From positions 640,001 to 704,000 of the forward strand of contig CALSNU010000001.1 in the NCBI GenBank assembly GCA_943787795.1: a stretch of DNA of 64,000 nt. Reading direction: 5' to 3'. Shown here piece by piece: positions 1-64,000 of the stretch. The notes below the pieces were generated by a model that saw nothing but the letters and a program-made list of their open reading frames with translations, searched no databases and was not told the origin of the DNA. Source of the DNA: an uncultured bacterium. GTDB taxonomy: Bacteria; Planctomycetota; UBA1135; GCA-002686595. The position numbers and the translations under genes were made by a program. Within the stretch, counting starts at the first letter, position 1, and the number at the start of each line of letters is the position of its first letter.

Positions 1-578
1 CGGTCGCACTCCATCCTACCCACATGACCCGTCTTGACCTTGAAGGTGCCCTTCTCGATGGCCTCCTCGAGGGCGCCGGGTACGAGGCCGAGGAACCATC
101 GCAGGAGCCCGTTGCTGCTGCAGACGAGCACGCGGCTCCCGTGCCTGCCCGAGGCCACCTCCGCGGCGAAGCGGCCCACGCGGGCTCGGACCTCCTCGAG
201 GGACTCCGGCCAGCCAGCGGACTCGGGCCATTCGCTGCGTTCATTCCAGGCGCGGACCGCAGCATCTCCATGCTCGGCGACGATCTCGTCGGTGGTCCGG
301 CCGCCCCAGCGGCCGTAGTCCACCTCGTTCAGCGCTGCGTGAACCCCGGGGGCCGGGGCGCCCGCTGTGGCGAGGTGGAGGTGCTCCACCTGCCGCTTCA
401 GGCCGCCGGAGAGAGCGGCGGAGGGGCACCACTTCGCGCTCGCCAGGGTCTTCGCCAGCGCCCGCGCCTGGGCGCGACCGGACTCCACCAGCGGGAGGTC
501 CTCGCCGCTACCCACCCAGATGATCCGGTCTCCCGGCGCGAAGGTGTTGCCGTGCCGAACCAGCAGGAGCTCGGTCAT
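1..578 (-). CDS. Histidine phosphatase (phosphoglycerate mutase-like) family protein, 3' end runs off the window
   Basis: Not in the ORF track (no stop inside window). Manual translation from ATG 578: [38 protein letters not shown]...ALNEVDYGRWGG...RVLVCSSNGLLR. Has the RHG motif and E-x-D-Y-G-x-W. ATGA overlap with the kdsB stop. Confidence 0.85.
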   Translation of the reverse strand, partial: MTELLLVRHGNTFAPGDRIIWVGSGEDLPLVESGRAQARALAKTLASAKWCPSAALSGGLKRQVEHLHLATAGAPAPGVHAALNEVDYGRWGGRTTDEIVAEHGDAAVRAWNERSEWPESAGWPESLEEVRARVGRFAAEVASGRHGSRVLVCSSNGLLRWFLGLVPGALEEAIEKGTFKVKTGHVGRMECD

Positions 579-1375
579 CGGGTCCGCCCCTGTTCGTCGA
601 TCAACTCGCCGTCCTCCGCGAGGAGCTGCTCCACGCGTTGGAGATCCTCCGGGCTGTCGATCGCGAGGTGTCGGCGGCCCCGGTAGTCGACCTCGACGAC
701 CCGGATCCCCATGCCGTTCTCGAGGGCCCGAAGCTGCTCCAGGCCCTCGGTCAATTCGAGCGGGCTCGGCCCCATGGCGATGAACCGCTCGAGGGCTTCG
801 CGGCGGTAGCCGTATAGACCAATGTGCCGGAAGGTAGGGGCTCCGCCAGCGGCATCGCGGACGAAGGGGATCATCGCCTTGGAGAAGTAGAGGGCGTTGC
901 CCTCGCGGTCGAACGTGACCGTGGTGCCGCCGACCTCGCCGGCCGCCTTGGCCTCTCGCAGCAGCTGTAGTGACCCCTCGTCAAGGCGGGCGGCTGGGGT
1001 CACGATCGGTGCGTCGGGCGTGCGCTCCATCTCACGAACCACCGCCTCGATCACCCAGGGCGGCGTCAGCACCGCGTCGCCCTGCAGATTGATGAGGGCG
1101 TCCGGCGGCTCGTCGAGACCGAGCGCGGCCGCGTGGACCCGCTCCGTGCCATTTCGACACCCCTCGGGCGTCATGACCGCCTCGCCGCCGAAGCCCAGGA
1201 CGTGGTCCCGAATGCGCTCGTCGTCCGTGGCGACGACCACGCGGTCCACGCCTTTCGCCGCCGCCGCGATCTCGTGGACCCGCCGGATGAGCGTGCGACC
1301 CGCGACGTCAGCCAGGGGCTTGCCGGGGAAGCGCGTCGACCCGTATCGCGCCGGGATCACAACGGCGGTCTTCAT
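575..1375 (-). CDS. kdsB: 3-deoxy-manno-octulosonate cytidylyltransferase (CMP-Kdo synthetase)
   Basis: [55 protein letters not shown]. Start trimmed to MKTAVV, which has an ATGA overlap with the upstream gene. Confidence 0.95.
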
Positions 1376-1866
1376 GCCGTCTTCCCGTGGCACTTCTTGT
1401 ACTTCTTGCCGCTCCCGCAAGAGCACGGGTCGTTCCGGCCGAGCTTGGCAGCGCCGTGCTGGAAGGGCTCTTTGGGGGGCGCGTGACCGTGGCCGTGGGG
1501 GTTGGTTCCGGTACGCACCGTCTGGAGGAACTCATCGATGGTCGACTCGAAGCTCGTCTTGAGCTCGAAGGCGTTGATCACGACCTCCGTGGCCTCCAGG
1601 TGCTCGATATAGGCGCGCAGGACGTCAGGGACCTGCGCTGCAAGCTCCTCTCCGCGCCGGAACCTGCCCGGCAGGAGGTGTCCAAGAGCTCCGTGCATGG
1701 CCTGGCCGTCCATCGTCTTCGGGGCGCTGCCCATGTCGTCGTAGCACACAGAGAGGAAGCGCTCGACGATGGTCCGGACCTCGCTGTCGGTGGCGCCGAG
1801 GGCGGCGGCCTGCGGAGAGTCCATGAAACTCGCCAGGGCGAGCGTGATCGGTTTGCTGGTGGCCAT
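1372..1866 (-). CDS. SEC-C motif (metal-binding) domain protein
   Basis: C-terminal [21 protein letters not shown]; helical N-terminal domain of unknown function. Confidence 0.85.
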
Positions 1867-1955
1867 GGTGAGGAAGGTAGCACCGTGGGACCCCAGCGAG
1901 GGAACTGACGCTTCGCACTTGGGCTCAAGACCGGTTTCCGTGCATCGTCGAGGTC

Positions 1956-3230
1956 ATGGCAGCGGACCCCGTCCCCACCGGCAGCTTCGACGACCTCGAT
2001 CTCGGCCCAGCGCTTCGGCAGGGAGTCGCGGACGCCGGCTTCGTCGAGCTCCGCCCGATTCAAGCCGCCGCGCTGCCCGCGGCGCTCGAGGGCCGTGACG
2101 TCCTCGGCCTCGCGCGGACCGGGACGGGCAAGACCGCCGCCTTCGCGCTCCCGATCCTGCAGCGCCTCGAGGACCGGCCTGCAGAAGCCGGCCGGCCGAG
2201 GGCCCTCGTCCTGGCACCGACCCGCGAGCTGGCTCGGCAGATCGAAGGAGACCTCATCGACCTGGGGCGCCACCTCTCGGTGCGCATGGCCGCCGCCTAC
2301 GGTGGCGTGAAGATCGACCGGCAGCGGGATGCGCTCGAGGCGGGGTGCGATGTGCTCGTCGCCTGCGCGGGGCGGCTCCTCGACCTCGTTCGGGAGGGGA
2401 CCTGCGACCTCGGGGATGTCGAGGTGCTCGTCCTCGACGAGGCGGATCGGCTCCTCGACATGGGCTTCCTCCCGGATGTCCGGCGCATCCTCGAGCGTGT
2501 GCCCGATGAGCGCCAGACGATGTTCTTCTCGGCGACCATGCCGGAGGCGGTCCAGGCCCTGGCTCAGGGCGTGCTCAAGGAGCCCGAGATCATTGATCTC
2601 GGACACACGAGGCCCGCCGAGACCATCGAGCACTCGCTGCACCCCGTCCGGTCCACGGCGAGATCCAAGCTCCTGCGGACCATCGTGGAGTCGGACGAGG
2701 CGGGGAGCGCCATCATCTTCACGCGCACCAAGCAGCGGGCGAAGCAGGTCGCGAGGCAGCTGGAGAAGCGTGGGCACACCGTGTCCCTGCTCCATGGGGA
2801 CAAGAAGCAGGGCGCCCGGGACCGCGCGCTGCAGGGGTTCCGCGACGGGGAGGTCCGCTTCCTCGTGGCGACGGACCTCGCGGCGCGCGGCCTGGACGTC
2901 GAGGGGGTGGCGCGGGTCGTCAACTTCGACGTGCCGCTCGATCCAGACACCTACGTCCATCGGATCGGCCGCACGGGGCGGGCCGACCGATCCGGCGAGG
3001 CGGTCACGATCGCCTCGGTAGAGGAACTTGATCAGGTGCGGGCCATCGAGGCGCGCATCGGCGCCCGGATCCCGCGCAAGTTCCTCCCGACCTTCGCGCC
3101 GCTCGACCTCCACGAGCTGCTCGACGAGGCCGAGAGCCGCAGGCCCCAGCGTCGCGGGGGCGGCCCCCGGCGGCAGGCAACCTCTGGGCCACGGGGGGGC
3201 GGGCGTCGGGGCTCCCGCCGCCGGCGCTGA
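1956..3230 (+). CDS. DEAD-box ATP-dependent RNA helicase (RhlE-like)
   Basis: Q motif, ARTGTGKT, PTRELA, LDEAD, SAT, ARGLD, HRIGRTGR; Arg/Gly-rich tail. Confidence 0.95.
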   Translation: MAADPVPTGSFDDLDLGPALRQGVADAGFVELRPIQAAALPAALEGRDVLGLARTGTGKTAAFALPILQRLEDRPAEAGRPRALVLAPTRELARQIEGDLIDLGRHLSVRMAAAYGGVKIDRQRDALEAGCDVLVACAGRLLDLVREGTCDLGDVEVLVLDEADRLLDMGFLPDVRRILERVPDERQTMFFSATMPEAVQALAQGVLKEPEIIDLGHTRPAETIEHSLHPVRSTARSKLLRTIVESDEAGSAIIFTRTKQRAKQVARQLEKRGHTVSLLHGDKKQGARDRALQGFRDGEVRFLVATDLAARGLDVEGVARVVNFDVPLDPDTYVHRIGRTGRADRSGEAVTIASVEELDQVRAIEARIGARIPRKFLPTFAPLDLHELLDEAESRRPQRRGGGPRRQATSGPRGGGRRGSRRRR

Positions 3231-3231
3231 G

Positions 3232-4722
3232 GTGATACGGTCGACCCTACTCATCGTGCTCCAATCGCTCACAAGACCCCTGCGCGCTGCGCTCCTCACC
3301 TCGGCGCTCCTCGCCGTCCCAGCCTGCTCCGTGGGCGACGGGCCGCAGGCTGAGATCCCCTGGCCCCACGAACTCGCGGGCTATGACGACGCGCTCGTCG
3401 CCCACCTCGAGGCGGCCCGTGCCGATGTCCTCTCCCGACCGCGAGAGGCGGATGCCTGGGTGCACCTCGGGATGCTGTTCGAGGCGCACCTGATGCTTCA
3501 GCTCGCCGAGGCCTCCTATGCGGTGGCGGTGCAGCTGGATGACGGCGATCCTCGGACCTGGTACCGACTCGCGGTGATGCAGGGCAAGAACGGCAATGTC
3601 GAGGCGGCCCTTGGTTCGTACGAACGGCTCGAATCGCTGGAAGACTACGGTCCGGGCTGGCGGCGGAAGGGCTGGTTGCTGCTCGGCGCAGGGCAGCCCC
3701 GGGAAGCCTCGTACGCGTTTGAACGCGCCGAGGCTCTGAGCCCTGGGGACCCTGTGGCTCACCTCGGCCGCGTCGAGGTCCTCCTTGAGGTGGACAAGCC
3801 GGAGGAGGCGCTGGGAACCCTCGAGTTGATCGGTCCGATCCCTCCGGCGAGCCGAGCGCTCTTCCATCGTCTTCGCGGCCTGGCCCTCTCTCGTCTCTCC
3901 AGGTTCGAAGAGGCCGAACCAGAGCTCCTGAAGGGCCGGGGCGCCCGCACCTCGGGACCGGACCCCTGGATGAAGGAGGTGGCAGCGCTCAAGGTGGGGG
4001 CCTCGGCGATCCTCTTGCAGGCGAACCGGAAGATCGAGAGCGGCCAGCTCGAGGCTGCGCTGCAGCAGCTGCGGCTGCTCGAGGAGGGGGACCCAGACGA
4101 TCCGCGTATCTTCGTCCAAAAGGGGCGCGTGCTCGATCGGCTCGGTGACTGGTCAGGCTCCGCGGCGGCCCTCAGTCGAGCCTCCGAGCTGAGCCCCGAC
4201 GACCTGGGGTTGGCGTTGGCTATGGCTTCCGCCATGGTGAAGGCCGGCGAGGTGGACGGCGCGCTCGTCGCCGCGGAGCGCTTGATCGAGCTCGACCCAC
4301 AGTCGGCGGGCGCCCACGAGCTTCGGGCGGACCTGTACCTCGGTGAAGGCCGTGGGCAGGACGCCATGGCCGCGGTGGCTCACTCCCGGGAGCTGGGAGT
4401 CCAGACGGCATCGCTGGAGGTGACGGCGGGAAAGGCCGCGCTCGAGATGGGGGACGCCGCCAGGGCTCTACCAGCCTTCGAGGCGGCGATCTCATTGGAT
4501 CCGGCCAGCGCTGACGGGCTGGCGGGCAAGGCCCTCGCGGCCCTCGGGCTGGGTGAGGGCGCGGTCGCGACGGCCGCCGTGGAGGGGCTGCGGCGCGTGG
4601 ATCCGGATCACCCACTGCTCGGGACCCTCGAGGAGGCGCTCCGAGAAGCGCGCGCGGGGACCTCCGGAGCGTCGCCGACGGACGACATGCTTGACGGCAA
4701 CCACACGGAGCCAGATCAATGA
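3232..4722 (+). CDS. TPR-repeat protein, probable lipoprotein
   Basis: Multiple TPR-like helical repeats (AWVHLG...A..Y..A..LD); N-terminal hydrophobic stretch ending VPAC. Start uncertain (GTG 3232 or 3256). Confidence 0.8.
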   Translation: MIRSTLLIVLQSLTRPLRAALLTSALLAVPACSVGDGPQAEIPWPHELAGYDDALVAHLEAARADVLSRPREADAWVHLGMLFEAHLMLQLAEASYAVAVQLDDGDPRTWYRLAVMQGKNGNVEAALGSYERLESLEDYGPGWRRKGWLLLGAGQPREASYAFERAEALSPGDPVAHLGRVEVLLEVDKPEEALGTLELIGPIPPASRALFHRLRGLALSRLSRFEEAEPELLKGRGARTSGPDPWMKEVAALKVGASAILLQANRKIESGQLEAALQQLRLLEEGDPDDPRIFVQKGRVLDRLGDWSGSAAALSRASELSPDDLGLALAMASAMVKAGEVDGALVAAERLIELDPQSAGAHELRADLYLGEGRGQDAMAAVAHSRELGVQTASLEVTAGKAALEMGDAARALPAFEAAISLDPASADGLAGKALAALGLGEGAVATAAVEGLRRVDPDHPLLGTLEEALREARAGTSGASPTDDMLDGNHTEPDQ

Positions 4723-6374
4723 GGCCTTGCCTGCTCCCGATCCTCTCGGTCGCTCTCGCGGCCTGTTCGGACGACGCCGCGCACCCGGCGGTGAGCCGAA
4801 CCGGTCCGGTGTGGTTCGTTGACGAAGGGCTGGAGCGCGGGGTCGACTTCACGCACCGCTCGGGGCACGAGGAGCGCTTTCTGTTTCCCGAGCTGATGGG
4901 GGGCGGCGTCGCCCTGTTCGACAAGGATGGGGACGGTGACCTGGACCTGTTCATGGTGCAGAGCGGATCGCTCGTAAGGCCGGAGGCATCGGACCACCGC
5001 CTCTACGAGAATGATGGGAGCGGGCGCTTCCTCGACGTGACGAGGGCGTCGGGGATCACGCCTGGCGGCTACGGCATGGGCGTGGCCGCCGCGGACTATG
5101 ACGCGGATGGGGACGTGGACCTCTACATCACCTGCGTGGGACCGAACCGGCTCCTGCAGAACGACGGAGGGGGCCGCTTCACCGACGTCACGCACGTGGC
5201 CGGCGTGGGCGACGGGTCCTGGGGGACAAGCGCGGCCTTCGTCGACTTCGATCGCGACGGCCACCTCGACCTCTTTATCACCAACTACGTGGACTGGAGT
5301 CTGGCAGGGGAGGAGGACTGCTTCGACCCTACGGGCCTGCCCGACTACTGCAGCCCGTTGGCCTACAGCGCTCCTTCTGTTGACACGCTCTATCGCGCGA
5401 ACGGCGACGGGACGTTCCAGGACGTGACCGCCGCCATGGGGCTGGAGGCCAGCCCGGGAAATGGGCTGGGCGTGGTGACCGGCGACTTTGACGGGGACGG
5501 GATGATGGACATCTTCGTCGCCAACGATCAGATGCCGGACAGCCTCTGGGTCCACGGTGAGGACGGCGGCCTCGTGGATCGCGGGGAGCGTCTCGGTTGT
5601 GCGCGAGACCCGCACGGGAACCCCCGCGCCGGGATGGGCGTGGACGCTGCTGACGTGGAGGGAGACGGCGACCTCGACCTCCTCGTCGTTCACATGGCGC
5701 GGGAGCAAGACGGCTTCTTTCGGAACCGTGGCGGCGGTTTCGTAGAGGAGACGCGGCAGTCAGGCATCGGGATGGGGACCTTTCGGCGCACGCGCTTCGG
5801 GGTGGGCTTCCACGACTTCAACAACGATGGCTGGCTCGACATCTACGTGGCCAACGGTCGGGTGAATCAGATGATGCCGCCGATCTCGGAAGACGACATC
5901 TACGCCGAGCCCAACAGCCTCCTCGCGGGAACACCCGAGGGCCGCTGGGAATCGGTCGCGCCAGCGGGGGGGACGAGCCCGGCCGTGGAGTTGACCAGCC
6001 GCGGGGCTGCCTTCGGGGACATCGACGGCGACGGGGGGATTGACGTGGTCGTGGGGAACCGCGACTCGCGGGTTCAGCTGCTCATGAATGTGGCGTGGCA
6101 GGGAGGCCAGTGGATCGCCCTGCGGCTGCTCGATGGCGGCCGTGACGCGCTCGGGGCCACGGCCTCTGTCGAGGTCGACGGCCGCCCACAGCGACGGAGC
6201 GTCAAGCCTGGGTACAGCTACTGCAGCTCGAGCGATGCGTCCGTTCACTTCGGGCTCGGCGATGAATCGGCGCCGCTCGAGGTCGAGGTGCGCTGGCCGG
6301 ACGGGGAACTCGAGACCTTCGGTCCCGTGGCCCCGGGTGGTCGGAGGACTCTGGTGCGCGGGCAGGGGCGCTGA
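4719..6374 (+). CDS. CRTAC1-family protein (FG-GAP repeats plus ASPIC/UnbV domain), lipoprotein
   Basis: LAAC lipobox, repeated DxDxDGDxDL motifs, C-terminal GYSYCSSS...VHFGLG...VRWPDG; ATGA overlap with the TPR gene. Confidence 0.9.
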   Translation: MRPCLLPILSVALAACSDDAAHPAVSRTGPVWFVDEGLERGVDFTHRSGHEERFLFPELMGGGVALFDKDGDGDLDLFMVQSGSLVRPEASDHRLYENDGSGRFLDVTRASGITPGGYGMGVAAADYDADGDVDLYITCVGPNRLLQNDGGGRFTDVTHVAGVGDGSWGTSAAFVDFDRDGHLDLFITNYVDWSLAGEEDCFDPTGLPDYCSPLAYSAPSVDTLYRANGDGTFQDVTAAMGLEASPGNGLGVVTGDFDGDGMMDIFVANDQMPDSLWVHGEDGGLVDRGERLGCARDPHGNPRAGMGVDAADVEGDGDLDLLVVHMAREQDGFFRNRGGGFVEETRQSGIGMGTFRRTRFGVGFHDFNNDGWLDIYVANGRVNQMMPPISEDDIYAEPNSLLAGTPEGRWESVAPAGGTSPAVELTSRGAAFGDIDGDGGIDVVVGNRDSRVQLLMNVAWQGGQWIALRLLDGGRDALGATASVEVDGRPQRRSVKPGYSYCSSSDASVHFGLGDESAPLEVEVRWPDGELETFGPVAPGGRRTLVRGQGR

Positions 6375-6497
6375 GGCGCCAGTTCGCGACTCGGTACACC
6401 CGCGCAATTCCCGTCGAACTCCCCGTGCGGTGTCTGCGTGGATCGGGCTCCTACGGCGCGGCCAATCAAAGGCCGCTATCTTCCAGGGGGGGAGACC

Positions 6498-6950
6498 ATG
6501 GATACGATCGAGAACCAGATCGACGAGTTCCGCTTCGAGGCGGTCGACGGGGCCAAGGTGCGCATCGTCGAGGATATGGCCGTGAACGAGGATGAGAGGG
6601 TGATCCCCTTCCTGCTCGAAGTGCTCGCTGACCCCGATGAGTTCGAGCTCGCTCGGGTCGAGTCGGCGAAGCTCCTCTCCTCGGGCTTCGAGTCCCAAAG
6701 AGACCGGATCTGCCAGGTACTGGCCGAGGTGATCCGCTCCAGCCATGAGTCGGAGGCGACGTTCATGGCCGCAATGGACGCCGCCAGCGCCTACCACCAT
6801 CACTCGGCCGAACTTCGAGAGGCGGTCCAGGAGTCCGATGCCCGGCGCGAGTTACTCCTCCGGGAAGGGGGAGTCGACGGGGGCCGAGCTCTCCGCGATG
6901 CAGAGCTCGCGCTCGGGTTCCTGGACGAGCTCGGCGGCCTCGATCTCTGA
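6498..6950 (+). CDS. Hypothetical acidic alpha-helical (HEAT-like) protein
   Basis: GGAG SD before ATG 6498; IPFLLEVLADPDE.ELARVESAKLL resembles a HEAT repeat. Confidence 0.6.
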   Translation: MDTIENQIDEFRFEAVDGAKVRIVEDMAVNEDERVIPFLLEVLADPDEFELARVESAKLLSSGFESQRDRICQVLAEVIRSSHESEATFMAAMDAASAYHHHSAELREAVQESDARRELLLREGGVDGGRALRDAELALGFLDELGGLDL

Positions 6951-6968
6951 ACCCGAATCTGGCGCGCC

Positions 6969-7679
6969 TCAGCCGTCGACGCGGGCGGGCAGCGGCTCTC
7001 CCTCGGGAACGAAACTCATGGAGAGGGAGTTCACGCAGTGGCGCGTGTTCTTGTCGGTGAACCGCTCTCCGACGAAGACGTGGCCGAGGTGCCCGCCGCA
7101 GTGCTGACAGAGGATCTCGGTCCGCCGACCGTCGGCGTCGGTCTCGTGGCGAACCGCTCCCTCGATCTCATCGTCGAAGCTCGGCCAGCCGCAGTGGGAT
7201 TCGAACTTGTCCTCCGAGAGGTAGAGCGCGGCATTGCACTGTCTGCAGATGTAGGTGCCCTTCTCCTTGTTGCCGAGCAGCGCGCCGGTTCCAGGCCGCT
7301 CGGTTCCCTTCCTGAGGATCACGTACTCCTCGGCGCTGCTGAGTTTGTTGTAGTCGCCTTGGACGGAGTCTTGCATCGGAGATCGGGGGTCAGTGGGGGC
7401 GGTCACTTCCTGTGCGGAGCGGTCCGCGCTCGCCGCGGAGGCGCCGAGCGCGGCGGACTTCGACGGGGCAACGCTGGCGTCGCTCTTGGCATCAGGTCTG
7501 GCATCGGGCGTCGCGAGGACCACCGCGTCACCGCCCTCGACGACGATGGCCCCCTCGTCCGCCTGCGACGCGGATGCGGGATCCTCAACTGGTCCGGATG
7601 AACCCGCCTCAGGGGAGGGAGCGCAGCAGGCGACGAGGGACAGGGCGAGTAGGCTCGTGAAGGTCTTGAGGCGGCTCAT
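6969..7679 (-). CDS. msrB: Peptide-methionine (R)-S-oxide reductase with N-terminal lipoprotein signal and linker
   Basis: KGTERP, CRQC and CQHC zinc ligands, GWPSF, HLGHVF, RHCVNS; N-terminal LVACC. Confidence 0.93.
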
Positions 7680-7812
7680 GTGGGTTTTCCTTGGTCCTCG
7701 GCATCATGGGCGACAGCTCGCCCCATTGGTAGCCAGCCATCTGGCTGAAACGGAGCTTCTACAGGGTCAGAACCTGGACCCGAGGCGATCGGGGCTCAGG
7801 GGACGATTGAAG

Positions 7813-10767
7813 TCACCGGGGAGATTCGAGCTCGACCTCGGTCTCCTCGCCGGAGCGGACCTTGAACTGGACCGGGTCGGTCGTGCGCCGTCGCGACTCT
7901 CCTTCGGGACCCGAGCTCTCCACCTGGACGGTCCATTCCCCGGCGGCGAGCCCTCCGACGCGGGCGCGTCCAGCGCGCAGGATCTCGACCTTGGTTTGAT
8001 TCGAGGACTCCGGGTCGGCGGGGGTGAGCGTGACCCACGCAACGCCCTCGGCCTCACCGTTGTCGGCGAGCACGAAGAGCGCTGATCCACCCCGGACGAG
8101 CTCCACGGAGCCAACGTCCAGGGTTCTTCCGGGGCTCACAGTGACTTCGGCGAGGACGCGGTCAGTGAAGCCCGGAGCCTTCAAGATCAACTGGAGGGGG
8201 GACTCGGGCTTCACGCCCTTGATCCGAAACCTCCCGTTCGAGCCGGTCTTCTCGCCGGTCTCGGTCATCCCGAGGAACTGGCGCGAGATACGCGCCGACT
8301 CGTCGCCTAGAGAGCGGCGGATCTCGACCCGCGCGCCGGCGACCGGGTCCCCCTTGGGGTCGACCGCGCGTCCCTCGATGGAGCTGATGGCGAGGTCAAA
8401 GGAGACGGTGTTCACGCCGACCTCGACCTCGACGTCCACTCGGGCAGCCATGGTCAGGTCTTCATGGCGGATCAAGGCCGCGGCGGGGCCGGGCCCGAGG
8501 TCCGCGATCTCGAACCGCCCCTCGGCATCTGTCGTGTCCGTCGAGGGCTGGTTGCCGAAGCCAGCGAACTGGTCCTGGATGTTGATGAAGCGCTCGCTCC
8601 GGTCAGCGTCGGCCTCGGTCACGATCGACAGTCGAGCCCCCTGGGCGGGCTGTCCATCGATGAGGACCACGCCCTTGATGGTGGCAGAGGTGGGGAGCAG
8701 GTAGTCAACGCGCACCTTTGCGCTGACGTCAAGCTTCACTTCCTGCCACTCGACCTGGTCATCTCCGGTGGACCTGCGCCTGCCGAAGGGTTGACCCCCG
8801 TTGCGCATCGCGCGCACTTCGTACAGGCCAGCGGGGAGGCCGTCGAAGACCGCGATGCCGTCCTTTCCGGACGCCTTCCCGGCCTTCCAGGGGCGGGACT
8901 CATCCATGCTTCGGCACTCCACTCGAGCGCCGGGGATGAGGAGGTCGTCGTCGCCGACGACCGCGACCGAGAGCTCCGCTCCGCGAGAGAGGGTGATGCG
9001 GGCGATCTGCCCGTCCGCGCGGGGAATGAGCGGCTCCTCCAGGTACGTCCCGTAGCCTCTGGCCTTCACCTCGAGGCGCGCCTCGGGGTCGGCGAGGTCT
9101 GAGAGCTGACAGCGCCCCTCTCGGTCGGTCTTGGCCCAGAGCTCCCGTCCGTTGGCGCCGAGCATCATCCGCTGACGGTTGGCTTCGCCCCTGGTGGAGA
9201 GCGTCACCCGAGCCTTGCGGATGGGGCGACCCGTCGTCGCGTCGACCACCTCGAACTTCAGGCGCTGCGCTCGCTCAAGCTCGAGGGTCCCCCCGGTGGC
9301 GAGGGCGCCCTCTGCGACCGTGATCGGCGGCGTGACGCCGCGCTGGTAGCCCGGGGCGTCGACCGTCACCGTGAGCTCGGCCTGCTCGGTCCCGGGGCGG
9401 AGCTCGTACAGCGTGAGCTTGCCGTTCTTGATCCGCTTTGGGGCCCGCCCGCCCTTGGGGGTCAGCATGACCTTCGCGGACCGCTCACCCCACTTCGCCA
9501 GGACCTCCAGCTCTTCCACGGGCTCGCGGCTGGCTCGATCGATGACCCTCAGCTCGAGCTGCGCCCCGGGGTCAAAGTTCAGGGAGGTGAACGAGCCGTC
9601 GGCGGTCGCCTCCACAGTGTTGGAGAGGAGGACCGTCTCGACGAACTGGCGCCGCTCCATGGCCTGGATCCGGTAGCGCCCGCCCGGCTTGAGGCCGCCG
9701 ATCTCGAAGCTCCCGTCCCCCTTGACCTCGGCGGTCTCTTCACCCGCCGGAGAGAGTTGGGCGGCCATCAAGGTCTGGAAGCGCGACTTGCCGTCGGACA
9801 TGGCGGGGTCGAGGCTCGTCGCGGCGACCTTGCCGTACTGTCGCCCCTGGGGATAGCCGGACACGACGCCTCGAATCACCCCTGCGCGCTCTGCGGTGAT
9901 CTCGATGTTCAACATCACGTCGCCCGGCCGCTTGGCTGCTCCCTCGAAGCGGGCGGGCATGATGGAGTCGTGTTCGGCGAGGAGGATGATCTCTCCCTCG
10001 GGCTCGTGCTCCAGCTCGAAGCGCCCCTCGGCATCGGTGGACTCCAGGCCTAGGAGGCTGGAGAAGCCGATCTGATCCATGGTCGCGATCATCTGGTCGC
10101 CCTCACGCTCGATGCGGCGAACGCGCGCCCCCTCGATCGCTCGGCCCTGCTGGTCGCGGACCCACCCCTCCACGACCACCGCCGGCTGGAGGATGATGTC
10201 GCCGAGTTCCGTCGTGCTGCCCTCCCCGAAGATGTGCTTGACGGGGGCGTCCAGGAACCCGCGCGCATCAGCCTTGACCCCGATCGTCAGCCCGAGCGGC
10301 TCCGAGTCGTCCGCCACAAAGCGACCGTCCTTGCCGGTGGTCGCCTTGATGCGGATCTGGCCCTGTGTCCCGAAGGACCGAACGGCGACGGTGTTGGCCT
10401 GCTCCCATGGCATGAGCTCGACCGGCACGCCCGCGAGGGGCCGCCCAGAACCGTCGAGGATGCGCCCGCGGTAGGGGCCGTCGTCGGCAGCCTTCCCAGG
10501 TCTGCGCCGCACTTGATTCCGGACCTTCGGCTCCGGGCTCTCGGAGCGGACCTCGGTGGCTTCTCGGGATCCGTCGGAGGGACGCGCCTCCAGGACGGGC
10601 AGCTCGGCGTCGGCCTTGGGCCCATCGGCGCGGACGATCTCGAGGGCGGAGTTCGCCACGCTGTTGGTCGGCGAGGTGCGCCCCGTTCCGGAGAGGAGGA
10701 AGGCACAGAGAGCCACCGCCGCGATGGCTGCGGCGACGAGGAGGAGGGCGAGTCTTTGACGAGGCAT
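7813..10767 (-). CDS. Membrane-anchored protein with multiple carboxypeptidase-regulatory-like (transthyretin-fold) repeats
   Basis: Repeated G-R-V-x-D-x-x-G-x-P-x-x-G-A and T-D-x-x-G-R-F motifs; N-terminal TM helix after MPRQRL. Confidence 0.85.
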   Translation of the reverse strand: MPRQRLALLLVAAAIAAVALCAFLLSGTGRTSPTNSVANSALEIVRADGPKADAELPVLEARPSDGSREATEVRSESPEPKVRNQVRRRPGKAADDGPYRGRILDGSGRPLAGVPVELMPWEQANTVAVRSFGTQGQIRIKATTGKDGRFVADDSEPLGLTIGVKADARGFLDAPVKHIFGEGSTTELGDIILQPAVVVEGWVRDQQGRAIEGARVRRIEREGDQMIATMDQIGFSSLLGLESTDAEGRFELEHEPEGEIILLAEHDSIMPARFEGAAKRPGDVMLNIEITAERAGVIRGVVSGYPQGRQYGKVAATSLDPAMSDGKSRFQTLMAAQLSPAGEETAEVKGDGSFEIGGLKPGGRYRIQAMERRQFVETVLLSNTVEATADGSFTSLNFDPGAQLELRVIDRASREPVEELEVLAKWGERSAKVMLTPKGGRAPKRIKNGKLTLYELRPGTEQAELTVTVDAPGYQRGVTPPITVAEGALATGGTLELERAQRLKFEVVDATTGRPIRKARVTLSTRGEANRQRMMLGANGRELWAKTDREGRCQLSDLADPEARLEVKARGYGTYLEEPLIPRADGQIARITLSRGAELSVAVVGDDDLLIPGARVECRSMDESRPWKAGKASGKDGIAVFDGLPAGLYEVRAMRNGGQPFGRRRSTGDDQVEWQEVKLDVSAKVRVDYLLPTSATIKGVVLIDGQPAQGARLSIVTEADADRSERFINIQDQFAGFGNQPSTDTTDAEGRFEIADLGPGPAAALIRHEDLTMAARVDVEVEVGVNTVSFDLAISSIEGRAVDPKGDPVAGARVEIRRSLGDESARISRQFLGMTETGEKTGSNGRFRIKGVKPESPLQLILKAPGFTDRVLAEVTVSPGRTLDVGSVELVRGGSALFVLADNGEAEGVAWVTLTPADPESSNQTKVEILRAGRARVGGLAAGEWTVQVESSGPEGESRRRTTDPVQFKVRSGEETEVELESPR

Positions 10768-10885
10768 GGGCTTGGCGTGGGACCTGGTTAAGGCATATGC
10801 GCAGGGGCCGGTCGAATCGTCGCACTTCCACCCGGATTTGGTGCCTGGAGTTCCAGACCACTGTCCAGCGCGCGCGGAGGTGGCC

Positions 10886-11246
10886 ATGTGGCTTGCGCCC
10901 TCGGGAGCCGTGAGGAGGCGCTGCGGGGCCCTGCTGGCGATCTTGTGTCTCGCCGGTGTCCTCCGGGCGGCCTCTCGGGGCCTCTTGAGCCCGACCGTGG
11001 GAGTCCTCGTGATCGGGTCAGCTCAGGCCTTGCCGCCAGCGGCCGTCCTGGACCGGGCCCCAGGGTTCGATCGGTGGGCCAGCTACGAGGGGGGGCCACT
11101 TGGAGGTGGCCTTCATCATCGAGGGCGAGGCCGTCTCTGCGGGGTGCCCTTGGGACCGGGAGGTGACCCCAAGGAGCCGCGGCAATGCGGGTCCGCGGTC
11201 CTCGACGTCCCGGGGTAGCTTGCCCGGACGGCGCGTCGAGCGATGA
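10886..11246 (+). pseudogene. Possible small membrane protein interrupted by a frameshift in a G7 run (11089-11095)
   Basis: GGAGGT SD before ATG 10886 and hydrophobic N-terminus. Removing one G continues into high-GC3 codons HLEVAFIIEGEAVSAG to TGA 11246. Confidence 0.3.
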
Positions 11247-11253
11247 AACAGGA

Positions 11254-11286
11254 ACGGGGCCCCGCGCTGCTTGCGCGGGGCCCCGT
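11254..11286 (-). terminator. Probable intrinsic terminator of clpC
   Basis: Perfect 14-bp inverted repeat ACGGGGCCCCGCGC-5nt-GCGCGGGGCCCCGT, 35 nt past the clpC stop, followed on the minus strand by TCCTGTTTC. Confidence 0.7.
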
Positions 11287-11321
11287 CCCTTGGCCGAATG
11301 GCTGCCCTCAAGGGGCTTTGC

Positions 11322-13856
11322 TCACTCGTTGGCGGCCTTCATGGCCTCGCGGATGATCGGCGCTTCGTCCAGGAACTCAAGCCCGGCGTCCTCATCGGCG
11401 TCCGGCGCTCGATCGATCCACACCTTGGACTGATCCTCGAACTTCCCTCGCAGGAGGTGCTCGGCGAGCGGGTCCTCGATGTGGCGTTCGATGGCTCGAC
11501 GGAGCGGCCGTGCGCCGTAGTCCTCGTGGAAGCCCTTGTTGATGAGGAAGTCGATCGCGCTCTTGGTGAGCTCGACCTCGATGTCGTGATCGGCGAGCCG
11601 CGCCCGGACCTCGTCCAGTTGCAGGTGGACGATGCGGGAGAGGTCCACGTTCGTGAGCGGGTTGAACACGATGGCCTCGTCAACTCGGTTGAGGAACTCG
11701 GGGCGGAAGTGCCGCTCGACCTCCACCATGACGTCCGAGCGCATCTTCTTCTTGCGGTCGCCGGCGTCTGCGGACGCCTGGTCGAACCGGCCAAAGCCGA
11801 GCTGGGCGCCGGCCTTCATCGTGTGCGAGCCGAGGTTGCTCGTCATGATGAGGATGACGTTCTTGAAGTCGACGTGGCGGCCGAACGAGTCGGTCAGGCG
11901 CCCCTCCTCCATGATCTGGAGGAGCATGTTGAACACGTCGGGGTGGGCCTTCTCGATCTCGTCGAGGAGCACGACCGAGTAGGGGCGACGGCGCACCTTC
12001 TCAGTGAGCTGGCCGCCCTCCTCGTAGCCGACGTAGCCCGGAGGCGCGCCGACGAGGCGCGAGGCGTTGTGCTTCTCCATGTACTCGCTCATGTCCATCG
12101 TGATGACGTTGTCCTCGTCACCGAACATGAACTTCGCAAGCTGCTTGCAGAGGTAGGTCTTGCCGACGCCGGACGGGCCGAGGAACAGGAACGTGCCCAT
12201 GGGGCGGCGCGGGTCCTTGAGGCCAGAGCGGGAGCGGCGGACCGAGCGGGCGATGGCCGCGATGGCGTCGTCCTGGTTGATGACGATCGAGCTGAGCTCG
12301 GCCTCCATCTGGAGCAGGCGCTCGGCCTCCGCCTTCTCGAGGCGCGTCAGCGGGATGCCGGTCATCTTGGAGACCGTCTCCTGGATGACGTCGATGTCGA
12401 CCTCGCCGACGGACTCCTTCTCCTGCTGCTCCTCGCGCCACTCGTCCTGGATCTGCTCCTTCTTCTTCTTGAGCTGGTACGCCTGGTCGCGCAGCTGGGC
12501 GGCACGTTCGAAGTCCTGGGACGCGACGGCTTCATCCTTGTCGAGGTCGAGCTGCTCGATCTCCTTGGTGGTCTCGCGCAGGTCGGGCGGCGGGACCATG
12601 GACTTGATCCGCACCCGGGCGCCGGCCTCGTCCATCACGTCGATGGCCTTGTCCGGGAGGAACCGGTTGTTGATGTAGCGCGTCGAGAGCTCGACGGCGT
12701 TCTCAAGGGCTTCGTCCGTGTAGTTGACCCGGTGGTGGGCCTCATACCGGTCGCGCAGACCCTTGAGGATCGCGACGGCCTGCTCCGGGCTGGGCGGCTC
12801 GACGTTGACCGACTGGAAGCGACGCTCCAGTGCGCCGTCCTTCTCGATGTGCTTGCGGTACTCGTCGAGGGTCGTAGCGCCGATGCACTGGATCTCGCCG
12901 CGGCTGAGGGCCGGCTTCAGCACGTTGGAGGCGTCAATCGCGCCCTCTGCGCCGCCGGCTCCCACCAGGGTGTGCAGCTCATCGATGAAGAGGACGACGT
13001 CCTTCACGCGGCGGACCTCGGTCATGACCGCCTTGATGCGCTCCTCGAACTGGCCGCGGTACTTCGTGCCAGCGACCATGAGGGCGAGGTCGAGAACGAC
13101 CATGCGCTTGCCGCGCAAGATCTCGGGCACCGTGCCATCGACGATCTGCTGGGCGAGGCCCTCGACGATGGCGGTTTTTCCAACGCCAGGCTCACCGAGC
13201 AGGACGGGGTTGTTCTTCGTGCGGCGTGAGAGGATCTGGACCACCCGCTCGATCTCGAGCTCCCGCCCGATGACGACATCGAGCTTGCCCTCACCGGCGA
13301 GCTCGGTCAGGTCACGGCCAAAGCTGTCGAGCGCCGGGGTCTTCGACTTCGAGTTCCCGGACTGTCCGCTGGGACCCTCCTCGCCGACGCCGGTCTCGTC
13401 GTCCTCATCGTCCGCGGTGTCGGCGCCGAGGAAGTCGAGGACCTCCTCGCGGACGTCCTCCAGCTTCACGCCGAGGTTGAGCAGGACCTGGGCGGCGATG
13501 CCCTCGTTCTCCTTGATCAGGCCGAGGAGCAGGTGCTCGGTCCCGATGTAGTTGTGGCCGAGGTTGCCAGCCTCCTCCATGGAGAGCTCCAGCACCTTCT
13601 TGGCGCGGGGGGTGAAGGGCAGCTGCCCCATGGTCACCATGGAAGGACCGGTCTTGACGATCTTCTCCACCTCCATGCGGATCTTGTTCAGGTCAATCCC
13701 CATGTTCTTGAGGACATTGGCGGCGACGCCGCTGCCCTCCTGAACGAGGCCGAGGAGGATGTGCTCCGTGCCGAGGTACTCGTGGTTGAACCGCTGCGCC
13801 TCCTGGCGAGCGAGGTTCATGACCTTCTTGGCGCGGTCCGTGAAACGATCGAACAT
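11322..13856 (-). CDS. clpC: ATP-dependent Clp protease ATP-binding subunit ClpC
   Basis: Two Clp_N repeats (TEHILLGL / TEHLLLGL), [17 protein letters not shown] middle domain ([11 protein letters not shown]), [22 protein letters not shown]. Confidence 0.97.
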
Positions 13857-13987
13857 GCTTGTCGTGTGGTGTCTTCCGGGGGCCCCGTGGGGACCGACCC
13901 CACCTGGGGCGGCCTCGAGGGTCCTGGGAGCGGTGGTTGATTGCCCGTGCTGGCGGCGGTGTCGGGCGGGTGCGGGAGGGGCAGAAC

Positions 13988-14016
13988 CTCTTGGGTTCTA
14001 TTCTTCGGCCTTCAAG
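13988..14016 (-). promoter_or_regulatory. Possible sigma32-like heat-shock promoter for clpC
   Basis: Minus strand CTTGAA-N15-CCCAAGAG, similar to CTTGAA-N13-17-CCCCATNT but with an imperfect -10. Confidence 0.25.
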
Positions 14017-14434
14017 GCCCAGGAGTTGACGGTCCGTCCTCCAGACTGCTCTGGGCGGCCCTTGACGGCCCCGCCACTGGGGCCCAGGAGGACTTCGGTA
14101 CGCTCGAAAATTCGGGGGCGGTGGTGCGGACCCTGCGGATCAACCGCCCCTCCGAGGATGATGCCATCCGGCTCCCGAAGGTCCAAGGACGGCCGCCTGG
14201 CTCCGGGGACCTGCATGAGCGAGCGCATGGGGCCGCCCCCTGAGCCCGGCCCTGGCGAGTCGAGACCTGCCGACTGGCACAAGGAGTCGCTGGGGTGGGG
14301 AGGCAGACCTGGGGCCACGTGGAGGCCGGGCCGGACTCAAGGGCGCCGACGCCCCCTGGGGGCTCTGCACCTGCCGGGCGGTTCCCGGGGCCGCACGAGG
14401 GAGGCTGGGGGTCGGAACCCGCGTCTCTCGGGGC

Positions 14435-14995
14435 TCAGGAGGGCGACGCGGACTCCTCGTCCGCGGCCGCATCGAGCTCTTCGGTCAGGCGCTGAACCTC
14501 GTCGCGCAGCTCGGCAGCTCGCTCGAAGTTCTCCTCCTTGATGGCCCGATCGAGCTCCCCCTCGGCCTCCTCGATCCGGCGCTGGCGCTGGTTCGCCTCG
14601 GGGCATTGCCCGGGGATGCGTCCGGCGTGGGTCGAGGCCCCGTGCATTCGCTCGAGGAGCCCCTCAAGGTAGTCGGAGAAGACCTCGTAGCACTCGCTAC
14701 AGCCGAGACGGCCCTTGCGGCGCAGGCTATCCTCGGTCGTCCCGCAGCCCGGGCACTTGCGGACGCTCTTCGGGGCGTGCTTCTTCGCCTTCAGGGCTGA
14801 CATCTGCAGCAGCTTCCAGACCTCGTCCATCGGCTTGTGCTGTACCTCTCCGCCCGGGAGCTCCATCTCCTGAGCGCAGGTCTCGCAGAGGTGATGCTGC
14901 TCCACCTGGTTGCCGGACTCGCCGGGGCCCAGGAAGTTCTGGACCTCGTCGATGTGGACCGTGGCGTTCGTTTTTTGGCACTGCTGGCAGAGCAT
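14435..14995 (-). CDS. mcsA: McsA-like protein (arginine kinase activator / ClpC adaptor)
   Basis: Four CxxC motifs (CQQC, CETC, CPGC, CSEC), GRLGC, HGASTHAGRIP, C-terminal UVR motif ENFERAAELRD. Confidence 0.88.
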   Translation of the reverse strand: MLCQQCQKTNATVHIDEVQNFLGPGESGNQVEQHHLCETCAQEMELPGGEVQHKPMDEVWKLLQMSALKAKKHAPKSVRKCPGCGTTEDSLRRKGRLGCSECYEVFSDYLEGLLERMHGASTHAGRIPGQCPEANQRQRRIEEAEGELDRAIKEENFERAAELRDEVQRLTEELDAAADEESASPS

Positions 14996-15153
14996 TCTGA
15001 ATCGGGGCTCATCACCCCGCCCCTCCGTCTTAGGCGTGGGCGGTGGCGCGGTCAATAGGGGGAGTCAGATCGTTCGCGGTGGAGGGACGCATCGGTCGAT
15101 GTGCTCGCGACGCACAGACTCAAGACGGGGCCCCTGCGCGGCCTCTTCGGAGC

Positions 15154-16638
15154 TCAGGGCTGTATTCCCCCGGAGTCACCGGCGTCCAGGGGCTCCTGGG
15201 GGCCAAGGGCGGAGAGGACCCCACGGAACGCCATGGCGCGCTCCTTGAAGTTGGCATAGCGGTCGAACGACGCGCAGGCGGGAGAGAACAGCACCGTCTG
15301 GGCTCCGTCTCGCTCGGCGATGGCCATGGCTCGGTGGGCGGCGTCCTCCGCTGAGGCACATCCGGGGCCGCTGTCCACGGCTGCTCCCGCACTCTGCGCG
15401 GCGCGAGAGAGCTCGGCGGCAGCCGCTCCGAAGGGCACCATGACCCAGTCCCCGTGCTCGGCCAGGCCCCGGGCGAGGGGCTCGAGGCTGACGCCACGCT
15501 TGGCTTGCCCGCCTGCCACGAGGATGGCGCGGCCCCCGGTGGGCACGCTCTCCAACGCGGAGAGCGTGGACTCCGGCGTCGTCGAGACTCCGTTATCGAT
15601 CACCTCGACCGTCCCGCCGCCGGCCCTGAACTTGCCGAGGGACTCCATGCGGTGGCTGAGCCCGTGGAGGTCGGGGATCGCGTCTCGGAGTGCCTCCGCT
15701 CGGAGCCCAAGCTGCAGCCCCGCGGCCAGCGCGACGAGCAGGTTGGCTCGCTGGAACTCCCCGGGCACGTCGAGCGCAGAGGCGTCGGCCACATGGCGCG
15801 CCTGCCCCCCTGTCAGGTCGACGGCCTCGGCCCCATGGAGCCGAAAGTCCCCGCCCTCGCCATGGGTCACCAGGCGTTCCGAGGTGTGCGCTCGGGCCAG
15901 CTCGGCGACCTCCCCGTGGGGGGCGATGGCAATACCGCCTTCCCGGACGAGGCTCATGAGCCGGAGCTTGGCGTCACGGTAGCGCGCCGCGGTTCCATGG
16001 CGCTCGAGGTGATCGATTCCGATGTTGGTGATGGCGGCGACGTCGATCGACCTCTTGATGCCCTGGGGGAGGTGTTCCAGCTGGTAGGACGACAGTTCGA
16101 GTACGAGCACATCGTGTTCGGAGAGGTCCTCGACGTCCTCAAGCAGCGAGCCGCCGATGTTGCCGCCCAGCAAGCACCGTCCCGGGGCGTCCAGCGCCGA
16201 TGCGATCAGGTCCCTGGCGAAGGTCGCCGTCGAGGACTTGCCGTGCGTACCGGTGATCGCCACCACCCGGGCCCGGCTCCGCTCGAGAAGCAGAGCGGTG
16301 GCGGTGGTGATCTGGGCGCCGACGGATCTCGCCCGCTGGATCCACGGGGACGTGGGGGGAACGGCTGGATTGACAATGAGGACATCCGTCTCCTCGAAGT
16401 CCTCCTTCCGGTGCCCACCGAGGGAGAGGTGAACCGGGTGCGGAGACCGCAACTCCTCCAGGTCTCGCGCGACCGAGCCCAGGGCGTCGCGGCCCTTCTG
16501 GTCGGTCACGGTCACCCTCGCGCCCTGGCGGAGGGCCCAGCGCGCAGCGCCGGCGCCTCCTCCGAAGAGGCCGAGGCCCATCACGGTGACGCGCCGTCCC
16601 GCCAGGCTCTCCGCCTCGTCCAGGGGGCCGCAGCTCAT
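15154..16638 (-). CDS. murD: UDP-N-acetylmuramoyl-L-alanine--D-glutamate ligase
   Basis: VMGLGLFGGG, ITGTHGKSST, GGNIG, ELSSYQL, DHLERH, HRME, FSPACASFD..NFKER. Confidence 0.92.
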   Translation of the reverse strand: MSCGPLDEAESLAGRRVTVMGLGLFGGGAGAARWALRQGARVTVTDQKGRDALGSVARDLEELRSPHPVHLSLGGHRKEDFEETDVLIVNPAVPPTSPWIQRARSVGAQITTATALLLERSRARVVAITGTHGKSSTATFARDLIASALDAPGRCLLGGNIGGSLLEDVEDLSEHDVLVLELSSYQLEHLPQGIKRSIDVAAITNIGIDHLERHGTAARYRDAKLRLMSLVREGGIAIAPHGEVAELARAHTSERLVTHGEGGDFRLHGAEAVDLTGGQARHVADASALDVPGEFQRANLLVALAAGLQLGLRAEALRDAIPDLHGLSHRMESLGKFRAGGGTVEVIDNGVSTTPESTLSALESVPTGGRAILVAGGQAKRGVSLEPLARGLAEHGDWVMVPFGAAAAELSRAAQSAGAAVDSGPGCASAEDAAHRAMAIAERDGAQTVLFSPACASFDRYANFKERAMAFRGVLSALGPQEPLDAGDSGGIQP

Positions 16639-17171
16639 CTTCCCGTTCCGTCAGGCGCGGCCGTGGCCGTCACGGACGCCTCTGAGGTCCCCGGCTGCTC
16701 TCGCTCTTGCTGCACGGCTTCGGCCTGCGCGCGCGCCTCGCTTCGCACTTGTATGGCCTCTTCGATGAAGGAGGCGGTGACGGGCTCCGCCACTTCACCC
16801 GTCGCGGGGTCCAGGACGGTGTGGACCTCTCGGCGGTCGTGGATGCGAATGGGGTTGAGGATCTCGGTGAAGATGTCGATCGGGAAGTAGCTCCACCAGC
16901 GGGCCTTGAGCTCCAGGGGCTCGCTGTAGAGCCGGTAGCCAGAGCGATACATCGTGAGGCTCCGGGTGCCGTAATGGTCGATCTCGATCTCCACGGGGGT
17001 GACGCCTACCGGCTGGCCGTCGAGCCGGACCTCGGCCCCAACAGGGGTGGAGGTGAGCCGCAGGGTCCGCTCGCCGCGGCAGCCCGCGAGCGCAGCCAGC
17101 GCGAGGATCGAGATGAGGGCCTCCGCCCCCGTGCGGCGGCGTCGCGAGCGCCGAAGTTGGGCCTGACTCAT
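16635..17171 (-). CDS. PEGA-domain lipoprotein
   Basis: LAGC lipobox; LTSTPVGAEVRLDGQPVGVTP; ATGA overlap with murD. Confidence 0.85.
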   Translation of the reverse strand: MSQAQLRRSRRRRTGAEALISILALAALAGCRGERTLRLTSTPVGAEVRLDGQPVGVTPVEIEIDHYGTRSLTMYRSGYRLYSEPLELKARWWSYFPIDIFTEILNPIRIHDRREVHTVLDPATGEVAEPVTASFIEEAIQVRSEARAQAEAVQQEREQPGTSEASVTATAAPDGTGR

Positions 17172-17327
17172 GCCTCGGAGGATGCGGACCCAGAGCGCCT
17201 TGATCCCGCGGATTCCCTGGAAACAAGCGCGGGCTCACGAAGCGCGGGATGGGGGCGCCTTGGCCGCAGAATTTGACGCTAGGATCTCGCCCGAGTTCTC
17301 CCCAACGAATCAGCGCTCTCCACCCAG

Positions 17328-18467
17328 ATGACTCGTCGCTTTCTGATCGCCAGCCTCGCCCTCACCGTTGCGCCTTCGTGTGGCAGCGTGTCGAACTTCC
17401 TGGAGAACCAGGCTCCCGTGGATGGGATGACCGTCACTCCAGCGGCCCAGGACGCGGCCCCCTCGGCCGAGGTGACCTTGCGGGTGGACGACGGAGCGGA
17501 CTGGATCCAGATCGTCTCGGGAGAATGGCTCCGCGGCGAGATCCTCAGGGTCCGGGACGACAGCCTCGACTTCGACAGCGACGAGCTCGACGAGCAGACC
17601 TTCGACTTCAGCGACGTCCTGCGGATCATCAGCCCGCACCACCAGGTGGTGCTGACGGAGGACGGGCGGATCTTCGAGGGACGGCTCTCCGTGGACGAGT
17701 CGTCCATCTGGATTGAAGGCGACAAGACCGTGAAGATCCCCCGCTCCGAGATGCTGTCGGTTCTGGCCGTGGAGGGCGGCGGGAACTCGACCTGGTCCGG
17801 AGAGGTGACGGCGGGCATCGCGATCCGTTCGGGTAACACGGACCAGGTCGACTACTCGACGGTCCTCGCCGCGACCCGGGAGACCGCGCGGACAAGGTGG
17901 GCGAGTCGGTACAGCGGCGCCGCCAGCGAGGTCAGCGGCACGGAGACGGCGAACAACCACAGGCTCGGGAGCACCTATGACGTCTTCATCACCAAGCGCA
18001 CGTTCTTCACTGTCCCCGGCGTCGACATCTATCGGGATCCCTTCCAGAACATCGGGCTCCGAGTGACACCCTACGCAGCGGTCGGATACGAGCTCGTCGA
18101 CACCGCCGATCACTCGCTCTCACTGAGCGCCGGTCCTGCATTTCAGTATCAGCGCTTCGACTCGGAGCTGGGCTCTGGTGAGTCGACGGATAACTCCTTT
18201 GCGGGCGTCCTGTCGACCCTCTACGACTGGGACATCACTGGAGATGTCGAGCTCAGCGCCAAGTACAACATCACGTTCCCGATTCCCGATGTGCAGGAGT
18301 ACAACCACAACGTGGTGGGGACGCTCTCGGTGGACCTGGTTGGAGACCTCGACCTGGACCTCTCGATGACTTGGGACCGGATCAACTCGCCGGAGGCGAA
18401 CTCGAGCGGGGTGGTGCCCAAGAAAGACGACTTCCGCATCACGGTCGGAGTTGGGTGGACGTTCTGA
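17328..18467 (+). CDS. DUF481-family outer-membrane beta-barrel protein
   Basis: N-terminal signal/lipobox, SGNT motif, D-x-F-x-N-I-x-L-R, alternating beta pattern, C-terminal VGVGWTF. Confidence 0.8.
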   Translation: MTRRFLIASLALTVAPSCGSVSNFLENQAPVDGMTVTPAAQDAAPSAEVTLRVDDGADWIQIVSGEWLRGEILRVRDDSLDFDSDELDEQTFDFSDVLRIISPHHQVVLTEDGRIFEGRLSVDESSIWIEGDKTVKIPRSEMLSVLAVEGGGNSTWSGEVTAGIAIRSGNTDQVDYSTVLAATRETARTRWASRYSGAASEVSGTETANNHRLGSTYDVFITKRTFFTVPGVDIYRDPFQNIGLRVTPYAAVGYELVDTADHSLSLSAGPAFQYQRFDSELGSGESTDNSFAGVLSTLYDWDITGDVELSAKYNITFPIPDVQEYNHNVVGTLSVDLVGDLDLDLSMTWDRINSPEANSSGVVPKKDDFRITVGVGWTF

Positions 18468-18631
18468 GTCGCGCTGTGCTCGTGACGTGAAGGGGTCTTC
18501 TCGCAGCAGGTGCTTGCGGGCCGTGCAGTGACCCTGCCTCAACGCTCGAATTGGCCGCTTGAAGGAGCTGCGGGACGCGGCCCCGTTCGAGCCTGAGCCC
18601 GAGGCACTCGGCGGACCGCCCGGCAGGTGGG

Positions 18632-18667
18632 CCCGGAAGCGGACCCGGAAGCGGACCCGGAAGCGGA
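18632..18667. repeat. 12-bp tandem repeat CCCGGAAGCGGA x3
   Basis: Three exact copies in intergenic DNA downstream of tRNA-Ser(GCT). Confidence 0.85.
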
Positions 18668-18876
18668 GGCGGATGACGCGGTCCCGAGCTGGCCTGGCCT
18701 GTGCCCACGGAGCGCGCTCGAGCGGCCTGGCCCGACGACCTGCGGCTCGTTCTGCCGCTGGAAGGCTCGCGCCGCCTCAGACCGCGCGACTCCCGTTCGG
18801 ATGGGGGCCGGACGGAAGCCGGATGGAGGCCACACGCATGTCCATGGGGGCCAGATCCATCCCGATGGGAGATGGG

Positions 18877-18966
18877 TGGCGGAGAGGGTGGGATTCGAAC
18901 CCACGGAACCCGCGAGGGCTCACCGCCTTAGCAAGGCGGCGCATTCGGCCACTCTGCCACCTCTCC
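18877..18966 (-). tRNA. tRNA-Ser(GCT)
   Basis: GGAGAGG acceptor stem, anticodon arm CCGCC-TTGCTAA-GGCGG, long variable arm, GTTCGAATC, discriminator G and encoded CCA. Confidence 0.97.
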
Positions 18967-19186
18967 GCACGGGCGGGGAGGATAGCGACCGCCGTGCCTC
19001 GTGGCTCCGATGAGTTTCTGGAAATCCAGGGGACGTATCCCGGAAGGAGGAATCATGGGAAAACCATCAAGGGGAGATCCAGATCGCCACAATGTCGTCC
19101 GAGGTGCTGCTTGGGCCCATGCGACCCCCGGCGCCCCCCGTGGGAGGGCTCGATGAGCATCCTGCGTGGACGCCTCAACTGCCCCA

Positions 19187-21184
19187 ATGTCCGATCACTC
19201 TCACACCTCTGACGCCGCGAGAGGCCACCTCGCGGGCGCCCCGGCGGCTCGCCAGGCGCCCTCGAGGGGAGAGCTGGGCCATGCCCTCTTCCGGCTCTGG
19301 CTGCTCAACGTGTTGGCCGGCACCCTGGTAGGGTCCCTCTGGTTCTTCGACGCGCCGGTCGATCGCGCGCCGTGGATCCGCGTCTACGTCTCGCTCGCCC
19401 TCGTCTCCTCGGTGGCGGTGCTCGCCCTGGTGCCTGGCGTGGTGTTCCTGGTCATCTGGCGCTGGATCAAGAGCTGGCGCCTCGCCTGCCTGCTCGCGGG
19501 CTTCGTTGGGGCGTGGTTCCTCGCGATCCTCTACACGGACACCATCGTCTACCGGCTGCTGCGCTATCACTTCTTCGACAGCGCTGTCCTCAACGTGGTC
19601 CTGACCAAAGGAAGCGGGGACTCGATTATCCTCGGCGCCTATGTATGGGAGACCGCCGGGCTTGTCATCGGCGGGTTGACGCTGATTCAGTGCCTCGTCT
19701 CGGCGTGGTTTGCGCGTCGGATCCAGGGGCTGAACGAGGTGGGCGTGCGCGGCAACCTCTTTCTGCAGCCGAAGACGGTGGTGGTGCTCGGGTTGCTTCC
19801 CACGCTCCTGTTCAGTCAATCGGTCAGCGCCGCCGCGGACGTCGCCCAGCACCGGGAGGCGCTGCGGGCGATCCAGCCGATCCCGGTGGTCCCGAGGGTC
19901 CGGCTGGGGCAGATCATCGAGCCTCTCCTCGAACCGGACGCCGCTCGGCCGCCGGAGATGGAGCTGCTGCCGGTGGACGCGACGCTCGACTGGCCCCACC
20001 AGCGCCCCGAGATCCCCGCCGACGCGCCAAGGAAGAACGTCTTCGTGTGCGTGCTCGATTCCTGGCGCCGGGACATGTTCGATCAGGAGCTGACCCCCAA
20101 CATCAGCGCCTTCGCAGAGGGGGCCCGGGTGTTCGAGGATCATCTCTCTGGCGGCAACGGGACGCGCTACGGCCTGTTCACGATGCTCTATGGGCTGCAC
20201 GGCTCCTACTGGTTCCCCGTGCTCGCCCAGCGTCGCGCCCCCGTCCTCGTCGAGGCGATGCAAGCTGCTGGCTACGACGTTCGGATCTTCTCCAGCGCCT
20301 CGATGAGCTTCCCGGAGTTCCGGGAGACCGCCTGGGTGGGCGTGGACGATCAATCGATCCTCGATTCCTTCCCGCCGGGCCTTGTTTCCTATCAAAAGGA
20401 CGAGCTGCTCGCGGAGGCGTTCGAGGGGTGGATGGAGCGCCGCCGCGTGACCCGAGATCAGCGGCCCTTCTTCGCGTTCGTCCTGGTCGACGCGCCTCAC
20501 CAGCCGTACGAGAACCCTGGCGGGCCCTTCTCGCCCTCGGTGGAGTCCCTCGACTACATCGAGCTAGGACGGACCACGGAGGGGCCCGAGCTTGTGGCGC
20601 TGCAGGAGCGGGTGATGAACGCCTACAAGAACTCGGTCGTGCACGCGGACCAGACCGCCGGCCGGCTGCTGGAGACCCTGAAGCGCGCGGGGGAGTCCGA
20701 CGACACGTACACGATCGTCACCGGCGACCACGGAGAGGAGTTCTTCGAGTGCGGCTTCTGGGGGCACACCTCGAACTTCTCGCCGCCTCAGGTCCAGGTC
20801 CCGTTCATCTTCAGGGGACCTGGCATCGAGCCTGGCCGCGAGCCGCGCCCCACGTCTCACCTCGACTTCTCCAGCACCATGCTCGAGCTGCTCGGCGCGG
20901 ACCCTGCGATGCGAGGAGGGTACAGCCTTGGCGCCGACCTCCTCGATCCGCCCCAGACGCGCGAGCGCGTCGTCGCGGGCTGGAGCGATATCGGCCTATG
21001 GACGGAGTCCGGGATCTTCGACATCCCGCTGACGGCTCCGGGAATCGGAGGCTGGGTTCAGGAGCTGGAGTGCTATGAGCTCCCGTGGGAACCCGTGGAG
21101 GACGTGGCCCTGCGATGCCGCACCGAGCGTTCGGCGCTCGAGCAGATGGCCCGCGAGTGCACGAAGTTCCTCAAGGTCCGCTAG
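19187..21184 (+). CDS. YejM/PbgA-like (DUF3413 + sulfatase fold) membrane phospho/sulfo-transferase or hydrolase
   Basis: About 5 N-terminal TM helices, then LDSWRRD, HLSGGNGTRYGLFTMLYG (Thr nucleophile position), DAPHQPY, TGDHGEEF, WGH. Confidence 0.8.
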   Translation: MSDHSHTSDAARGHLAGAPAARQAPSRGELGHALFRLWLLNVLAGTLVGSLWFFDAPVDRAPWIRVYVSLALVSSVAVLALVPGVVFLVIWRWIKSWRLACLLAGFVGAWFLAILYTDTIVYRLLRYHFFDSAVLNVVLTKGSGDSIILGAYVWETAGLVIGGLTLIQCLVSAWFARRIQGLNEVGVRGNLFLQPKTVVVLGLLPTLLFSQSVSAAADVAQHREALRAIQPIPVVPRVRLGQIIEPLLEPDAARPPEMELLPVDATLDWPHQRPEIPADAPRKNVFVCVLDSWRRDMFDQELTPNISAFAEGARVFEDHLSGGNGTRYGLFTMLYGLHGSYWFPVLAQRRAPVLVEAMQAAGYDVRIFSSASMSFPEFRETAWVGVDDQSILDSFPPGLVSYQKDELLAEAFEGWMERRRVTRDQRPFFAFVLVDAPHQPYENPGGPFSPSVESLDYIELGRTTEGPELVALQERVMNAYKNSVVHADQTAGRLLETLKRAGESDDTYTIVTGDHGEEFFECGFWGHTSNFSPPQVQVPFIFRGPGIEPGREPRPTSHLDFSSTMLELLGADPAMRGGYSLGADLLDPPQTRERVVAGWSDIGLWTESGIFDIPLTAPGIGGWVQELECYELPWEPVEDVALRCRTERSALEQMARECTKFLKVR

Positions 21185-21214
21185 TCCACTCCGCTTGTTC
21201 ACGCCGCCTAGACC

Positions 21215-23674
21215 ATGCCGCTGCCTGTCCGCGCCGCGATCGTGGCGCTCGCCTGCCTGACCGCCCTCGTCGCCCTCAGCGTCCGAAAGGAGAGCGCCAT
21301 CGGCGTGGCCCTGGAGGCTGCCGCCACATCGCCCACGGTGTCCACAAGAGCGGACCGGAACGAGGGCCCGCTCACATGGGGGTCCTACGACCCGGACACG
21401 CTCTACCACGCTCGCCGCGTGGCGCGCGCGGTCCAGAATGCGGGCTGGGTGTCGTCCTATGACCCCTTCCTGGCGTACCCAGGAGGGCTCAGCGTCGACA
21501 GCCCCGGGACGGCGATCCCCTGGCCGCCGGCCTACGACCTTCTGCTGACGACGCTTGTGCGCCGCCGCCTCCCGTCGATGGAGGCGCTGCTCCCTCCCGA
21601 GCCGACCGAGGTTGACCCCGGCCCGCCCGGCGTCGCCGAACCACTCCTCCCCGCGACGCGTCGTCGCATCGAGCAGCTCGTCGCGTCAGTCCCCATGTGG
21701 TGCGGCGCTCTGACCGCGCTGATCGCCGCCCTGGCGTCCGCGGGGCTGGCCAGGACGCTCGTCCCAGCCGCACGCTCCTCGGTCGTGGCGATCGCCGCCG
21801 CGCTGGTCGCGGGCCTCACCGTGGCCTTCACGTTCGGGCATGTTCGTTACTCGCATCTGGGCAACGGCGATCATCACGCCTTCATCTCGCTGCTGCACCT
21901 GGCCTTGCTGGCGATCGTCGGCTCGAGCCTCCGGCCTGACCGGATCATCCGGCCGGTGGGCAGCGCCGCCCGGGGCGGCGCGGCGGGGCTGATCGCTGGG
22001 CTGATGATCACCAGTTGGACGGCCTCGATCTTGTGGGTCGCGCTCGTTCAGCTGGCGCTGGTCCTGAGGCTGGCGTTGCCCTTCAGGGAGGAGCGTGGGC
22101 TGCAGAGCGCGAGGGGGCTGCCCCTCTTTGCCACCACGTTCCACAAGGCGGCCCTGCTCATCGTCATGCCCGCGGCGATCGAGAGTCCCTTCAGCTCCTC
22201 GGACCCCTTCAGCCTCATCGAGCTGTCCTGGTTCCACATGGTGTGGCTAGCGATCGGCTGGCTGATCTTCGCGCCCTACGCGCTGCTTCCCCGCTTCGCG
22301 GCCGGGCGGCGCTTCGCTGCGATGCTCCCCGCCGTGGCCCTCGCGGCGGTCCTCTTGTTCGGCACGGATACCGGCGCGGGCCTGGTCGACGCGATCTCGT
22401 GGGCCGGGGCGGAGAATCCGTTCATGGGAGGGATCAACGAGTCCCAGCCGCTGGTGGGCTCCTTCCCAGCGCTGCTGAGGTTTGCGGGGGCGGGAGTCCT
22501 GCTCGCGCCTCTGGTCTGGGCCCTCGCTCTCCGGCAGGTCCGCACGGCGCCGCAGCTCCTGCCCTGGGTGATCTCCCTCCCTGTCTTGCTCCTCTTCGCG
22601 CTCCTGCAGCGGCGCTTCGCAGAGGGGCTGACGGCTCCGATGGCGGTCCTGCTGGGGTCCGTCCTCTCGGCCACCGTCTTGACTCGATTGGGGCGCGCGG
22701 AGCTCCGGCTGGCGGGCGCCTTGGGCCTCGGGCTCCTCGCCATCGCGGCGAACCCGAGCACCGTCAACGGCGTCCTCTCTCGTGGTCGGACCGCCGATCC
22801 GGAGCTGGCGCCCTTTGTGACCTGGACGGACATGGCCCGCCGCCAGCGCGCGCAGGCTGCGCTCCTTCAAGCGATGAGGGATGACGCCCCGAGATCGGAG
22901 CCCCTGCCGGTGGAGCCTCTACCTTCGGATCCCCTGCGATCGGACTTCCCTCCGTCGGACCCTCTGCCCTTGGGGGTCCTCGCGGAGTGGGACCTCGGCC
23001 ACTCCATCGAGTGGCGCGCCGAGCGACCCACCGTCGCCACCAACTTCGGCCTCTACCTGGGTGAGGCCTCATTCCTCGCTCCCTGGCGCTTCTTCGCCGA
23101 GACCGATGAGGCGGCGGCGCTTCAGATGCTGCAGCAGCTCGGAGTCGGCTCGGTGATCATCGATCGCCGGACGGCCGCCCGGCGCAGTGAGATCTCCGCC
23201 GCCCTCGGCCTCGGTGAGCGCGGTGAGGAGTTCTGGTCGAGGACCATGGGGGCGCGTCTTGTCGCTGGGGGCGAGAGCGCCGCGACTCAGCACCCTGGAT
23301 TCATGCGACTGGTCCGCTGGATCGACGCCAGCGTGGCGTCGGGCGGTATGCGGGCGTACGACGTCGTACGAGGGGCGCGGCTGCGCGCGGAGGGGGGGCT
23401 CCTGCAGGTCATGGCGACCCTGGCGGATGAGCGAGGGAGCATCTTCACATGGCGCGCTGCCGCGCGCGCCGGGGCCGGAGGAGGTGAGCTCGAAGTGCGC
23501 GTGCCCTACGGCTCCCCGGCGAGCCTCCCAGGAGAGGATCCCATGACTCAGCGCCCGGAGAGCGCCCGGGTGCGGGTCCTCGACCTCGAGATCTTCCTCG
23601 ACGGGGAAGCTGTGCCGGTGTCGATCACCGACTGGGATGTGGAGAACGGACTCTCCATTGACGTGAATATTTGA
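21215..23674 (+). CDS. STT3/AglB-like oligosaccharyltransferase (GT66, GT-C fold)
   Basis: YDPDTLYH, YDPFLAYPGG, WPPAYD, LGNGDHH, GINESQPL, QRRF, GVLAEWDLGH.I..AERPTVATNF; multiple TM helices and an AglB-like C-terminal beta domain (VRVPYG, DVENG). Confidence 0.8.
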   Translation: MPLPVRAAIVALACLTALVALSVRKESAIGVALEAAATSPTVSTRADRNEGPLTWGSYDPDTLYHARRVARAVQNAGWVSSYDPFLAYPGGLSVDSPGTAIPWPPAYDLLLTTLVRRRLPSMEALLPPEPTEVDPGPPGVAEPLLPATRRRIEQLVASVPMWCGALTALIAALASAGLARTLVPAARSSVVAIAAALVAGLTVAFTFGHVRYSHLGNGDHHAFISLLHLALLAIVGSSLRPDRIIRPVGSAARGGAAGLIAGLMITSWTASILWVALVQLALVLRLALPFREERGLQSARGLPLFATTFHKAALLIVMPAAIESPFSSSDPFSLIELSWFHMVWLAIGWLIFAPYALLPRFAAGRRFAAMLPAVALAAVLLFGTDTGAGLVDAISWAGAENPFMGGINESQPLVGSFPALLRFAGAGVLLAPLVWALALRQVRTAPQLLPWVISLPVLLLFALLQRRFAEGLTAPMAVLLGSVLSATVLTRLGRAELRLAGALGLGLLAIAANPSTVNGVLSRGRTADPELAPFVTWTDMARRQRAQAALLQAMRDDAPRSEPLPVEPLPSDPLRSDFPPSDPLPLGVLAEWDLGHSIEWRAERPTVATNFGLYLGEASFLAPWRFFAETDEAAALQMLQQLGVGSVIIDRRTAARRSEISAALGLGERGEEFWSRTMGARLVAGGESAATQHPGFMRLVRWIDASVASGGMRAYDVVRGARLRAEGGLLQVMATLADERGSIFTWRAAARAGAGGGELEVRVPYGSPASLPGEDPMTQRPESARVRVLDLEIFLDGEAVPVSITDWDVENGLSIDVNI
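22898..22972 (+). repeat. Degenerate 15-bp coding repeat x5 (EPLPV EPLPS DPLRS DFPPS DPLPL)
   Basis: Five in-frame units ending 4 codons before the EWDLG motif. Confidence 0.7.
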
Positions 23675-23788
23675 CCGCTCGCGGCGTACAGACCGCCCCT
23701 CGCCACGCTTTGCCCGCTCGTTACACGCTCCCAGGTCCTCAGTCCCTATAGAGGTGGTCTGCCTCTCCCCGAACACGCTGCCGCTTTC

Positions 23789-25282
23789 ATGCTCGACCAC
23801 GCTCGCTCAACCCTCATCTCCCTGCTCCTCGCCGCCGGAGTCGTCGCTACGGCTGGCGGGGCCACGCCCCAATCGATCGGCTCGCCACAGGTCGAGATCA
23901 ACCACGAGGAGCTCGCCGCCGAGTTCCTGAAGCGCTCGGGGCTTGACCCGGCTGGGGCGGCGCAGGTCTCGACTGAGGATTTGCTGGACCGCTCGTTCTT
24001 CACGATGCGCATCGGCGTGTTCGATCTGGGGCTGAGCTCCTATGCGGCGCTCAGTCGAGCGAACGGAGACAGCTTCGCGCTCCTCGCCGGGGCGCTGCTT
24101 GAGGTCCAGGCGCAGTTCCTGGAGTGGCTCGGTCCCAAGGCGCCGGGGATCAAGGAGGCCGAAAAGGATCTGAAGACGTTGAGGAGCTACTTCAAGAAGC
24201 TCCGCGGCAATGCCATCAACAAGCTCGACCCGAAGCAGACGGGCGACGTCATGACGTTGCTCGGAGCGAGCAAGAAGGCGCTCGAGGCACAGCAGCGCTT
24301 CGGCGCGTACATGGCGCGGGGCACGGGCCTGGGGCTTGACCGCGAGGACGAGTATGTGGACACCTTCCTGGTGGCGCCGGGGAGGCGGGACTTCCTCGAG
24401 CTCCTGAGCACGTTCGGCGCGATCAGCCCGCCCAACCAGAGCGTCTACTGGTCCAACGACGTCGCCACCTGGACCAACACCTACTTCAACGACATCTCCG
24501 TGGTCGCCCTCGAGTTCGCGAGTCCCGGCAGCTCTACCGGGGGGGCGTTCGCCGGTGTCAGCATGAACTCGCGCACGCCGACCGGGATGCAGCAGCAGAT
24601 CGCGCAGCTGGCCGGTAACGCGATGATCGACAACCTGTTTGGTGACAAGATCCCGCCCTCCCTGGCGGGCGCCTTGTCCGTCAACCTGGTCGTGGAGATC
24701 TACGGGGAGTGCAACACGCGGGTCGACGGGGACCTGCGGGCGCGCCGGACCCAGGCCCGCGAGATCTTCGTCCCGGGCGGGCTCTCCGAGGGCGGCGTCC
24801 TGCCCCCTAACCTTGCCGATAGCCGGTGGCGTTCCGAGCACGGCAAGGATCACTTCCTGGTGGCGCTCCAATCGGCCCAGGCCGCTGGCGCGAGCAAGGC
24901 GAGGAAGAAGTACGAGAAGAACGGGACCTTCGAGTTGATGGATGACCGTGAGGCCAAGCGCATGGTCGTCAAGGCTCCGTTCCTCGGGACCCCTGCCGCG
25001 GATGCGCCCCCGGTTCCGGACGACTTCTGGGGCGACAGCCTGGAGTTCTACCGCTCCTATCGCACCGGGTTCATCTACTGGCTGCGCACCAAGGGACAGC
25101 GCTCCAAGAAGAGCTCCGAGGCGGCCTTCGCGGCGTACCTGACACAGCTGGCGCAGGCAGATAGCGGGGGGGACTCCCTCGAGGCCACCTTCGAGGAGCA
25201 GTACGGCAAGCCCTTGAGCGCGAAGGAGCCCTCCAAGCAGGACCTCGAGGGGCAGTTCCTGGACTGGCTCTCGAAGCTCTGA
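23789..25282 (+). CDS. Hypothetical secreted protein
   Basis: 497 aa, strong coding bias, signal peptide (LLLAAGVVATAGGATPQ). Confidence 0.8.
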   Translation: MLDHARSTLISLLLAAGVVATAGGATPQSIGSPQVEINHEELAAEFLKRSGLDPAGAAQVSTEDLLDRSFFTMRIGVFDLGLSSYAALSRANGDSFALLAGALLEVQAQFLEWLGPKAPGIKEAEKDLKTLRSYFKKLRGNAINKLDPKQTGDVMTLLGASKKALEAQQRFGAYMARGTGLGLDREDEYVDTFLVAPGRRDFLELLSTFGAISPPNQSVYWSNDVATWTNTYFNDISVVALEFASPGSSTGGAFAGVSMNSRTPTGMQQQIAQLAGNAMIDNLFGDKIPPSLAGALSVNLVVEIYGECNTRVDGDLRARRTQAREIFVPGGLSEGGVLPPNLADSRWRSEHGKDHFLVALQSAQAAGASKARKKYEKNGTFELMDDREAKRMVVKAPFLGTPAADAPPVPDDFWGDSLEFYRSYRTGFIYWLRTKGQRSKKSSEAAFAAYLTQLAQADSGGDSLEATFEEQYGKPLSAKEPSKQDLEGQFLDWLSKL

Positions 25283-25308
25283 GTCGGAGTCGGTAGCCTC
25301 GGCGGGTC

Positions 25309-28206
25309 ATGCCGCCAACGCCCCGACTTCACTCCGCTGCCACCGCTTCGCCCGAGTTCCTGGGGTACGACGGACCGCTCCTGGCGAGGGCCGCTGAGAG
25401 CATCGTCGAGGAGGCGGGGGGGCCGGAGGATCTGGGGGAGATGATGATCGCGGTCCCCGGTGCCCGGGCCGGGCGCCAGCTGGCCCGGGAGCTGCGGGCC
25501 TGCGCCTCGGAGCGGGGCTGGGCGGGCTTCTTCGCGCCGACGATCACGACGCCCGGGGCGCTCGCGGATGCCCTCCTGCCCCTGGAGCATCCGCCCGCCG
25601 ACCGCACGACGCGGACGCTGGCGTGGGAGAGTGCCCTGGTGGGTGTTCGGCCCGAAATGCTCCTTCGGATCCTCTCGCGCCCGCCCGCACGGGGGGACCG
25701 CGCGGCCTGGTGGCGCGTGGCCGAGGAGCTCCGAGTGCTCCACGGGGAGCTCGCCCAGTGGGGCCATGACTTCGCCGCGGTGTTGAAGCGGCTGGAGACC
25801 CACTCTGGATGCCCGGTAGGGGAGCTCCGGCGCTGGGAGGCGCTGGTGGAGATCCAGAGCGTCTGGCGCGCGAAGATGACGAAGCTGGGGCTCTCGGATC
25901 CCCACGAGGGGCGCCTCCAGGCCCTCGAGTCGGGGCGGGTAGAGCGCGGGGCCCGGGTGGTCCTCGTGGGCGTCCTGGAGATGAACCGCCTGCTCCGCGA
26001 CGCGCTCCGCGGCCTCGACGAGGCGCCGCGTGTGCTCGTCTTCGCGCCGGAGGTCGCGGCCGAGGGCTTCGATGAGCTGGGGGCCCTCGTGACGTCACGG
26101 TGGGAGGAGGCGGAGGTGGACCTACCGCTCGACCAATGGCACGTGGTGGGGACCCCCGATGACCAGGCTCGCCTCGCCCTTTCCCTCGCGGCCGAGGCGG
26201 GGCCGGCGCACGCGGGTGAGCTGACGGTTGGGGTCCCGGATGGCGAGGTGGCGCCCCTGCTCGCGCGGCGGTTCGGCGCCGCTGACATCCACGCGAGGAG
26301 CGCCGCGGGGACGCCGCTTGGGCTCACAGCCCCGATGCGCCTGATCTCCGCGCTCGAGGCCTTTGCCCGCGCGCGCACGGCCGAGAACGCCGCGTCCCTC
26401 GTCCGCCACGGGGACCTCACGCGCTGGCTCGCCGGGCGCCTGGGGCACGACCCGGTCGCAAGGCTGGACAGGTACCGTCCGGAGCATCTGCCCCGGACGC
26501 TGGACCCCAGCCCCGAGGGTGGCGTCCTCGATCTCCCCGGCCAGGTGAGGGGGAGAGAGGACATCCGCCCGCTGCTGGGCGCGGTCGAGGAGTTGGGCGG
26601 GGCCCTCTTCACCGACGCCGCCGGCTCGCTCGCCGATCACGTGGGCCGGCTCCGCGAGCTCCTGATGCTCGTCTACGGCGAGCACCCGCTCCTTGAACAG
26701 GCTCGGACCAGCGAACCCGGCCGCCACGTGGAGGTCGCGCTTCGACGGCTGGGGACCGTCATGGATGAGCTCGAACGGATCCCCGCGACGGTGGCGAGGC
26801 AGATGAAGCCAGCCGACGCGCTGCGGCTGGTCTACTGGACGGCGGGGGGCGCGGCGGTCCCTGACCCGGTCGGGCAGGAGGGCCAGCCTGTGGTCGAGCT
26901 GCTCGGCTGGCTAGAGCTGCTCCTCGACGGGGCGCCGCACCTTGTGGTGACGGGCTTCAACGAGTCCAAGGTCCCCGAGCCCTCGACCCGGGACCCCTTC
27001 CTCCCGGACTCCATCCGCACGCTACTCGGGCTCGAGGATGACGCGCGTCGCACCGCGCGGGATGTCTACACCATGATCGCGCTCCTGCACTCGAAGCGAT
27101 CGCTGCACCTCATCAGCGGCAGGACGACCCGGGACGGGGACCCGCTGTTCCCCAGCCGACTGGCCTTCAGGGCGGGGGTCCAGGACGTGGCCGCGAGGGT
27201 GGATCACGCCCTCGAGCCCGTGGGGTTCGCGCCGGTGGAGGCGAACGACCGGGACGTGTCCGCAGAGCTTCCTCCGGTGATCGCGGACCCCCTGCCCCAG
27301 GACCGGTTCGCGGTGACCTCCTTCAAGTCCTTCCTGGACTCGCCGCTCCTCTACTACGTCCAGCGCGTCCTTCGCCTGGAGGCGGTGGACGACCGCGCGG
27401 GTGAGCTCGATGCGCTGCGGTTCGGCACCCTCGCCCACGACGTGCTCGAGGACCTCGGTACGAACGAGGAGCTGCGGGAGTCCACCAGCGTCGAAGACGT
27501 CGATGGGTTCCTACTCCATCGGCTCGACCGGCGGGCGGCAATGAGGTTCCCCAAGGCCGTCATGCCGGCGGTGCAGATTCAGCTCGGCCAGCTCCGGCTC
27601 CGCCTGAAGAGCTTCGCCCTCTGGCACGTGGGCGAGGTGCGCGACGGGTGGCGGATCCGCCACGCGGAGTGGAGCCCCGAGGGCGACGCCTCCATCGGCC
27701 GCGAGGGGTGCGCCCGGCTCGACATGGGGGCCGGTGAGGAGCCGGCGTGGATCCGCGGCAAGATCGACCGCATCGAGCAGCACTCGAAGACCGGGTTCTG
27801 GCGCGTGCTGGACTACAAGACCAGCCACAAAAGCAATGACCCCGCGAAGGTGCACCGCAAGAAGAACGGGGACTGGAAGGACCTCCAGCTTCCGCTCTAC
27901 GCCCACATGGTGCAGCCCCTGGTGGGGAGCGGCGTCGTGCCAGATCTGGGCTACGTCAACCTGCCCGGAGACGGGACCCGCGTGGAGCTCAAGCTCGTGG
28001 ACGGCAAGGTCACCTGGGGGCCTGAGGACATCCAGGACGCGATGGAGTGCGCCCGCGGCGTGGTCCGGCGGGTCCGGGCGGGCGACGTGGAGGACCTCGG
28101 CCGCGTGAAGACGGAGTTCATGCTTCCGATCGAGCGCGAGCTCCTCGGGGTCGGCCTGGTGCGTGAGCCCGATCCGGTCGCAGACGACGAGGAGGAGCGG
28201 TCATGA
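25309..28206 (+). CDS. addB: AddB/RexB-like subunit with PD-(D/E)XK nuclease domain
   Basis: VPGARAGR, VTGFNE..VP, PSRL, IRGKIDRIE...LDYKT...DLQLPLY; ATGA overlap with addA. Confidence 0.82.
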   Translation: MPPTPRLHSAATASPEFLGYDGPLLARAAESIVEEAGGPEDLGEMMIAVPGARAGRQLARELRACASERGWAGFFAPTITTPGALADALLPLEHPPADRTTRTLAWESALVGVRPEMLLRILSRPPARGDRAAWWRVAEELRVLHGELAQWGHDFAAVLKRLETHSGCPVGELRRWEALVEIQSVWRAKMTKLGLSDPHEGRLQALESGRVERGARVVLVGVLEMNRLLRDALRGLDEAPRVLVFAPEVAAEGFDELGALVTSRWEEAEVDLPLDQWHVVGTPDDQARLALSLAAEAGPAHAGELTVGVPDGEVAPLLARRFGAADIHARSAAGTPLGLTAPMRLISALEAFARARTAENAASLVRHGDLTRWLAGRLGHDPVARLDRYRPEHLPRTLDPSPEGGVLDLPGQVRGREDIRPLLGAVEELGGALFTDAAGSLADHVGRLRELLMLVYGEHPLLEQARTSEPGRHVEVALRRLGTVMDELERIPATVARQMKPADALRLVYWTAGGAAVPDPVGQEGQPVVELLGWLELLLDGAPHLVVTGFNESKVPEPSTRDPFLPDSIRTLLGLEDDARRTARDVYTMIALLHSKRSLHLISGRTTRDGDPLFPSRLAFRAGVQDVAARVDHALEPVGFAPVEANDRDVSAELPPVIADPLPQDRFAVTSFKSFLDSPLLYYVQRVLRLEAVDDRAGELDALRFGTLAHDVLEDLGTNEELRESTSVEDVDGFLLHRLDRRAAMRFPKAVMPAVQIQLGQLRLRLKSFALWHVGEVRDGWRIRHAEWSPEGDASIGREGCARLDMGAGEEPAWIRGKIDRIEQHSKTGFWRVLDYKTSHKSNDPAKVHRKKNGDWKDLQLPLYAHMVQPLVGSGVVPDLGYVNLPGDGTRVELKLVDGKVTWGPEDIQDAMECARGVVRRVRAGDVEDLGRVKTEFMLPIERELLGVGLVREPDPVADDEEERS

Positions 28207-31200
28207 GCCAGGCCGAGCTGTTCGGAGAAGACGACTCCATCAAGAAGCGGCGCCAGCTGCTCCTGGCATCGGCGGGCACCGGCAAGACCTTCCGGCTGGC
28301 CAACCACTTCGCCGGGCTTCTGGTGGCGGGCGTGGAGCCCAAGCAGGTGCTCGCGGCGACCTTCACCCGCAAGGCGGCGGGGGAGATCCTTGACCGGGTG
28401 CTCAAGCGCCTCCGCGAGGGCGCGGAGGAGGGCGCGGCAGGCGAGGAGGCGCGGGGCTATCTCCTGGAGGCCGCCCAGGCCGTGGAGCCCTATCGGGACA
28501 GCCTCTCCACCGGGGAGTGCGCGGAGACCCTCGCGCGGCTGGTCCGCCGCATCGAGCGCTTCCGGGTCCAGACCCTCGATGCCTTCTTCATCAGCCTCTC
28601 CCAGCTCTTCGCCATGGAGCTCGAGCTGGCCCCTGAATTCGCCATCGGGACGGCGGTGCAGGAGGTCGGCCTCGCCGCCGAGACCGTGGCACGGGTGCTG
28701 GACGGGCTCGAGGACGGTGAACGCCTCGAGCTCCTGCGGGCGCTCGTGCGCGGCGGGGCGTCCCGCAAGGCGCAGTCGGCGCTGCTGGAGGCGGTGTCCG
28801 AGGCCGAGAACGCCGCCGCCCAGGTGGGACCTGACGCGTGGGGGAACCTGAAGCCCCTCGATGGGGTGGATCCCGCCGAGGTGGAGGCCCAGGTCCGCTG
28901 TCTGCACCAGTGTGATGTGCCCGTCACCGCCAAGGGGGAGCCGAACAAGCTGTTTGCCAACGCGATCGACGCTCTGCGGGCGCTCGTCGGAGATGGCAGT
29001 GATCCGATCGACTCCTCCTTCTTCGGCATCGGCCTGGTGGAGAAGGTGATCGCCGGGGATGAGAAGTTCGCGCGCGCTCCGATCCCCGAGGACATCGCGG
29101 GAGCGATTCAAGTCCTCGCGCAGCGTGCCGGGGAGGACGCGGTCAATGAGCTCCTCACGCGGAACGAGGCCATGGGGTCCTTCCTGACCAAGTACGCCAG
29201 GGCCGAGGACAACCTCAGGGCCGAGTGGGGCATCTACCGCTTCCAGGACTTCTCGCGCGCTCTCGAGCGTGGGCCCGCGCGGGAGCAGCCCGAGGTCTGG
29301 CGTCAGGCGCTTGGCTTCCGGATGGACGCCAAGCTCTCGCACCTGCTGCTCGACGAGTTCCAGGACACCTCGGCCCAGCAGTGGCGCCTCCTCTTGCCCC
29401 TGGCGGAGGAGGTCCTCGCCGACGGCACCGAGGAGTCGAGCTTCTTCTGCGTGGGGGACGTGAAGCAGTCCATCTATGGGTGGCGTGGGGGCGAGCCTCG
29501 CCTCCTCTCGAGGATGCACGAGCGGCACCCCGGCCTCGAGAAGGAGGAGATGGTGGAGAACTATCGCTCCTCGAGGGTGATCCTCGACGTGGTCAACCAG
29601 GTCTTCGAGGGGCTGGCGGACCGCATGGCGCTGGCCGGAGAGAAGCGCTCCGCGGTCCGGCAGGCGGCCAGGCGCTGGAGCGAGAACTTCGGGCCCCACG
29701 AGGCGAAGAAGGACCTCCCGGGCGAGGCCCACGTCTGGCAGGTGCGCGCCCACGAGAAGGACCGCGGAGAGGTCAAGATGGACCCCGCCGTGGACCTCGC
29801 CGTCGAGCGGGTCCGCGTGCTCCACGCACGTCACCCCGACGCGTCCATCGCGATCCTCGTGCGGACCGCGAAGCTGGTTCCGACCCTGCGCTACCGCCTC
29901 GGGAAGGTCGGTATCGAGGCGAGCGACGAGGGCGGGAACCCGCTCACGGACTCCCTGCCGGTGACATGGCTGCTCGGGCTGCTCCAGCTCGCGGACCACC
30001 CAGGTGACGGCATCGCCGCCCTGCAGGTGGCGCGCTCTCCGTTCGGCCCGGACCTCGGACTGCTCCCCGCGGATGCGGGGAGCACGGATGCGCAGCGGCG
30101 GGCCTCGGAAGTCTCCGCGGAGCTCAGGGAGGAGCTCCTGCATATGGGATACGGACCGTTCTTCCAGCGCCGCATGGCGAGGCTCACCGAGGACGCCTCG
30201 GCCTGGGACCTGCGCCGCCTCGAGCAGCTCGTGGACCTCGCCGAGATCCACGACGCGGAGCCTGGACTGCGCCCGGCGGACTTCGCGGACGAGGTCCGCG
30301 CGAAGAAGGTCTCCGATCCCTCCCAGGCGCGGGTCAAGGTCATGACCATCCACGCCTCCAAGGGGCTCGAGTTCGACGCCGTCGTACTCCCCGAGCTGGG
30401 CCGGCTCTGGCAGCTCACGCCCAAGGGCGTGCTCCTCGAGTCCGAGTCCGAGGTGGCGCCTCCGCGGGTGGCGACGATGGCGCCCAGGGCGGACGTGGCT
30501 GCGCAGCACCCCGAGCTGGAGGCCCTGTACGAGGGCGAGAAGGAGCGCCAGATGGTCGACGAGCTCTCCGGGCTCTATGTGGCGCTGACCCGGGCGGTGC
30601 ACTCGATCGATCTGATCGTCTCCGCGCCTGGCAAGAAGTCGCCCAGCCAGAGCCACGGTGCCCTCGTCGCGGAGGCCTTCGATGGTCAGATCGTCGGTGA
30701 ACTCACCTTCGAGGGCGACCACGAGAAGGTCTGGTCCCACGCCGATTCCACCGACGCCTGGGCCCCGGTGCACGAGGGTCGCGCCAAGGAGCCCGTCGAG
30801 GAACACCGGCTGCAGCTGGATCCAGCGCCACAAGAAGACGCCGTCCGTGCCCCCAGCTCCGCGGGGCATTCGTCCGAGTCCGTACGCTCGTTGCTCTCCG
30901 GCTCCAGCGGCCGCGGCGCGCGCTTCGGGACGCTCGTGCACGCCCTCTTCGAGGACGTCGAGTGGTGGGGTCAGGGGCCGCGCGCGGATGCGGAGATGCG
31001 GGCCAGTCTTGGCCGCATCGGCGCGGAGGACCCCGAGCTCGTGGACGGTGCCCTCGCGAGGTTCCACGAGGCCATGGCTTCAGAGGCGCTGGTCCAGCTG
31101 CTCACCTGCCCGCCTGGTGAGGTCACGGTCCACAACGAGCGCTCCTTCGAGGTTCAGGTGGAAGATGAGGATGGAGCCCAGCTCCGCTGGCGCGGGTTCA

Positions 31201-31442
31201 TCGACCGGCTCGTGCTGCACCGGGAAGGGGGACGCGTAAAGAGCGCGCAGGTGATCGACTACAAGACCGACGCGGTCGCCTCGTCGGACGAGGTCCGCGC
31301 GGCCCACCGTGAGCAGATGGAGGCGTACCGATCGGCGGTCGCCGCGCTCTTCGGTCTGCCGTCCTCGGACGTCTCGTGCGCGCTCGTCTGGCTGAAGGAC
31401 CCTTCGGTCGCAGGCGTCGGCGCCGAGGTCCTCGAGGTCTGA
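28203..31442 (+). CDS. addA: AddA/RexA-like UvrD helicase with C-terminal PD-(D/E)XK nuclease
   Basis: ASAGTGKT, TFTRKAA, LDEFQDT, VGDVKQSIYGWRG, ENYRS, TIHASKGLEF, LYVALTRA, GFIDRL...IDYKT. Confidence 0.9.
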   Translation: MSQAELFGEDDSIKKRRQLLLASAGTGKTFRLANHFAGLLVAGVEPKQVLAATFTRKAAGEILDRVLKRLREGAEEGAAGEEARGYLLEAAQAVEPYRDSLSTGECAETLARLVRRIERFRVQTLDAFFISLSQLFAMELELAPEFAIGTAVQEVGLAAETVARVLDGLEDGERLELLRALVRGGASRKAQSALLEAVSEAENAAAQVGPDAWGNLKPLDGVDPAEVEAQVRCLHQCDVPVTAKGEPNKLFANAIDALRALVGDGSDPIDSSFFGIGLVEKVIAGDEKFARAPIPEDIAGAIQVLAQRAGEDAVNELLTRNEAMGSFLTKYARAEDNLRAEWGIYRFQDFSRALERGPAREQPEVWRQALGFRMDAKLSHLLLDEFQDTSAQQWRLLLPLAEEVLADGTEESSFFCVGDVKQSIYGWRGGEPRLLSRMHERHPGLEKEEMVENYRSSRVILDVVNQVFEGLADRMALAGEKRSAVRQAARRWSENFGPHEAKKDLPGEAHVWQVRAHEKDRGEVKMDPAVDLAVERVRVLHARHPDASIAILVRTAKLVPTLRYRLGKVGIEASDEGGNPLTDSLPVTWLLGLLQLADHPGDGIAALQVARSPFGPDLGLLPADAGSTDAQRRASEVSAELREELLHMGYGPFFQRRMARLTEDASAWDLRRLEQLVDLAEIHDAEPGLRPADFADEVRAKKVSDPSQARVKVMTIHASKGLEFDAVVLPELGRLWQLTPKGVLLESESEVAPPRVATMAPRADVAAQHPELEALYEGEKERQMVDELSGLYVALTRAVHSIDLIVSAPGKKSPSQSHGALVAEAFDGQIVGELTFEGDHEKVWSHADSTDAWAPVHEGRAKEPVEEHRLQLDPAPQEDAVRAPSSAGHSSESVRSLLSGSSGRGARFGTLVHALFEDVEWWGQGPRADAEMRASLGRIGAEDPELVDGALARFHEAMASEALVQLLTCPPGEVTVHNERSFEVQVEDEDGAQLRWRGFIDRLVLHREGGRVKSAQVIDYKTDAVASSDEVRAAHREQMEAYRSAVAALFGLPSSDVSCALVWLKDPSVAGVGAEVLEV

Positions 31443-31446
31443 CCCC

Positions 31447-31872
31447 TCAGAGGCCCGCGGCTGCCTTGGCGCGCAGGATCTCCTCGCGCGGTAGGTGCCA
31501 GTCCGTGGCGGAGTCGTCGCTGCGGATCAGGTCGATGTTCTCCAAGGCGACCTCACTGACGATCTGACTGCCGTGAGCAATCCGGACGTTGACCTCGCCG
31601 TCGAGGTGGGCTCGGGTGGGCTCAGGGAACGAGAAGGCGTCGGGCGCGGACAGTCCATCCGCGAAGATGTTCTCTGCGGCCTCGTCCCAGATCTCTGCGA
31701 TGCCCTTGTCGTCTCTGACGTCGAAGGAACTCTCGTAGACGAGCTCCTCGCCTTGCCTGATCTCGAGCGAGAGCAGCCGCATGCCCCAGGGGTGGCATCC
31801 TGAAGCGGCGAGCGCGAGGACGACCAGGGAGAGCGCGAGGGGGGCCTTGGCCAGGCGAATGAGGAGCGTCAT
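31447..31872 (-). CDS. Hypothetical lipoprotein
   Basis: MTLLIRLAK...LALAASGC lipobox; good codon bias. Confidence 0.7.
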   Translation of the reverse strand: MTLLIRLAKAPLALSLVVLALAASGCHPWGMRLLSLEIRQGEELVYESSFDVRDDKGIAEIWDEAAENIFADGLSAPDAFSFPEPTRAHLDGEVNVRIAHGSQIVSEVALENIDLIRSDDSATDWHLPREEILRAKAAAGL

Positions 31873-32290
31873 GGCGATGGAGGGAGGGCCTTCGGAGTCT
31901 CGGGTGTACGGGGCCGCCGCGGCTTTGGTGGCCGCCTCTCCCTGGTTTTCTTGAGGGGGCCCCGCACCCGAGCTCCCCAGGCGGCCATTCGGGTTGAGGG
32001 GCCAGCCGGCCCATTTCAGGGGACAGAGAGTCCGCAGGGCTGGAATCGGGACGGTCCAGGCGAGCGTCGAGATACCGCTGGAGCCTGAGAGCGGTGGCCC
32101 TCGGGAGCCGCGAAGTGCGCGTGAGGAGCCCGGCTGGGCGGGGGCATTTTCTCCGTTCGGAGACGGAACCCAACCCATCGCGGAAACCCGCCGAAGTGTG
32201 GCGATGGAGTCCGTCGTTTCTGTTTCTATCGGCGTCCCGCTCGCCTCCAGATTTGCCTCTCCCAGAGGTGCCCCTTACCCGGATCCGTCC

Positions 32291-32803
32291 ATGCTCCTGC
32301 GCTTGACCGCCGTCCTTGCCGCCTGCCTCGCTCCGTGCGCCTCCACGGAGGATGGGATCGCGCCGATCAACGGCGCACCCCACTTCGACCAGATGGCCAC
32401 CATGGTGGGTGAGTGGTATCGAACCGACGGGGAGGCCGGGGATGGACCGGTGATGACCTACGAGCTGGCGGCCAACGGGTCCGCCGTGGTCGAGCGCCTC
32501 TTCCCCGGCATGGAGAAGGAGATGGTCACCATGTACTACATGGACGGGGACCGACTCATGCTCACGCACTACTGCGCCCTCGGGAACCAGCCCTCGATGG
32601 TCGCCACCGGCGGCGACGAGGCGTTGATCGAGTTCGACTTTCATGGGGCCTCCAACCTGGGCTCGCCGGACGAGACGCACATGCACCAGCACACCGTGGC
32701 CTTCCTCGGCCCGGACCGCGTGGACGCGACCTGGGTCCTTTGGGACGGCGGTTCGGAGGCTGAGCGCCGGCTCTTCCCGGTAGAGCGGCGGGCGGCCCGG
32801 TGA
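32291..32803 (+). CDS. Hypothetical exported protein, probable beta-barrel/lipocalin-like
   Basis: Signal peptide with Cys; GEW, EMVTMY, LTHYCALGNQP, HMH motifs. Confidence 0.75.
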   Translation: MLLRLTAVLAACLAPCASTEDGIAPINGAPHFDQMATMVGEWYRTDGEAGDGPVMTYELAANGSAVVERLFPGMEKEMVTMYYMDGDRLMLTHYCALGNQPSMVATGGDEALIEFDFHGASNLGSPDETHMHQHTVAFLGPDRVDATWVLWDGGSEAERRLFPVERRAAR

Positions 32804-33132
32804 CCACGGAGGCGGCGAGTTCGGGCCGCTCATGGCGGTGGGTCGCGCTCCTGGGGGTGCTCCACTTCATCCTGTGGATGGTGCTGTTCCTCGTCAGCCT
32901 CGACTTCGCGGCGGTGGATGGCGAGGAGCCCTGGCTCCTGAGCCAGCTGGCCCTCCCGTTCGTCTGGCTCCTCGGCGCGCCGGGTTGGCCGGCTCTCACC
33001 TGGCTCGCGGACTCGGTCTTCATCGGCGAGGGCGTTCCGGACGCGCTGGAGTGGGCGGTGCTCCTGGGGAACAGCCTGCTCTGGGGGATCGGTCTGGAGG
33101 CCATCCTCCGCCGCCTCCGTGCGCGGGGCTGA
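32800..33132 (+). CDS. Small integral membrane protein
   Basis: Three hydrophobic Trp/Leu-rich segments; GTGA overlap with the upstream gene. Confidence 0.7.
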   Translation: MTTEAASSGRSWRWVALLGVLHFILWMVLFLVSLDFAAVDGEEPWLLSQLALPFVWLLGAPGWPALTWLADSVFIGEGVPDALEWAVLLGNSLLWGIGLEAILRRLRARG

Positions 33133-33353
33133 CCCAGGGCGCGGACTGGCTGCTTCCCCAGCGATTCGGTTCCAAGGGCGCAGCGTTGGGGATGGACGTC
33201 GGATGGGCCCGCCCGGGGCGGGTCGCCGCCGGCTCGTCCGAGCGGAGAGAGTTGAGGATGACGAAGATCGAGGGGCGGGGCCCGTCGATGACCCGCCCGC
33301 GCAGTTCCCGCACCAACTCCACGGAGGGTGGCGATCTCGTTACGGTGGCGGCC

Positions 33354-34680
33354 ATGATCGCACTGAACTGTCTCGCGCCTGCCGCTCTCTCCCTGGCCCT
33401 CCAGGCGGGCACTTCCGCGGCGCCAGCCGGCGATCTCGACTCGATGCCTCCCGTGCGGCCGTGGGTGTCCCTCGCGGCGGATGCCAAGGGCGGGCTGTGT
33501 GATCCAGGTGAGACGGTCCGCTTCACCGCGACCGTGGAGAACCGCGCGGACGCTGTGGCGCGGGTCACCGTCGGGTGGAGCGCGGAGTCGCTCGCTTTCG
33601 AGCCAGAGCTGCCGGCGCCGGAGATCCTCGAGATCCCGCCCCGGGGGACCGCGACGGCGGTGCTCCCCCTCGTCCTCGCGGGTCCCGGCTTCATGGACGT
33701 GACGGTGAGCGTGCTGGAGGAGGGGAGCACGCGCCCGCGGGTGCGGCGGCGCCGGGTGGGCTGTGCTCCGGCCGGGATTCAGTACGAGCTGAGCCGAGCG
33801 TCCGACTTCGAGGCGTTCTGGGAGCGAACCCTCATGGAGCTCGCCGCGGTGGAGCCACAGGTCGAGCTCAGAGAGGTCCCGGGCAAGCCGGACGATGACT
33901 TCAAGCTGAGCGAGGTCACGCTCCGGAGCCTCGGCGGCGTCCGCGTGCGGGGGTGGCTCCAGGTCCCGAGGTCGGAGGGGCCCCACGCCGCGGTCCTGCG
34001 CGTCCCCGGCTACACGGAGAACATGCAGCCCATCGACGCCGTGGGGAACCGCATCGTCTTCTCGTTCAACATCCGCGGCCACGGTGGCAGCGTCCAGGAC
34101 GTCCCCGCGGAGCCCGTCGACTACTGGCTCCGCGGCCTCGAGGACAAGGACGACTACTTCTACCGCGGCGCCTACATGGACTGCGTGCGGGCCATGGACT
34201 ACCTCTGCTCACGGGATGACGTGGACCAGGATCGGTTGGCGGTCTGGGGCGCGAGCCAGGGGGGCGGCCTCGCCTTCGCCACCGCGGCGCTGGACCCGCG
34301 GGTGGACATCTGCCTCGCAGACATCCCGTGGCTCTGCCACTGGCGGGGGCTGATGACGCTCCTCATCGACCAGGACGTGAAGGACCTCGCGGCGTGGCTC
34401 GCGGCGGACCCGGGCCGCTCGCGAGCCAGCCGCCCTCGAGACCCTGAGCTACTTCGACACCATGAACCTCGCGGACCGGATCACGTGTCGGACCCTCATG
34501 GGCGTCGGGCTTCAGGACGCGATCTGTCCCCCGGAGACGAGCTTCGGCACCTTCAACCGGGTGAAGGGAGAGCGGGACTTCCGCATCTACGAGGAGCAGG
34601 GGCACGGGCTCGCCGCCGAGCACTACGGCTGGGCGCTGGCGGAGCTCGCTGAGGTCCTCGGTTCGGCCGACGGCGACTGA
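33354..34680 (+). pseudogene. Acetylxylan esterase / cephalosporin-C deacetylase (CE7, AXE1) with a +1 frameshift near 34420-34435
   Basis: Frame 1: DFEAFW, PGY, RGHG, YFYRGAYMD, GASQGG. Other frame: LETLSYFDTMNLA...GLQDAICPP...GHG (catalytic Asp and His). Confidence 0.85.
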
Positions 34681-34819
34681 AGGCGCTCGGAGAGGGGTGT
34701 GTGGTGGGGCGCGGATACGCTCGTGGACTCAGCGGGTACTCTGGATCGCGGCCATCTCGCGCACGTACCCAGTGCGAGCGTGAGTGACCGAGCGGGGACT
34801 CCGCGAGAGGAACAGCACC

Positions 34820-36661
34820 ATGAGCAGCACCATCATTCGACTGGCGGCCACGCTGACCCTCGCTGGAGCCGCGATCTCCATCTGGGGGAGCCTCCCGTCC
34901 AGCACAGCCCAGGACGCGAGCGGGGTCCACGTGCTCAGTGAGTTCCGGGACAACGGGCGAGGCCGGCTGGACGAGGCGCTTCGGGTCCTTGGTCGTGAGA
35001 CGCGCGCCGTGATCCGAGTGGACATCGACGACGTGTTGCACGGGGCCCTGAAGGTCCCACCGAACATCGCGCTCGTGCACGAGGGGGCCTCCTTGATCGA
35101 TCTCGCGGGGCAACGTTTGGAGATTGCCGGTTCGTTCGATGCGACTCAGGCGCAGGTCTTCTTCGGAGTGGGCAAGGTGTCCCTGGCGCCGGGGAGCACC
35201 CGCCAGGTCCTCCCGCAGTGGTGGGGGAGCAACGACTCCGACAGCGTGCAGGCAGCCATGGACGTCGCCCTCGAGTGCGGCGCGGAGGTCTTCATGCCCG
35301 CCGGTTCGTACACGTTCGATTCGACGGTCGAGGCTTACTTCGAGGGCACGGGGTTCAACGCTCGGGCCCTCAAGGTGCGAGGAGATGGTCCGGGGCGCAC
35401 GGTCATCGAGAACCGGGTCGCGAGCGGCGCCGCGTTCTACTTCGGCACGCGGAATCCGATCGCTCAGCAGGCGTGGTTCCTGACGGTCGAGGGGCTCGAG
35501 GTGACGAGCCGCTCCGGAAGGGGCCAGCATGGCATCGAGATTGAGGACGTCTGGAACGGTCGGATCTCGGACTGCCTGATCAGCGATCAGGCCGTGGACG
35601 GCATCGTCATGCGGGCCGACCAGAATGACTTCGGGCTGCCCAAGACCTGGACGATCGAGCGGTCACTGATCGTGCGGAACGGTCGCTACGGCATCTACAT
35701 GGGAGCTGCCGGCGCGGGCTCGGTGGCCTACAACGTCACGCTCGATCAACTCGACATCGAGTTGAACGGACAGGGAGGCGTCTACGCGGCCGCCGAGCTG
35801 TCGCGGATCACGAATTCGATCATCGCCAACAATGGAACGGGGCCGACCTCCCATGGTGGCGTCTACATGACGGGCGACACGGACTACCGCGCCTATGCCA
35901 ACGCCATCTCCGGGTGCGGCTTCGAGGCGAACGTCCCGTACGACATCTATGCCGACCGCGTCGCCAACCTGACGCTGGCGCGCAACGACCACAGCCGTAT
36001 CCAGATCACCTCAGGCGCGAGCCAGGACGCCTTCGTTCGCCTCGACGGACCGGAGGGCGCGTTCAACGTGCTCCTCGCGCACAACCAGTTCTCCTCCGGG
36101 ATCCAGAGTCCGTTTACTGCCATCGTGGGCGGCCCCGGACTGGAGAGCATCGAGCTGGACAACAACCGCTTCAACCTCGCGCCAGGGAACGAGCCAACGG
36201 GCTTTGAGAGCACGACGAAGTCGACCCACCGGACGCTCGGCGACGCGGTCTTGAGCAACCAGTCGATCTCCTTTGCGGCAGCCCAGACCAGCGCAGGCGA
36301 CGTGAAGCTGGCGCGGGGCGGGCCGGGCATCCTCTCCGTGGACGGGATCGCGACGAAGATGCAGTCGGTCACGTCGAGCAACGGTGCGCTCGCGCTGGAC
36401 TGCAGCGTCGGCCTGACGGTCCTGCACTCCCTCACCGAGAGCACCATCGTTCAGGTCCCCGCGAACCCCGTCGCCGGGGCCATCTTGAACCTCTCGATCT
36501 TCCAGCCCCCCGGCGCGGCGCACAGCATCGGCTTCAAGCCCATCTTCAAGGTGGCGGACCCGCTCACGGCCAGCGGCGGGCACTTCTCCACGACCCGCTT
36601 CCTCTTCACGGGCCTCTACTGGGTCCAGCTCGGCGCCGCCGCGATTGACGCGCCGCTCTGA
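34820..36661 (+). CDS. Secreted right-handed beta-helix (pectate lyase 3 / tailspike-like) protein
   Basis: Signal peptide ending AQD; VLPQWWGSNDSDSVQAAMD, VFMPAGSY, LKVRGDG; Asn/Gly-rich beta-helix coils. Confidence 0.8.
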   Translation: MSSTIIRLAATLTLAGAAISIWGSLPSSTAQDASGVHVLSEFRDNGRGRLDEALRVLGRETRAVIRVDIDDVLHGALKVPPNIALVHEGASLIDLAGQRLEIAGSFDATQAQVFFGVGKVSLAPGSTRQVLPQWWGSNDSDSVQAAMDVALECGAEVFMPAGSYTFDSTVEAYFEGTGFNARALKVRGDGPGRTVIENRVASGAAFYFGTRNPIAQQAWFLTVEGLEVTSRSGRGQHGIEIEDVWNGRISDCLISDQAVDGIVMRADQNDFGLPKTWTIERSLIVRNGRYGIYMGAAGAGSVAYNVTLDQLDIELNGQGGVYAAAELSRITNSIIANNGTGPTSHGGVYMTGDTDYRAYANAISGCGFEANVPYDIYADRVANLTLARNDHSRIQITSGASQDAFVRLDGPEGAFNVLLAHNQFSSGIQSPFTAIVGGPGLESIELDNNRFNLAPGNEPTGFESTTKSTHRTLGDAVLSNQSISFAAAQTSAGDVKLARGGPGILSVDGIATKMQSVTSSNGALALDCSVGLTVLHSLTESTIVQVPANPVAGAILNLSIFQPPGAAHSIGFKPIFKVADPLTASGGHFSTTRFLFTGLYWVQLGAAAIDAPL

Positions 36662-36939
36662 GCGCCTGTTCGACGCGGGCTCTGCTCGCGTCGGGTCACG
36701 ACTCGGCGGCCATTCTGGCGGGCGAGACCTGGTACTGGCAGTGCTGGTACCGCGACCAGGCCGTGGGACTCGGAGCGAGCAACTTCTCCGAAGCGATCGC
36801 CATCCGCTTCTTCTGGACGCCAACCCCGCCGAGGGGCGCCGCGGGCCGACTTCCTGCGGGCCAACGGGGCCCCCTGCGGCTGCGGTGGGACGGTCTCCCG
36901 GACGCCCGGCGGAGTGCCCTGGCCGCAGATGAGCGCGGA

Positions 36940-37029
36940 TGGCGGAGGCGGAGGGATTCGAACCCCCGGTGGGTTGCCCCACGTCGGTTTTCAAAACCGG
37001 TGCATTCAGCCAGGCTCTGCCACGCCTCC
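36940..37029 (-). tRNA. tRNA-Ser(TGA)
   Basis: GGAGGCG acceptor stem, anticodon loop TTTGAAA, variable arm GTGGG-GCAA-CCCAC, GTTCGAATC, G-CCA end. Confidence 0.96.
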
Positions 37030-37063
37030 GCACGGCGGGTGCCGCGGGCGCAGTGTAGCGCGG

Positions 37064-38938
37064 TCAGGGGCGTGGGAGGGCGAAGAGCTGGAGCTTCGGT
37101 CCAGGTCGGCGTACGGTCCAAAGGTCTCGCAGGGGGAAGGGCATGGCCGTTGGCAGGTGCGCGTCCACCGCCTCGCCGTCGACCGTGTCCGTGGGCCGGG
37201 TCCAGGAGGGGTGAACCTGCCATACCACGTCGCTGGGGAGCTCCAGCGGCGCGAGCTTGGGGACCGCCGGGCTCCCGGGCGGGGAGCCCTCGAGCGGGCG
37301 GGAGGGCGCGGGGTCCACCAGGGGCGGCGGGGCCCCATCCTCCGGGGTCCGGTCCACGAGCAGGAGGTGGGTGACGCCGAGGCTCGCCAGGACGTCCTGG
37401 GTCGTGGCGCCGTGCGCGGCGGCGAGGCCCTCTCGGATCCACGTGCCCCCGTGGCGCAGGTCGTACTCGAAGACGTCCTCGAGGCGGACCGCGTCGACGC
37501 CTGGAGCCTGGGGAAGCCCGGCCTCGAGCATCATCCGGCGGTGTTCCTCACGGCCGTACAGCGCGCTCCCGGTGGCCGCGCGGAGCGATGCGGTCAGCTC
37601 GAGGGCGGAGAGGGTCTGGGGGACCACCGGGCCGTACACGTCGATGGCGACGCGGCTCTCCGCCGGCAGCTCGGCGAGCCTCGCGGCAGCGAGGATCCGG
37701 GTGTCGTCCTGGCGGAGGAGCCAGTCGAAGCGGGCGGCCTGCACCAGGGGCAGGAGGAGCGCGAGCGCCGTCGCGATGGCGCCGACGGGGCGTTGGACGA
37801 GGCGCTCGAGCAGGAGCCCCGCCGGGAGCGACATCAGGACCGCCATGGGGAGCAGGTAGCGGATGTGCTCGTTCTGGTTGGTCATGAAGAAGGCACCCCA
37901 CCCGAGCACGAAGACCATGGCAGGCACGAGGGCGCGGCGGCGCAGCGCGAGCAGCATGCCGCCGAGGCCGGCGACCAGGAGCACCGGGTCGTAGCCGAGG
38001 AAGGAGCGGATGAGCCCGACGAAGGTGGCGCCGCGCAGCCCGAGGACCACCTGCTGCGCCCCGAAGGTGATCTGGGTCTGGTCGTCCCGGACGAGGTCCT
38101 GGGCGGCGACGTCGGCCTCGAGGCCATAGCGGAGGAGGTAGGGGTGGCCGACCAGGAGAGAGACGCCCCAGAAGAGGGCCACCGCGAGGGCGCCACGGAT
38201 CACCTTGCGCTTGATCTGGTCGCCACGCTCGGTCTCGTCGCTGCGATCGGGGTCCGGGGCGAGCAGCCAGGCGAGGCCGACGATGCCCAGCGCCAGGCCG
38301 CCGGCCTGGTGCATGGAGAACGCCGCGGCCGCTGCCACCGAGGTCCACAGGAGCGAGCGCTGGGAGCCTGTGCGTACGTGCACCGCCGCGCCCCATGCCG
38401 TCGCCGCGACGGCCGCCGCCATCGGGGCCCAGGGGCGCTCCTGGACCGAGAGTTGGAGGTGGAGCAGGGAGGTTGCGCACAGCGTAGCTGCGATCCACGC
38501 GCCCGCTCGCATGCCCGCCGCGCGCGCCGCCATCAGGATGAAGAGGGGGGCCGTGGCCGCGATCAGGGCCAGGAGGATCCGCGCGAGCAGGTGCGCGTGC
38601 CAGGGGACCTCCTTGAGGAAGCGACCGTACTCGTCGCCAGCGCTCCAATCACCCTGGAGCGATCCCCAGACGAAGTCGGCCGCGTAGACCGGCAGCAGCA
38701 GGTAGGGCAGCAGGTACGGATAGGAGGAGTAGGCGTTGGCCGGCGGGACGAGGTCGCGATCGCCGAGCATGTGCAGCGCGTTGCGCACCACGTGGGTGTC
38801 GGGCACGAACTCCGGGGTGGGTGCGCCGTGCCCGATGGGCCAGAGGCGCAGGGCGCAGGAGAGCGCGCCGATCAGGACGAGGCTGAGCAGCAGCGGCCTC
38901 CCCCAGCGTCTCCCTTGGCCTGCGGGCGAGTCGCTCAC
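37064..38938 (-). CDS. GT-C fold membrane glycosyltransferase (ArnT/PMT-like)
   Basis: ALRLW..G, VPDT in first loop, YPYLLPYL, LLAR, ERPW, RYLLP; about 11-13 TM helices plus soluble C-terminal domain. Confidence 0.7.
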   Translation of the reverse strand: MSDSPAGQGRRWGRPLLLSLVLIGALSCALRLWPIGHGAPTPEFVPDTHVVRNALHMLGDRDLVPPANAYSSYPYLLPYLLLPVYAADFVWGSLQGDWSAGDEYGRFLKEVPWHAHLLARILLALIAATAPLFILMAARAAGMRAGAWIAATLCATSLLHLQLSVQERPWAPMAAAVAATAWGAAVHVRTGSQRSLLWTSVAAAAAFSMHQAGGLALGIVGLAWLLAPDPDRSDETERGDQIKRKVIRGALAVALFWGVSLLVGHPYLLRYGLEADVAAQDLVRDDQTQITFGAQQVVLGLRGATFVGLIRSFLGYDPVLLVAGLGGMLLALRRRALVPAMVFVLGWGAFFMTNQNEHIRYLLPMAVLMSLPAGLLLERLVQRPVGAIATALALLLPLVQAARFDWLLRQDDTRILAAARLAELPAESRVAIDVYGPVVPQTLSALELTASLRAATGSALYGREEHRRMMLEAGLPQAPGVDAVRLEDVFEYDLRHGGTWIREGLAAAHGATTQDVLASLGVTHLLLVDRTPEDGAPPPLVDPAPSRPLEGSPPGSPAVPKLAPLELPSDVVWQVHPSWTRPTDTVDGEAVDAHLPTAMPFPLRDLWTVRRPGPKLQLFALPRP

Positions 38939-39537
38939 AGCTCGTCCGGATCCTCGCCTGGCTCTTCGTCCGGCTCTTTGCCCAGATCTCCGCCGGCTGC
39001 CTCGCCGGGTCCTTCACCGGGTAGAGCAAAGCCGGCCGAGCTAGCGTCACCCTCGAGCGGAGCGTCGTCCGGGAGGACATCCTGGGCCTGGTCCGTTCGC
39101 ACCTGCTCCATGACCGACTCGGCGATGCGAATGCGGGCGCCGGCGCGCAGGGCGAGCGCGAGGGCGTCGCTCGGCCGGGCGTCCACGAGGATCTCGTCTG
39201 CACCGCCGGGGTCCGAACCGTTGGGCGGCGTGAGGCGTAGCTGGGCGTAGAACGTGTTGGCCCGCAGATCGACGATGTCCACGCCGAGTAGCCGGCTGCC
39301 CAGCGCGTGGATCGCGCTCAGGGTCAGCTGGTGGGTCATCGGTCGCTCCGAGGGGATGTCGTTGACCACCCGGTGGATCTCCGTCGCTTCACCGCTCCCG
39401 ATGACGATCGGAAAGCCCCTGGGCTCCTCGGAGCCGTTGTCCTCTTCCAGGAAGATCCACTGCTGGCTCGAAGTCTCACGCACCACCACCCGGACGAGTC
39501 GAAGTGGAACCAGGGAGTGTGTCTCGGAGGATGACAT
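38935..39537 (-). CDS. Bifunctional nuclease family protein (DUF151)
   Basis: FPIVIGSGEA, RPMTHQL, TFYAQL, DARPSDALALALR. Confidence 0.92.
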   Translation of the reverse strand: MSSSETHSLVPLRLVRVVVRETSSQQWIFLEEDNGSEEPRGFPIVIGSGEATEIHRVVNDIPSERPMTHQLTLSAIHALGSRLLGVDIVDLRANTFYAQLRLTPPNGSDPGGADEILVDARPSDALALALRAGARIRIAESVMEQVRTDQAQDVLPDDAPLEGDASSAGFALPGEGPGEAAGGDLGKEPDEEPGEDPDEL

Positions 39538-39637
39538 TGGAGGTGCCCTGCAGGGAGGCAGTGAAGGAATCCGGGGCAGTGACCCGGAACGGAGGCTGCG
39601 ACGACGCGCCCCTACTCCTCTAAGATAGGTGTCGGTC

Positions 39638-40675
39638 ATGACGAGCCCAAACGTTGAACTCCGGTCCGTGTCTCGATATCCCGACGCCCCCGTTCTCGCG
39701 AGCGTCTGGCGCGGGGGGGAGGTGGAGTCGGTCCATCGGGGCAGCTGGTGCCTGATGGATGGCGCCGGGCGTGTGCTCGATGGTGTGGGCCCCTGGGATC
39801 AGTCGTTCTTCGCACGCAGCTCGACCAAGGCGCTGCAGGCCATCCCGATCTTTGAGAGCGGCGCAGCGAGCCGCTTCAAGCTCTCGGATATGGAGATTGC
39901 TCTCGCAGTCTCCTCGCACAACGCCGAACCGTGCCACGTCACCACAGCCCGGGGACTCCTGGATCGGATCGGAGTTGGGGAGGATGAGCTGGGGTGTGGC
40001 CCCCAGCCGCCGGGGGACCCGGAGGCGCGGGCGGTCCTCATCTCCAACAACGTCCCCCCCGGCCGGGTCCACAACAACTGCTCGGGCAAGCACGCCGGCT
40101 TCCTCGCGCTCACCAAGCACCTGGATGCCGAGGTCGCCTCTTACCTGGACTTTGAGTCGGCGTCCCAGGCGCTGATCCGTGACGCGGTCGCGGACTTCAC
40201 GGGGCTGGGACCGGAGGAGCTCGGGCGCGCCATCGATGGGTGCAGCGCGCCGACCTTCCGCATGCCGCTCTCGGCCCTCGGCACCGCCTTCGCGCGGTTC
40301 ACGAGCCCGGAGGGCCTGGCCGCCGAGCGTCGGGGCGCGTGCGAGCGGATCATGACCTCGGTGCAGCGCTACCCCGTCCTGCTCGCCGGTCGCTCGCGGC
40401 GGCTCGACACGGCCCTGGTGGAGGTCACCGGCGGGCGGCTCTTCCCGAAGATCGGCGCCGAGGCGGTCTACGTGGTCGGCGTGCATGGCAAGGACCGGGC
40501 CCTCGCCGTCAAGGTTGACGACGGCGGACTCCGCGGACTGCACGCCGTCGTGGTCGAGTTGTTGCGCCGCTTCGGGTTCCTCGACAGCGCCGAGGCGCGG
40601 GCGCTCGAGGCCTACCGCCAGAACACCCTCCGGAACTGGGACGGCGTGGAGATCGGCCGCCTCGAGGTTCACTGA
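39638..40675 (+). CDS. Rhizobium-type (class 3) L-asparaginase II family protein
   Basis: RGGEVESVH, RSSTKALQA, SSHNAE, NNCSGKH, IDGCSAP, KIGAE, KVDDG. Confidence 0.92.
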   Translation: MTSPNVELRSVSRYPDAPVLASVWRGGEVESVHRGSWCLMDGAGRVLDGVGPWDQSFFARSSTKALQAIPIFESGAASRFKLSDMEIALAVSSHNAEPCHVTTARGLLDRIGVGEDELGCGPQPPGDPEARAVLISNNVPPGRVHNNCSGKHAGFLALTKHLDAEVASYLDFESASQALIRDAVADFTGLGPEELGRAIDGCSAPTFRMPLSALGTAFARFTSPEGLAAERRGACERIMTSVQRYPVLLAGRSRRLDTALVEVTGGRLFPKIGAEAVYVVGVHGKDRALAVKVDDGGLRGLHAVVVELLRRFGFLDSAEARALEAYRQNTLRNWDGVEIGRLEVH

Positions 40676-40686
40676 GCTCTCCCGCG

Positions 40687-43600
40687 ATGTCCGCTTCGCT
40701 CGCGCTCGTCTCGGTCGCTGTGGGCGCCCTCGCCGCGGCGGCGTCGACGCCGCAGGAGGCCCCGTCCAGGGCCGTCGAGAGAGAGATGGCCATGCGCGCC
40801 GCCGCGCCGGAGTTGGCCCGTCTCGCAGCGACCCCGCAAGCGGAGGGGAGCGCCGTGACGGAGGCCCTGTTGCTGGAGCTTCTCGGGGAGGCGATTGATC
40901 CCGGGGCGCCCGCGTGGGTGAAGGAGATCACGGCGTTCGACGCGGCGGCCCGTGCGGGCGTGTTGCTGGCTGACGGCTGGCCCTTGGACCCTGCGAGCCA
41001 GCGGCCTGAAGTCTGGGCCGCTCGGCTACGCATCCTTGAGGCACGCGGCGACGGTGCAAGCGGCGCCGGTGCAAGCGGCGACGGTGCAGCCCTCGCCGAG
41101 GCGGTCTCGTCAGCTCTTGCTGCGCCCTTCTACGCGGTCCGGCTCGCTGCTCTGGAGCGTCTCGCGCGGGCGCTCATCTCCAACCCCGAGATCGTCCCGT
41201 ACCTCCCGGCGGTCGCTGACGCGAAGGGCCTCTCGAAGGAGACGTGTCGTACGCTCAGCGACGCGCTCGCGCGGGGTGGCGCCCGGTCCGCGGGACTCGC
41301 CGAGAGCGCGCTCGCGGCCCGGACAAGGGCGCTTGGTGGAGATCAGTCGCGGGCTCTTGAGGAGCTGTTCGATCTCTGGATCGACCGCCCGATCGGTGCC
41401 GACGCGATTCGAGTTCTCCGCGGGCGCTTTCCGCTCGGAGAGGTCGGTCGCGGGCTGGTCGAGGCTCTGGCGCTCGTGGCTGACGGACAAGGAGAGGCGC
41501 TCCTCGGGCCAGATCTGGACCTCGTCCTCACGGCGCTCGATGGACCCGTGCCGGGGTCCCAATCCGAATGGTCGCTGGACGAATGGGACCTGGACGAGCG
41601 CTCCGAAAGGGTGGTCCGCCGCTCGGGCTCGGCGGCCCTGGGTCGAGCCATGCGCGATCGATCTGCGAACGAGAGGCTCTCGCCCCGCAGTCGTCTCAGG
41701 TGCGTCCAAGGGGCGGCATGGGCCCTGCCGCTCGGGGAACTCCTGCGGTGGGCGAGGGAGCTCGATGAGCCGGCGGCGCTGGAGGTGTGGCGCGTGATCA
41801 CGGATCGACGTGAGCCACTGCCCGCCTATGAGGTGGGGCCCTGGCTCGCCGATCCGCGGGATGAGGTCCGCGAGGCCGCCGCGCGTGAGGTGGGGCGTCG
41901 GCTGACCCTAGGTGGGGAGCTGCAGCTGCTGGGCCTGGCCGAACAGCTGCTCGAGGATCCCCGGCCCGAGGTCCGCAGCCTCGCCTTCTCCTGGCTCTGC
42001 GAGGCCGCTACCCGTCCGGCAGTGTGGTCGGCGCTGCGCGCCGCGTTCGACCGCGAGGGCGAGCTTGCGGCGTCCAGGGGGCGCCTGACCGAGCGTCAAG
42101 CTCGCTGGCTTGCGCAGCTCCCACGCGGAGTGCGGATCCCGGCCTTTCGGGACCTGCTGATGGAGCTCGTGGGTCACGCGGGGCAGCGGAACTCCGCGGT
42201 GGTGGAGCTCCTCGCGCCCTTTGTGGGCGACGCGGACGTGGCCGTTCTGCTGCGGCGGGCTCTGAGCGAGGAGCTCGCCGGGGTGGAGGCCGCGCCGGTC
42301 TATCCTGATCGCCTCATGTCCGATGGGAGAGCCGCGGCGATCGCAACCTCCCTTGCGGCCGTGGAGGGGGAGGTCGCCACGGGACTGCTGGTGGATGGGC
42401 TCCGCCGGACCATGTGGCTGATGCACGGTCCAGACGCCAGGGAGGACGCGCGCCCCCAGCTCCCAAAGGTGACATGCGGACTGCTGCAGCGCAGCGTCGC
42501 GGGCCGCAGGGCCCTGGCCGAGTTTCTCGGCGAGGGTGTCCCGGTCCGCGTGGGCTACGAGGCAGCCCTACAGCTCGCCAAGGGTCGAGACCTTGCGCCC
42601 GAGATCGCCCTGGAGGCGGCCCAGAGGATCACCGCCGACTACGAGCGAGTGGACGGCACGCTCCGCGCCCGAGGACTCGAGGCGCTGGGTCGCCTTCGGT
42701 GTCCGGAGAGCCAAGGCGTGGAGCGGTTCCTGGGGCGCCTCGCTGCACCCGGTGGCGACCCGGCGGAGCGTGAGATGGCGATCGCGGTCATGGGGCGATG
42801 GTCCATGGGATCATCGCTCGCGGACCTCGCCAGGAAGCCACTCGGTCAACGCGTCCCCGACCTCATGGATGTCGAGGCCGCTGTTGCCGCCGCGAGAGCG
42901 CTCGCGGATCCCGCGCTCGAGCCGCGGGCTACCCTGGCAGGGCTTCTCGACCTCGTGGAATCGGTCGACGCACGCCGTGTGCTGCCTGGGGTCCCGGACC
43001 TCGAGCGCGAGGCGCTCGGGCAGCTCCGGGGGGCGGCGTTGATCAGCGCTGCGACCGTGGCGGCCCGTGATCGAGCGCTCGGGTCGGGCCGTCCCGTGCC
43101 CAGCTGGGAACGACTGGCCGCCGCCGTCACGCGTCGCCCGATCGAAGAGGGGCCGTCGGACATCGCGCGGAGATTCCGCGGGGACGAGCTCGGGGCGGTG
43201 CGCTTCCGCTGGAGCGCAGAGGTGGGGGCCGTTGAGGCCCTCCCCGCGCTCGCCAGGGAGTTCCTCGCCGAAGGACCCACGCCCACGGCGAGGGACGGAA
43301 TCGACGGGCGGCTGCTGGTCATGATGGGCGAGCTCTCGCGCAGGACGGGCAAGGGGGGCGTCGAGGCGCAGCGGCTCCTCGAGCGCGGCCTCTTCGCCAT
43401 GGCCGGGGAGCCCCGGACTCGCCCCGCCTCCAGGGACCTGACCTTCGGCCGGGCCGCGCTGGGGCGAGCGATCCTCGACGACTTTGGTTCAGGGCCTGGG
43501 CCGGCGGCCGGAGACAAGGTGGACGCGGTGCGCTGGGAGCGTGCCGCCCTGCAGGCGACTCTGCTGCTCCTGGACTGGCGGCGCGGCCGGATCGGGCGCG

Positions 43601-43833
43601 CGGTCCTTGAGGCGGAATTCGGGGTGGCGGATGCCGCCGAGCGATGCCATCCGGAGGCGCGGCTGGCCGTGCTCGGCAGCGTGTTCCGGGGCCGGGCGGC
43701 CCTGGCTCGCGGCGAAGGAGCGGACGTGGCTCGCCGATGGGCGGATCAGGCCCGGGACTGGGCGCCCATGGACCAGCTCGGGGCGGAAGCCTTGGCGGCG
43801 CTGGACAGGGCGATTCGGTTGCGGCAGCGTTGA
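40687..43833 (+). CDS. Large exported HEAT-repeat/alpha-solenoid hypothetical protein
   Basis: Signal peptide; LADPRDEVREAAA and LLEDPRPEVRSLA HEAT-like motifs. Confidence 0.7.
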   Translation: MSASLALVSVAVGALAAAASTPQEAPSRAVEREMAMRAAAPELARLAATPQAEGSAVTEALLLELLGEAIDPGAPAWVKEITAFDAAARAGVLLADGWPLDPASQRPEVWAARLRILEARGDGASGAGASGDGAALAEAVSSALAAPFYAVRLAALERLARALISNPEIVPYLPAVADAKGLSKETCRTLSDALARGGARSAGLAESALAARTRALGGDQSRALEELFDLWIDRPIGADAIRVLRGRFPLGEVGRGLVEALALVADGQGEALLGPDLDLVLTALDGPVPGSQSEWSLDEWDLDERSERVVRRSGSAALGRAMRDRSANERLSPRSRLRCVQGAAWALPLGELLRWARELDEPAALEVWRVITDRREPLPAYEVGPWLADPRDEVREAAAREVGRRLTLGGELQLLGLAEQLLEDPRPEVRSLAFSWLCEAATRPAVWSALRAAFDREGELAASRGRLTERQARWLAQLPRGVRIPAFRDLLMELVGHAGQRNSAVVELLAPFVGDADVAVLLRRALSEELAGVEAAPVYPDRLMSDGRAAAIATSLAAVEGEVATGLLVDGLRRTMWLMHGPDAREDARPQLPKVTCGLLQRSVAGRRALAEFLGEGVPVRVGYEAALQLAKGRDLAPEIALEAAQRITADYERVDGTLRARGLEALGRLRCPESQGVERFLGRLAAPGGDPAEREMAIAVMGRWSMGSSLADLARKPLGQRVPDLMDVEAAVAAARALADPALEPRATLAGLLDLVESVDARRVLPGVPDLEREALGQLRGAALISAATVAARDRALGSGRPVPSWERLAAAVTRRPIEEGPSDIARRFRGDELGAVRFRWSAEVGAVEALPALAREFLAEGPTPTARDGIDGRLLVMMGELSRRTGKGGVEAQRLLERGLFAMAGEPRTRPASRDLTFGRAALGRAILDDFGSGPGPAAGDKVDAVRWERAALQATLLLLDWRRGRIGRAVLEAEFGVADAAERCHPEARLAVLGSVFRGRAALARGEGADVARRWADQARDWAPMDQLGAEALAALDRAIRLRQR
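41047..41091 (+). repeat. 15-bp coding tandem repeat x3 (GDGAS GAGAS GDGAA)
   Basis: ggcgacggtgcaagc / ggcgccggtgcaagc / ggcgacggtgcagcc. Confidence 0.8.
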
Positions 43834-43886
43834 GGCTGCGGTGGGACGCCCCCCCGCGCAAACCCTCGAAACCCAGGTCAATCGAC

Positions 43887-44345
43887 ATGGCCCACCTGCT
43901 CCGAACCACCCTCCTGCTCGCGATCTCCTCGCTCTCCTTCACGTCCCTTCCGGGCTGCGCCGGAACAGGGGACGGACCTCCGCCCATTGAGGCCTCCGAG
44001 GCGGCCTTGATTGGAGAGTGGCAGGTGGAGGAGCTCGACGGGCAGCCTCTGGTGGCCTCCTCGGAGGTCGCCCTGACGTTCGGCTTGGAGGGCGCTTTCA
44101 CCGGAGACTCCGGTGTGAACCGACTCCGCGCCAGCTACTCGTTCGAGGGAGGCACCCTTCAAGTCTCCGAGGTCATGGCCACGCGTATGGCTGGCCCGCC
44201 GGAGCTCATGGAGCAGGAGGCCCGTCTGATGTCGGCGCTCGCGCAGGCGCGGGGAGTCGAGGTCAGCGGCGACCACCGGCTCCGCCTCCTCGACGCCGAG
44301 GGCGAGGTGCTCGCCGTCGCCCGGGCGGGACCTGCGCCGCGATGA
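43887..44345 (+). CDS. META-domain (HslJ-like) lipoprotein
   Basis: LPGC lipobox; W.VEELDG, GDSGVNRL, ATRMAGP..LMEQE. Confidence 0.88.
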   Translation: MAHLLRTTLLLAISSLSFTSLPGCAGTGDGPPPIEASEAALIGEWQVEELDGQPLVASSEVALTFGLEGAFTGDSGVNRLRASYSFEGGTLQVSEVMATRMAGPPELMEQEARLMSALAQARGVEVSGDHRLRLLDAEGEVLAVARAGPAPR

Positions 44346-45239
44346 TCAGGGCGCCGGCTGCTCGCCCTCGAGGACCTCGTTCAGGAACTCCTTCACCTGG
44401 GTCGTCGGCACCGCGAAGCTGATGCCGTTGGCCTCGATGTAGCCGGCGGTGTTCACGCCGACGCAGGCGCCGGTCAGGCTGATGAGGGGGCCGCCGGATG
44501 AACCGGGGTTGATGGCCGTGTCCATCTGGATGAAGGAGATCTCGCGGCCCTCCTCCGGTTTCACGCCGGAGAGGTGGCGTCCGGTCTGACTGATGATGCC
44601 CAAGGTGACTGTGTGGCCGAGGCCGAGGGGGTTGCCGACCGCCACCGCCCAGCTGCCCACCGGGGCCTTGCGGGAGTCGCCCAGCGGGATCACCGGGAAG
44701 GGGCCCGGCGTCCCGACAATCTTGAGCAGCGCGAGGTCAAAGACCGGGTCGACGGCGAGGACCTCCAGGTCCAGCTCCTGGCCCGTGGCGCTGAGGGCCC
44801 AGTGGTCCGACGCGCCGCGGATCACGTGGGCGTTGGTCAGGACGTAGCCGTCCTCATGGATGATGAAGCCCGATCCCAGTCCGGCCCCGGGCAGCGAGAC
44901 GGGGATCCCGAGGCCGGGGATGTTGAAGGGGAGCAGGCGGACGCGGGCCGCCTGCTTGGTCTTGAAGTAGATGCTCAGCACAGCGGGGCGGGCCTTCGCC
45001 GCGACCCTCTCCACCGCGCGGACGTCCATCCTCCCGCTCGCCCGGGTCCTGGCGGCCTCGGTGGCGATGGTGTTCATGGACGCCCCGCGGAGCTTGCGGG
45101 CCCCGCGGAAGAACTCCACGGGGGCGTCCGGAGCGATTGTCGGCTCCTTGTCCATGGTGACGCACCCTGGCCCGAGGGCCGTGGCCAGGAGGGTGACGAG
45201 GACGAGGAAGCGGCCGGGACGAGGGGGCTGAGTGGACAT
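44346..45239 (-). CDS. HtrA-like trypsin serine protease lacking PDZ domains, lipoprotein
   Basis: GSGFII, TNAHV, DLALL, INPGSSGGPL; GPGC lipobox; protein ends right after the protease domain. Confidence 0.9.
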   Translation of the reverse strand: MSTQPPRPGRFLVLVTLLATALGPGCVTMDKEPTIAPDAPVEFFRGARKLRGASMNTIATEAARTRASGRMDVRAVERVAAKARPAVLSIYFKTKQAARVRLLPFNIPGLGIPVSLPGAGLGSGFIIHEDGYVLTNAHVIRGASDHWALSATGQELDLEVLAVDPVFDLALLKIVGTPGPFPVIPLGDSRKAPVGSWAVAVGNPLGLGHTVTLGIISQTGRHLSGVKPEEGREISFIQMDTAINPGSSGGPLISLTGACVGVNTAGYIEANGISFAVPTTQVKEFLNEVLEGEQPAP

Positions 45240-45342
45240 GGAGCGGACTCTAGCTCGCGGCTCGGGGGATGCAACGTGGGGGCCGGCCGCTTCCGACCAG
45301 TTCCGCGAGGAGCCTCGGCGCTCAAGCCTTAGGATGGGGGAC

Positions 45343-46128
45343 ATGGCCATCACCGCACTCGACCGTCCTGAAGGCGCGATCGATGCGCTCGGGGACGGGA
45401 TCGGCTTCGTCGCACTGGTGGACCGGATGGAGCAGGACCCTGCTCTCAAGGTCGTCAACAGCGCGCGAATCTCGTACGACAAGCAGAAGGAAGGGTTCGA
45501 GGAGAAGGACCGCAAGCTTTGCTCCTTCCTCTGGGAACACGGCCACACGTCGCCGTTCCGACACTCCTTCTTCACCTTCCACTGGAAGGCGCCCCTGTTC
45601 GTCTTCCGCCAGGCCTTCAAGTACCAGGTCGGGAGCGGCTGGAGGACCTACGAGGTCGACGGCGCCGAGGTCTCCTTGGAGGTGTTCGACGTCATGTTCG
45701 ACACCGACAAAGGCTGCTCGTGGAACGAGGTCTCCGGCCGCTACGTGCGCTGGACCCCCGAGTTCTATGTGCCCACTGTGATGCGGGCGAACCCGCCCCA
45801 CGGCAACAAGCAGGCGTCCTTCGACCTGCCCGAGGACTTCGACCACGCCGGGGAGCGCAAGCTGATGCTCGATGAGTGTGAGGACGCGTTCAAGCGCTAC
45901 GAGGCCCGCATTGAGCGCGGCGTCGCGAAGGAGATCGCGCGGATGATCCTGCCCCAGAGCCTGTACACCCAGGCCTACTGGACGGTCTCGCTCCAGGGCG
46001 TCCTGCACTTTCTCCAGCAGCGCCTGAAGCCCGACGCGCAGTACGAGATTCGCGTCTTCGCAGAGGCGGTCCGCGATCTGGTAAAGGACGACCTCGCTCG
46101 GGTCGGCGTGACCTTCGAGGACGCATGA
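45343..46128 (+). CDS. thyX: FAD-dependent thymidylate synthase
   Basis: VVNSARISY, HGHTSPF, KAPLFVFRQ, WNEVSGRY, KEIARMILP, AQYEIR. Confidence 0.9.
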   Translation: MAITALDRPEGAIDALGDGIGFVALVDRMEQDPALKVVNSARISYDKQKEGFEEKDRKLCSFLWEHGHTSPFRHSFFTFHWKAPLFVFRQAFKYQVGSGWRTYEVDGAEVSLEVFDVMFDTDKGCSWNEVSGRYVRWTPEFYVPTVMRANPPHGNKQASFDLPEDFDHAGERKLMLDECEDAFKRYEARIERGVAKEIARMILPQSLYTQAYWTVSLQGVLHFLQQRLKPDAQYEIRVFAEAVRDLVKDDLARVGVTFEDA

Positions 46129-46646
46129 TCGGTGACTATCGCATCCGCAGGCTCGTGCCAGCGGATGCTGCGGAGTACGTGGAGCTACGCCGGGACATGT
46201 TGGCGGATACCCCCGTCGCCTTCCTCGGGGACCTGGTGGACGACGAGTGTCTGGACCTTGAGGTCATGGAGGCCCGCCTACGGTCGGACGAGAGCCCGCT
46301 GTTCTGTGCGGAGAACGACGACGGGGAGCTCTGCGCCGTGGCGGGCTTCTATCGGGATCGCCGCGCGAAGATGCGTCACCGCGGGACCCTCTGGGGGGTC
46401 TACACACGTCCGTCGTGCCGGCGCCGCGGACTCTCCCGCAAGATCATCGAAGTCGCCATCGCCCACGCTGCGAGCGCAGAGGGGCTCGACGTGATCCAGC
46501 TCTCGGTCTCCGCAGAGGCGCCCGGTGCGCAGGCCCTCTACGAGTCCCTCGGCTTCACCGCCTGGGGCCGTGAGCCCCGGGCAGTGATGGTGGACGGCCG
46601 ACAGGTGGACGAGATCCACATGTGGCGCGCCGCAAGCGAGGCCTAG
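46125..46646 (+). CDS. GNAT family N-acetyltransferase
   Basis: KMRHRGTLWGVY, RRRGLS, AQALYESLGF, GREPRA. Confidence 0.9.
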   Translation: MIGDYRIRRLVPADAAEYVELRRDMLADTPVAFLGDLVDDECLDLEVMEARLRSDESPLFCAENDDGELCAVAGFYRDRRAKMRHRGTLWGVYTRPSCRRRGLSRKIIEVAIAHAASAEGLDVIQLSVSAEAPGAQALYESLGFTAWGREPRAVMVDGRQVDEIHMWRAASEA

Positions 46647-48472
46647 TCTCGGCCCAGCGCCTTCTTGAGGGCGGCCTCGCCGCCGACGACAGGGAGCCCG
46701 ATGCTCGTTCCCGCGAGATCGACGGAGAGCTTGGTCCCGGCCTTGGGCTGGAGCGTGAACTCCGGGTCGCTGGCGAAGATCATCAGGCCAAGCTGCTCGC
46801 CCGCAGGCACGATCTGGTCATCGGGCATGAGCCGAAAGGCGAGGTCCACGTACTCGCCGGGGACGAGCGGGGAGCTCTCGGTCATTGAGTTGCGGTTCTG
46901 GGGGTCCGCCCAGCCGCGTGAGATGATGTTGTCGTTGATCGTCGCGCCCTCCTCGAAGGGGAGGGAGACGAGCCAGACCGAGAGGTTCGTGGCGGGCTTG
47001 TTGCAGGCCACGCGCAGCTTCATCTCGTAGTGCCCGGAGAGGTGCAGGGGAGCGACCAGCTTCGGGGAGGCGAACAGGAGCCTCGCCTTGGAGGAACTCG
47101 CCTGTGCGTGCTCGGCTCCAGAGGTCGCGGGGGCGTCGGTCAGCGGCTGCTCACCAGTCGACGCCGTCATCGCGAGCGTACCGACGCGCGCGCCCTTGCC
47201 CGAGGGGAAGAGGTCCACGAGGGACGCCTCGGGGTTGGGGTAGTCGGCGTACGGCGTCGGCTCGCTGCGCTTGTCGGACTCGCGCACGATCCAGGCGCGG
47301 GGTTGAGCCTCGATCTCGTTGTCGATGTCGTAGAGGTAGCGGGTGAACCACTGGTTCACGAGCCAGAAGGGCGGGTCGCCCCCGTGCCCTCCCTGGTGGA
47401 AGTAGCACATGACCGGCACGCCCTTCTCCTTGAGGGCCTCATAGATGCGGACGCTGTGCTCCGGCATCACGTTCCAGTCGTTGAACGCGTGAGCCATCAG
47501 GACGGCGGAGCGCACGCCGTCGATGTCGTTCAGGTAGTCCCGCCCTGCCCAGAAGTCGTTGTAGTCGCCCGTGACTCGATCGAGGTACTTCTCGAGCTCG
47601 TCCTCTCGGATGTTCTCGTTACACCAGTCTCGCCGGGTCGGGTCGCCGCTGTGCACGAAGTCGTAGAGGACGTCGATGTCCTCGCCCATGTATCCGCCCG
47701 GGTGGCGGACCAGGCCATTGGAGCGGTAGTAGTGGTAGTACGAGGTGTTGGGCGCGACCGGGATGATGGCCTCGAGGCCCTCGACTCCCGTCGTGGCCGC
47801 GGCGAGGGGGAGGGTCCCGTTGAAGGACGTCCCGATCATCCCGACCTTGCCTGTGCACCAGGTCGCCTCCACAGGCTCGCCGCCGGTCGCAGCGGTGAAG
47901 CCGCGGGCGCGCCCGTTGAGCCAGTCGATGACCGCCTTCGGGGCGAGGGACTCGTTGTCCGCGCCAATGGTGGGGCAGCCCTGGCTGTAGCCGGTGCCAG
48001 GCGAGGCCGAGTGCACCACGGCGAAGCCGCGCGGCACGAACTGGCGGATGTAGCGGGTGGAGTTGAGCGCGCGGAAGTCCTTGCGCTCGATCTCCGGCGG
48101 GTGCGGTCGCTCCGGCGGCTTGGCGCCGACCTCGTGGTCGGGATTCCAGAAGAACTCCTCACTCGTACCGCTCGTGCCCCAGAAGTAGGGGCTTGTGTTG
48201 TAGATGACCGGGACCTTGAGGCCTTCGGACATGCACTGGCCCGGGACCGTGACGTCCACATGCATTCGGTCCTTCATCCCGTCGCCATCGGAGTCGAACT
48301 CGGTCTCCACCCAGAGGTGGAATTGCTCCCAGTTCTTGCGGTCCTTGAAGGCCTCAACCACCTGAGCTTCACCGTTCTCGAAGCGAGGCTTTGCGCCGTC
48401 CTGGCCAACAGCAAGGGAGCCGGTGAGGGCGAAGAGTGCGACGGGAGCGAGGGACCGGAGGGGAGTTTGCAT
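46643..48472 (-). CDS. pepX: Secreted Xaa-Pro dipeptidyl-peptidase (S15, CocE/NonD family)
   Basis: DSDGDG..D, SPY, VIDWLNGRA, GTSFNG nucleophile, DWNV, QGGH; signal peptide. Confidence 0.88.
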   Translation of the reverse strand: MQTPLRSLAPVALFALTGSLAVGQDGAKPRFENGEAQVVEAFKDRKNWEQFHLWVETEFDSDGDGMKDRMHVDVTVPGQCMSEGLKVPVIYNTSPYFWGTSGTSEEFFWNPDHEVGAKPPERPHPPEIERKDFRALNSTRYIRQFVPRGFAVVHSASPGTGYSQGCPTIGADNESLAPKAVIDWLNGRARGFTAATGGEPVEATWCTGKVGMIGTSFNGTLPLAAATTGVEGLEAIIPVAPNTSYYHYYRSNGLVRHPGGYMGEDIDVLYDFVHSGDPTRRDWCNENIREDELEKYLDRVTGDYNDFWAGRDYLNDIDGVRSAVLMAHAFNDWNVMPEHSVRIYEALKEKGVPVMCYFHQGGHGGDPPFWLVNQWFTRYLYDIDNEIEAQPRAWIVRESDKRSEPTPYADYPNPEASLVDLFPSGKGARVGTLAMTASTGEQPLTDAPATSGAEHAQASSSKARLLFASPKLVAPLHLSGHYEMKLRVACNKPATNLSVWLVSLPFEEGATINDNIISRGWADPQNRNSMTESSPLVPGEYVDLAFRLMPDDQIVPAGEQLGLMIFASDPEFTLQPKAGTKLSVDLAGTSIGLPVVGGEAALKKALGRD

Positions 48473-48555
48473 GGGGGGCTAGCGGGCTGGGGGCGGGTCA
48501 GCGATTGGTCGATTGACCGAGCATACGTCGCGATCGGTGACCGAGTGAGCGGGGC

Positions 48556-49983
48556 TCAGAGGATCGGAGCGAACAGCCGGGCGAACCGGGCCACGAGTCT
48601 GAAGTGGAGGGGTTGGCGGCCGAAGTCACCGACCTGCACCTCCTCTGAGCGGGCGAGGTCATCGGTGAGCATGGCGTTGACCTCGGCGGCGAACTGCTCG
48701 CTCTCTACGAGGGCCCCGAGTTCGAAGTTGAGCCGCATGGAGCGGTTGTCAAGGTTGGCGCTCCCAACCAGGGAGAGGTCGGAGTCCACCAGGACGACCT
48801 TCTGGTGGCAGAAGCCCGCGGTGTACCGAAAGATCCGACAGCCGCTCTCCAGGACCTCGTCGAAGAAGCTCCACCCCGCGAAGTGGGTCGCCGCGTGGTC
48901 CCCGGTGGAAGGGAGCAGGATGCGGACATCGACGCCGCGCAGCGCAGCGAGCTGCAGAGCCGAGGTGATCTGCTGGTCGAAGACGAAGTAGGGGGTCGCG
49001 ATCCAGAGCCGTTCCTGCGCGCGGTGGATTAGGCCGACGAAGAGCAGGCTGCAGGACTCCATGGAATCTGCGGGCCCTGTGGGGACGACCAGTACGGACT
49101 GGTCATGGCCAGCGGGGTCCGCCTCGGGGGCCCACGACCAGTCCGGGAGATCGTCGGTGGCCCAGTGCCAATCCTCGAGGAAGGACAGCTGGATGCCCTG
49201 TGCCGCGGGTCCCGAGATTCGAATGAAGGTGTCGCGCCAGGGAGAGAGGTCGGGGTCGGCGCCCAGGTATTCATCGCCGACGTTCAGGCCTCCGGTGAAG
49301 GCCACCCGGCCGTCCACCACCACGGCCTTGCGGTGATTTCGGAAGTTGAGCTGGAGCCGGTGGCTCCTTCCCGCGGTGGCGAACGCATTGATCTCCGCGC
49401 CAGCACGCCGTAGCCGCATGATGAAGGCGGACTTGAGGGTCGCCGAGCCGATCCCGTCGAACAAGAAGTAGACCTTCACGCCCCGTTCGAGCGCGGCCTT
49501 CAACGCGGCCTCAAGCCGCTGTCCGACCCCGTCATCTCGGACGATGTAGAACTGGACCAGCACGTAGCGGCCGGCCTCCTCGATCTCCTCGATGATCGCC
49601 TCGAACGTCCGGGCGCCGTCCACCAGCAGCTCGACACGGTTGTGGCTCAGGAACGGGAGGCGGACCAGGCGCTCGAGCGCGACGAGGAGAGCCGGGCGTT
49701 CAGGCGCGTCGACGAAGTAGCGCTCTCCGGAGTCTCTCAGGACATCGACCACTGGATCGAAGACGACGTTCCCCTCGAGGCGCGCGCCTCGGTAGCCCTC
49801 GTACCGCCGAGGGCCGAAGATCCAGTAGAGCGGCACCGCGAGGGGCGGAACCGTGATCAGGAAGAACAGCCACGCCACCGCGCCCTGCGGGGTGCGGCCC
49901 TGCAGCAGGACGTGAACCGCCGAGGCGATTCCGATCAATTCCACCAGGAGGTAGAGCAGGCCAGCGAGGGTCCAGTCGAACAT
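48556..49983 (-). CDS. cls: Cardiolipin synthase
   Basis: Two N-terminal TM helices; two HKD motifs (NHRKAVVVD, HQKVVLVD); GSANLDNRS. Confidence 0.95.
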   Translation of the reverse strand: MFDWTLAGLLYLLVELIGIASAVHVLLQGRTPQGAVAWLFFLITVPPLAVPLYWIFGPRRYEGYRGARLEGNVVFDPVVDVLRDSGERYFVDAPERPALLVALERLVRLPFLSHNRVELLVDGARTFEAIIEEIEEAGRYVLVQFYIVRDDGVGQRLEAALKAALERGVKVYFLFDGIGSATLKSAFIMRLRRAGAEINAFATAGRSHRLQLNFRNHRKAVVVDGRVAFTGGLNVGDEYLGADPDLSPWRDTFIRISGPAAQGIQLSFLEDWHWATDDLPDWSWAPEADPAGHDQSVLVVPTGPADSMESCSLLFVGLIHRAQERLWIATPYFVFDQQITSALQLAALRGVDVRILLPSTGDHAATHFAGWSFFDEVLESGCRIFRYTAGFCHQKVVLVDSDLSLVGSANLDNRSMRLNFELGALVESEQFAAEVNAMLTDDLARSEEVQVGDFGRQPLHFRLVARFARLFAPIL

Positions 49984-50141
49984 GGATCGGGGCGATTCCT
50001 CCCCAGGCAGCGTAACTTCGACCGGCCCTCGGCCCAGAGGATTCGCTGAACCCGCCCCGATGGACTACGTTTCGCCTGAGCGGCGACCGCCGCCGACCTC
50101 GACGACCACACTGCCCGCCTGCGAAGCCCATGATCCACGCA

Positions 50142-51104
50142 ATGAAGACCCCGGCTCTCGCCCTCTCCGCGTTCGCCGCCGCGTTCCTGACCTTGAACGA
50201 AGCCTCCTCCGGCGAGGGCGGGATCTACGCTTCCGCTCCACTGGGTGCGGGGCGCCAGGAGACGGAGACGGGGCCCTCCGGTCCACCGCGGCCGACCCAA
50301 GGCCCGGCCGGTACGAACGCTCAGGACTCGACGGAGGAGCAGGCCCAGCTGGTCAGCGCCTTTCGAGCGATGGGCATCCAGCTCTCGACGGAGGTGAAGG
50401 CGCTCGGCTTCAGCGCCAGGGTCGAGATCTTGAACGAGCTGCTCGAGTACCTGCTCTCCACCACCCAGGGCGCGACGCACGAGACCCTGTTCCTGACGGA
50501 CGTCAGCCCCGATGGCCTCACCGCGGCGATGCTCGCGCTCGGGGTGCCCCAGGGGTCCAACGTCAAGTACGTGGCGAAGGACCCGCCTCCGACTCGAGAG
50601 GAGGTGCGTAGCGGCGTTCGCACCCACGACGTGGTGCCGCCTTCGGGCGGGGAGACATACCTCTACGCCGCGTGGCGCGAAGCGGCGGGAGCCCGGGATC
50701 CGCAGACCGGCGAGTTCCCCTCGGAGACGCTGCACTTCCATCGCATGGAGGACCTGCTGCTGGACCTTGTCCGTGGGCGCTCCATGCGCAGGCATGCGTG
50801 GAGCTGGATCGGGTCTCGCATGATTCAGGACCCGGGCAGCGGCGGGGGCCAGGTGCTGGCGGCTACGGCCATGGGCAACCTCATCAACGTGGCCTTCTTC
50901 TCCCAGGGCGACACCCTCGTCACCGCGGCGCTCCCCGAGTGTGTCGTGCAGACCGGCTGGCGCCCGAACGTCTGGCTCCTCCCGGACACCGGGTCCGAGG
51001 TCCTCTTCATCATGTCCACCGTGGAGCTCGACGGGCTGCCCGGGGACCTGCGGGCCTCGGTGCCCTTCGTCCCTGAACCGGTGGGGGAGACGAGTCCGCG
51101 CTGA
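50142..51104 (+). CDS. YdjY-like domain exported protein
   Basis: Signal peptide; LEYLL....GATHETLF...ALG; W.WIGS. Confidence 0.65.
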   Translation: MKTPALALSAFAAAFLTLNEASSGEGGIYASAPLGAGRQETETGPSGPPRPTQGPAGTNAQDSTEEQAQLVSAFRAMGIQLSTEVKALGFSARVEILNELLEYLLSTTQGATHETLFLTDVSPDGLTAAMLALGVPQGSNVKYVAKDPPPTREEVRSGVRTHDVVPPSGGETYLYAAWREAAGARDPQTGEFPSETLHFHRMEDLLLDLVRGRSMRRHAWSWIGSRMIQDPGSGGGQVLAATAMGNLINVAFFSQGDTLVTAALPECVVQTGWRPNVWLLPDTGSEVLFIMSTVELDGLPGDLRASVPFVPEPVGETSPR

Positions 51105-52417
51105 TGGCGTCACCAAGGGAGCACTCCACCCGGCTGAAGGCGGCGCCCGCGCTGCGCGCTGTCGTCCAGCTGAACCGCGTTGTGGCCGGTCGGGCCCGGC
51201 AGGGTTACGCGGCGCAGGGCATCTGCATGGCCATCTCCACCGCCGCGGTGACCGCTGCCCTGGCCGTGCTGAGCGGGTCGGACCTCGAGCGGCCTGACCT
51301 GCTCGTGCTCGCCCTGATCCTGGGGTCGCTCACCTTCTTCATGTGGCGACGAGAAAACGCCGTCTCGGACGGCGCGGTCGCAGCGCGCGTCGACGGGGAG
51401 CTCGCGCTCCGCGGCGCCTACCTGGCGGCCCACGAGGCCGGGAGGGAGCCCGACCCGTCGTTGATGTCGGAGCTCGGCGCGGAGCGTGTCCTGGCGGGCA
51501 TCTCACGAGGGGAGGTGCTCGAGGTGGCGACGCCTCATACCCTGGCCTTCGTCGGGCTGCCGCTGACCGCGGTGGCGGTTCTTGTCGTTTGTGTGGGGGC
51601 CCGCGAGGAGTCCGGCGGTTCCGGTCAGGGTGATCGAGCCCGGTCCTTCGCGCTCTCATCGGACCTGGCGGCTTTGGCCCGCGACGGCGCCGGGGTGATG
51701 GACGACGCGACCCGCGAGGAACTTGAGCGCGCGGCGGCTTCGGCGGCCTCCGGGGCGACGTCAGGTCGCCGGCGTGACCAGATGCGGGAGGTCGCTGAGG
51801 AGCTGGAGGCTCTCGCGATGGAGGCGCCCCCGGGCTCGGAGCTCGCGGAGGCGCTGGCGAAGGCCGCGGCCACCGCGGAGTCCATGTCCCTCGAACCTGG
51901 GAATCAAGAACCTGGCGCTCCGCCTGAGCGGCAGTCCAGCTCCGCGGAGCGTGACTCCGGTGATCCGCGTGGGGCCAGGAGAGAGGGCGAGGCGGATCGC
52001 CGTCGATTGGAAGGGGCCGATGAGGCAGCGGCGACGTCTGGCGTCGGCCCAGGCGGCCTTGCGCCTTCAGGCGACGACCCCGACCGTCCGGAGAGACCGG
52101 GGCCAGAGTCCACAGGGACGGAGGCCGGCGAGGTGCCGGGCGCTCTGACCGGCGGGGTCAGCCTCGTCGCAGAGGCGTCGGTGACCGAAGAGCCCTCGAC
52201 TCGTACGATCCTCACGCCGCGATGGTGGGATCAGAGAGACGAAGGGCTTGTCTCGCGCTGGGTCGCGCAGCAGCGCGCCGCGGGCGCTCCTGGCGGCTCA
52301 GGGTCCCCAGGGGGCGCTGGGTCTTCAGGCGGCACAGGGGCTCGTGGTGGGGCAGAATCTCCAAACGAAGCCCAGCCCCAAGGCGGCGTAGGAGACCCGA
52401 GCGGCGGCGGGCAATGA
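51104..52417 (+). CDS. Hypothetical membrane protein with coiled-coil and low-complexity tail
   Basis: Three TM segments, Ala/Glu-rich helices, Gly-rich tail with 6-residue repeats; 1-nt overlap with the upstream stop. Confidence 0.65.
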   Translation: MASPREHSTRLKAAPALRAVVQLNRVVAGRARQGYAAQGICMAISTAAVTAALAVLSGSDLERPDLLVLALILGSLTFFMWRRENAVSDGAVAARVDGELALRGAYLAAHEAGREPDPSLMSELGAERVLAGISRGEVLEVATPHTLAFVGLPLTAVAVLVVCVGAREESGGSGQGDRARSFALSSDLAALARDGAGVMDDATREELERAAASAASGATSGRRRDQMREVAEELEALAMEAPPGSELAEALAKAAATAESMSLEPGNQEPGAPPERQSSSAERDSGDPRGARREGEADRRRLEGADEAAATSGVGPGGLAPSGDDPDRPERPGPESTGTEAGEVPGALTGGVSLVAEASVTEEPSTRTILTPRWWDQRDEGLVSRWVAQQRAAGAPGGSGSPGGAGSSGGTGARGGAESPNEAQPQGGVGDPSGGGQ

Positions 52418-52568
52418 TCCTGCAAATGCCCGTCCAGGGCGGGACGCCAGCCAGGACTTCGTTCACAATCTTCCGCCCAGATCTCCGCTCCGACCTCTGG
52501 CCTGCCTGCCTGCGCTGGATCGGAGCTCGCGCCCTCCTCCCCCTGCGATCTCCCTCGCCGACACGAAC

Positions 52569-53795
52569 GTGACCGACTCGACTGCTGCACCTGGACCCAC
52601 GGGCCTCTGGCTCGTCGGCGCACGCGGAGCGATCTCCACCTGCGTGGCCTACGGCGTCGCCGGCCTTCGTAACGGTCTGGTCTCCCCGGTCGGGCTGCCC
52701 TCGGAGTTCCCTCCGTTGAATGGGTTGCCTCTCGTGCCGCTGGAGGACCTGGTCCTCGGTGGACATGACGTCTGCACCCGGGATCTTTCCTCCTCGGCTG
52801 GCGAGCTCATCCGCGCGGGCATCCTCTCTCAGGAACTCGTGGCGTCCACGACCGCGGAGGCGACGGCCTTCGAGGCCGCCATTCGGCCCGGGGTGCTGGA
52901 CGCCGCTGATACAGGGTTCGCCGACCTGGATGCGCGCGCGGCAGACCTTGGCAGCAAGCCTCCCCGGGAGCAGATCGCCCAGCTCGTAGCTGACCTGGAC
53001 GGGTTCATGGCAGACCACGGGTTGGCGAGGACCGTCGTGGTGCACGTCGCCAGCACCGAGGCGGAGTTCGCGCCTCAGGCCGCCTGGGACTCGCTCGAGG
53101 CCCTCGAGGCCGCGCTCGATGCTGGCGTGGACCAGCCGGCTTCGGTGATCTACGCCTACGCCGCCATCTCCTCTGGCCGTCCCTTCGTCAACTTCACGCC
53201 GAGTATCGGCGCAGGGATTCCCGCCCTCCTCGAGCTCGCCGAGCAGGCTGGGGTCCCGGTGGCTGGGAACGACGGCAAGACCGGCGAGACGCTGCTCAAG
53301 ACGGCGCTCGCGCCGATGTTCAAGGCGCGGGCGCTCAACGTGCTCGCGTGGCAGGGCTACAACATGCTGGGCAACCGGGATGGCGAGGTCCTGAAGGACC
53401 CGGCGCACAAGGCCAAGAAGCTGAAGACCAAGGACGAGGCGCTCCGCTCGATCCTCGAGGGGAGCTCGCCGGACCTCTCGACCCAGGTGGGGATCGACTA
53501 TGTCCCCTCGCTGGGGGACTGGAAGACCGCCATGGACTTCGTCCACTTCGAGGGTTTCCTGGGTGCGAAGATGTCGCTGCAGTTCACCTGGTCTGGCTGC
53601 GACTCGGCCCTTGCTGCGCCCCTGATCATCGACCTGGCTCGCCTCGCAGACCTCGCGAGCCGCCGGGGTGAGGCCGGCGCCCTCGAGCACCTTGCGGGCT
53701 ACTTCAAGGCCCCTCTTGGGGACGCCGTCGATCACGATTTTCACCGCCAGATGGAACTCCTCCATCGCTACGCCAACGACATCGAGCAACGATGA
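52569..53795 (+). CDS. ino1: Myo-inositol-1-phosphate synthase
   Basis: VGARG, VASTE, FVNFTPS, GNDGKTGETLLK, NMLGNRDG, GDWKTA, GCDSALAAPL. Confidence 0.93.
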   Translation: MTDSTAAPGPTGLWLVGARGAISTCVAYGVAGLRNGLVSPVGLPSEFPPLNGLPLVPLEDLVLGGHDVCTRDLSSSAGELIRAGILSQELVASTTAEATAFEAAIRPGVLDAADTGFADLDARAADLGSKPPREQIAQLVADLDGFMADHGLARTVVVHVASTEAEFAPQAAWDSLEALEAALDAGVDQPASVIYAYAAISSGRPFVNFTPSIGAGIPALLELAEQAGVPVAGNDGKTGETLLKTALAPMFKARALNVLAWQGYNMLGNRDGEVLKDPAHKAKKLKTKDEALRSILEGSSPDLSTQVGIDYVPSLGDWKTAMDFVHFEGFLGAKMSLQFTWSGCDSALAAPLIIDLARLADLASRRGEAGALEHLAGYFKAPLGDAVDHDFHRQMELLHRYANDIEQR

Positions 53796-55711
53796 ACCAG
53801 CACGACGCCGCCTCCTTCTCTGCCCTCGTCGACCAGCAGCTTGAGGCCGCCAAGGGGGGGCTCGAGGACCTGCTCGCGCTGCCCTCGGGTGCCAGCGCCG
53901 AGGACGTCTCCAGGACCTTTGATGGCATCGGGCGGGAGGTCGGAGAGGTCTCCGGGCTCGCCGAGCTCTTCTCGTCGGTGCACCCCGACGAGGCGGTGCG
54001 CGAGGCAGCCGAGGTCGCGAGCCAGCGGATCTCAGCGTTCGTGACCGAGCTGAATCTCCACCGCGGCGCGTACGAGCGCTTCGCGGAGCTCGACGTGGAG
54101 GAGGACCTTGCGGCCGACGTGCGGCGCTACGTGCAGCACGCGCTGCGTGACTACCGCCGGAGCGGCGTGGACAAGGATGACGCGACCCGTGAGCGGGTGC
54201 GGGCGCTGCAGGAGGAACTCATCCATGTGGGGCAGGAGTTCGACCGGAACATCATGGCCGGCGGCCGGACGCTTCGCCTCGCCGAGGGGCACGCGGCCCT
54301 CGAAGGACTGCCCGCGGACTTCCTCGCGGCCCACCCCGAGGACGAGGACGGGTCAGTGACCCTGTCGACCGATCCCACGGACTTCCTCCCGGTCATGCTC
54401 TACGCCGACCGGGATGACGTGCGGCGCGACCTCCACAAGGAGTTCAACCTGCGCGCCTTCCCCGAGAACGTCGACGTGCTCAACCGCCTGCTGGCCAAGC
54501 GGCACGAGCTGGCGACCACCCTCGGGTATGACCACTGGGCTCACTGGGCATGTGACGACAAGATGGTGGGCACCGCGCAGGCGGCGCGAGACTTTGCGGA
54601 GCGAGTCTCTGCTCGAGCCAAGCCGGTGGGGGAGGCCGAGTTCGGCGACCTGCTTGAGGAGCTGAGGTCCATCGATCCCTCGGCTGAGCGGGTCGAGGCC
54701 TGGCAGTCGCGCTACCTCGCAGAGCGCGTCAAGCGGCGCAAGCACAGCTTCGACTCCCAGTCGGTCCGGCCCTACTTTGCCTACGACCGGGTGCGGGACG
54801 GCATCCTCTCGACCACGGAGATGCTCTTCGGGGTGCAGATCAAGCGGTCCGACGCGGGCTCTCCCTGGCACGGGTCCGTCGAGTGCTACGACGTCTTCGA
54901 GGGTGATCGACCGGTGGCTCGCTTCTACCTCGACATGTTCCCCAGGGACGGCAAGTTCAAGCACGCCGCGATGTTTCAGATGCGGAGCGGCGTCGAGGGC
55001 GGAGCTCTCCCGGAGGCGGCGCTGGTCTGTAACTTCCCGGCGCCCACGGACAGCGACCCCGCGCTGCTCCTGCATGACCAGGTCACGACCTTCTTCCATG
55101 AAGTCGGTCACTTGCTCCATCACCTGTTCTCCACCCACCGCTTCCATGGCTTCGCCGGGATCGCCTGCGAGTGGGACTTCGTCGAGGTTCCCTCGCAGCT
55201 CTACGAGGAGTGGGGGTGGAGTGCCGGGGTACTGCAGCGCTTCGCGACCCATCACGAGACCGGAGCGCCCATCCCCGAGGCGCTGGTGAACAAGCTCAGA
55301 GCTGCCGAGGAGTTTGGCAAGGGCATGAATGTCATGGGCCAGATGCTCTACGCTCTGTTCGCCCTCACGCTGTACGACCGTGATCCCGCGGGGGTGGACC
55401 CCGGGGAGCTGCTGGGTCAACTGCAGCGGGACCTGACGTTCTTCGAGAAGGTCCCGGGGACCGCGATGCAGTGCGCCTTCGGCCACCTCCACGGCTACTC
55501 GTCGAACTACTACACCTACATGTGGTCCCTGGTGATCTCGAAGGACTTCGCGAGCGAGTTCGGCGGAGACCTCATGAGCCCCGAGAAGGCTCAGCGCTAC
55601 CGGGACACGGTCCTCGGTCAGGGTGGTTCCGATGACGCCGGGGCCATGGCCGCGGCGTTTCTCGGGCGGGAGACCTCCTTCGATGCCTGGGAAGCCTGGT
55701 TGAAGGCCTGA
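53792..55711 (+). CDS. M3 family zinc oligopeptidase (thimet-like)
   Basis: YLDMFPRDGK, FHEVGH, DFVEVPSQLYE, FGHL.GY...YYTYMWS. Confidence 0.94.
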   Translation: MNQHDAASFSALVDQQLEAAKGGLEDLLALPSGASAEDVSRTFDGIGREVGEVSGLAELFSSVHPDEAVREAAEVASQRISAFVTELNLHRGAYERFAELDVEEDLAADVRRYVQHALRDYRRSGVDKDDATRERVRALQEELIHVGQEFDRNIMAGGRTLRLAEGHAALEGLPADFLAAHPEDEDGSVTLSTDPTDFLPVMLYADRDDVRRDLHKEFNLRAFPENVDVLNRLLAKRHELATTLGYDHWAHWACDDKMVGTAQAARDFAERVSARAKPVGEAEFGDLLEELRSIDPSAERVEAWQSRYLAERVKRRKHSFDSQSVRPYFAYDRVRDGILSTTEMLFGVQIKRSDAGSPWHGSVECYDVFEGDRPVARFYLDMFPRDGKFKHAAMFQMRSGVEGGALPEAALVCNFPAPTDSDPALLLHDQVTTFFHEVGHLLHHLFSTHRFHGFAGIACEWDFVEVPSQLYEEWGWSAGVLQRFATHHETGAPIPEALVNKLRAAEEFGKGMNVMGQMLYALFALTLYDRDPAGVDPGELLGQLQRDLTFFEKVPGTAMQCAFGHLHGYSSNYYTYMWSLVISKDFASEFGGDLMSPEKAQRYRDTVLGQGGSDDAGAMAAAFLGRETSFDAWEAWLKA

Positions 55712-55906
55712 TCCCTCAGGGGCCGTGCCGTGCGGGGCGGCATCAAGTCGGGCCACCGGGGCAGGTTTTGGGGTGCCGCTAAGTCCTTTTTCGGTGTGGC
55801 CTTGGGTCGCACTCGCCATGCTAGGGGCCGGAGGTGAGTCTGTCGTTCGCAAGAAAATGAGGCACCTGAGCGTCTCCAGACGCATACCTCCTGCGAACAC
55901 GTTGTC

Positions 55907-56257
55907 ATGAGCCCCCTCCACCCCTCCACGGTCCCCCTGTCCGCGCCCCCGTCGGCTCGGGACAGCAGCTTCCGCCTCCTGGCGGTGGTGGGGCTTGTGT
56001 TGATCGGGACGGCCCTGTCCGTGACGGCCTTCCTTGCGAGTGACTCGGTCGTGCGCGCCGCGGCGCCAGAAGAGGTCGAGCCCCCGGTGCTGCAGTACCT
56101 CCCTGAGCCGGAGTCGTTCCGCACGACCTCCCTTATCTGGAGCGGCGCCCGTCCTGGCGCATCCGGCGATGATCTCGGCGACGGGGCCAGCACCGCAAGC
56201 GGGCTCCGCCTTCGCCGGCTGCCGAGGTCCTGGAACCTGGGCGTGGCGCGAGGCTGA
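55907..56257 (+). CDS. Small hypothetical single-pass membrane protein
   Basis: One strong hydrophobic helix (LLAVVGLVLIGTALSVTAFLA); no recognisable family. Confidence 0.45.
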   Translation: MSPLHPSTVPLSAPPSARDSSFRLLAVVGLVLIGTALSVTAFLASDSVVRAAAPEEVEPPVLQYLPEPESFRTTSLIWSGARPGASGDDLGDGASTASGLRLRRLPRSWNLGVARG

Positions 56258-56329
56258 GTAGCGCGAGGCTGAGTAGCCCGAGGCTGAATAGCTCGAGGCT
56301 GAGCAGCGCGGGACTGAGCCGCGCGAGGC
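56246..56329. repeat. 15-bp degenerate tandem repeat GCGCGAGGCTGAGTA x5.6
   Basis: Two exact and three diverged units plus a partial unit, no spacers. Confidence 0.85.
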
Positions 56330-56378
56330 CCGCTGGTCATCCAACCTGGCCGCTTGCTGCTGTGGGTCCCGGGTGACG

Positions 56379-57053
56379 TCAGATCACCGTGTCGGTCCAG
56401 GCCGAGACCGCCTTGGCGATCTCTTCGAACACGCATTCCGGGTTCCGGCCGCTGCGTTTGAGGACCGCGAACGAGTGGTCTCCACCCTCGACCACGTGGA
56501 GGGTCTGCTGGCCTGCAAAGCGCTCGAGCGCGGGGCGCAACAGGTCGAGGTCCGCCAGCGCGTCGCGTGTGCCTTGCATGAACAGCGTGGGGACCTTGAC
56601 GGCCGGGAAGTGCTCCACCCGCTGCCGCTCCGGCTTGCCTGGCGGGTGGAGTGGATAACCCAAGAGGATCAGGCCATCGAGCGCGGCACCCTCCGCAGCC
56701 AGGAGGCTCGCGATCCTCCCGCCAAGAGACTTCCCGCCGCCGATCAGCGGGAGATCGGGGAAGCGAGCTCGCGCGGCGTCCAGGGCCGCCTGGTGAACGG
56801 CCTCCAGCGCGGGCCGTCGCTCCGGAGGCCGGCGCCCGCCCGTGCGCACCATCAGCTCGGCGTAGGCATAGTTGAACCGCATGACCGCCAGGCCCGCGGC
56901 CCGGGCGATGCTCGGCGCGATCTCCTCGAGGAAGGCGGAGGACATCGGCGCGCCTGAACCGTGGGCGAGGACAAAGGTGGCTCGCGGAGCCTCCTCGGGC
57001 AGATCCCAGATGACCGAGACCTGACGGACCCCTTGATGGGGGACCGTGAGCAT
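56379..57053 (-). CDS. Alpha/beta hydrolase (dienelactone hydrolase / KANSL3-like)
   Basis: LAHGSGA, GGKSLGGR, YPLHPPG, QGTRD, GGDHSF. Confidence 0.9.
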   Translation of the reverse strand: MLTVPHQGVRQVSVIWDLPEEAPRATFVLAHGSGAPMSSAFLEEIAPSIARAAGLAVMRFNYAYAELMVRTGGRRPPERRPALEAVHQAALDAARARFPDLPLIGGGKSLGGRIASLLAAEGAALDGLILLGYPLHPPGKPERQRVEHFPAVKVPTLFMQGTRDALADLDLLRPALERFAGQQTLHVVEGGDHSFAVLKRSGRNPECVFEEIAKAVSAWTDTVI

Positions 57054-57067
57054 CGCTTCCTCTCTCC

Positions 57068-58174
57068 TCAACTCGCCCCCTCCTCGACGAGGGCCCCGTC
57101 CCGTGAGAGCAGGACCGCGATCCAGCGGGTCGAGCTCACGTTGGCGAGGATCAGGAGGGCGATGTTCGTCATCGGGACGCAGAGGAACGCTCCGGGCACC
57201 CCCCAGAGCATGCTCCACCCCACGAGGGCCGTGATCACGAGGAGCGGGCTCATGTTCAGGCGCCGGCCGAGCAGGTTGGGCTCCACCACGTTGGCGACGA
57301 TCAGCTGCACGCTGGTGATCCCGAGGGCGACGAGGGCGAAGGGACGAAGGGTGTCAAACTGGACCAGGGCGATGCTCGAGGGGAGCAACGTGGCGACGAG
57401 CGAGCCCACGTTGGGGATGAAGTTGAACGCGAAGATCAGCAGCGCCCAGAACTCAGCGAAGTCTAGGCCGACCCAGAGCATGATCCCGTAAGCGGGGAGC
57501 GCGGTGATCAGGCTGACCAGGGACTTCAGCCCCAGGTAGACGCTCACGTCGTGGTCGATCCTCTGCAGGATGCCCACCACCTCAGCGCGCCGTTCGCTGT
57601 CCTGGAAGATGAGCGCCATCTTGCGCTCGAAGAAGGGGCGCTCTAGCAGCAGGAAGAACAGGTAGACCAGAACAACGGAGAGGCTGCCGACCGCGCTCGC
57701 CACGCCCGAGGCGAGCTGAGTCGCGAGGCCTGCGACGTTGAGGTGCTTCAGGAAACGATCCGATAGGTCCGCCGCGCCGGGCTCGATGTCGAGACCCAGC
57801 ACGTTGGCCTCGAACTGGTTGATGAGTTCCGTGAGCCGCGTCTGGTATCCGGGCGCGGCCGCCGCGATGCCCCCGGCGTTGGCTGCGATCAGATTGATGA
57901 TGCTGGCGCCCACAATGGTGAGGAACGCGGCCGACAGAAAGGTCGTCATCACCGGGGGCAGCCTGTGCCCGCCGATGAGGACCCGCCCCCAGACTCGATC
58001 GAGGGCTTGGACGAGGATGAACGCGAAGGCAGCCAGGACCAGCGGCACGAGGAAGGATTTGGCGACCACGATGAGCCAGCCGCCGACGGCGACCGTCAGC
58101 AGCACGGCCGCGGTCTGTCGCGCTCCGCGAGGGCGCTCTCCGAGGATCTCGGCTGCGTCGTCATTCCGTGCCAT
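57068..58174 (-). CDS. AI-2E family transporter
   Basis: Multi-TM; FNFIPNVG, NVVEP, LNMSPL, WGVPGAFLCVP. Confidence 0.92.
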   Translation of the reverse strand: MARNDDAAEILGERPRGARQTAAVLLTVAVGGWLIVVAKSFLVPLVLAAFAFILVQALDRVWGRVLIGGHRLPPVMTTFLSAAFLTIVGASIINLIAANAGGIAAAAPGYQTRLTELINQFEANVLGLDIEPGAADLSDRFLKHLNVAGLATQLASGVASAVGSLSVVLVYLFFLLLERPFFERKMALIFQDSERRAEVVGILQRIDHDVSVYLGLKSLVSLITALPAYGIMLWVGLDFAEFWALLIFAFNFIPNVGSLVATLLPSSIALVQFDTLRPFALVALGITSVQLIVANVVEPNLLGRRLNMSPLLVITALVGWSMLWGVPGAFLCVPMTNIALLILANVSSTRWIAVLLSRDGALVEEGAS

Positions 58175-58302
58175 GGGCCGATACTATCCAACCCTGAGCC
58201 CGTTCCGATGGGGGGACCGGGTCAACGGTGGGGGCGAGCCGGCCGCTGTCCCTCCCGCTGCGAACCGCGTCCGCGGGGCGGTCCCACTCGAACCCTAGAG
58301 CA

Positions 58303-59172
58303 ATGAAGATCCTCTCTGACTTCGACGGCGTCTGGACGGATCAGGAGGGCGAGGCCCGTTTCATCAACGAGAGCTTCACCCTCGAGGTCGCGAGCGACCT
58401 CGGGCTGTCAGCGGAGGACGCCCGCAGTGAATTCGACGGGTTCCTACGGGCTGCCCATGCGGCGCCGGACCGGCACGGCTGGTGGCCGAGAGGCTTCCTC
58501 ACGGCCTTCGTGGACGAGGACGAGCTCCTGGCCACGGGGGCGGTGTGCCGCTACCTGGACGATGGAGGTGACGCGCCTGGTGCCGAGCGATGGCGGGTGG
58601 GGATCCGGCGAGCGGGGTACGGCTCGGCCCACGAGTACGGCTCCGAGAAGTTCGGGCCGGCCATGCGGACCTACCTTCGAGACCACGGCCACGGGCTCGT
58701 GGAAGGGGCGCGTGGGCTCTGCCGGCGCCTGCGGGACGCGCGTGTCGAGCTCGTGATTGTCTCCAACTCGCCGACCTCCAAGCTTCGCAAGCTCTTCAAC
58801 GACGCGGGCATCGAGGAGAGCGAGGGGCTACGCCTTGTCGGTGACGCGAGGAAGTGGTGGATCGAGAACGACGAACCTCGCGCCGAGTTTTCCGGCCGCA
58901 GCGTACACCTCGACCGACCCCACTACCGCCAGATCCTCACCCGGGAGCAGCCAGACCTCGTGATCGGTGACGTCGCCTCCCTGGACCTCGCGATGCCCGC
59001 GGCCATGCGCCGGGAGGGAGCGCTCCAACCCTCGACGCAGCTCGTTCTCCGGCAGAGCCCGAACTCCGCGGCCTGGGCGGTGGGGCAGATCGCCCTCGAT
59101 CCGTCCGAGCGGCTCGTCGACCGCTGCGTCTCGTCGGTCGTCGAGCTTGAGGACCTGGTGAAGGGCCCCTGA
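58303..59172 (+). CDS. HAD-superfamily hydrolase-like protein
   Basis: DFDGVWTD (motif I), IVSNS (motif II), VIGD..SLD (motif IV). Confidence 0.7.
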   Translation: MKILSDFDGVWTDQEGEARFINESFTLEVASDLGLSAEDARSEFDGFLRAAHAAPDRHGWWPRGFLTAFVDEDELLATGAVCRYLDDGGDAPGAERWRVGIRRAGYGSAHEYGSEKFGPAMRTYLRDHGHGLVEGARGLCRRLRDARVELVIVSNSPTSKLRKLFNDAGIEESEGLRLVGDARKWWIENDEPRAEFSGRSVHLDRPHYRQILTREQPDLVIGDVASLDLAMPAAMRREGALQPSTQLVLRQSPNSAAWAVGQIALDPSERLVDRCVSSVVELEDLVKGP

Positions 59173-59235
59173 GCCGAGGAGCGACGCGCCTGGATCCGGC
59201 GGTGCGCTCGCGTGTCGCCGGGACTAGGCTCCATG

Positions 59236-59709
59236 ATGATGGCACGACGCGGCGCAGGAGAGGGCGGGCTCGGGGCGCGGGCGGGCTGCCTCGGAGACCA
59301 GCATGTTGGCGGGGCAGACCGAACCAGGGGGCCAGCACAGCGGCCATTCCAGCGGCCAGCCAAGCGGCTATCCGAGCGGCCGTCCGAGCGGCCAGCCCAG
59401 CGGCGGGTCCAGCGCCAGCAGTTGGAAGCGGTCTGGTGCCGCCCAAGCCCGCCGTCCTGCGAAGCTCCCGTTGGAGCGCCAAGGGGCGCGGAGCGAACGG
59501 GGGCCTGGGTGATCCTGAACGACCTTGCGCGCCACGCGCGTGCTGATCGCTCCGTGTTGGCCCCCCCCGGCGGCTGCGTCCCCCTCCGTGCCTTGATGCA
59601 CGTGGGGCAGGGGGTGCTCGACCACGGTCTGCGGCGACCGGGCGAGGGCGCCTCCGGTGCCGCCGCTGGCGTGCGACGTCTCGTGACCCTCAGAGAGGAG
59701 CGCGGATGA
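59236..59709 (+). CDS. Doubtful hypothetical ORF upstream of mpg
   Basis: Stop overlaps the mpg ATG (ATGA) and TAGGCT precedes an ATG run, but composition is low-complexity and unrecognisable. Confidence 0.25.
   Translation: MMARRGAGEGGLGARAGCLGDQHVGGADRTRGPAQRPFQRPAKRLSERPSERPAQRRVQRQQLEAVWCRPSPPSCEAPVGAPRGAERTGAWVILNDLARHARADRSVLAPPGGCVPLRALMHVGQGVLDHGLRRPGEGASGAAAGVRRLVTLREERG
59338..59421. repeat. 12-bp degenerate tandem repeat (nAGCGGCnnnnC) x7
   Basis: CAGCGGCCATTC CAGCGGCCAGCC AAGCGGCTATCC GAGCGGCCGTCC GAGCGGCCAGCC CAGCGGCGGGTC CAGCGCCAGCAG. Confidence 0.75.
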
Positions 59710-60284
59710 CCTTCCCCCTGGACGTGCTCGCCTCAGGCGCTGAGGTCGCGGCGCCGCGACTCATCGGAGCGACCCTGGAGTCACGGCTGGGTGGGGTGAT
59801 CACGAGGGGAAGGATCGTCGAGACCGAGGCCTACCTGCCGGAGGGAGACGGAGCGTCCCACTCCGCCGTGGGCGAGACGGCTCGCAACGGGGCGATGTTC
59901 ATGGAGGCTGGCCGGGCCTACGTGTACCTGATCTACGGGATCCACCTGTGCTTCAACGTCGTGACGGGGGCGCAGGGCGCGGGTGAAGCGGTGCTCATTC
60001 GGGCCTTGGAGCCGCTTGAAGGCGAGGATCAGATGAGGGCTCGACGCGGCTCGAAGGCCCGCGCCCGGGATCTGGCCCGTGGCCCGGGGCGGTTGACCCG
60101 CGCCATGGGGATCACGAGAGAGCACGACCGGGTCGAGCTGCTCGGGGGTGGATCGCTGCGTCTGCTGGACCGGTCGATCGACTGGAGCGCGGAACCGCTG
60201 GAGGTGGGTCCAAGGGTCGGGATCACGAAGAGCCCCGACCTGCCGCTGCGCTTCCGGCTCCGCGGGTCGCGCTGGACCTCTTGA
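59706..60284 (+). CDS. mpg: DNA-3-methyladenine glycosylase (AAG/MPG type)
   Basis: IVETEAY, ASHS, YVYLIYGIH.CFNVV, AVLIRALEP, GPGRL, RVGI. Confidence 0.95.
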   Translation: MTFPLDVLASGAEVAAPRLIGATLESRLGGVITRGRIVETEAYLPEGDGASHSAVGETARNGAMFMEAGRAYVYLIYGIHLCFNVVTGAQGAGEAVLIRALEPLEGEDQMRARRGSKARARDLARGPGRLTRAMGITREHDRVELLGGGSLRLLDRSIDWSAEPLEVGPRVGITKSPDLPLRFRLRGSRWTS

Positions 60285-60293
60285 CCGGCGGGC

Positions 60294-61337
60294 TCAGGGC
60301 TTCACGCCAAGGACGACGCTCCAGTAACCCGCGGTGCGCAGGCGCTCGACGCCGGTGAAGCCGCTGCGGTCGAGGAGCTCGGTGAGCTCGCTGACTCGAT
60401 ACTGCTGCCCCTCCGTCCATACGAGCATGTCGAGGTGGACGAGCTGGTTCGCGAGGGGGCCGCTGTCGTCGTCCTCCACGAGCTTCTCATGAATCAGGAT
60501 CCGGCCTCCCGGGGGCAGCGCAGCGAAGGCCTTCGCCACGAGCGCGGCGCCGGTCTCGAAGTTCCAGTCATGGAGGATCTGCGAGAGCAGGACCGTATCG
60601 AACCCCGCGGGGTAGCTCTCCGCGAACATGTCGCCTGGCCGGCTGGTGACGCGATCCTCGCAGCCCGCGGCCTGCACGTATTCCTCCGCGATGGGGCAGA
60701 CGGCCGGGATGTCCCAGATGACGCACTCGAGCTCGGGGTTGGCCCTCGCGAGGGCGATGGACAGCGCGCCGCTCCCGCCGCCCACGTCGAGGAGGCGCCT
60801 CGCGGACGCGAGGTCCACGCGCTCGGCGACTCCTGCGGCGGGCCGTTCGCTGACGCTGTGCATGGCGGCGGTGAACGCGCGGGCCTTGGCGGGGTCGGCC
60901 TCATGGGCCGCCCAGGGGTCCTCGCCGCCATAGACCGTCGCCTTGTCCTCGGCGAGGGCCTCGAGGAGGGCGGCAGGTGATAGGAAGCTGTCGACCTCCA
61001 TGTCCACGAGGCCCCAGAGCGAACCCTCGGCGCCCCGGGTCAGGTAGGCGGCCGCGTCCGCGGAGGCCGTGAAGCCGTCGGCGAGGACCTCGATGAAGCC
61101 CAGGGCGATCAGGGCGTCGAGCATCGAGCGCGTCCCGCGGAGGCTCCACCCCATCTCCGCCTGGACCTTGTCGAAGGAGCTCGCGCCGCTGGCGAGCAGG
61201 TCGAAGAGACCTGCCCGCACAGCAGCGGCCACCGCCGCGCTCTTGCGGCCGGCGATGTACGCGTCGTAGACGCGCTTGTCATCGATCGGAAAGCGCCCCG
61301 GGTTCAGGCGCTCCGTGCGATCGTCGGAACCCGTCAC
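60294..61337 (-). CDS. SAM-dependent O-methyltransferase (dimerisation + Methyltransf_2 domains)
   Basis: LLDVGGGSG, GDMF, ILHDW, LPPGG; GTG start overlapping the FKBP stop. Confidence 0.88.
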   Translation of the reverse strand: MTGSDDRTERLNPGRFPIDDKRVYDAYIAGRKSAAVAAAVRAGLFDLLASGASSFDKVQAEMGWSLRGTRSMLDALIALGFIEVLADGFTASADAAAYLTRGAEGSLWGLVDMEVDSFLSPAALLEALAEDKATVYGGEDPWAAHEADPAKARAFTAAMHSVSERPAAGVAERVDLASARRLLDVGGGSGALSIALARANPELECVIWDIPAVCPIAEEYVQAAGCEDRVTSRPGDMFAESYPAGFDTVLLSQILHDWNFETGAALVAKAFAALPPGGRILIHEKLVEDDDSGPLANQLVHLDMLVWTEGQQYRVSELTELLDRSGFTGVERLRTAGYWSVVLGVKP

Positions 61338-62569
61338 TTGACGGAGACGAGCTCGACGTAGAAGACCAGCGTGGCGTTCGGGGGGATGGCCCCGCCTGCG
61401 CCGCGGGCGCCGTACCCGATCGAGGGGGGGATCACAAACAGGGTCGCGCCGCCCTCCTTCATCAGCTGGAGGCCCTCGGTCCAACCGGCGATGACCCCGC
61501 CCAGGCTGAAGTCCAGGGGAGCGCCGCGGTCATAGGAGTTGTCGAAGCCGGTACCGTCCGTGAGCCAGCCGGCATAGTGAGCGGAGACTCCGTTGCTGGC
61601 CGTGGGGGTCTTACCGGTCCCCTCGCGGATGGTCTTGTACTTGAGGCCGGAGGGCGTCGTGGTGAGCTCGGACTCGTCGGGCATCTGGAACTCGGGCTTG
61701 TTGAAGCTCATGGTCCCCACACACTCGAGGACCCAGATCTCGTCGGAGCCCGGCTTCAGCACAGGGTTCCCGCTCCGCTGGCCGATTCCGATCTTGGCCG
61801 GGACGCTCATCACGAGCTGCGCTCCGGGCTTCAGCTGCTCGAGTGCCTCTTCCATGAACTTCAAAGGCACCGCCTTGGTGGACAGCGTCAGCGGGCCGCC
61901 CCGGCTGGTGTGACCGACAACGAAGGCGCCCTCCGGCGTGAAGCAGGAGAACTTGATGAGGCCCAGGTCGGACTCGGCGATGGTCGCCCCCTCACCCTCC
62001 TTGATCACCTGGATCTTGGAGCCCAGGGGCCTCTCGATGATCCCCTCAGCTTCAGCGCTGAACGGGATGAACGGGAGGGCACGGTCGACGATCGAGAGGA
62101 GCTCGACCTCGAAGATGAGGTCGGCGTTGCCCGCGATCTTGGGGGGGGAGCCGCGCTCGCCGTAGCCGAGAGCAGAGGGCACGTAGAGCTTCCACTGGGC
62201 GCCCGGCGACATCATCTGAAGGGCCTCGTTCCAACCCTCGATCAGGCCGCCAACGGGGAACTCGGCCGGCTGCGGGTCGAGCCCGGGGCGGCGAGGGGTA
62301 CGGGAGCTGTCGAAGACGGTCCCGTCGAGATTCCAACCCGTGTAGTTCACCCGCACCAGGTCGCCCATCGCCGGGGTCGCCGTGCCGTCACCTTCCTTCA
62401 TGACGCAGTAACGAAGGCCCGAGGGGAGCATCTTCATCTCGCCGCAATCCGGGATCGGCGGGTCCTCGGCTCTCGTGGTGAAGGGGGTGGTCTCCAGGGG
62501 CGCGGGGGCAACGGCCGGCGCCGAGACAAGGAGGTGCGTGGCGAGGAGGGGCGTGGCGAGGATCAACAT
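61334..62569 (-). CDS. Exported FKBP-type peptidyl-prolyl isomerase with three FKBP-like domains
   Basis: Two canonical domains (NYTG...FDSS...LIEGW; HYAG...FDNS...VIAGW) flanking a degenerate one; signal peptide. Confidence 0.92.
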   Translation of the reverse strand: MLILATPLLATHLLVSAPAVAPAPLETTPFTTRAEDPPIPDCGEMKMLPSGLRYCVMKEGDGTATPAMGDLVRVNYTGWNLDGTVFDSSRTPRRPGLDPQPAEFPVGGLIEGWNEALQMMSPGAQWKLYVPSALGYGERGSPPKIAGNADLIFEVELLSIVDRALPFIPFSAEAEGIIERPLGSKIQVIKEGEGATIAESDLGLIKFSCFTPEGAFVVGHTSRGGPLTLSTKAVPLKFMEEALEQLKPGAQLVMSVPAKIGIGQRSGNPVLKPGSDEIWVLECVGTMSFNKPEFQMPDESELTTTPSGLKYKTIREGTGKTPTASNGVSAHYAGWLTDGTGFDNSYDRGAPLDFSLGGVIAGWTEGLQLMKEGGATLFVIPPSIGYGARGAGGAIPPNATLVFYVELVSVK

Positions 62570-62675
62570 CGTCAGGGGAGGAGGTGGTGCTTTGGGCCCT
62601 TGCAGGCACGTTAGGCCCTTACAGAAGCTGGGGCTGGATGAAGAGTGAGCGGGTTGGGGTCAGGCGGCGTCTACG

Positions 62676-63470
62676 TCACAGACCCATGACGTGATAGCCC
62701 GCGTCGACGAAGATCGTCGTGCCGGTGATGCCCCGGGAGTGGGGGCCGACCAGGAAGAGGCAGGTGTCGCCCACCTCCTCAGCGGTCACGTTGCGACGCA
62801 GTGGCGCCTTCTCGGCGATCCGGTCGAGCATGGTCCCGAAGTCCTTCACGCCGGAGGCCGAGAGGGTACGGATCGGGCCCGCGCTGACGGCGTTCACGCG
62901 GATGCCTCGAGGCCCGACGTCAGCGGCGAGGTAGCGGACGGACGCCTCGAGGGCAGCCTTCGCGATCCCCATCACGTTGTAGTTGGGGACCACTCGATCC
63001 GCGCCGAGGTAGCTCAGGGTCACGATCGATCCCTCGCGCCCTTCCATGAGGGGGAGGGCAGCGCGGGTCACCGCGGTGAGGGAGTACGCGGACACCTCGT
63101 GGGCGAGCATGTAGCCCTCCTTCGACGTGTCGAAGAAGCTCCCCTGGAGCTCCTCGCGTCTGGCGAAGGCGATGGCATGCACCATGGCGTCAAGCCCTCC
63201 GAATTCACTCCCGATCGTCTCGAAGGCCGCCTTGACCTCCTCGGGCTGGGTGACGTCACAGGGGAGCGTGATCGATCCCGGGCACTCTTCGGCCAGCTTG
63301 TCCACGGCCGCCTTCAGCCGCTCGTTCGCGTAGGTGAACGCTAGCTTCATGCCAGCGTCCGCGAGGGAGCGCGCGCAGCCCCACGCGAGGGAGCGCTTGT
63401 TGGCGACGCCAAGGATGACGCCGGTCTTGCCTTCGAGGATCCTCGGAACGGAGGGGGCGGTGTCGGACAT
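62676..63470 (-). CDS. fabI: Enoyl-ACP reductase (NADH)
   Basis: GVANKRSLAWG, HAIAFA, SAYS, YNVMGIAKAALE, SAGPIRTL. Confidence 0.96.
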   Translation of the reverse strand: MSDTAPSVPRILEGKTGVILGVANKRSLAWGCARSLADAGMKLAFTYANERLKAAVDKLAEECPGSITLPCDVTQPEEVKAAFETIGSEFGGLDAMVHAIAFARREELQGSFFDTSKEGYMLAHEVSAYSLTAVTRAALPLMEGREGSIVTLSYLGADRVVPNYNVMGIAKAALEASVRYLAADVGPRGIRVNAVSAGPIRTLSASGVKDFGTMLDRIAEKAPLRRNVTAEEVGDTCLFLVGPHSRGITGTTIFVDAGYHVMGL

Positions 63471-63591
63471 GCCGGATTTGAATGGTGGGCGATCATGCCG
63501 GCCCCCAATCCCGGGTGCCGGTCTGGCGGATTCGAGCGGGGAGGATAGTGGTTCCGCCGTTCCGTGGGCGCATCCCAGGGGGGGGAAGCAG

Positions 63592-63600
63592 TTATCCACA
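63592..63600 (+). promoter_or_regulatory. Perfect DnaA box TTATCCACA
   Basis: Exact consensus match in the divergent intergenic region upstream of fabI. Confidence 0.5.
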
Positions 63601-63777
63601 TCTGCCAAGGGCCCCACAGCGGGTCCGCTCACGATTCCGGGGATTGGTGGATCCGACACGGCTCCTGGGTGCCTTCCGTGAGGGTCGAGCGGACCCCCTT
63701 GACGATTTTTGGCCCCGACGCCTAGGGTGAATTCCTAGCCGGACGCTCTCCCGGCGGTCCCAATCCCCTCGCTTACG

Positions 63778-64000
63778 ATGCCTCAACCACGACCTGCCCT
63801 TGAGCCGCGCTGGCCCATGCGTGACCGATGGTCGCCCGTGCCGTCGTGGCGCCGCTACCTGCGGGTGGGGCAGGCCGAGGAGATCCTGAGGCAGATCATT
63901 CCCGGCGACCCCCTCCGCCTCCGGTTTCTGGCGGCTGCGCGGATCACGGCGGCAGCCCGCTTGCTGGACGTCGACCGGGTCGTCGTGCGAGCCATGGCGA
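63778..64000 (+). CDS. Hypothetical protein, 5' part (runs off the window)
   Basis: Open frame MPQPRPALEPRWPMRDRW...GDPLRLR...LDVDRVVVRAMA with high-GC3 codons and no stop. Confidence 0.55.
   Translation, partial: MPQPRPALEPRWPMRDRWSPVPSWRRYLRVGQAEEILRQIIPGDPLRLRFLAAARITAAARLLDVDRVVVRAMA

Follow-up and report, generated by a model that had tools for sequence, protein, structure and literature searches.

Our data show that a 64,000-nucleotide stretch of planctomycete DNA (hereafter, the window) encodes an 819-residue protein, P0001, that shares the fold of the archaeal oligosaccharyltransferase (OST) AglB-L and lacks the first tryptophan of its WWD motif. From the sequence and the modeled structure, we infer that P0001 is active as a GT66 N-oligosaccharyltransferase, that its acceptor is Asn, and that its rule for the +2 position has changed, a reading to which we assign a probability of roughly 45%. 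The planctomycete host proposed in the initial annotation agrees with the named close homologues, and P0001 is the sole copy in its genome assembly.

The ORF begins with ATG and has no internal stops, and all of the motifs previously claimed were recovered in it, in the claimed order and places. More specifically, DPDTLYH starts at residue 59 (nt 21389), YDPFLAYP at residue 82, WPPAYD at residue 103, GNGDHH at residue 216 (DHH at nt 21869), and GINESQP at residue 406 (INE at nt 22433). The ordered motif set occurred in none of 10,000 shuffles of P0001, which is a sanity check only, since the pattern was written from P0001 itself. The gene and its motifs are listed below by position in the window.

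21215..23674, + strand: AglB-L-like GT66 oligosaccharyltransferase homologue, 819 aa, P0001 (ORF, profile and fold matches)
21389..21397, + strand: first DxD motif, D59-P-D61, with D61 equivalent to AfAglB D47 and PglB D56 (motif position, alignment)
21848..21850, + strand: Y212, where the active-site Arg is expected (AfAglB R154, PglB R147), a clade-wide change (alignment register)
21869..21877, + strand: second DxD motif, D219-H-H221, equivalent to the metal ligands D161-H162-H163 of AfAglB (alignment)
22421..22444, + strand: EL5 motif FMGGINES, with E409 equivalent to AfAglB E360 (alignment)
22607..22618, + strand: QRRF, from residue 465, with the conserved Arg R467 (alignment), read as phosphate-binding by analogy to PglB R375
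22985..23002, + strand: EWDLGH, from residue 591, replacing WWDYGH (alignment)
23036..23050, + strand: ATNFG, from residue 608, replacing the DGGK/DNNT motif (NNF in AfAglB-S), with N610 conserved (alignment)
23348..23671, + strand: C-terminal beta-sandwich domain common to AfAglB-L, PF18079 AglB_L1 in relatives (profile match, model)

The correspondences drawn earlier to the motifs of euryarchaeal AglB are right, both by alignment and by published descriptions. In PMC8342417 and PMC7226087, AfAglB D47 and PglB D56 serve as metal ligand and in acceptor activation. E591, W592, D593, and H596 align with W550, W551, D552, and H555 of AfAglB-L, and H596 occupies the position of PglB Y468. Judging by motif order, ATNFG probably corresponds to human N544. 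In the EL5 motif, conservation does not extend to the Thr of TIXE, and F403 and S410 are family-specific.

Membership of P0001 in GT66, as an AglB-L-like protein, is supported by sequence profiles and by the structure model (pLDDT 89.8, pTM 0.91). Archaeoglobus fulgidus AglB-L ranked first in the profile search, over its full length (E 3e-31), and first in the fold searches (Foldseek E 3e-23, TM 0.67; VIA-align Z 27.9, rmsd 3.2 Å over 636 residues), ahead of STT3, PglB, DPY19, and ArnT. Homology runs along the full length of a GT-C membrane domain and a C-terminal globular domain, with D61, D219-H221, E409, and R467 present in order. The C-terminal beta domain, also proposed in the initial annotation, has a profile match to AfAglB-L 761-866 (E 4.4e-7) and strands in the model from residue 697 onward, and the structural alignment extends to residue 819 of P0001 and 868 of AfAglB-L; PF18079 is recorded for many relatives and is absent from the record of P0001 itself. 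The matches of the single sequence to Pfam AglB_core-like (E 1e-5, 26.3 against 27 bits), Pfam STT3 (E 6e-3), and TIGR04154 (E 3.8e-23, 81.8 against 450 bits) all fall below their curated cut-offs and are real nonetheless. An identity as ArnT, PMT, or DPY19 was rejected, as these proteins ranked below AglB, STT3, and PglB in the fold searches. DPY19, ArnT, and PMT share the GT-C membrane fold (Z 21.5, 20.2, and 18.5, respectively), but at clearly lower scores and about 10-13% identity; the profile search, run to E 10, did not list them, and they leave uncovered the C-terminal beta domain that AglB-L covers.

Compared with AfAglB-L (PDB 3WAJ, 3WAK, 5GMY, 7E9S), P0001 has the whole architecture, the D47/DHH/E360/Arg set, and the W551-D552-x-G-H555-x-x-E558 pattern in common. 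It differs by W550 to E, Y553 to L, R154 to Y, and T357 to G, its family has no conserved counterpart of K618, identity is only about 20%, and its host is a bacterial diderm. The archaeosortase A-associated AglB of haloarchaea (TIGR04154; copies L105 and L106 of Haloferax lucentense and Halocatena salina) resembles P0001 in DHH/DHN, the E of TIXE, QxRF, and the GH after the WWD position; unlike P0001, all eight proteins of that clade have retained both WWDYG and the counterpart of R154. Campylobacter and Desulfovibrio PglB are bacterial single-subunit enzymes with the same GT66 fold (Z 22.5) but lie much farther from P0001 than AglB-L (profile E 0.16), and P0001 differs from them in having DHH rather than DxD, His rather than Y468, and no pgl gene cluster. 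Eukaryotic STT3A/B share the fold (Z 22-26) and the catalytic acids, whereas they keep WWDYG, DK, and SVSE, act in a multi-subunit complex, and lack the AglB-L beta domain.

The changes at the acceptor pocket extend well beyond P0001. We compared 172 planctomycete-clade, 103 Myxococcota-like, and 47 canonical AglB-like control sequences. The first Trp of WWD was absent from every sequence of the first two sets and present in 46 of the 47 controls; the Asp was found in 100, 8, and 45, respectively. Throughout this large bacterial family the first-Trp position is hypervariable, with an entropy of 3.3 bits and E, Q, H, S, N, P, A, or D in place of Trp, so that Trp to Glu is not the special substitution it was first taken for. 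E591 is not a sequencing error either, since no other form is as common as EWDLG (20 of 145 rows), which the closest homologues also have. The reading of DHH as an archaeal mark fails likewise, because DHH is found across this bacterial family and also in relatives that carry WWD, such as a protein of another planctomycete genome (P0303, L094; WWDAG). Our literature searches found no description of this WWD-less family.

The catalytic ligands behave differently: D61 is present in 169 of the 172 planctomycete-clade sequences (the other three are gaps), E409 in all 172, and R467 in 171. Across hundreds of sequences that share about 30% identity, all of the predicted metal and phosphate ligands hardly vary. 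N610 persists in 265 of the 275 non-WWD sequences. Three further changes were overlooked in the initial annotation, namely R154 to Tyr at the catalytic center and the loss of the DK Lys and of the TIXE Thr. At the R154 position, which holds an active-site Arg in AglB and PglB (R147) according to the literature, Tyr occurs in 265 of the 275 non-WWD sequences and Arg in 46 of the 47 canonical ones, and Y212 stands in P0001 where an Arg would lie seven residues ahead of DHH/DxD. E224, Y470, Y471, and P606 are further canonical residues that have been lost.

On the favored reading, P0001 would be a catalytically active single-subunit AglB-L-type enzyme of the inner membrane, in which D61, D219, H221, and E409 hold a divalent metal and R467 grips a polyprenyl-phosphate-linked glycan that would be moved en bloc onto the Asn amide of exported proteins. 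Support for this reading comes from the retention of D61 and E409, the pair of acids responsible for activating the Asn amide, from purifying selection, from tandem paralogues with differing pockets, and from the glycan-transferase and flippase genes in the genome. Since the pocket appears to have been rebuilt (first WWD Trp, TIXE Thr, and DK Lys gone, R154 replaced by Tyr), the +2 rule would differ from N-x-S/T or be less strict; the +2 backbone may still be held by W592 and D593, with room for a hydroxyl. His at the PglB Y468 place, as in AfAglB-L and haloarchaeal AglB, weakly suggests by analogy a donor without a C2 acetamido group.

Relaxed sequon recognition, as the initial annotation proposed, is not established, given that the protein's own orthologues keep W592 (46 of 46) and D593 (44 of 46) and that position 591 is mostly polar among them (Q25, E12, H6); some reading of Ser/Thr may therefore survive. 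These residues might even suffice to read the +2 hydroxyl, which would make P0001 an ordinary N-oligosaccharyltransferase still requiring N-x-S/T. In PglB simulations, the Asp (D465) gives far more +2 interaction energy than either Trp, so that the rule may be unchanged, and D650 of P0001 falls opposite the Asp of DK in AfAglB, one form of the DK/DM/MI motif that completes the Ser/Thr pocket, in a gappy region where only 13 of 46 orthologues have D and no Lys is conserved. We nevertheless regard an unchanged requirement as unlikely: in the simulation, the indole NH of the first Trp supplies one of the three key hydrogen bonds, which Glu is unable to donate; neither the DK Lys nor the TIXE Thr is conserved; and many paralogues that retain the catalytic set have dropped the Asp as well, so that the pocket is not required across the family as a whole.

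Sequon statistics, a weak test without a positive control, lean against it at most and were uninformative. They drew on 3,439 genes called with a home-made program, of whose products a hydropathy rule classed 693 as exported and 1,647 as cytoplasmic. The exported set showed no N-x-S/T excess (930 observed, 893 expected; z = 3 would need about 90 extra sites): S/T at +2 of Asn had an observed/expected ratio of 1.04 (z 1.4), against 1.01 in cytoplasmic proteins, and did not stand apart from other offsets. N-P-S/T was not depleted (74 vs 70.5), and none of 1,296 proteins was an outlier at p<0.001. Neither these statistics nor the Asn contexts of the downstream 497-aa protein, among which no N-x-S/T is conserved, identified an acceptor or glycan for P0001.

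The same fold and metal site could also serve another class of acceptor, that is, O-glycosylation of Ser/Thr/Tyr or a non-protein envelope acceptor (LPS/lipid or wall polymer), possibly with a YejM-like neighbor. R154 to Tyr alters the catalytic center itself and could mean other chemistry, and it goes hand in hand with a missing first Trp: of 351 sequences, 280 combine Tyr with a residue other than Trp and 45 combine Arg with Trp, a pattern that reflects one evolutionary event rather than independent cases. The loss of E224, Y470, Y471, and P606 points the same way, as does the sister clade, nearly devoid of the Asp and in some members of the second Trp; DPY19, moreover, illustrates that a similar GT-C fold can take another acceptor. 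The retained peptide/Asn site (D61, E409, N610, the EL5 motif, and the whole C-terminal globular domain) speaks against such a switch, which we consider possible but rather improbable. The only protein glycans that we found reported from planctomycetes, those of the anammox S-layer (described in a preprint), are O-linked, which favors this alternative over the N-linked one. The earlier statement that planctomycetes have no characterized system needs correcting to this extent: protein glycosylation has been characterized there, in O-linked form. However, the phylum-sample matches with fetched loci all had a G+C content of 0.50-0.75, none low, and hence no link to anammox O-glycosylation was found.

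Two genes of the neighborhood are conserved in the protein's own subclade.

19187..21184, + strand: YejM/PbgA-like membrane metalloenzyme of the sulfatase superfamily, upstream neighbor (start could be 19166)
23789..25282, + strand: exported 497-aa protein with no Pfam family and a zincin-like fold without HExxH, downstream neighbor

The upstream protein matches NF038282 (E 9e-31), far below the cut-off. A YejM-like gene lies upstream in 22 of the 23 own-subclade loci with flank, and sulfatase-family genes adjoin some other family members; the link is absent from other subclades (0 of 47) and forms part of a longer conserved stretch that includes clpC and murD, and may thus be plain synteny. 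The zincin-like protein, which lacks a catalytic motif, could present the acceptor in this subclade; a complex prediction for OST residues 52-720 with residues 186-497 of this protein scored 0.00, which is no evidence either way. Lipid-linked-glycan genes were not found beside the gene, nor was a linked glycan-synthesis cluster (72 of 699 predicted proteins scanned), and recurrent neighbors at 71 loci are mostly unrelated. The genome encodes initiating transferases, GT2s, and Wzx and GtrA flippases, families that also match in control genomes such as E. coli or B. subtilis. The lack of neighboring glycan genes and these matches in control genomes weigh against the favored reading. A promoter/terminator scan gave nothing above chance, and three RNA runs (one study) and one probable DNA run yielded short low-depth contigs over the whole region, intergenic parts included.

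The gene is under purifying selection (dN/dS 0.18-0.32, 7 pairs). Its rate of evolution is two to four times that of the neighboring genes, another point against the favored reading. The faster evolution, together with the loss of R154, a patchy occurrence across the family (69 of 113 genomes), and the side hydrolytic activity of OSTs in the literature, would fit a protein that transfers nothing, such as a lipid-linked-glycan hydrolase, a scaffold, or a decaying gene. We hold this to be highly improbable, given the near-invariance of all the predicted metal and phosphate ligands, a dN/dS far below 1, the presence of the gene in all 10 other genomes of the genus, and its repeated duplication. 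Tandem paralogues at 41-48% identity with differing pocket residues occur at 13 of the 71 loci, among them SWDHG/HWDRG pairs and forms that lack the Asp (xW[S/N/T]), and a genome can hold up to five paralogues, each with its own pocket residues. No canonical WWD-bearing paralogue was found in the genome of P0001 (assembly 85% complete), where the second PF02516 match is a PMT_2-type protein. The family tree was arbitrarily rooted and built without PglB or STT3.

Reviews describe WWD as strictly conserved, as the +2 reader, and as the structural basis of the need for Ser/Thr at +2 in N-glycosylation. Since P0001, like its bacterial family, has lost part of this pocket, its targets may be chosen by a rule other than Asn-x-Ser/Thr. 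We tentatively propose, with more doubt than confidence, that a bacterial AglB-L branch in planctomycetes and Myxococcota uncoupled OST catalysis from the N-x-S/T code, that WWD loss and R154 to Tyr mark a switched acceptor rule or class (sequon-independent Asn, or O-linked), and that paralogues read different acceptor signals. If the favored reading is true, this natural family under purifying selection, with its catalytic center kept and its pocket rewritten, would show how the +2 rule can change, and P0001 would be the first candidate for N-glycosylation in planctomycetes. It would also offer glycoengineering an OST with another acceptor rule, as the relaxed PglB enzymes that we found described, those of Desulfovibrio included, are relaxed only at -2 and keep WWDxG. 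A named strain is available for testing this, since the complete genome of Saltatorellus ferox Poly30 carries an orthologue (L013; HWDLG) in the same three-gene block.

Our analysis shows that the studied gene encodes a real, intact AglB-L-like GT66 protein:

21215-23674, + strand: AglB-L-like ORF, 819 residues

The motifs listed in the initial annotation were all located as described (DPDTLYH at residue 59, GNGDHH at 216, GINESQP at 406, QRRF at 465, and EWDLGH at 591). Searched singly, the sequence matched Pfam AglB_core-like at E = 1e-5, Pfam STT3 at 6e-3, and TIGR04154 at 3.8e-23, each under its curated cut-off, and a PDB sequence search gave one weak match, Archaeoglobus fulgidus AglB-L (AfAglB-L), with EWDLGH opposite WWDYGH. 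A profile of 58 homologues (A1) matched AfAglB-L with E = 3e-31, from the membrane domain through the C-terminal beta domain, as compared with 2.5e-5 for STT3A and 0.16 for PglB. Confidence in the AlphaFold2 model is high (pLDDT 89.8, pTM 0.91), and Foldseek ranked AfAglB-L at the top (E = 3e-23, TM 0.67), followed by STT3 (2e-13 to 9e-10), DPY19 (8e-9), PglB (4e-8), and ArnT (9e-4). VIA-align yielded Z = 27.9 for AfAglB-L (rmsd 3.2 Å, 636 aligned), versus 25.8 for STT3B, 22.5 for PglB, 21.5 for DPY19, and 20.2 for ArnT. The proposed STT3/GT66 assignment thus held, and an ArnT/PMT identity is ruled out, since AfAglB-L leads all three rankings. Profile alignment to AfAglB-L equates DHH 219-221 with D161-H163, E409 with E360, E591-W592-D593 with W550-W551-D552, and H596 with H555; D61 corresponds to D47 via a second homologue profile (A4) and a joint alignment.

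WWD, the pocket motif that reads the +2 Ser/Thr, was followed across 351 sequences, comprising proteins and locus ORFs no shorter than 600 residues and dereplicated at 75% identity, on a FastTree tree of 624 columns, arbitrarily rooted and built without PglB and STT3. In the canonical clade (n = 47, support 0.999), where names are attached only to four haloarchaea and a Dehalococcoidia protein and one further member comes from a planctomycete genome, the first Trp is present in 46 sequences, the second in 45, and the Asp in 45. The corresponding counts are 0, 171, and 100 of 172 in the planctomycete clade and 0, 93, and 8 of 103 in its sister clade, the five named members of which are Myxococcota or Deltaproteobacteria. 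One of the 29 sequences outside these clades has WWD. D61, D219, E409, and R467 are near-invariant in all three clades. The clade counts, together with an entropy of 3.3 bits at position 591 versus 0.15 in the canonical controls, indicate that this position has been freed from constraint and that Glu591 is one residue among many. Accordingly, of the initial proposal that a Trp-to-Glu change may alter or relax sequon recognition, the loss of the first Trp is real and clade-wide, whereas nothing singles out Glu. Among the 46 orthologues forming the gene's own subclade, position 591 is Q in 25, E in 12, H in 6, P in 2, and T in 1, with W592 kept in 46, D593 in 44, and L594 in 34. This narrower pattern and the retained W592/D593 argue against complete loss of +2 reading, and the studied gene is one of the milder cases in its family.

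Further changes were found in the active site. Y212 occupies the position of AglB R154/PglB R147, counted among the metal-site residues (PMC7226087); Tyr is found there in 265 of the 275 non-WWD sequences of the planctomycete and sister clades, and Arg in 46 of the 47 controls. WWD loss and the R154-to-Tyr change co-occur as a single event on the tree. AglB-like proteins at loci L094 (genome G086) and L087 (G051), in other planctomycete genomes, retain WWD as WWDAG and WWDLG, and L087 is the sole case among the 351 that combines it with Tyr at the R154 position. The TIXE Thr and, in an alignment that is gappy there, the DK Lys are not conserved, and F403, S410, R68, W103, and W396 are newly invariant.

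Judged by motif, the protein lies outside the canonical N-x-S/T OSTs, as it has neither WWD nor the R154 Arg. As the likeliest reading, with a probability of about 45%, we postulate that it would be a catalytically active N-OST whose +2 rule is altered or loosened, since it retains the pair that activates Asn, the ligands of the metal, the phosphate Arg, and the domain that binds the peptide, and its hydroxyl-reading residues are partly free. An acceptor of another class, for which the R154-to-Tyr change and the pocket's further erosion in sister groups leave some scope, is less likely. Still less probable is a continued need for N-x-S/T. It is favored by a PglB simulation (PMC8479172) in which the Asp dominates the +2 interaction (-20.7 kcal/mol versus -3.0 per Trp), although the first Trp's bond is among the three key ones.

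Many relatives are already labelled STT3-like in databases, so the homology was known to annotation; the rewritten pocket, unlike the homology, is new relative to it. Bacterial homologues are nested in Euryarchaeota, with at least two transfers (PMC4973528), WWDXG variation is mentioned for archaeal paralogues (PMC5131992), and anammox S-layer glycans are O-linked. No description of a WWD-less bacterial AglB or of a planctomycete N-OST was found in the searched full-text literature, which covers few subscription journals and includes passages of PMC12229607, PMC6025236, PMC5088730, and PMC8342417 and of the bioRxiv preprints 10.1101/2020.12.03.409086, 10.64898/2026.04.15.718822, and 10.64898/2026.09.03.749169; the AglB motif-variant surveys cited in PMC5131992 could bear on this negative. 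An AglB-L-like family with a rewritten WWD would surprise OST specialists, and an orthologue in a named strain makes the question testable.

With regard to the donor, H596 sits at the position of PglB Y468, the residue to which the first sugar's C2 acetamido group binds (PMC7226087, PMC10859629). AfAglB-L and haloarchaeal AglB likewise have His there, so a donor without a C2 acetamido group is possible. No glycan-synthesis cluster linked to the gene was found. Genome-wide matches over cut-off (2 PF02397, 3 PF00953, 21 PF00535, 4 PF01943, 1 PF04138, and 7 PF13231) establish no more than a capacity to make donors, since control genomes commonly carry the same families; PMT_2 also has at least 10 matches. 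The PF04138 match, a GtrA gene, adjoins a GT2 gene (G000:C2:622618-623441, in the window's genome), possibly forming a polyprenyl-phosphate-sugar synthase/flippase pair. Predicted exported proteins of this genome displayed no N-x-S/T excess, which is a weak test.

Named close homologues are Planctomycetota, including Saltatorellus ferox Poly30. Profile matches occurred in 25 of 401 genomes sampled across the phylum (most from the window's own order), 69 of 113 in its family, and 10 of 10 others in its genus, with up to five per genome, although match number is not copy number; the window's genome (assembly 85% complete) has one copy. A library clustered at 50% identity contained 1,393 proteins at E 1e-30 or better, canonical AglBs included. 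Members at L024, L037, L038, L040, L054, and L067 come from assemblies labelled Paceibacteria, Eiseniibacteriota, Paracoccaceae, and Gemmatimonadota; some of these labels may reflect misbinning, because L038 has planctomycete gene order. Tandem pairs (41-48% identity, differing pocket residues) were present in 13 of 71 loci, and the ten that place SWD[H/Q]G beside HWDRG are largely one inherited pair.

The gene lies among the following features:

17328-18467: DUF481 porin-like gene
18877-18966, - strand: tRNA-Ser (GCT anticodon)
19187-21184, + strand: YejM/PbgA-like membrane sulfatase-superfamily protein (DUF3413 + Sulfatase; NF038282 E = 9e-31, below cut-off)
23789-25282, + strand: exported protein, no Pfam family, zincin-like by fold comparison (collagenase/M1 peptidases)
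25309-31442, + strand: AddAB-like pair (PD-(D/E)xK nuclease protein and UvrD helicase-nuclease)
36940-37029, - strand: tRNA-Ser (TGA anticodon)
37067-38938, - strand: second GT-C-like membrane protein (weak PMT_2, E = 0.007)

The YejM-like gene, found here in a planctomycete and strongly conserved, is directly upstream in 22 of 23 own-subclade loci with enough flank (0/47 in other subclades), and the exported-protein gene is directly downstream in 18 of 21 (0/52), occurring also at locus L004. In many cases the block takes in clpC, a UvrB/C-motif gene, and murD as well, so the conserved arrangement may reflect synteny by descent. The protein encoded downstream (best fold match Z = 10.8, rmsd 4.7 Å, 237 aligned) has no HExxH in its sequence, and its highly conserved RxDGDLRxRRT and FVPGGxSEGGxLP lie within a low-confidence loop of the model; it is possibly an inactive peptidase-like binding protein.

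That the studied protein is itself inactive seems very unlikely. Its dN/dS against seven close orthologues was 0.18-0.32; the upstream gene gave 0.05-0.12 over seven pairs and the downstream gene 0.07-0.18 over six. It is the target of purifying selection, yet changes more quickly than both neighbors.

In the closest relatives only, the tRNA-Ser at 18877-18966 and the DUF481 gene break the conserved PEGA/murD-YejM block. The second GT-C-like gene adjoins a tRNA and, at 34784-36661, a pectate-lyase-like protein of the beta-helix type. At L023, L024, L026, L034, L043, and L050, other family members have arylsulfatase-type genes beside them or one gene away, in places as many as four in a row, and at L055 two GT2 genes and a radical SAM gene are directly 5' of the family member.
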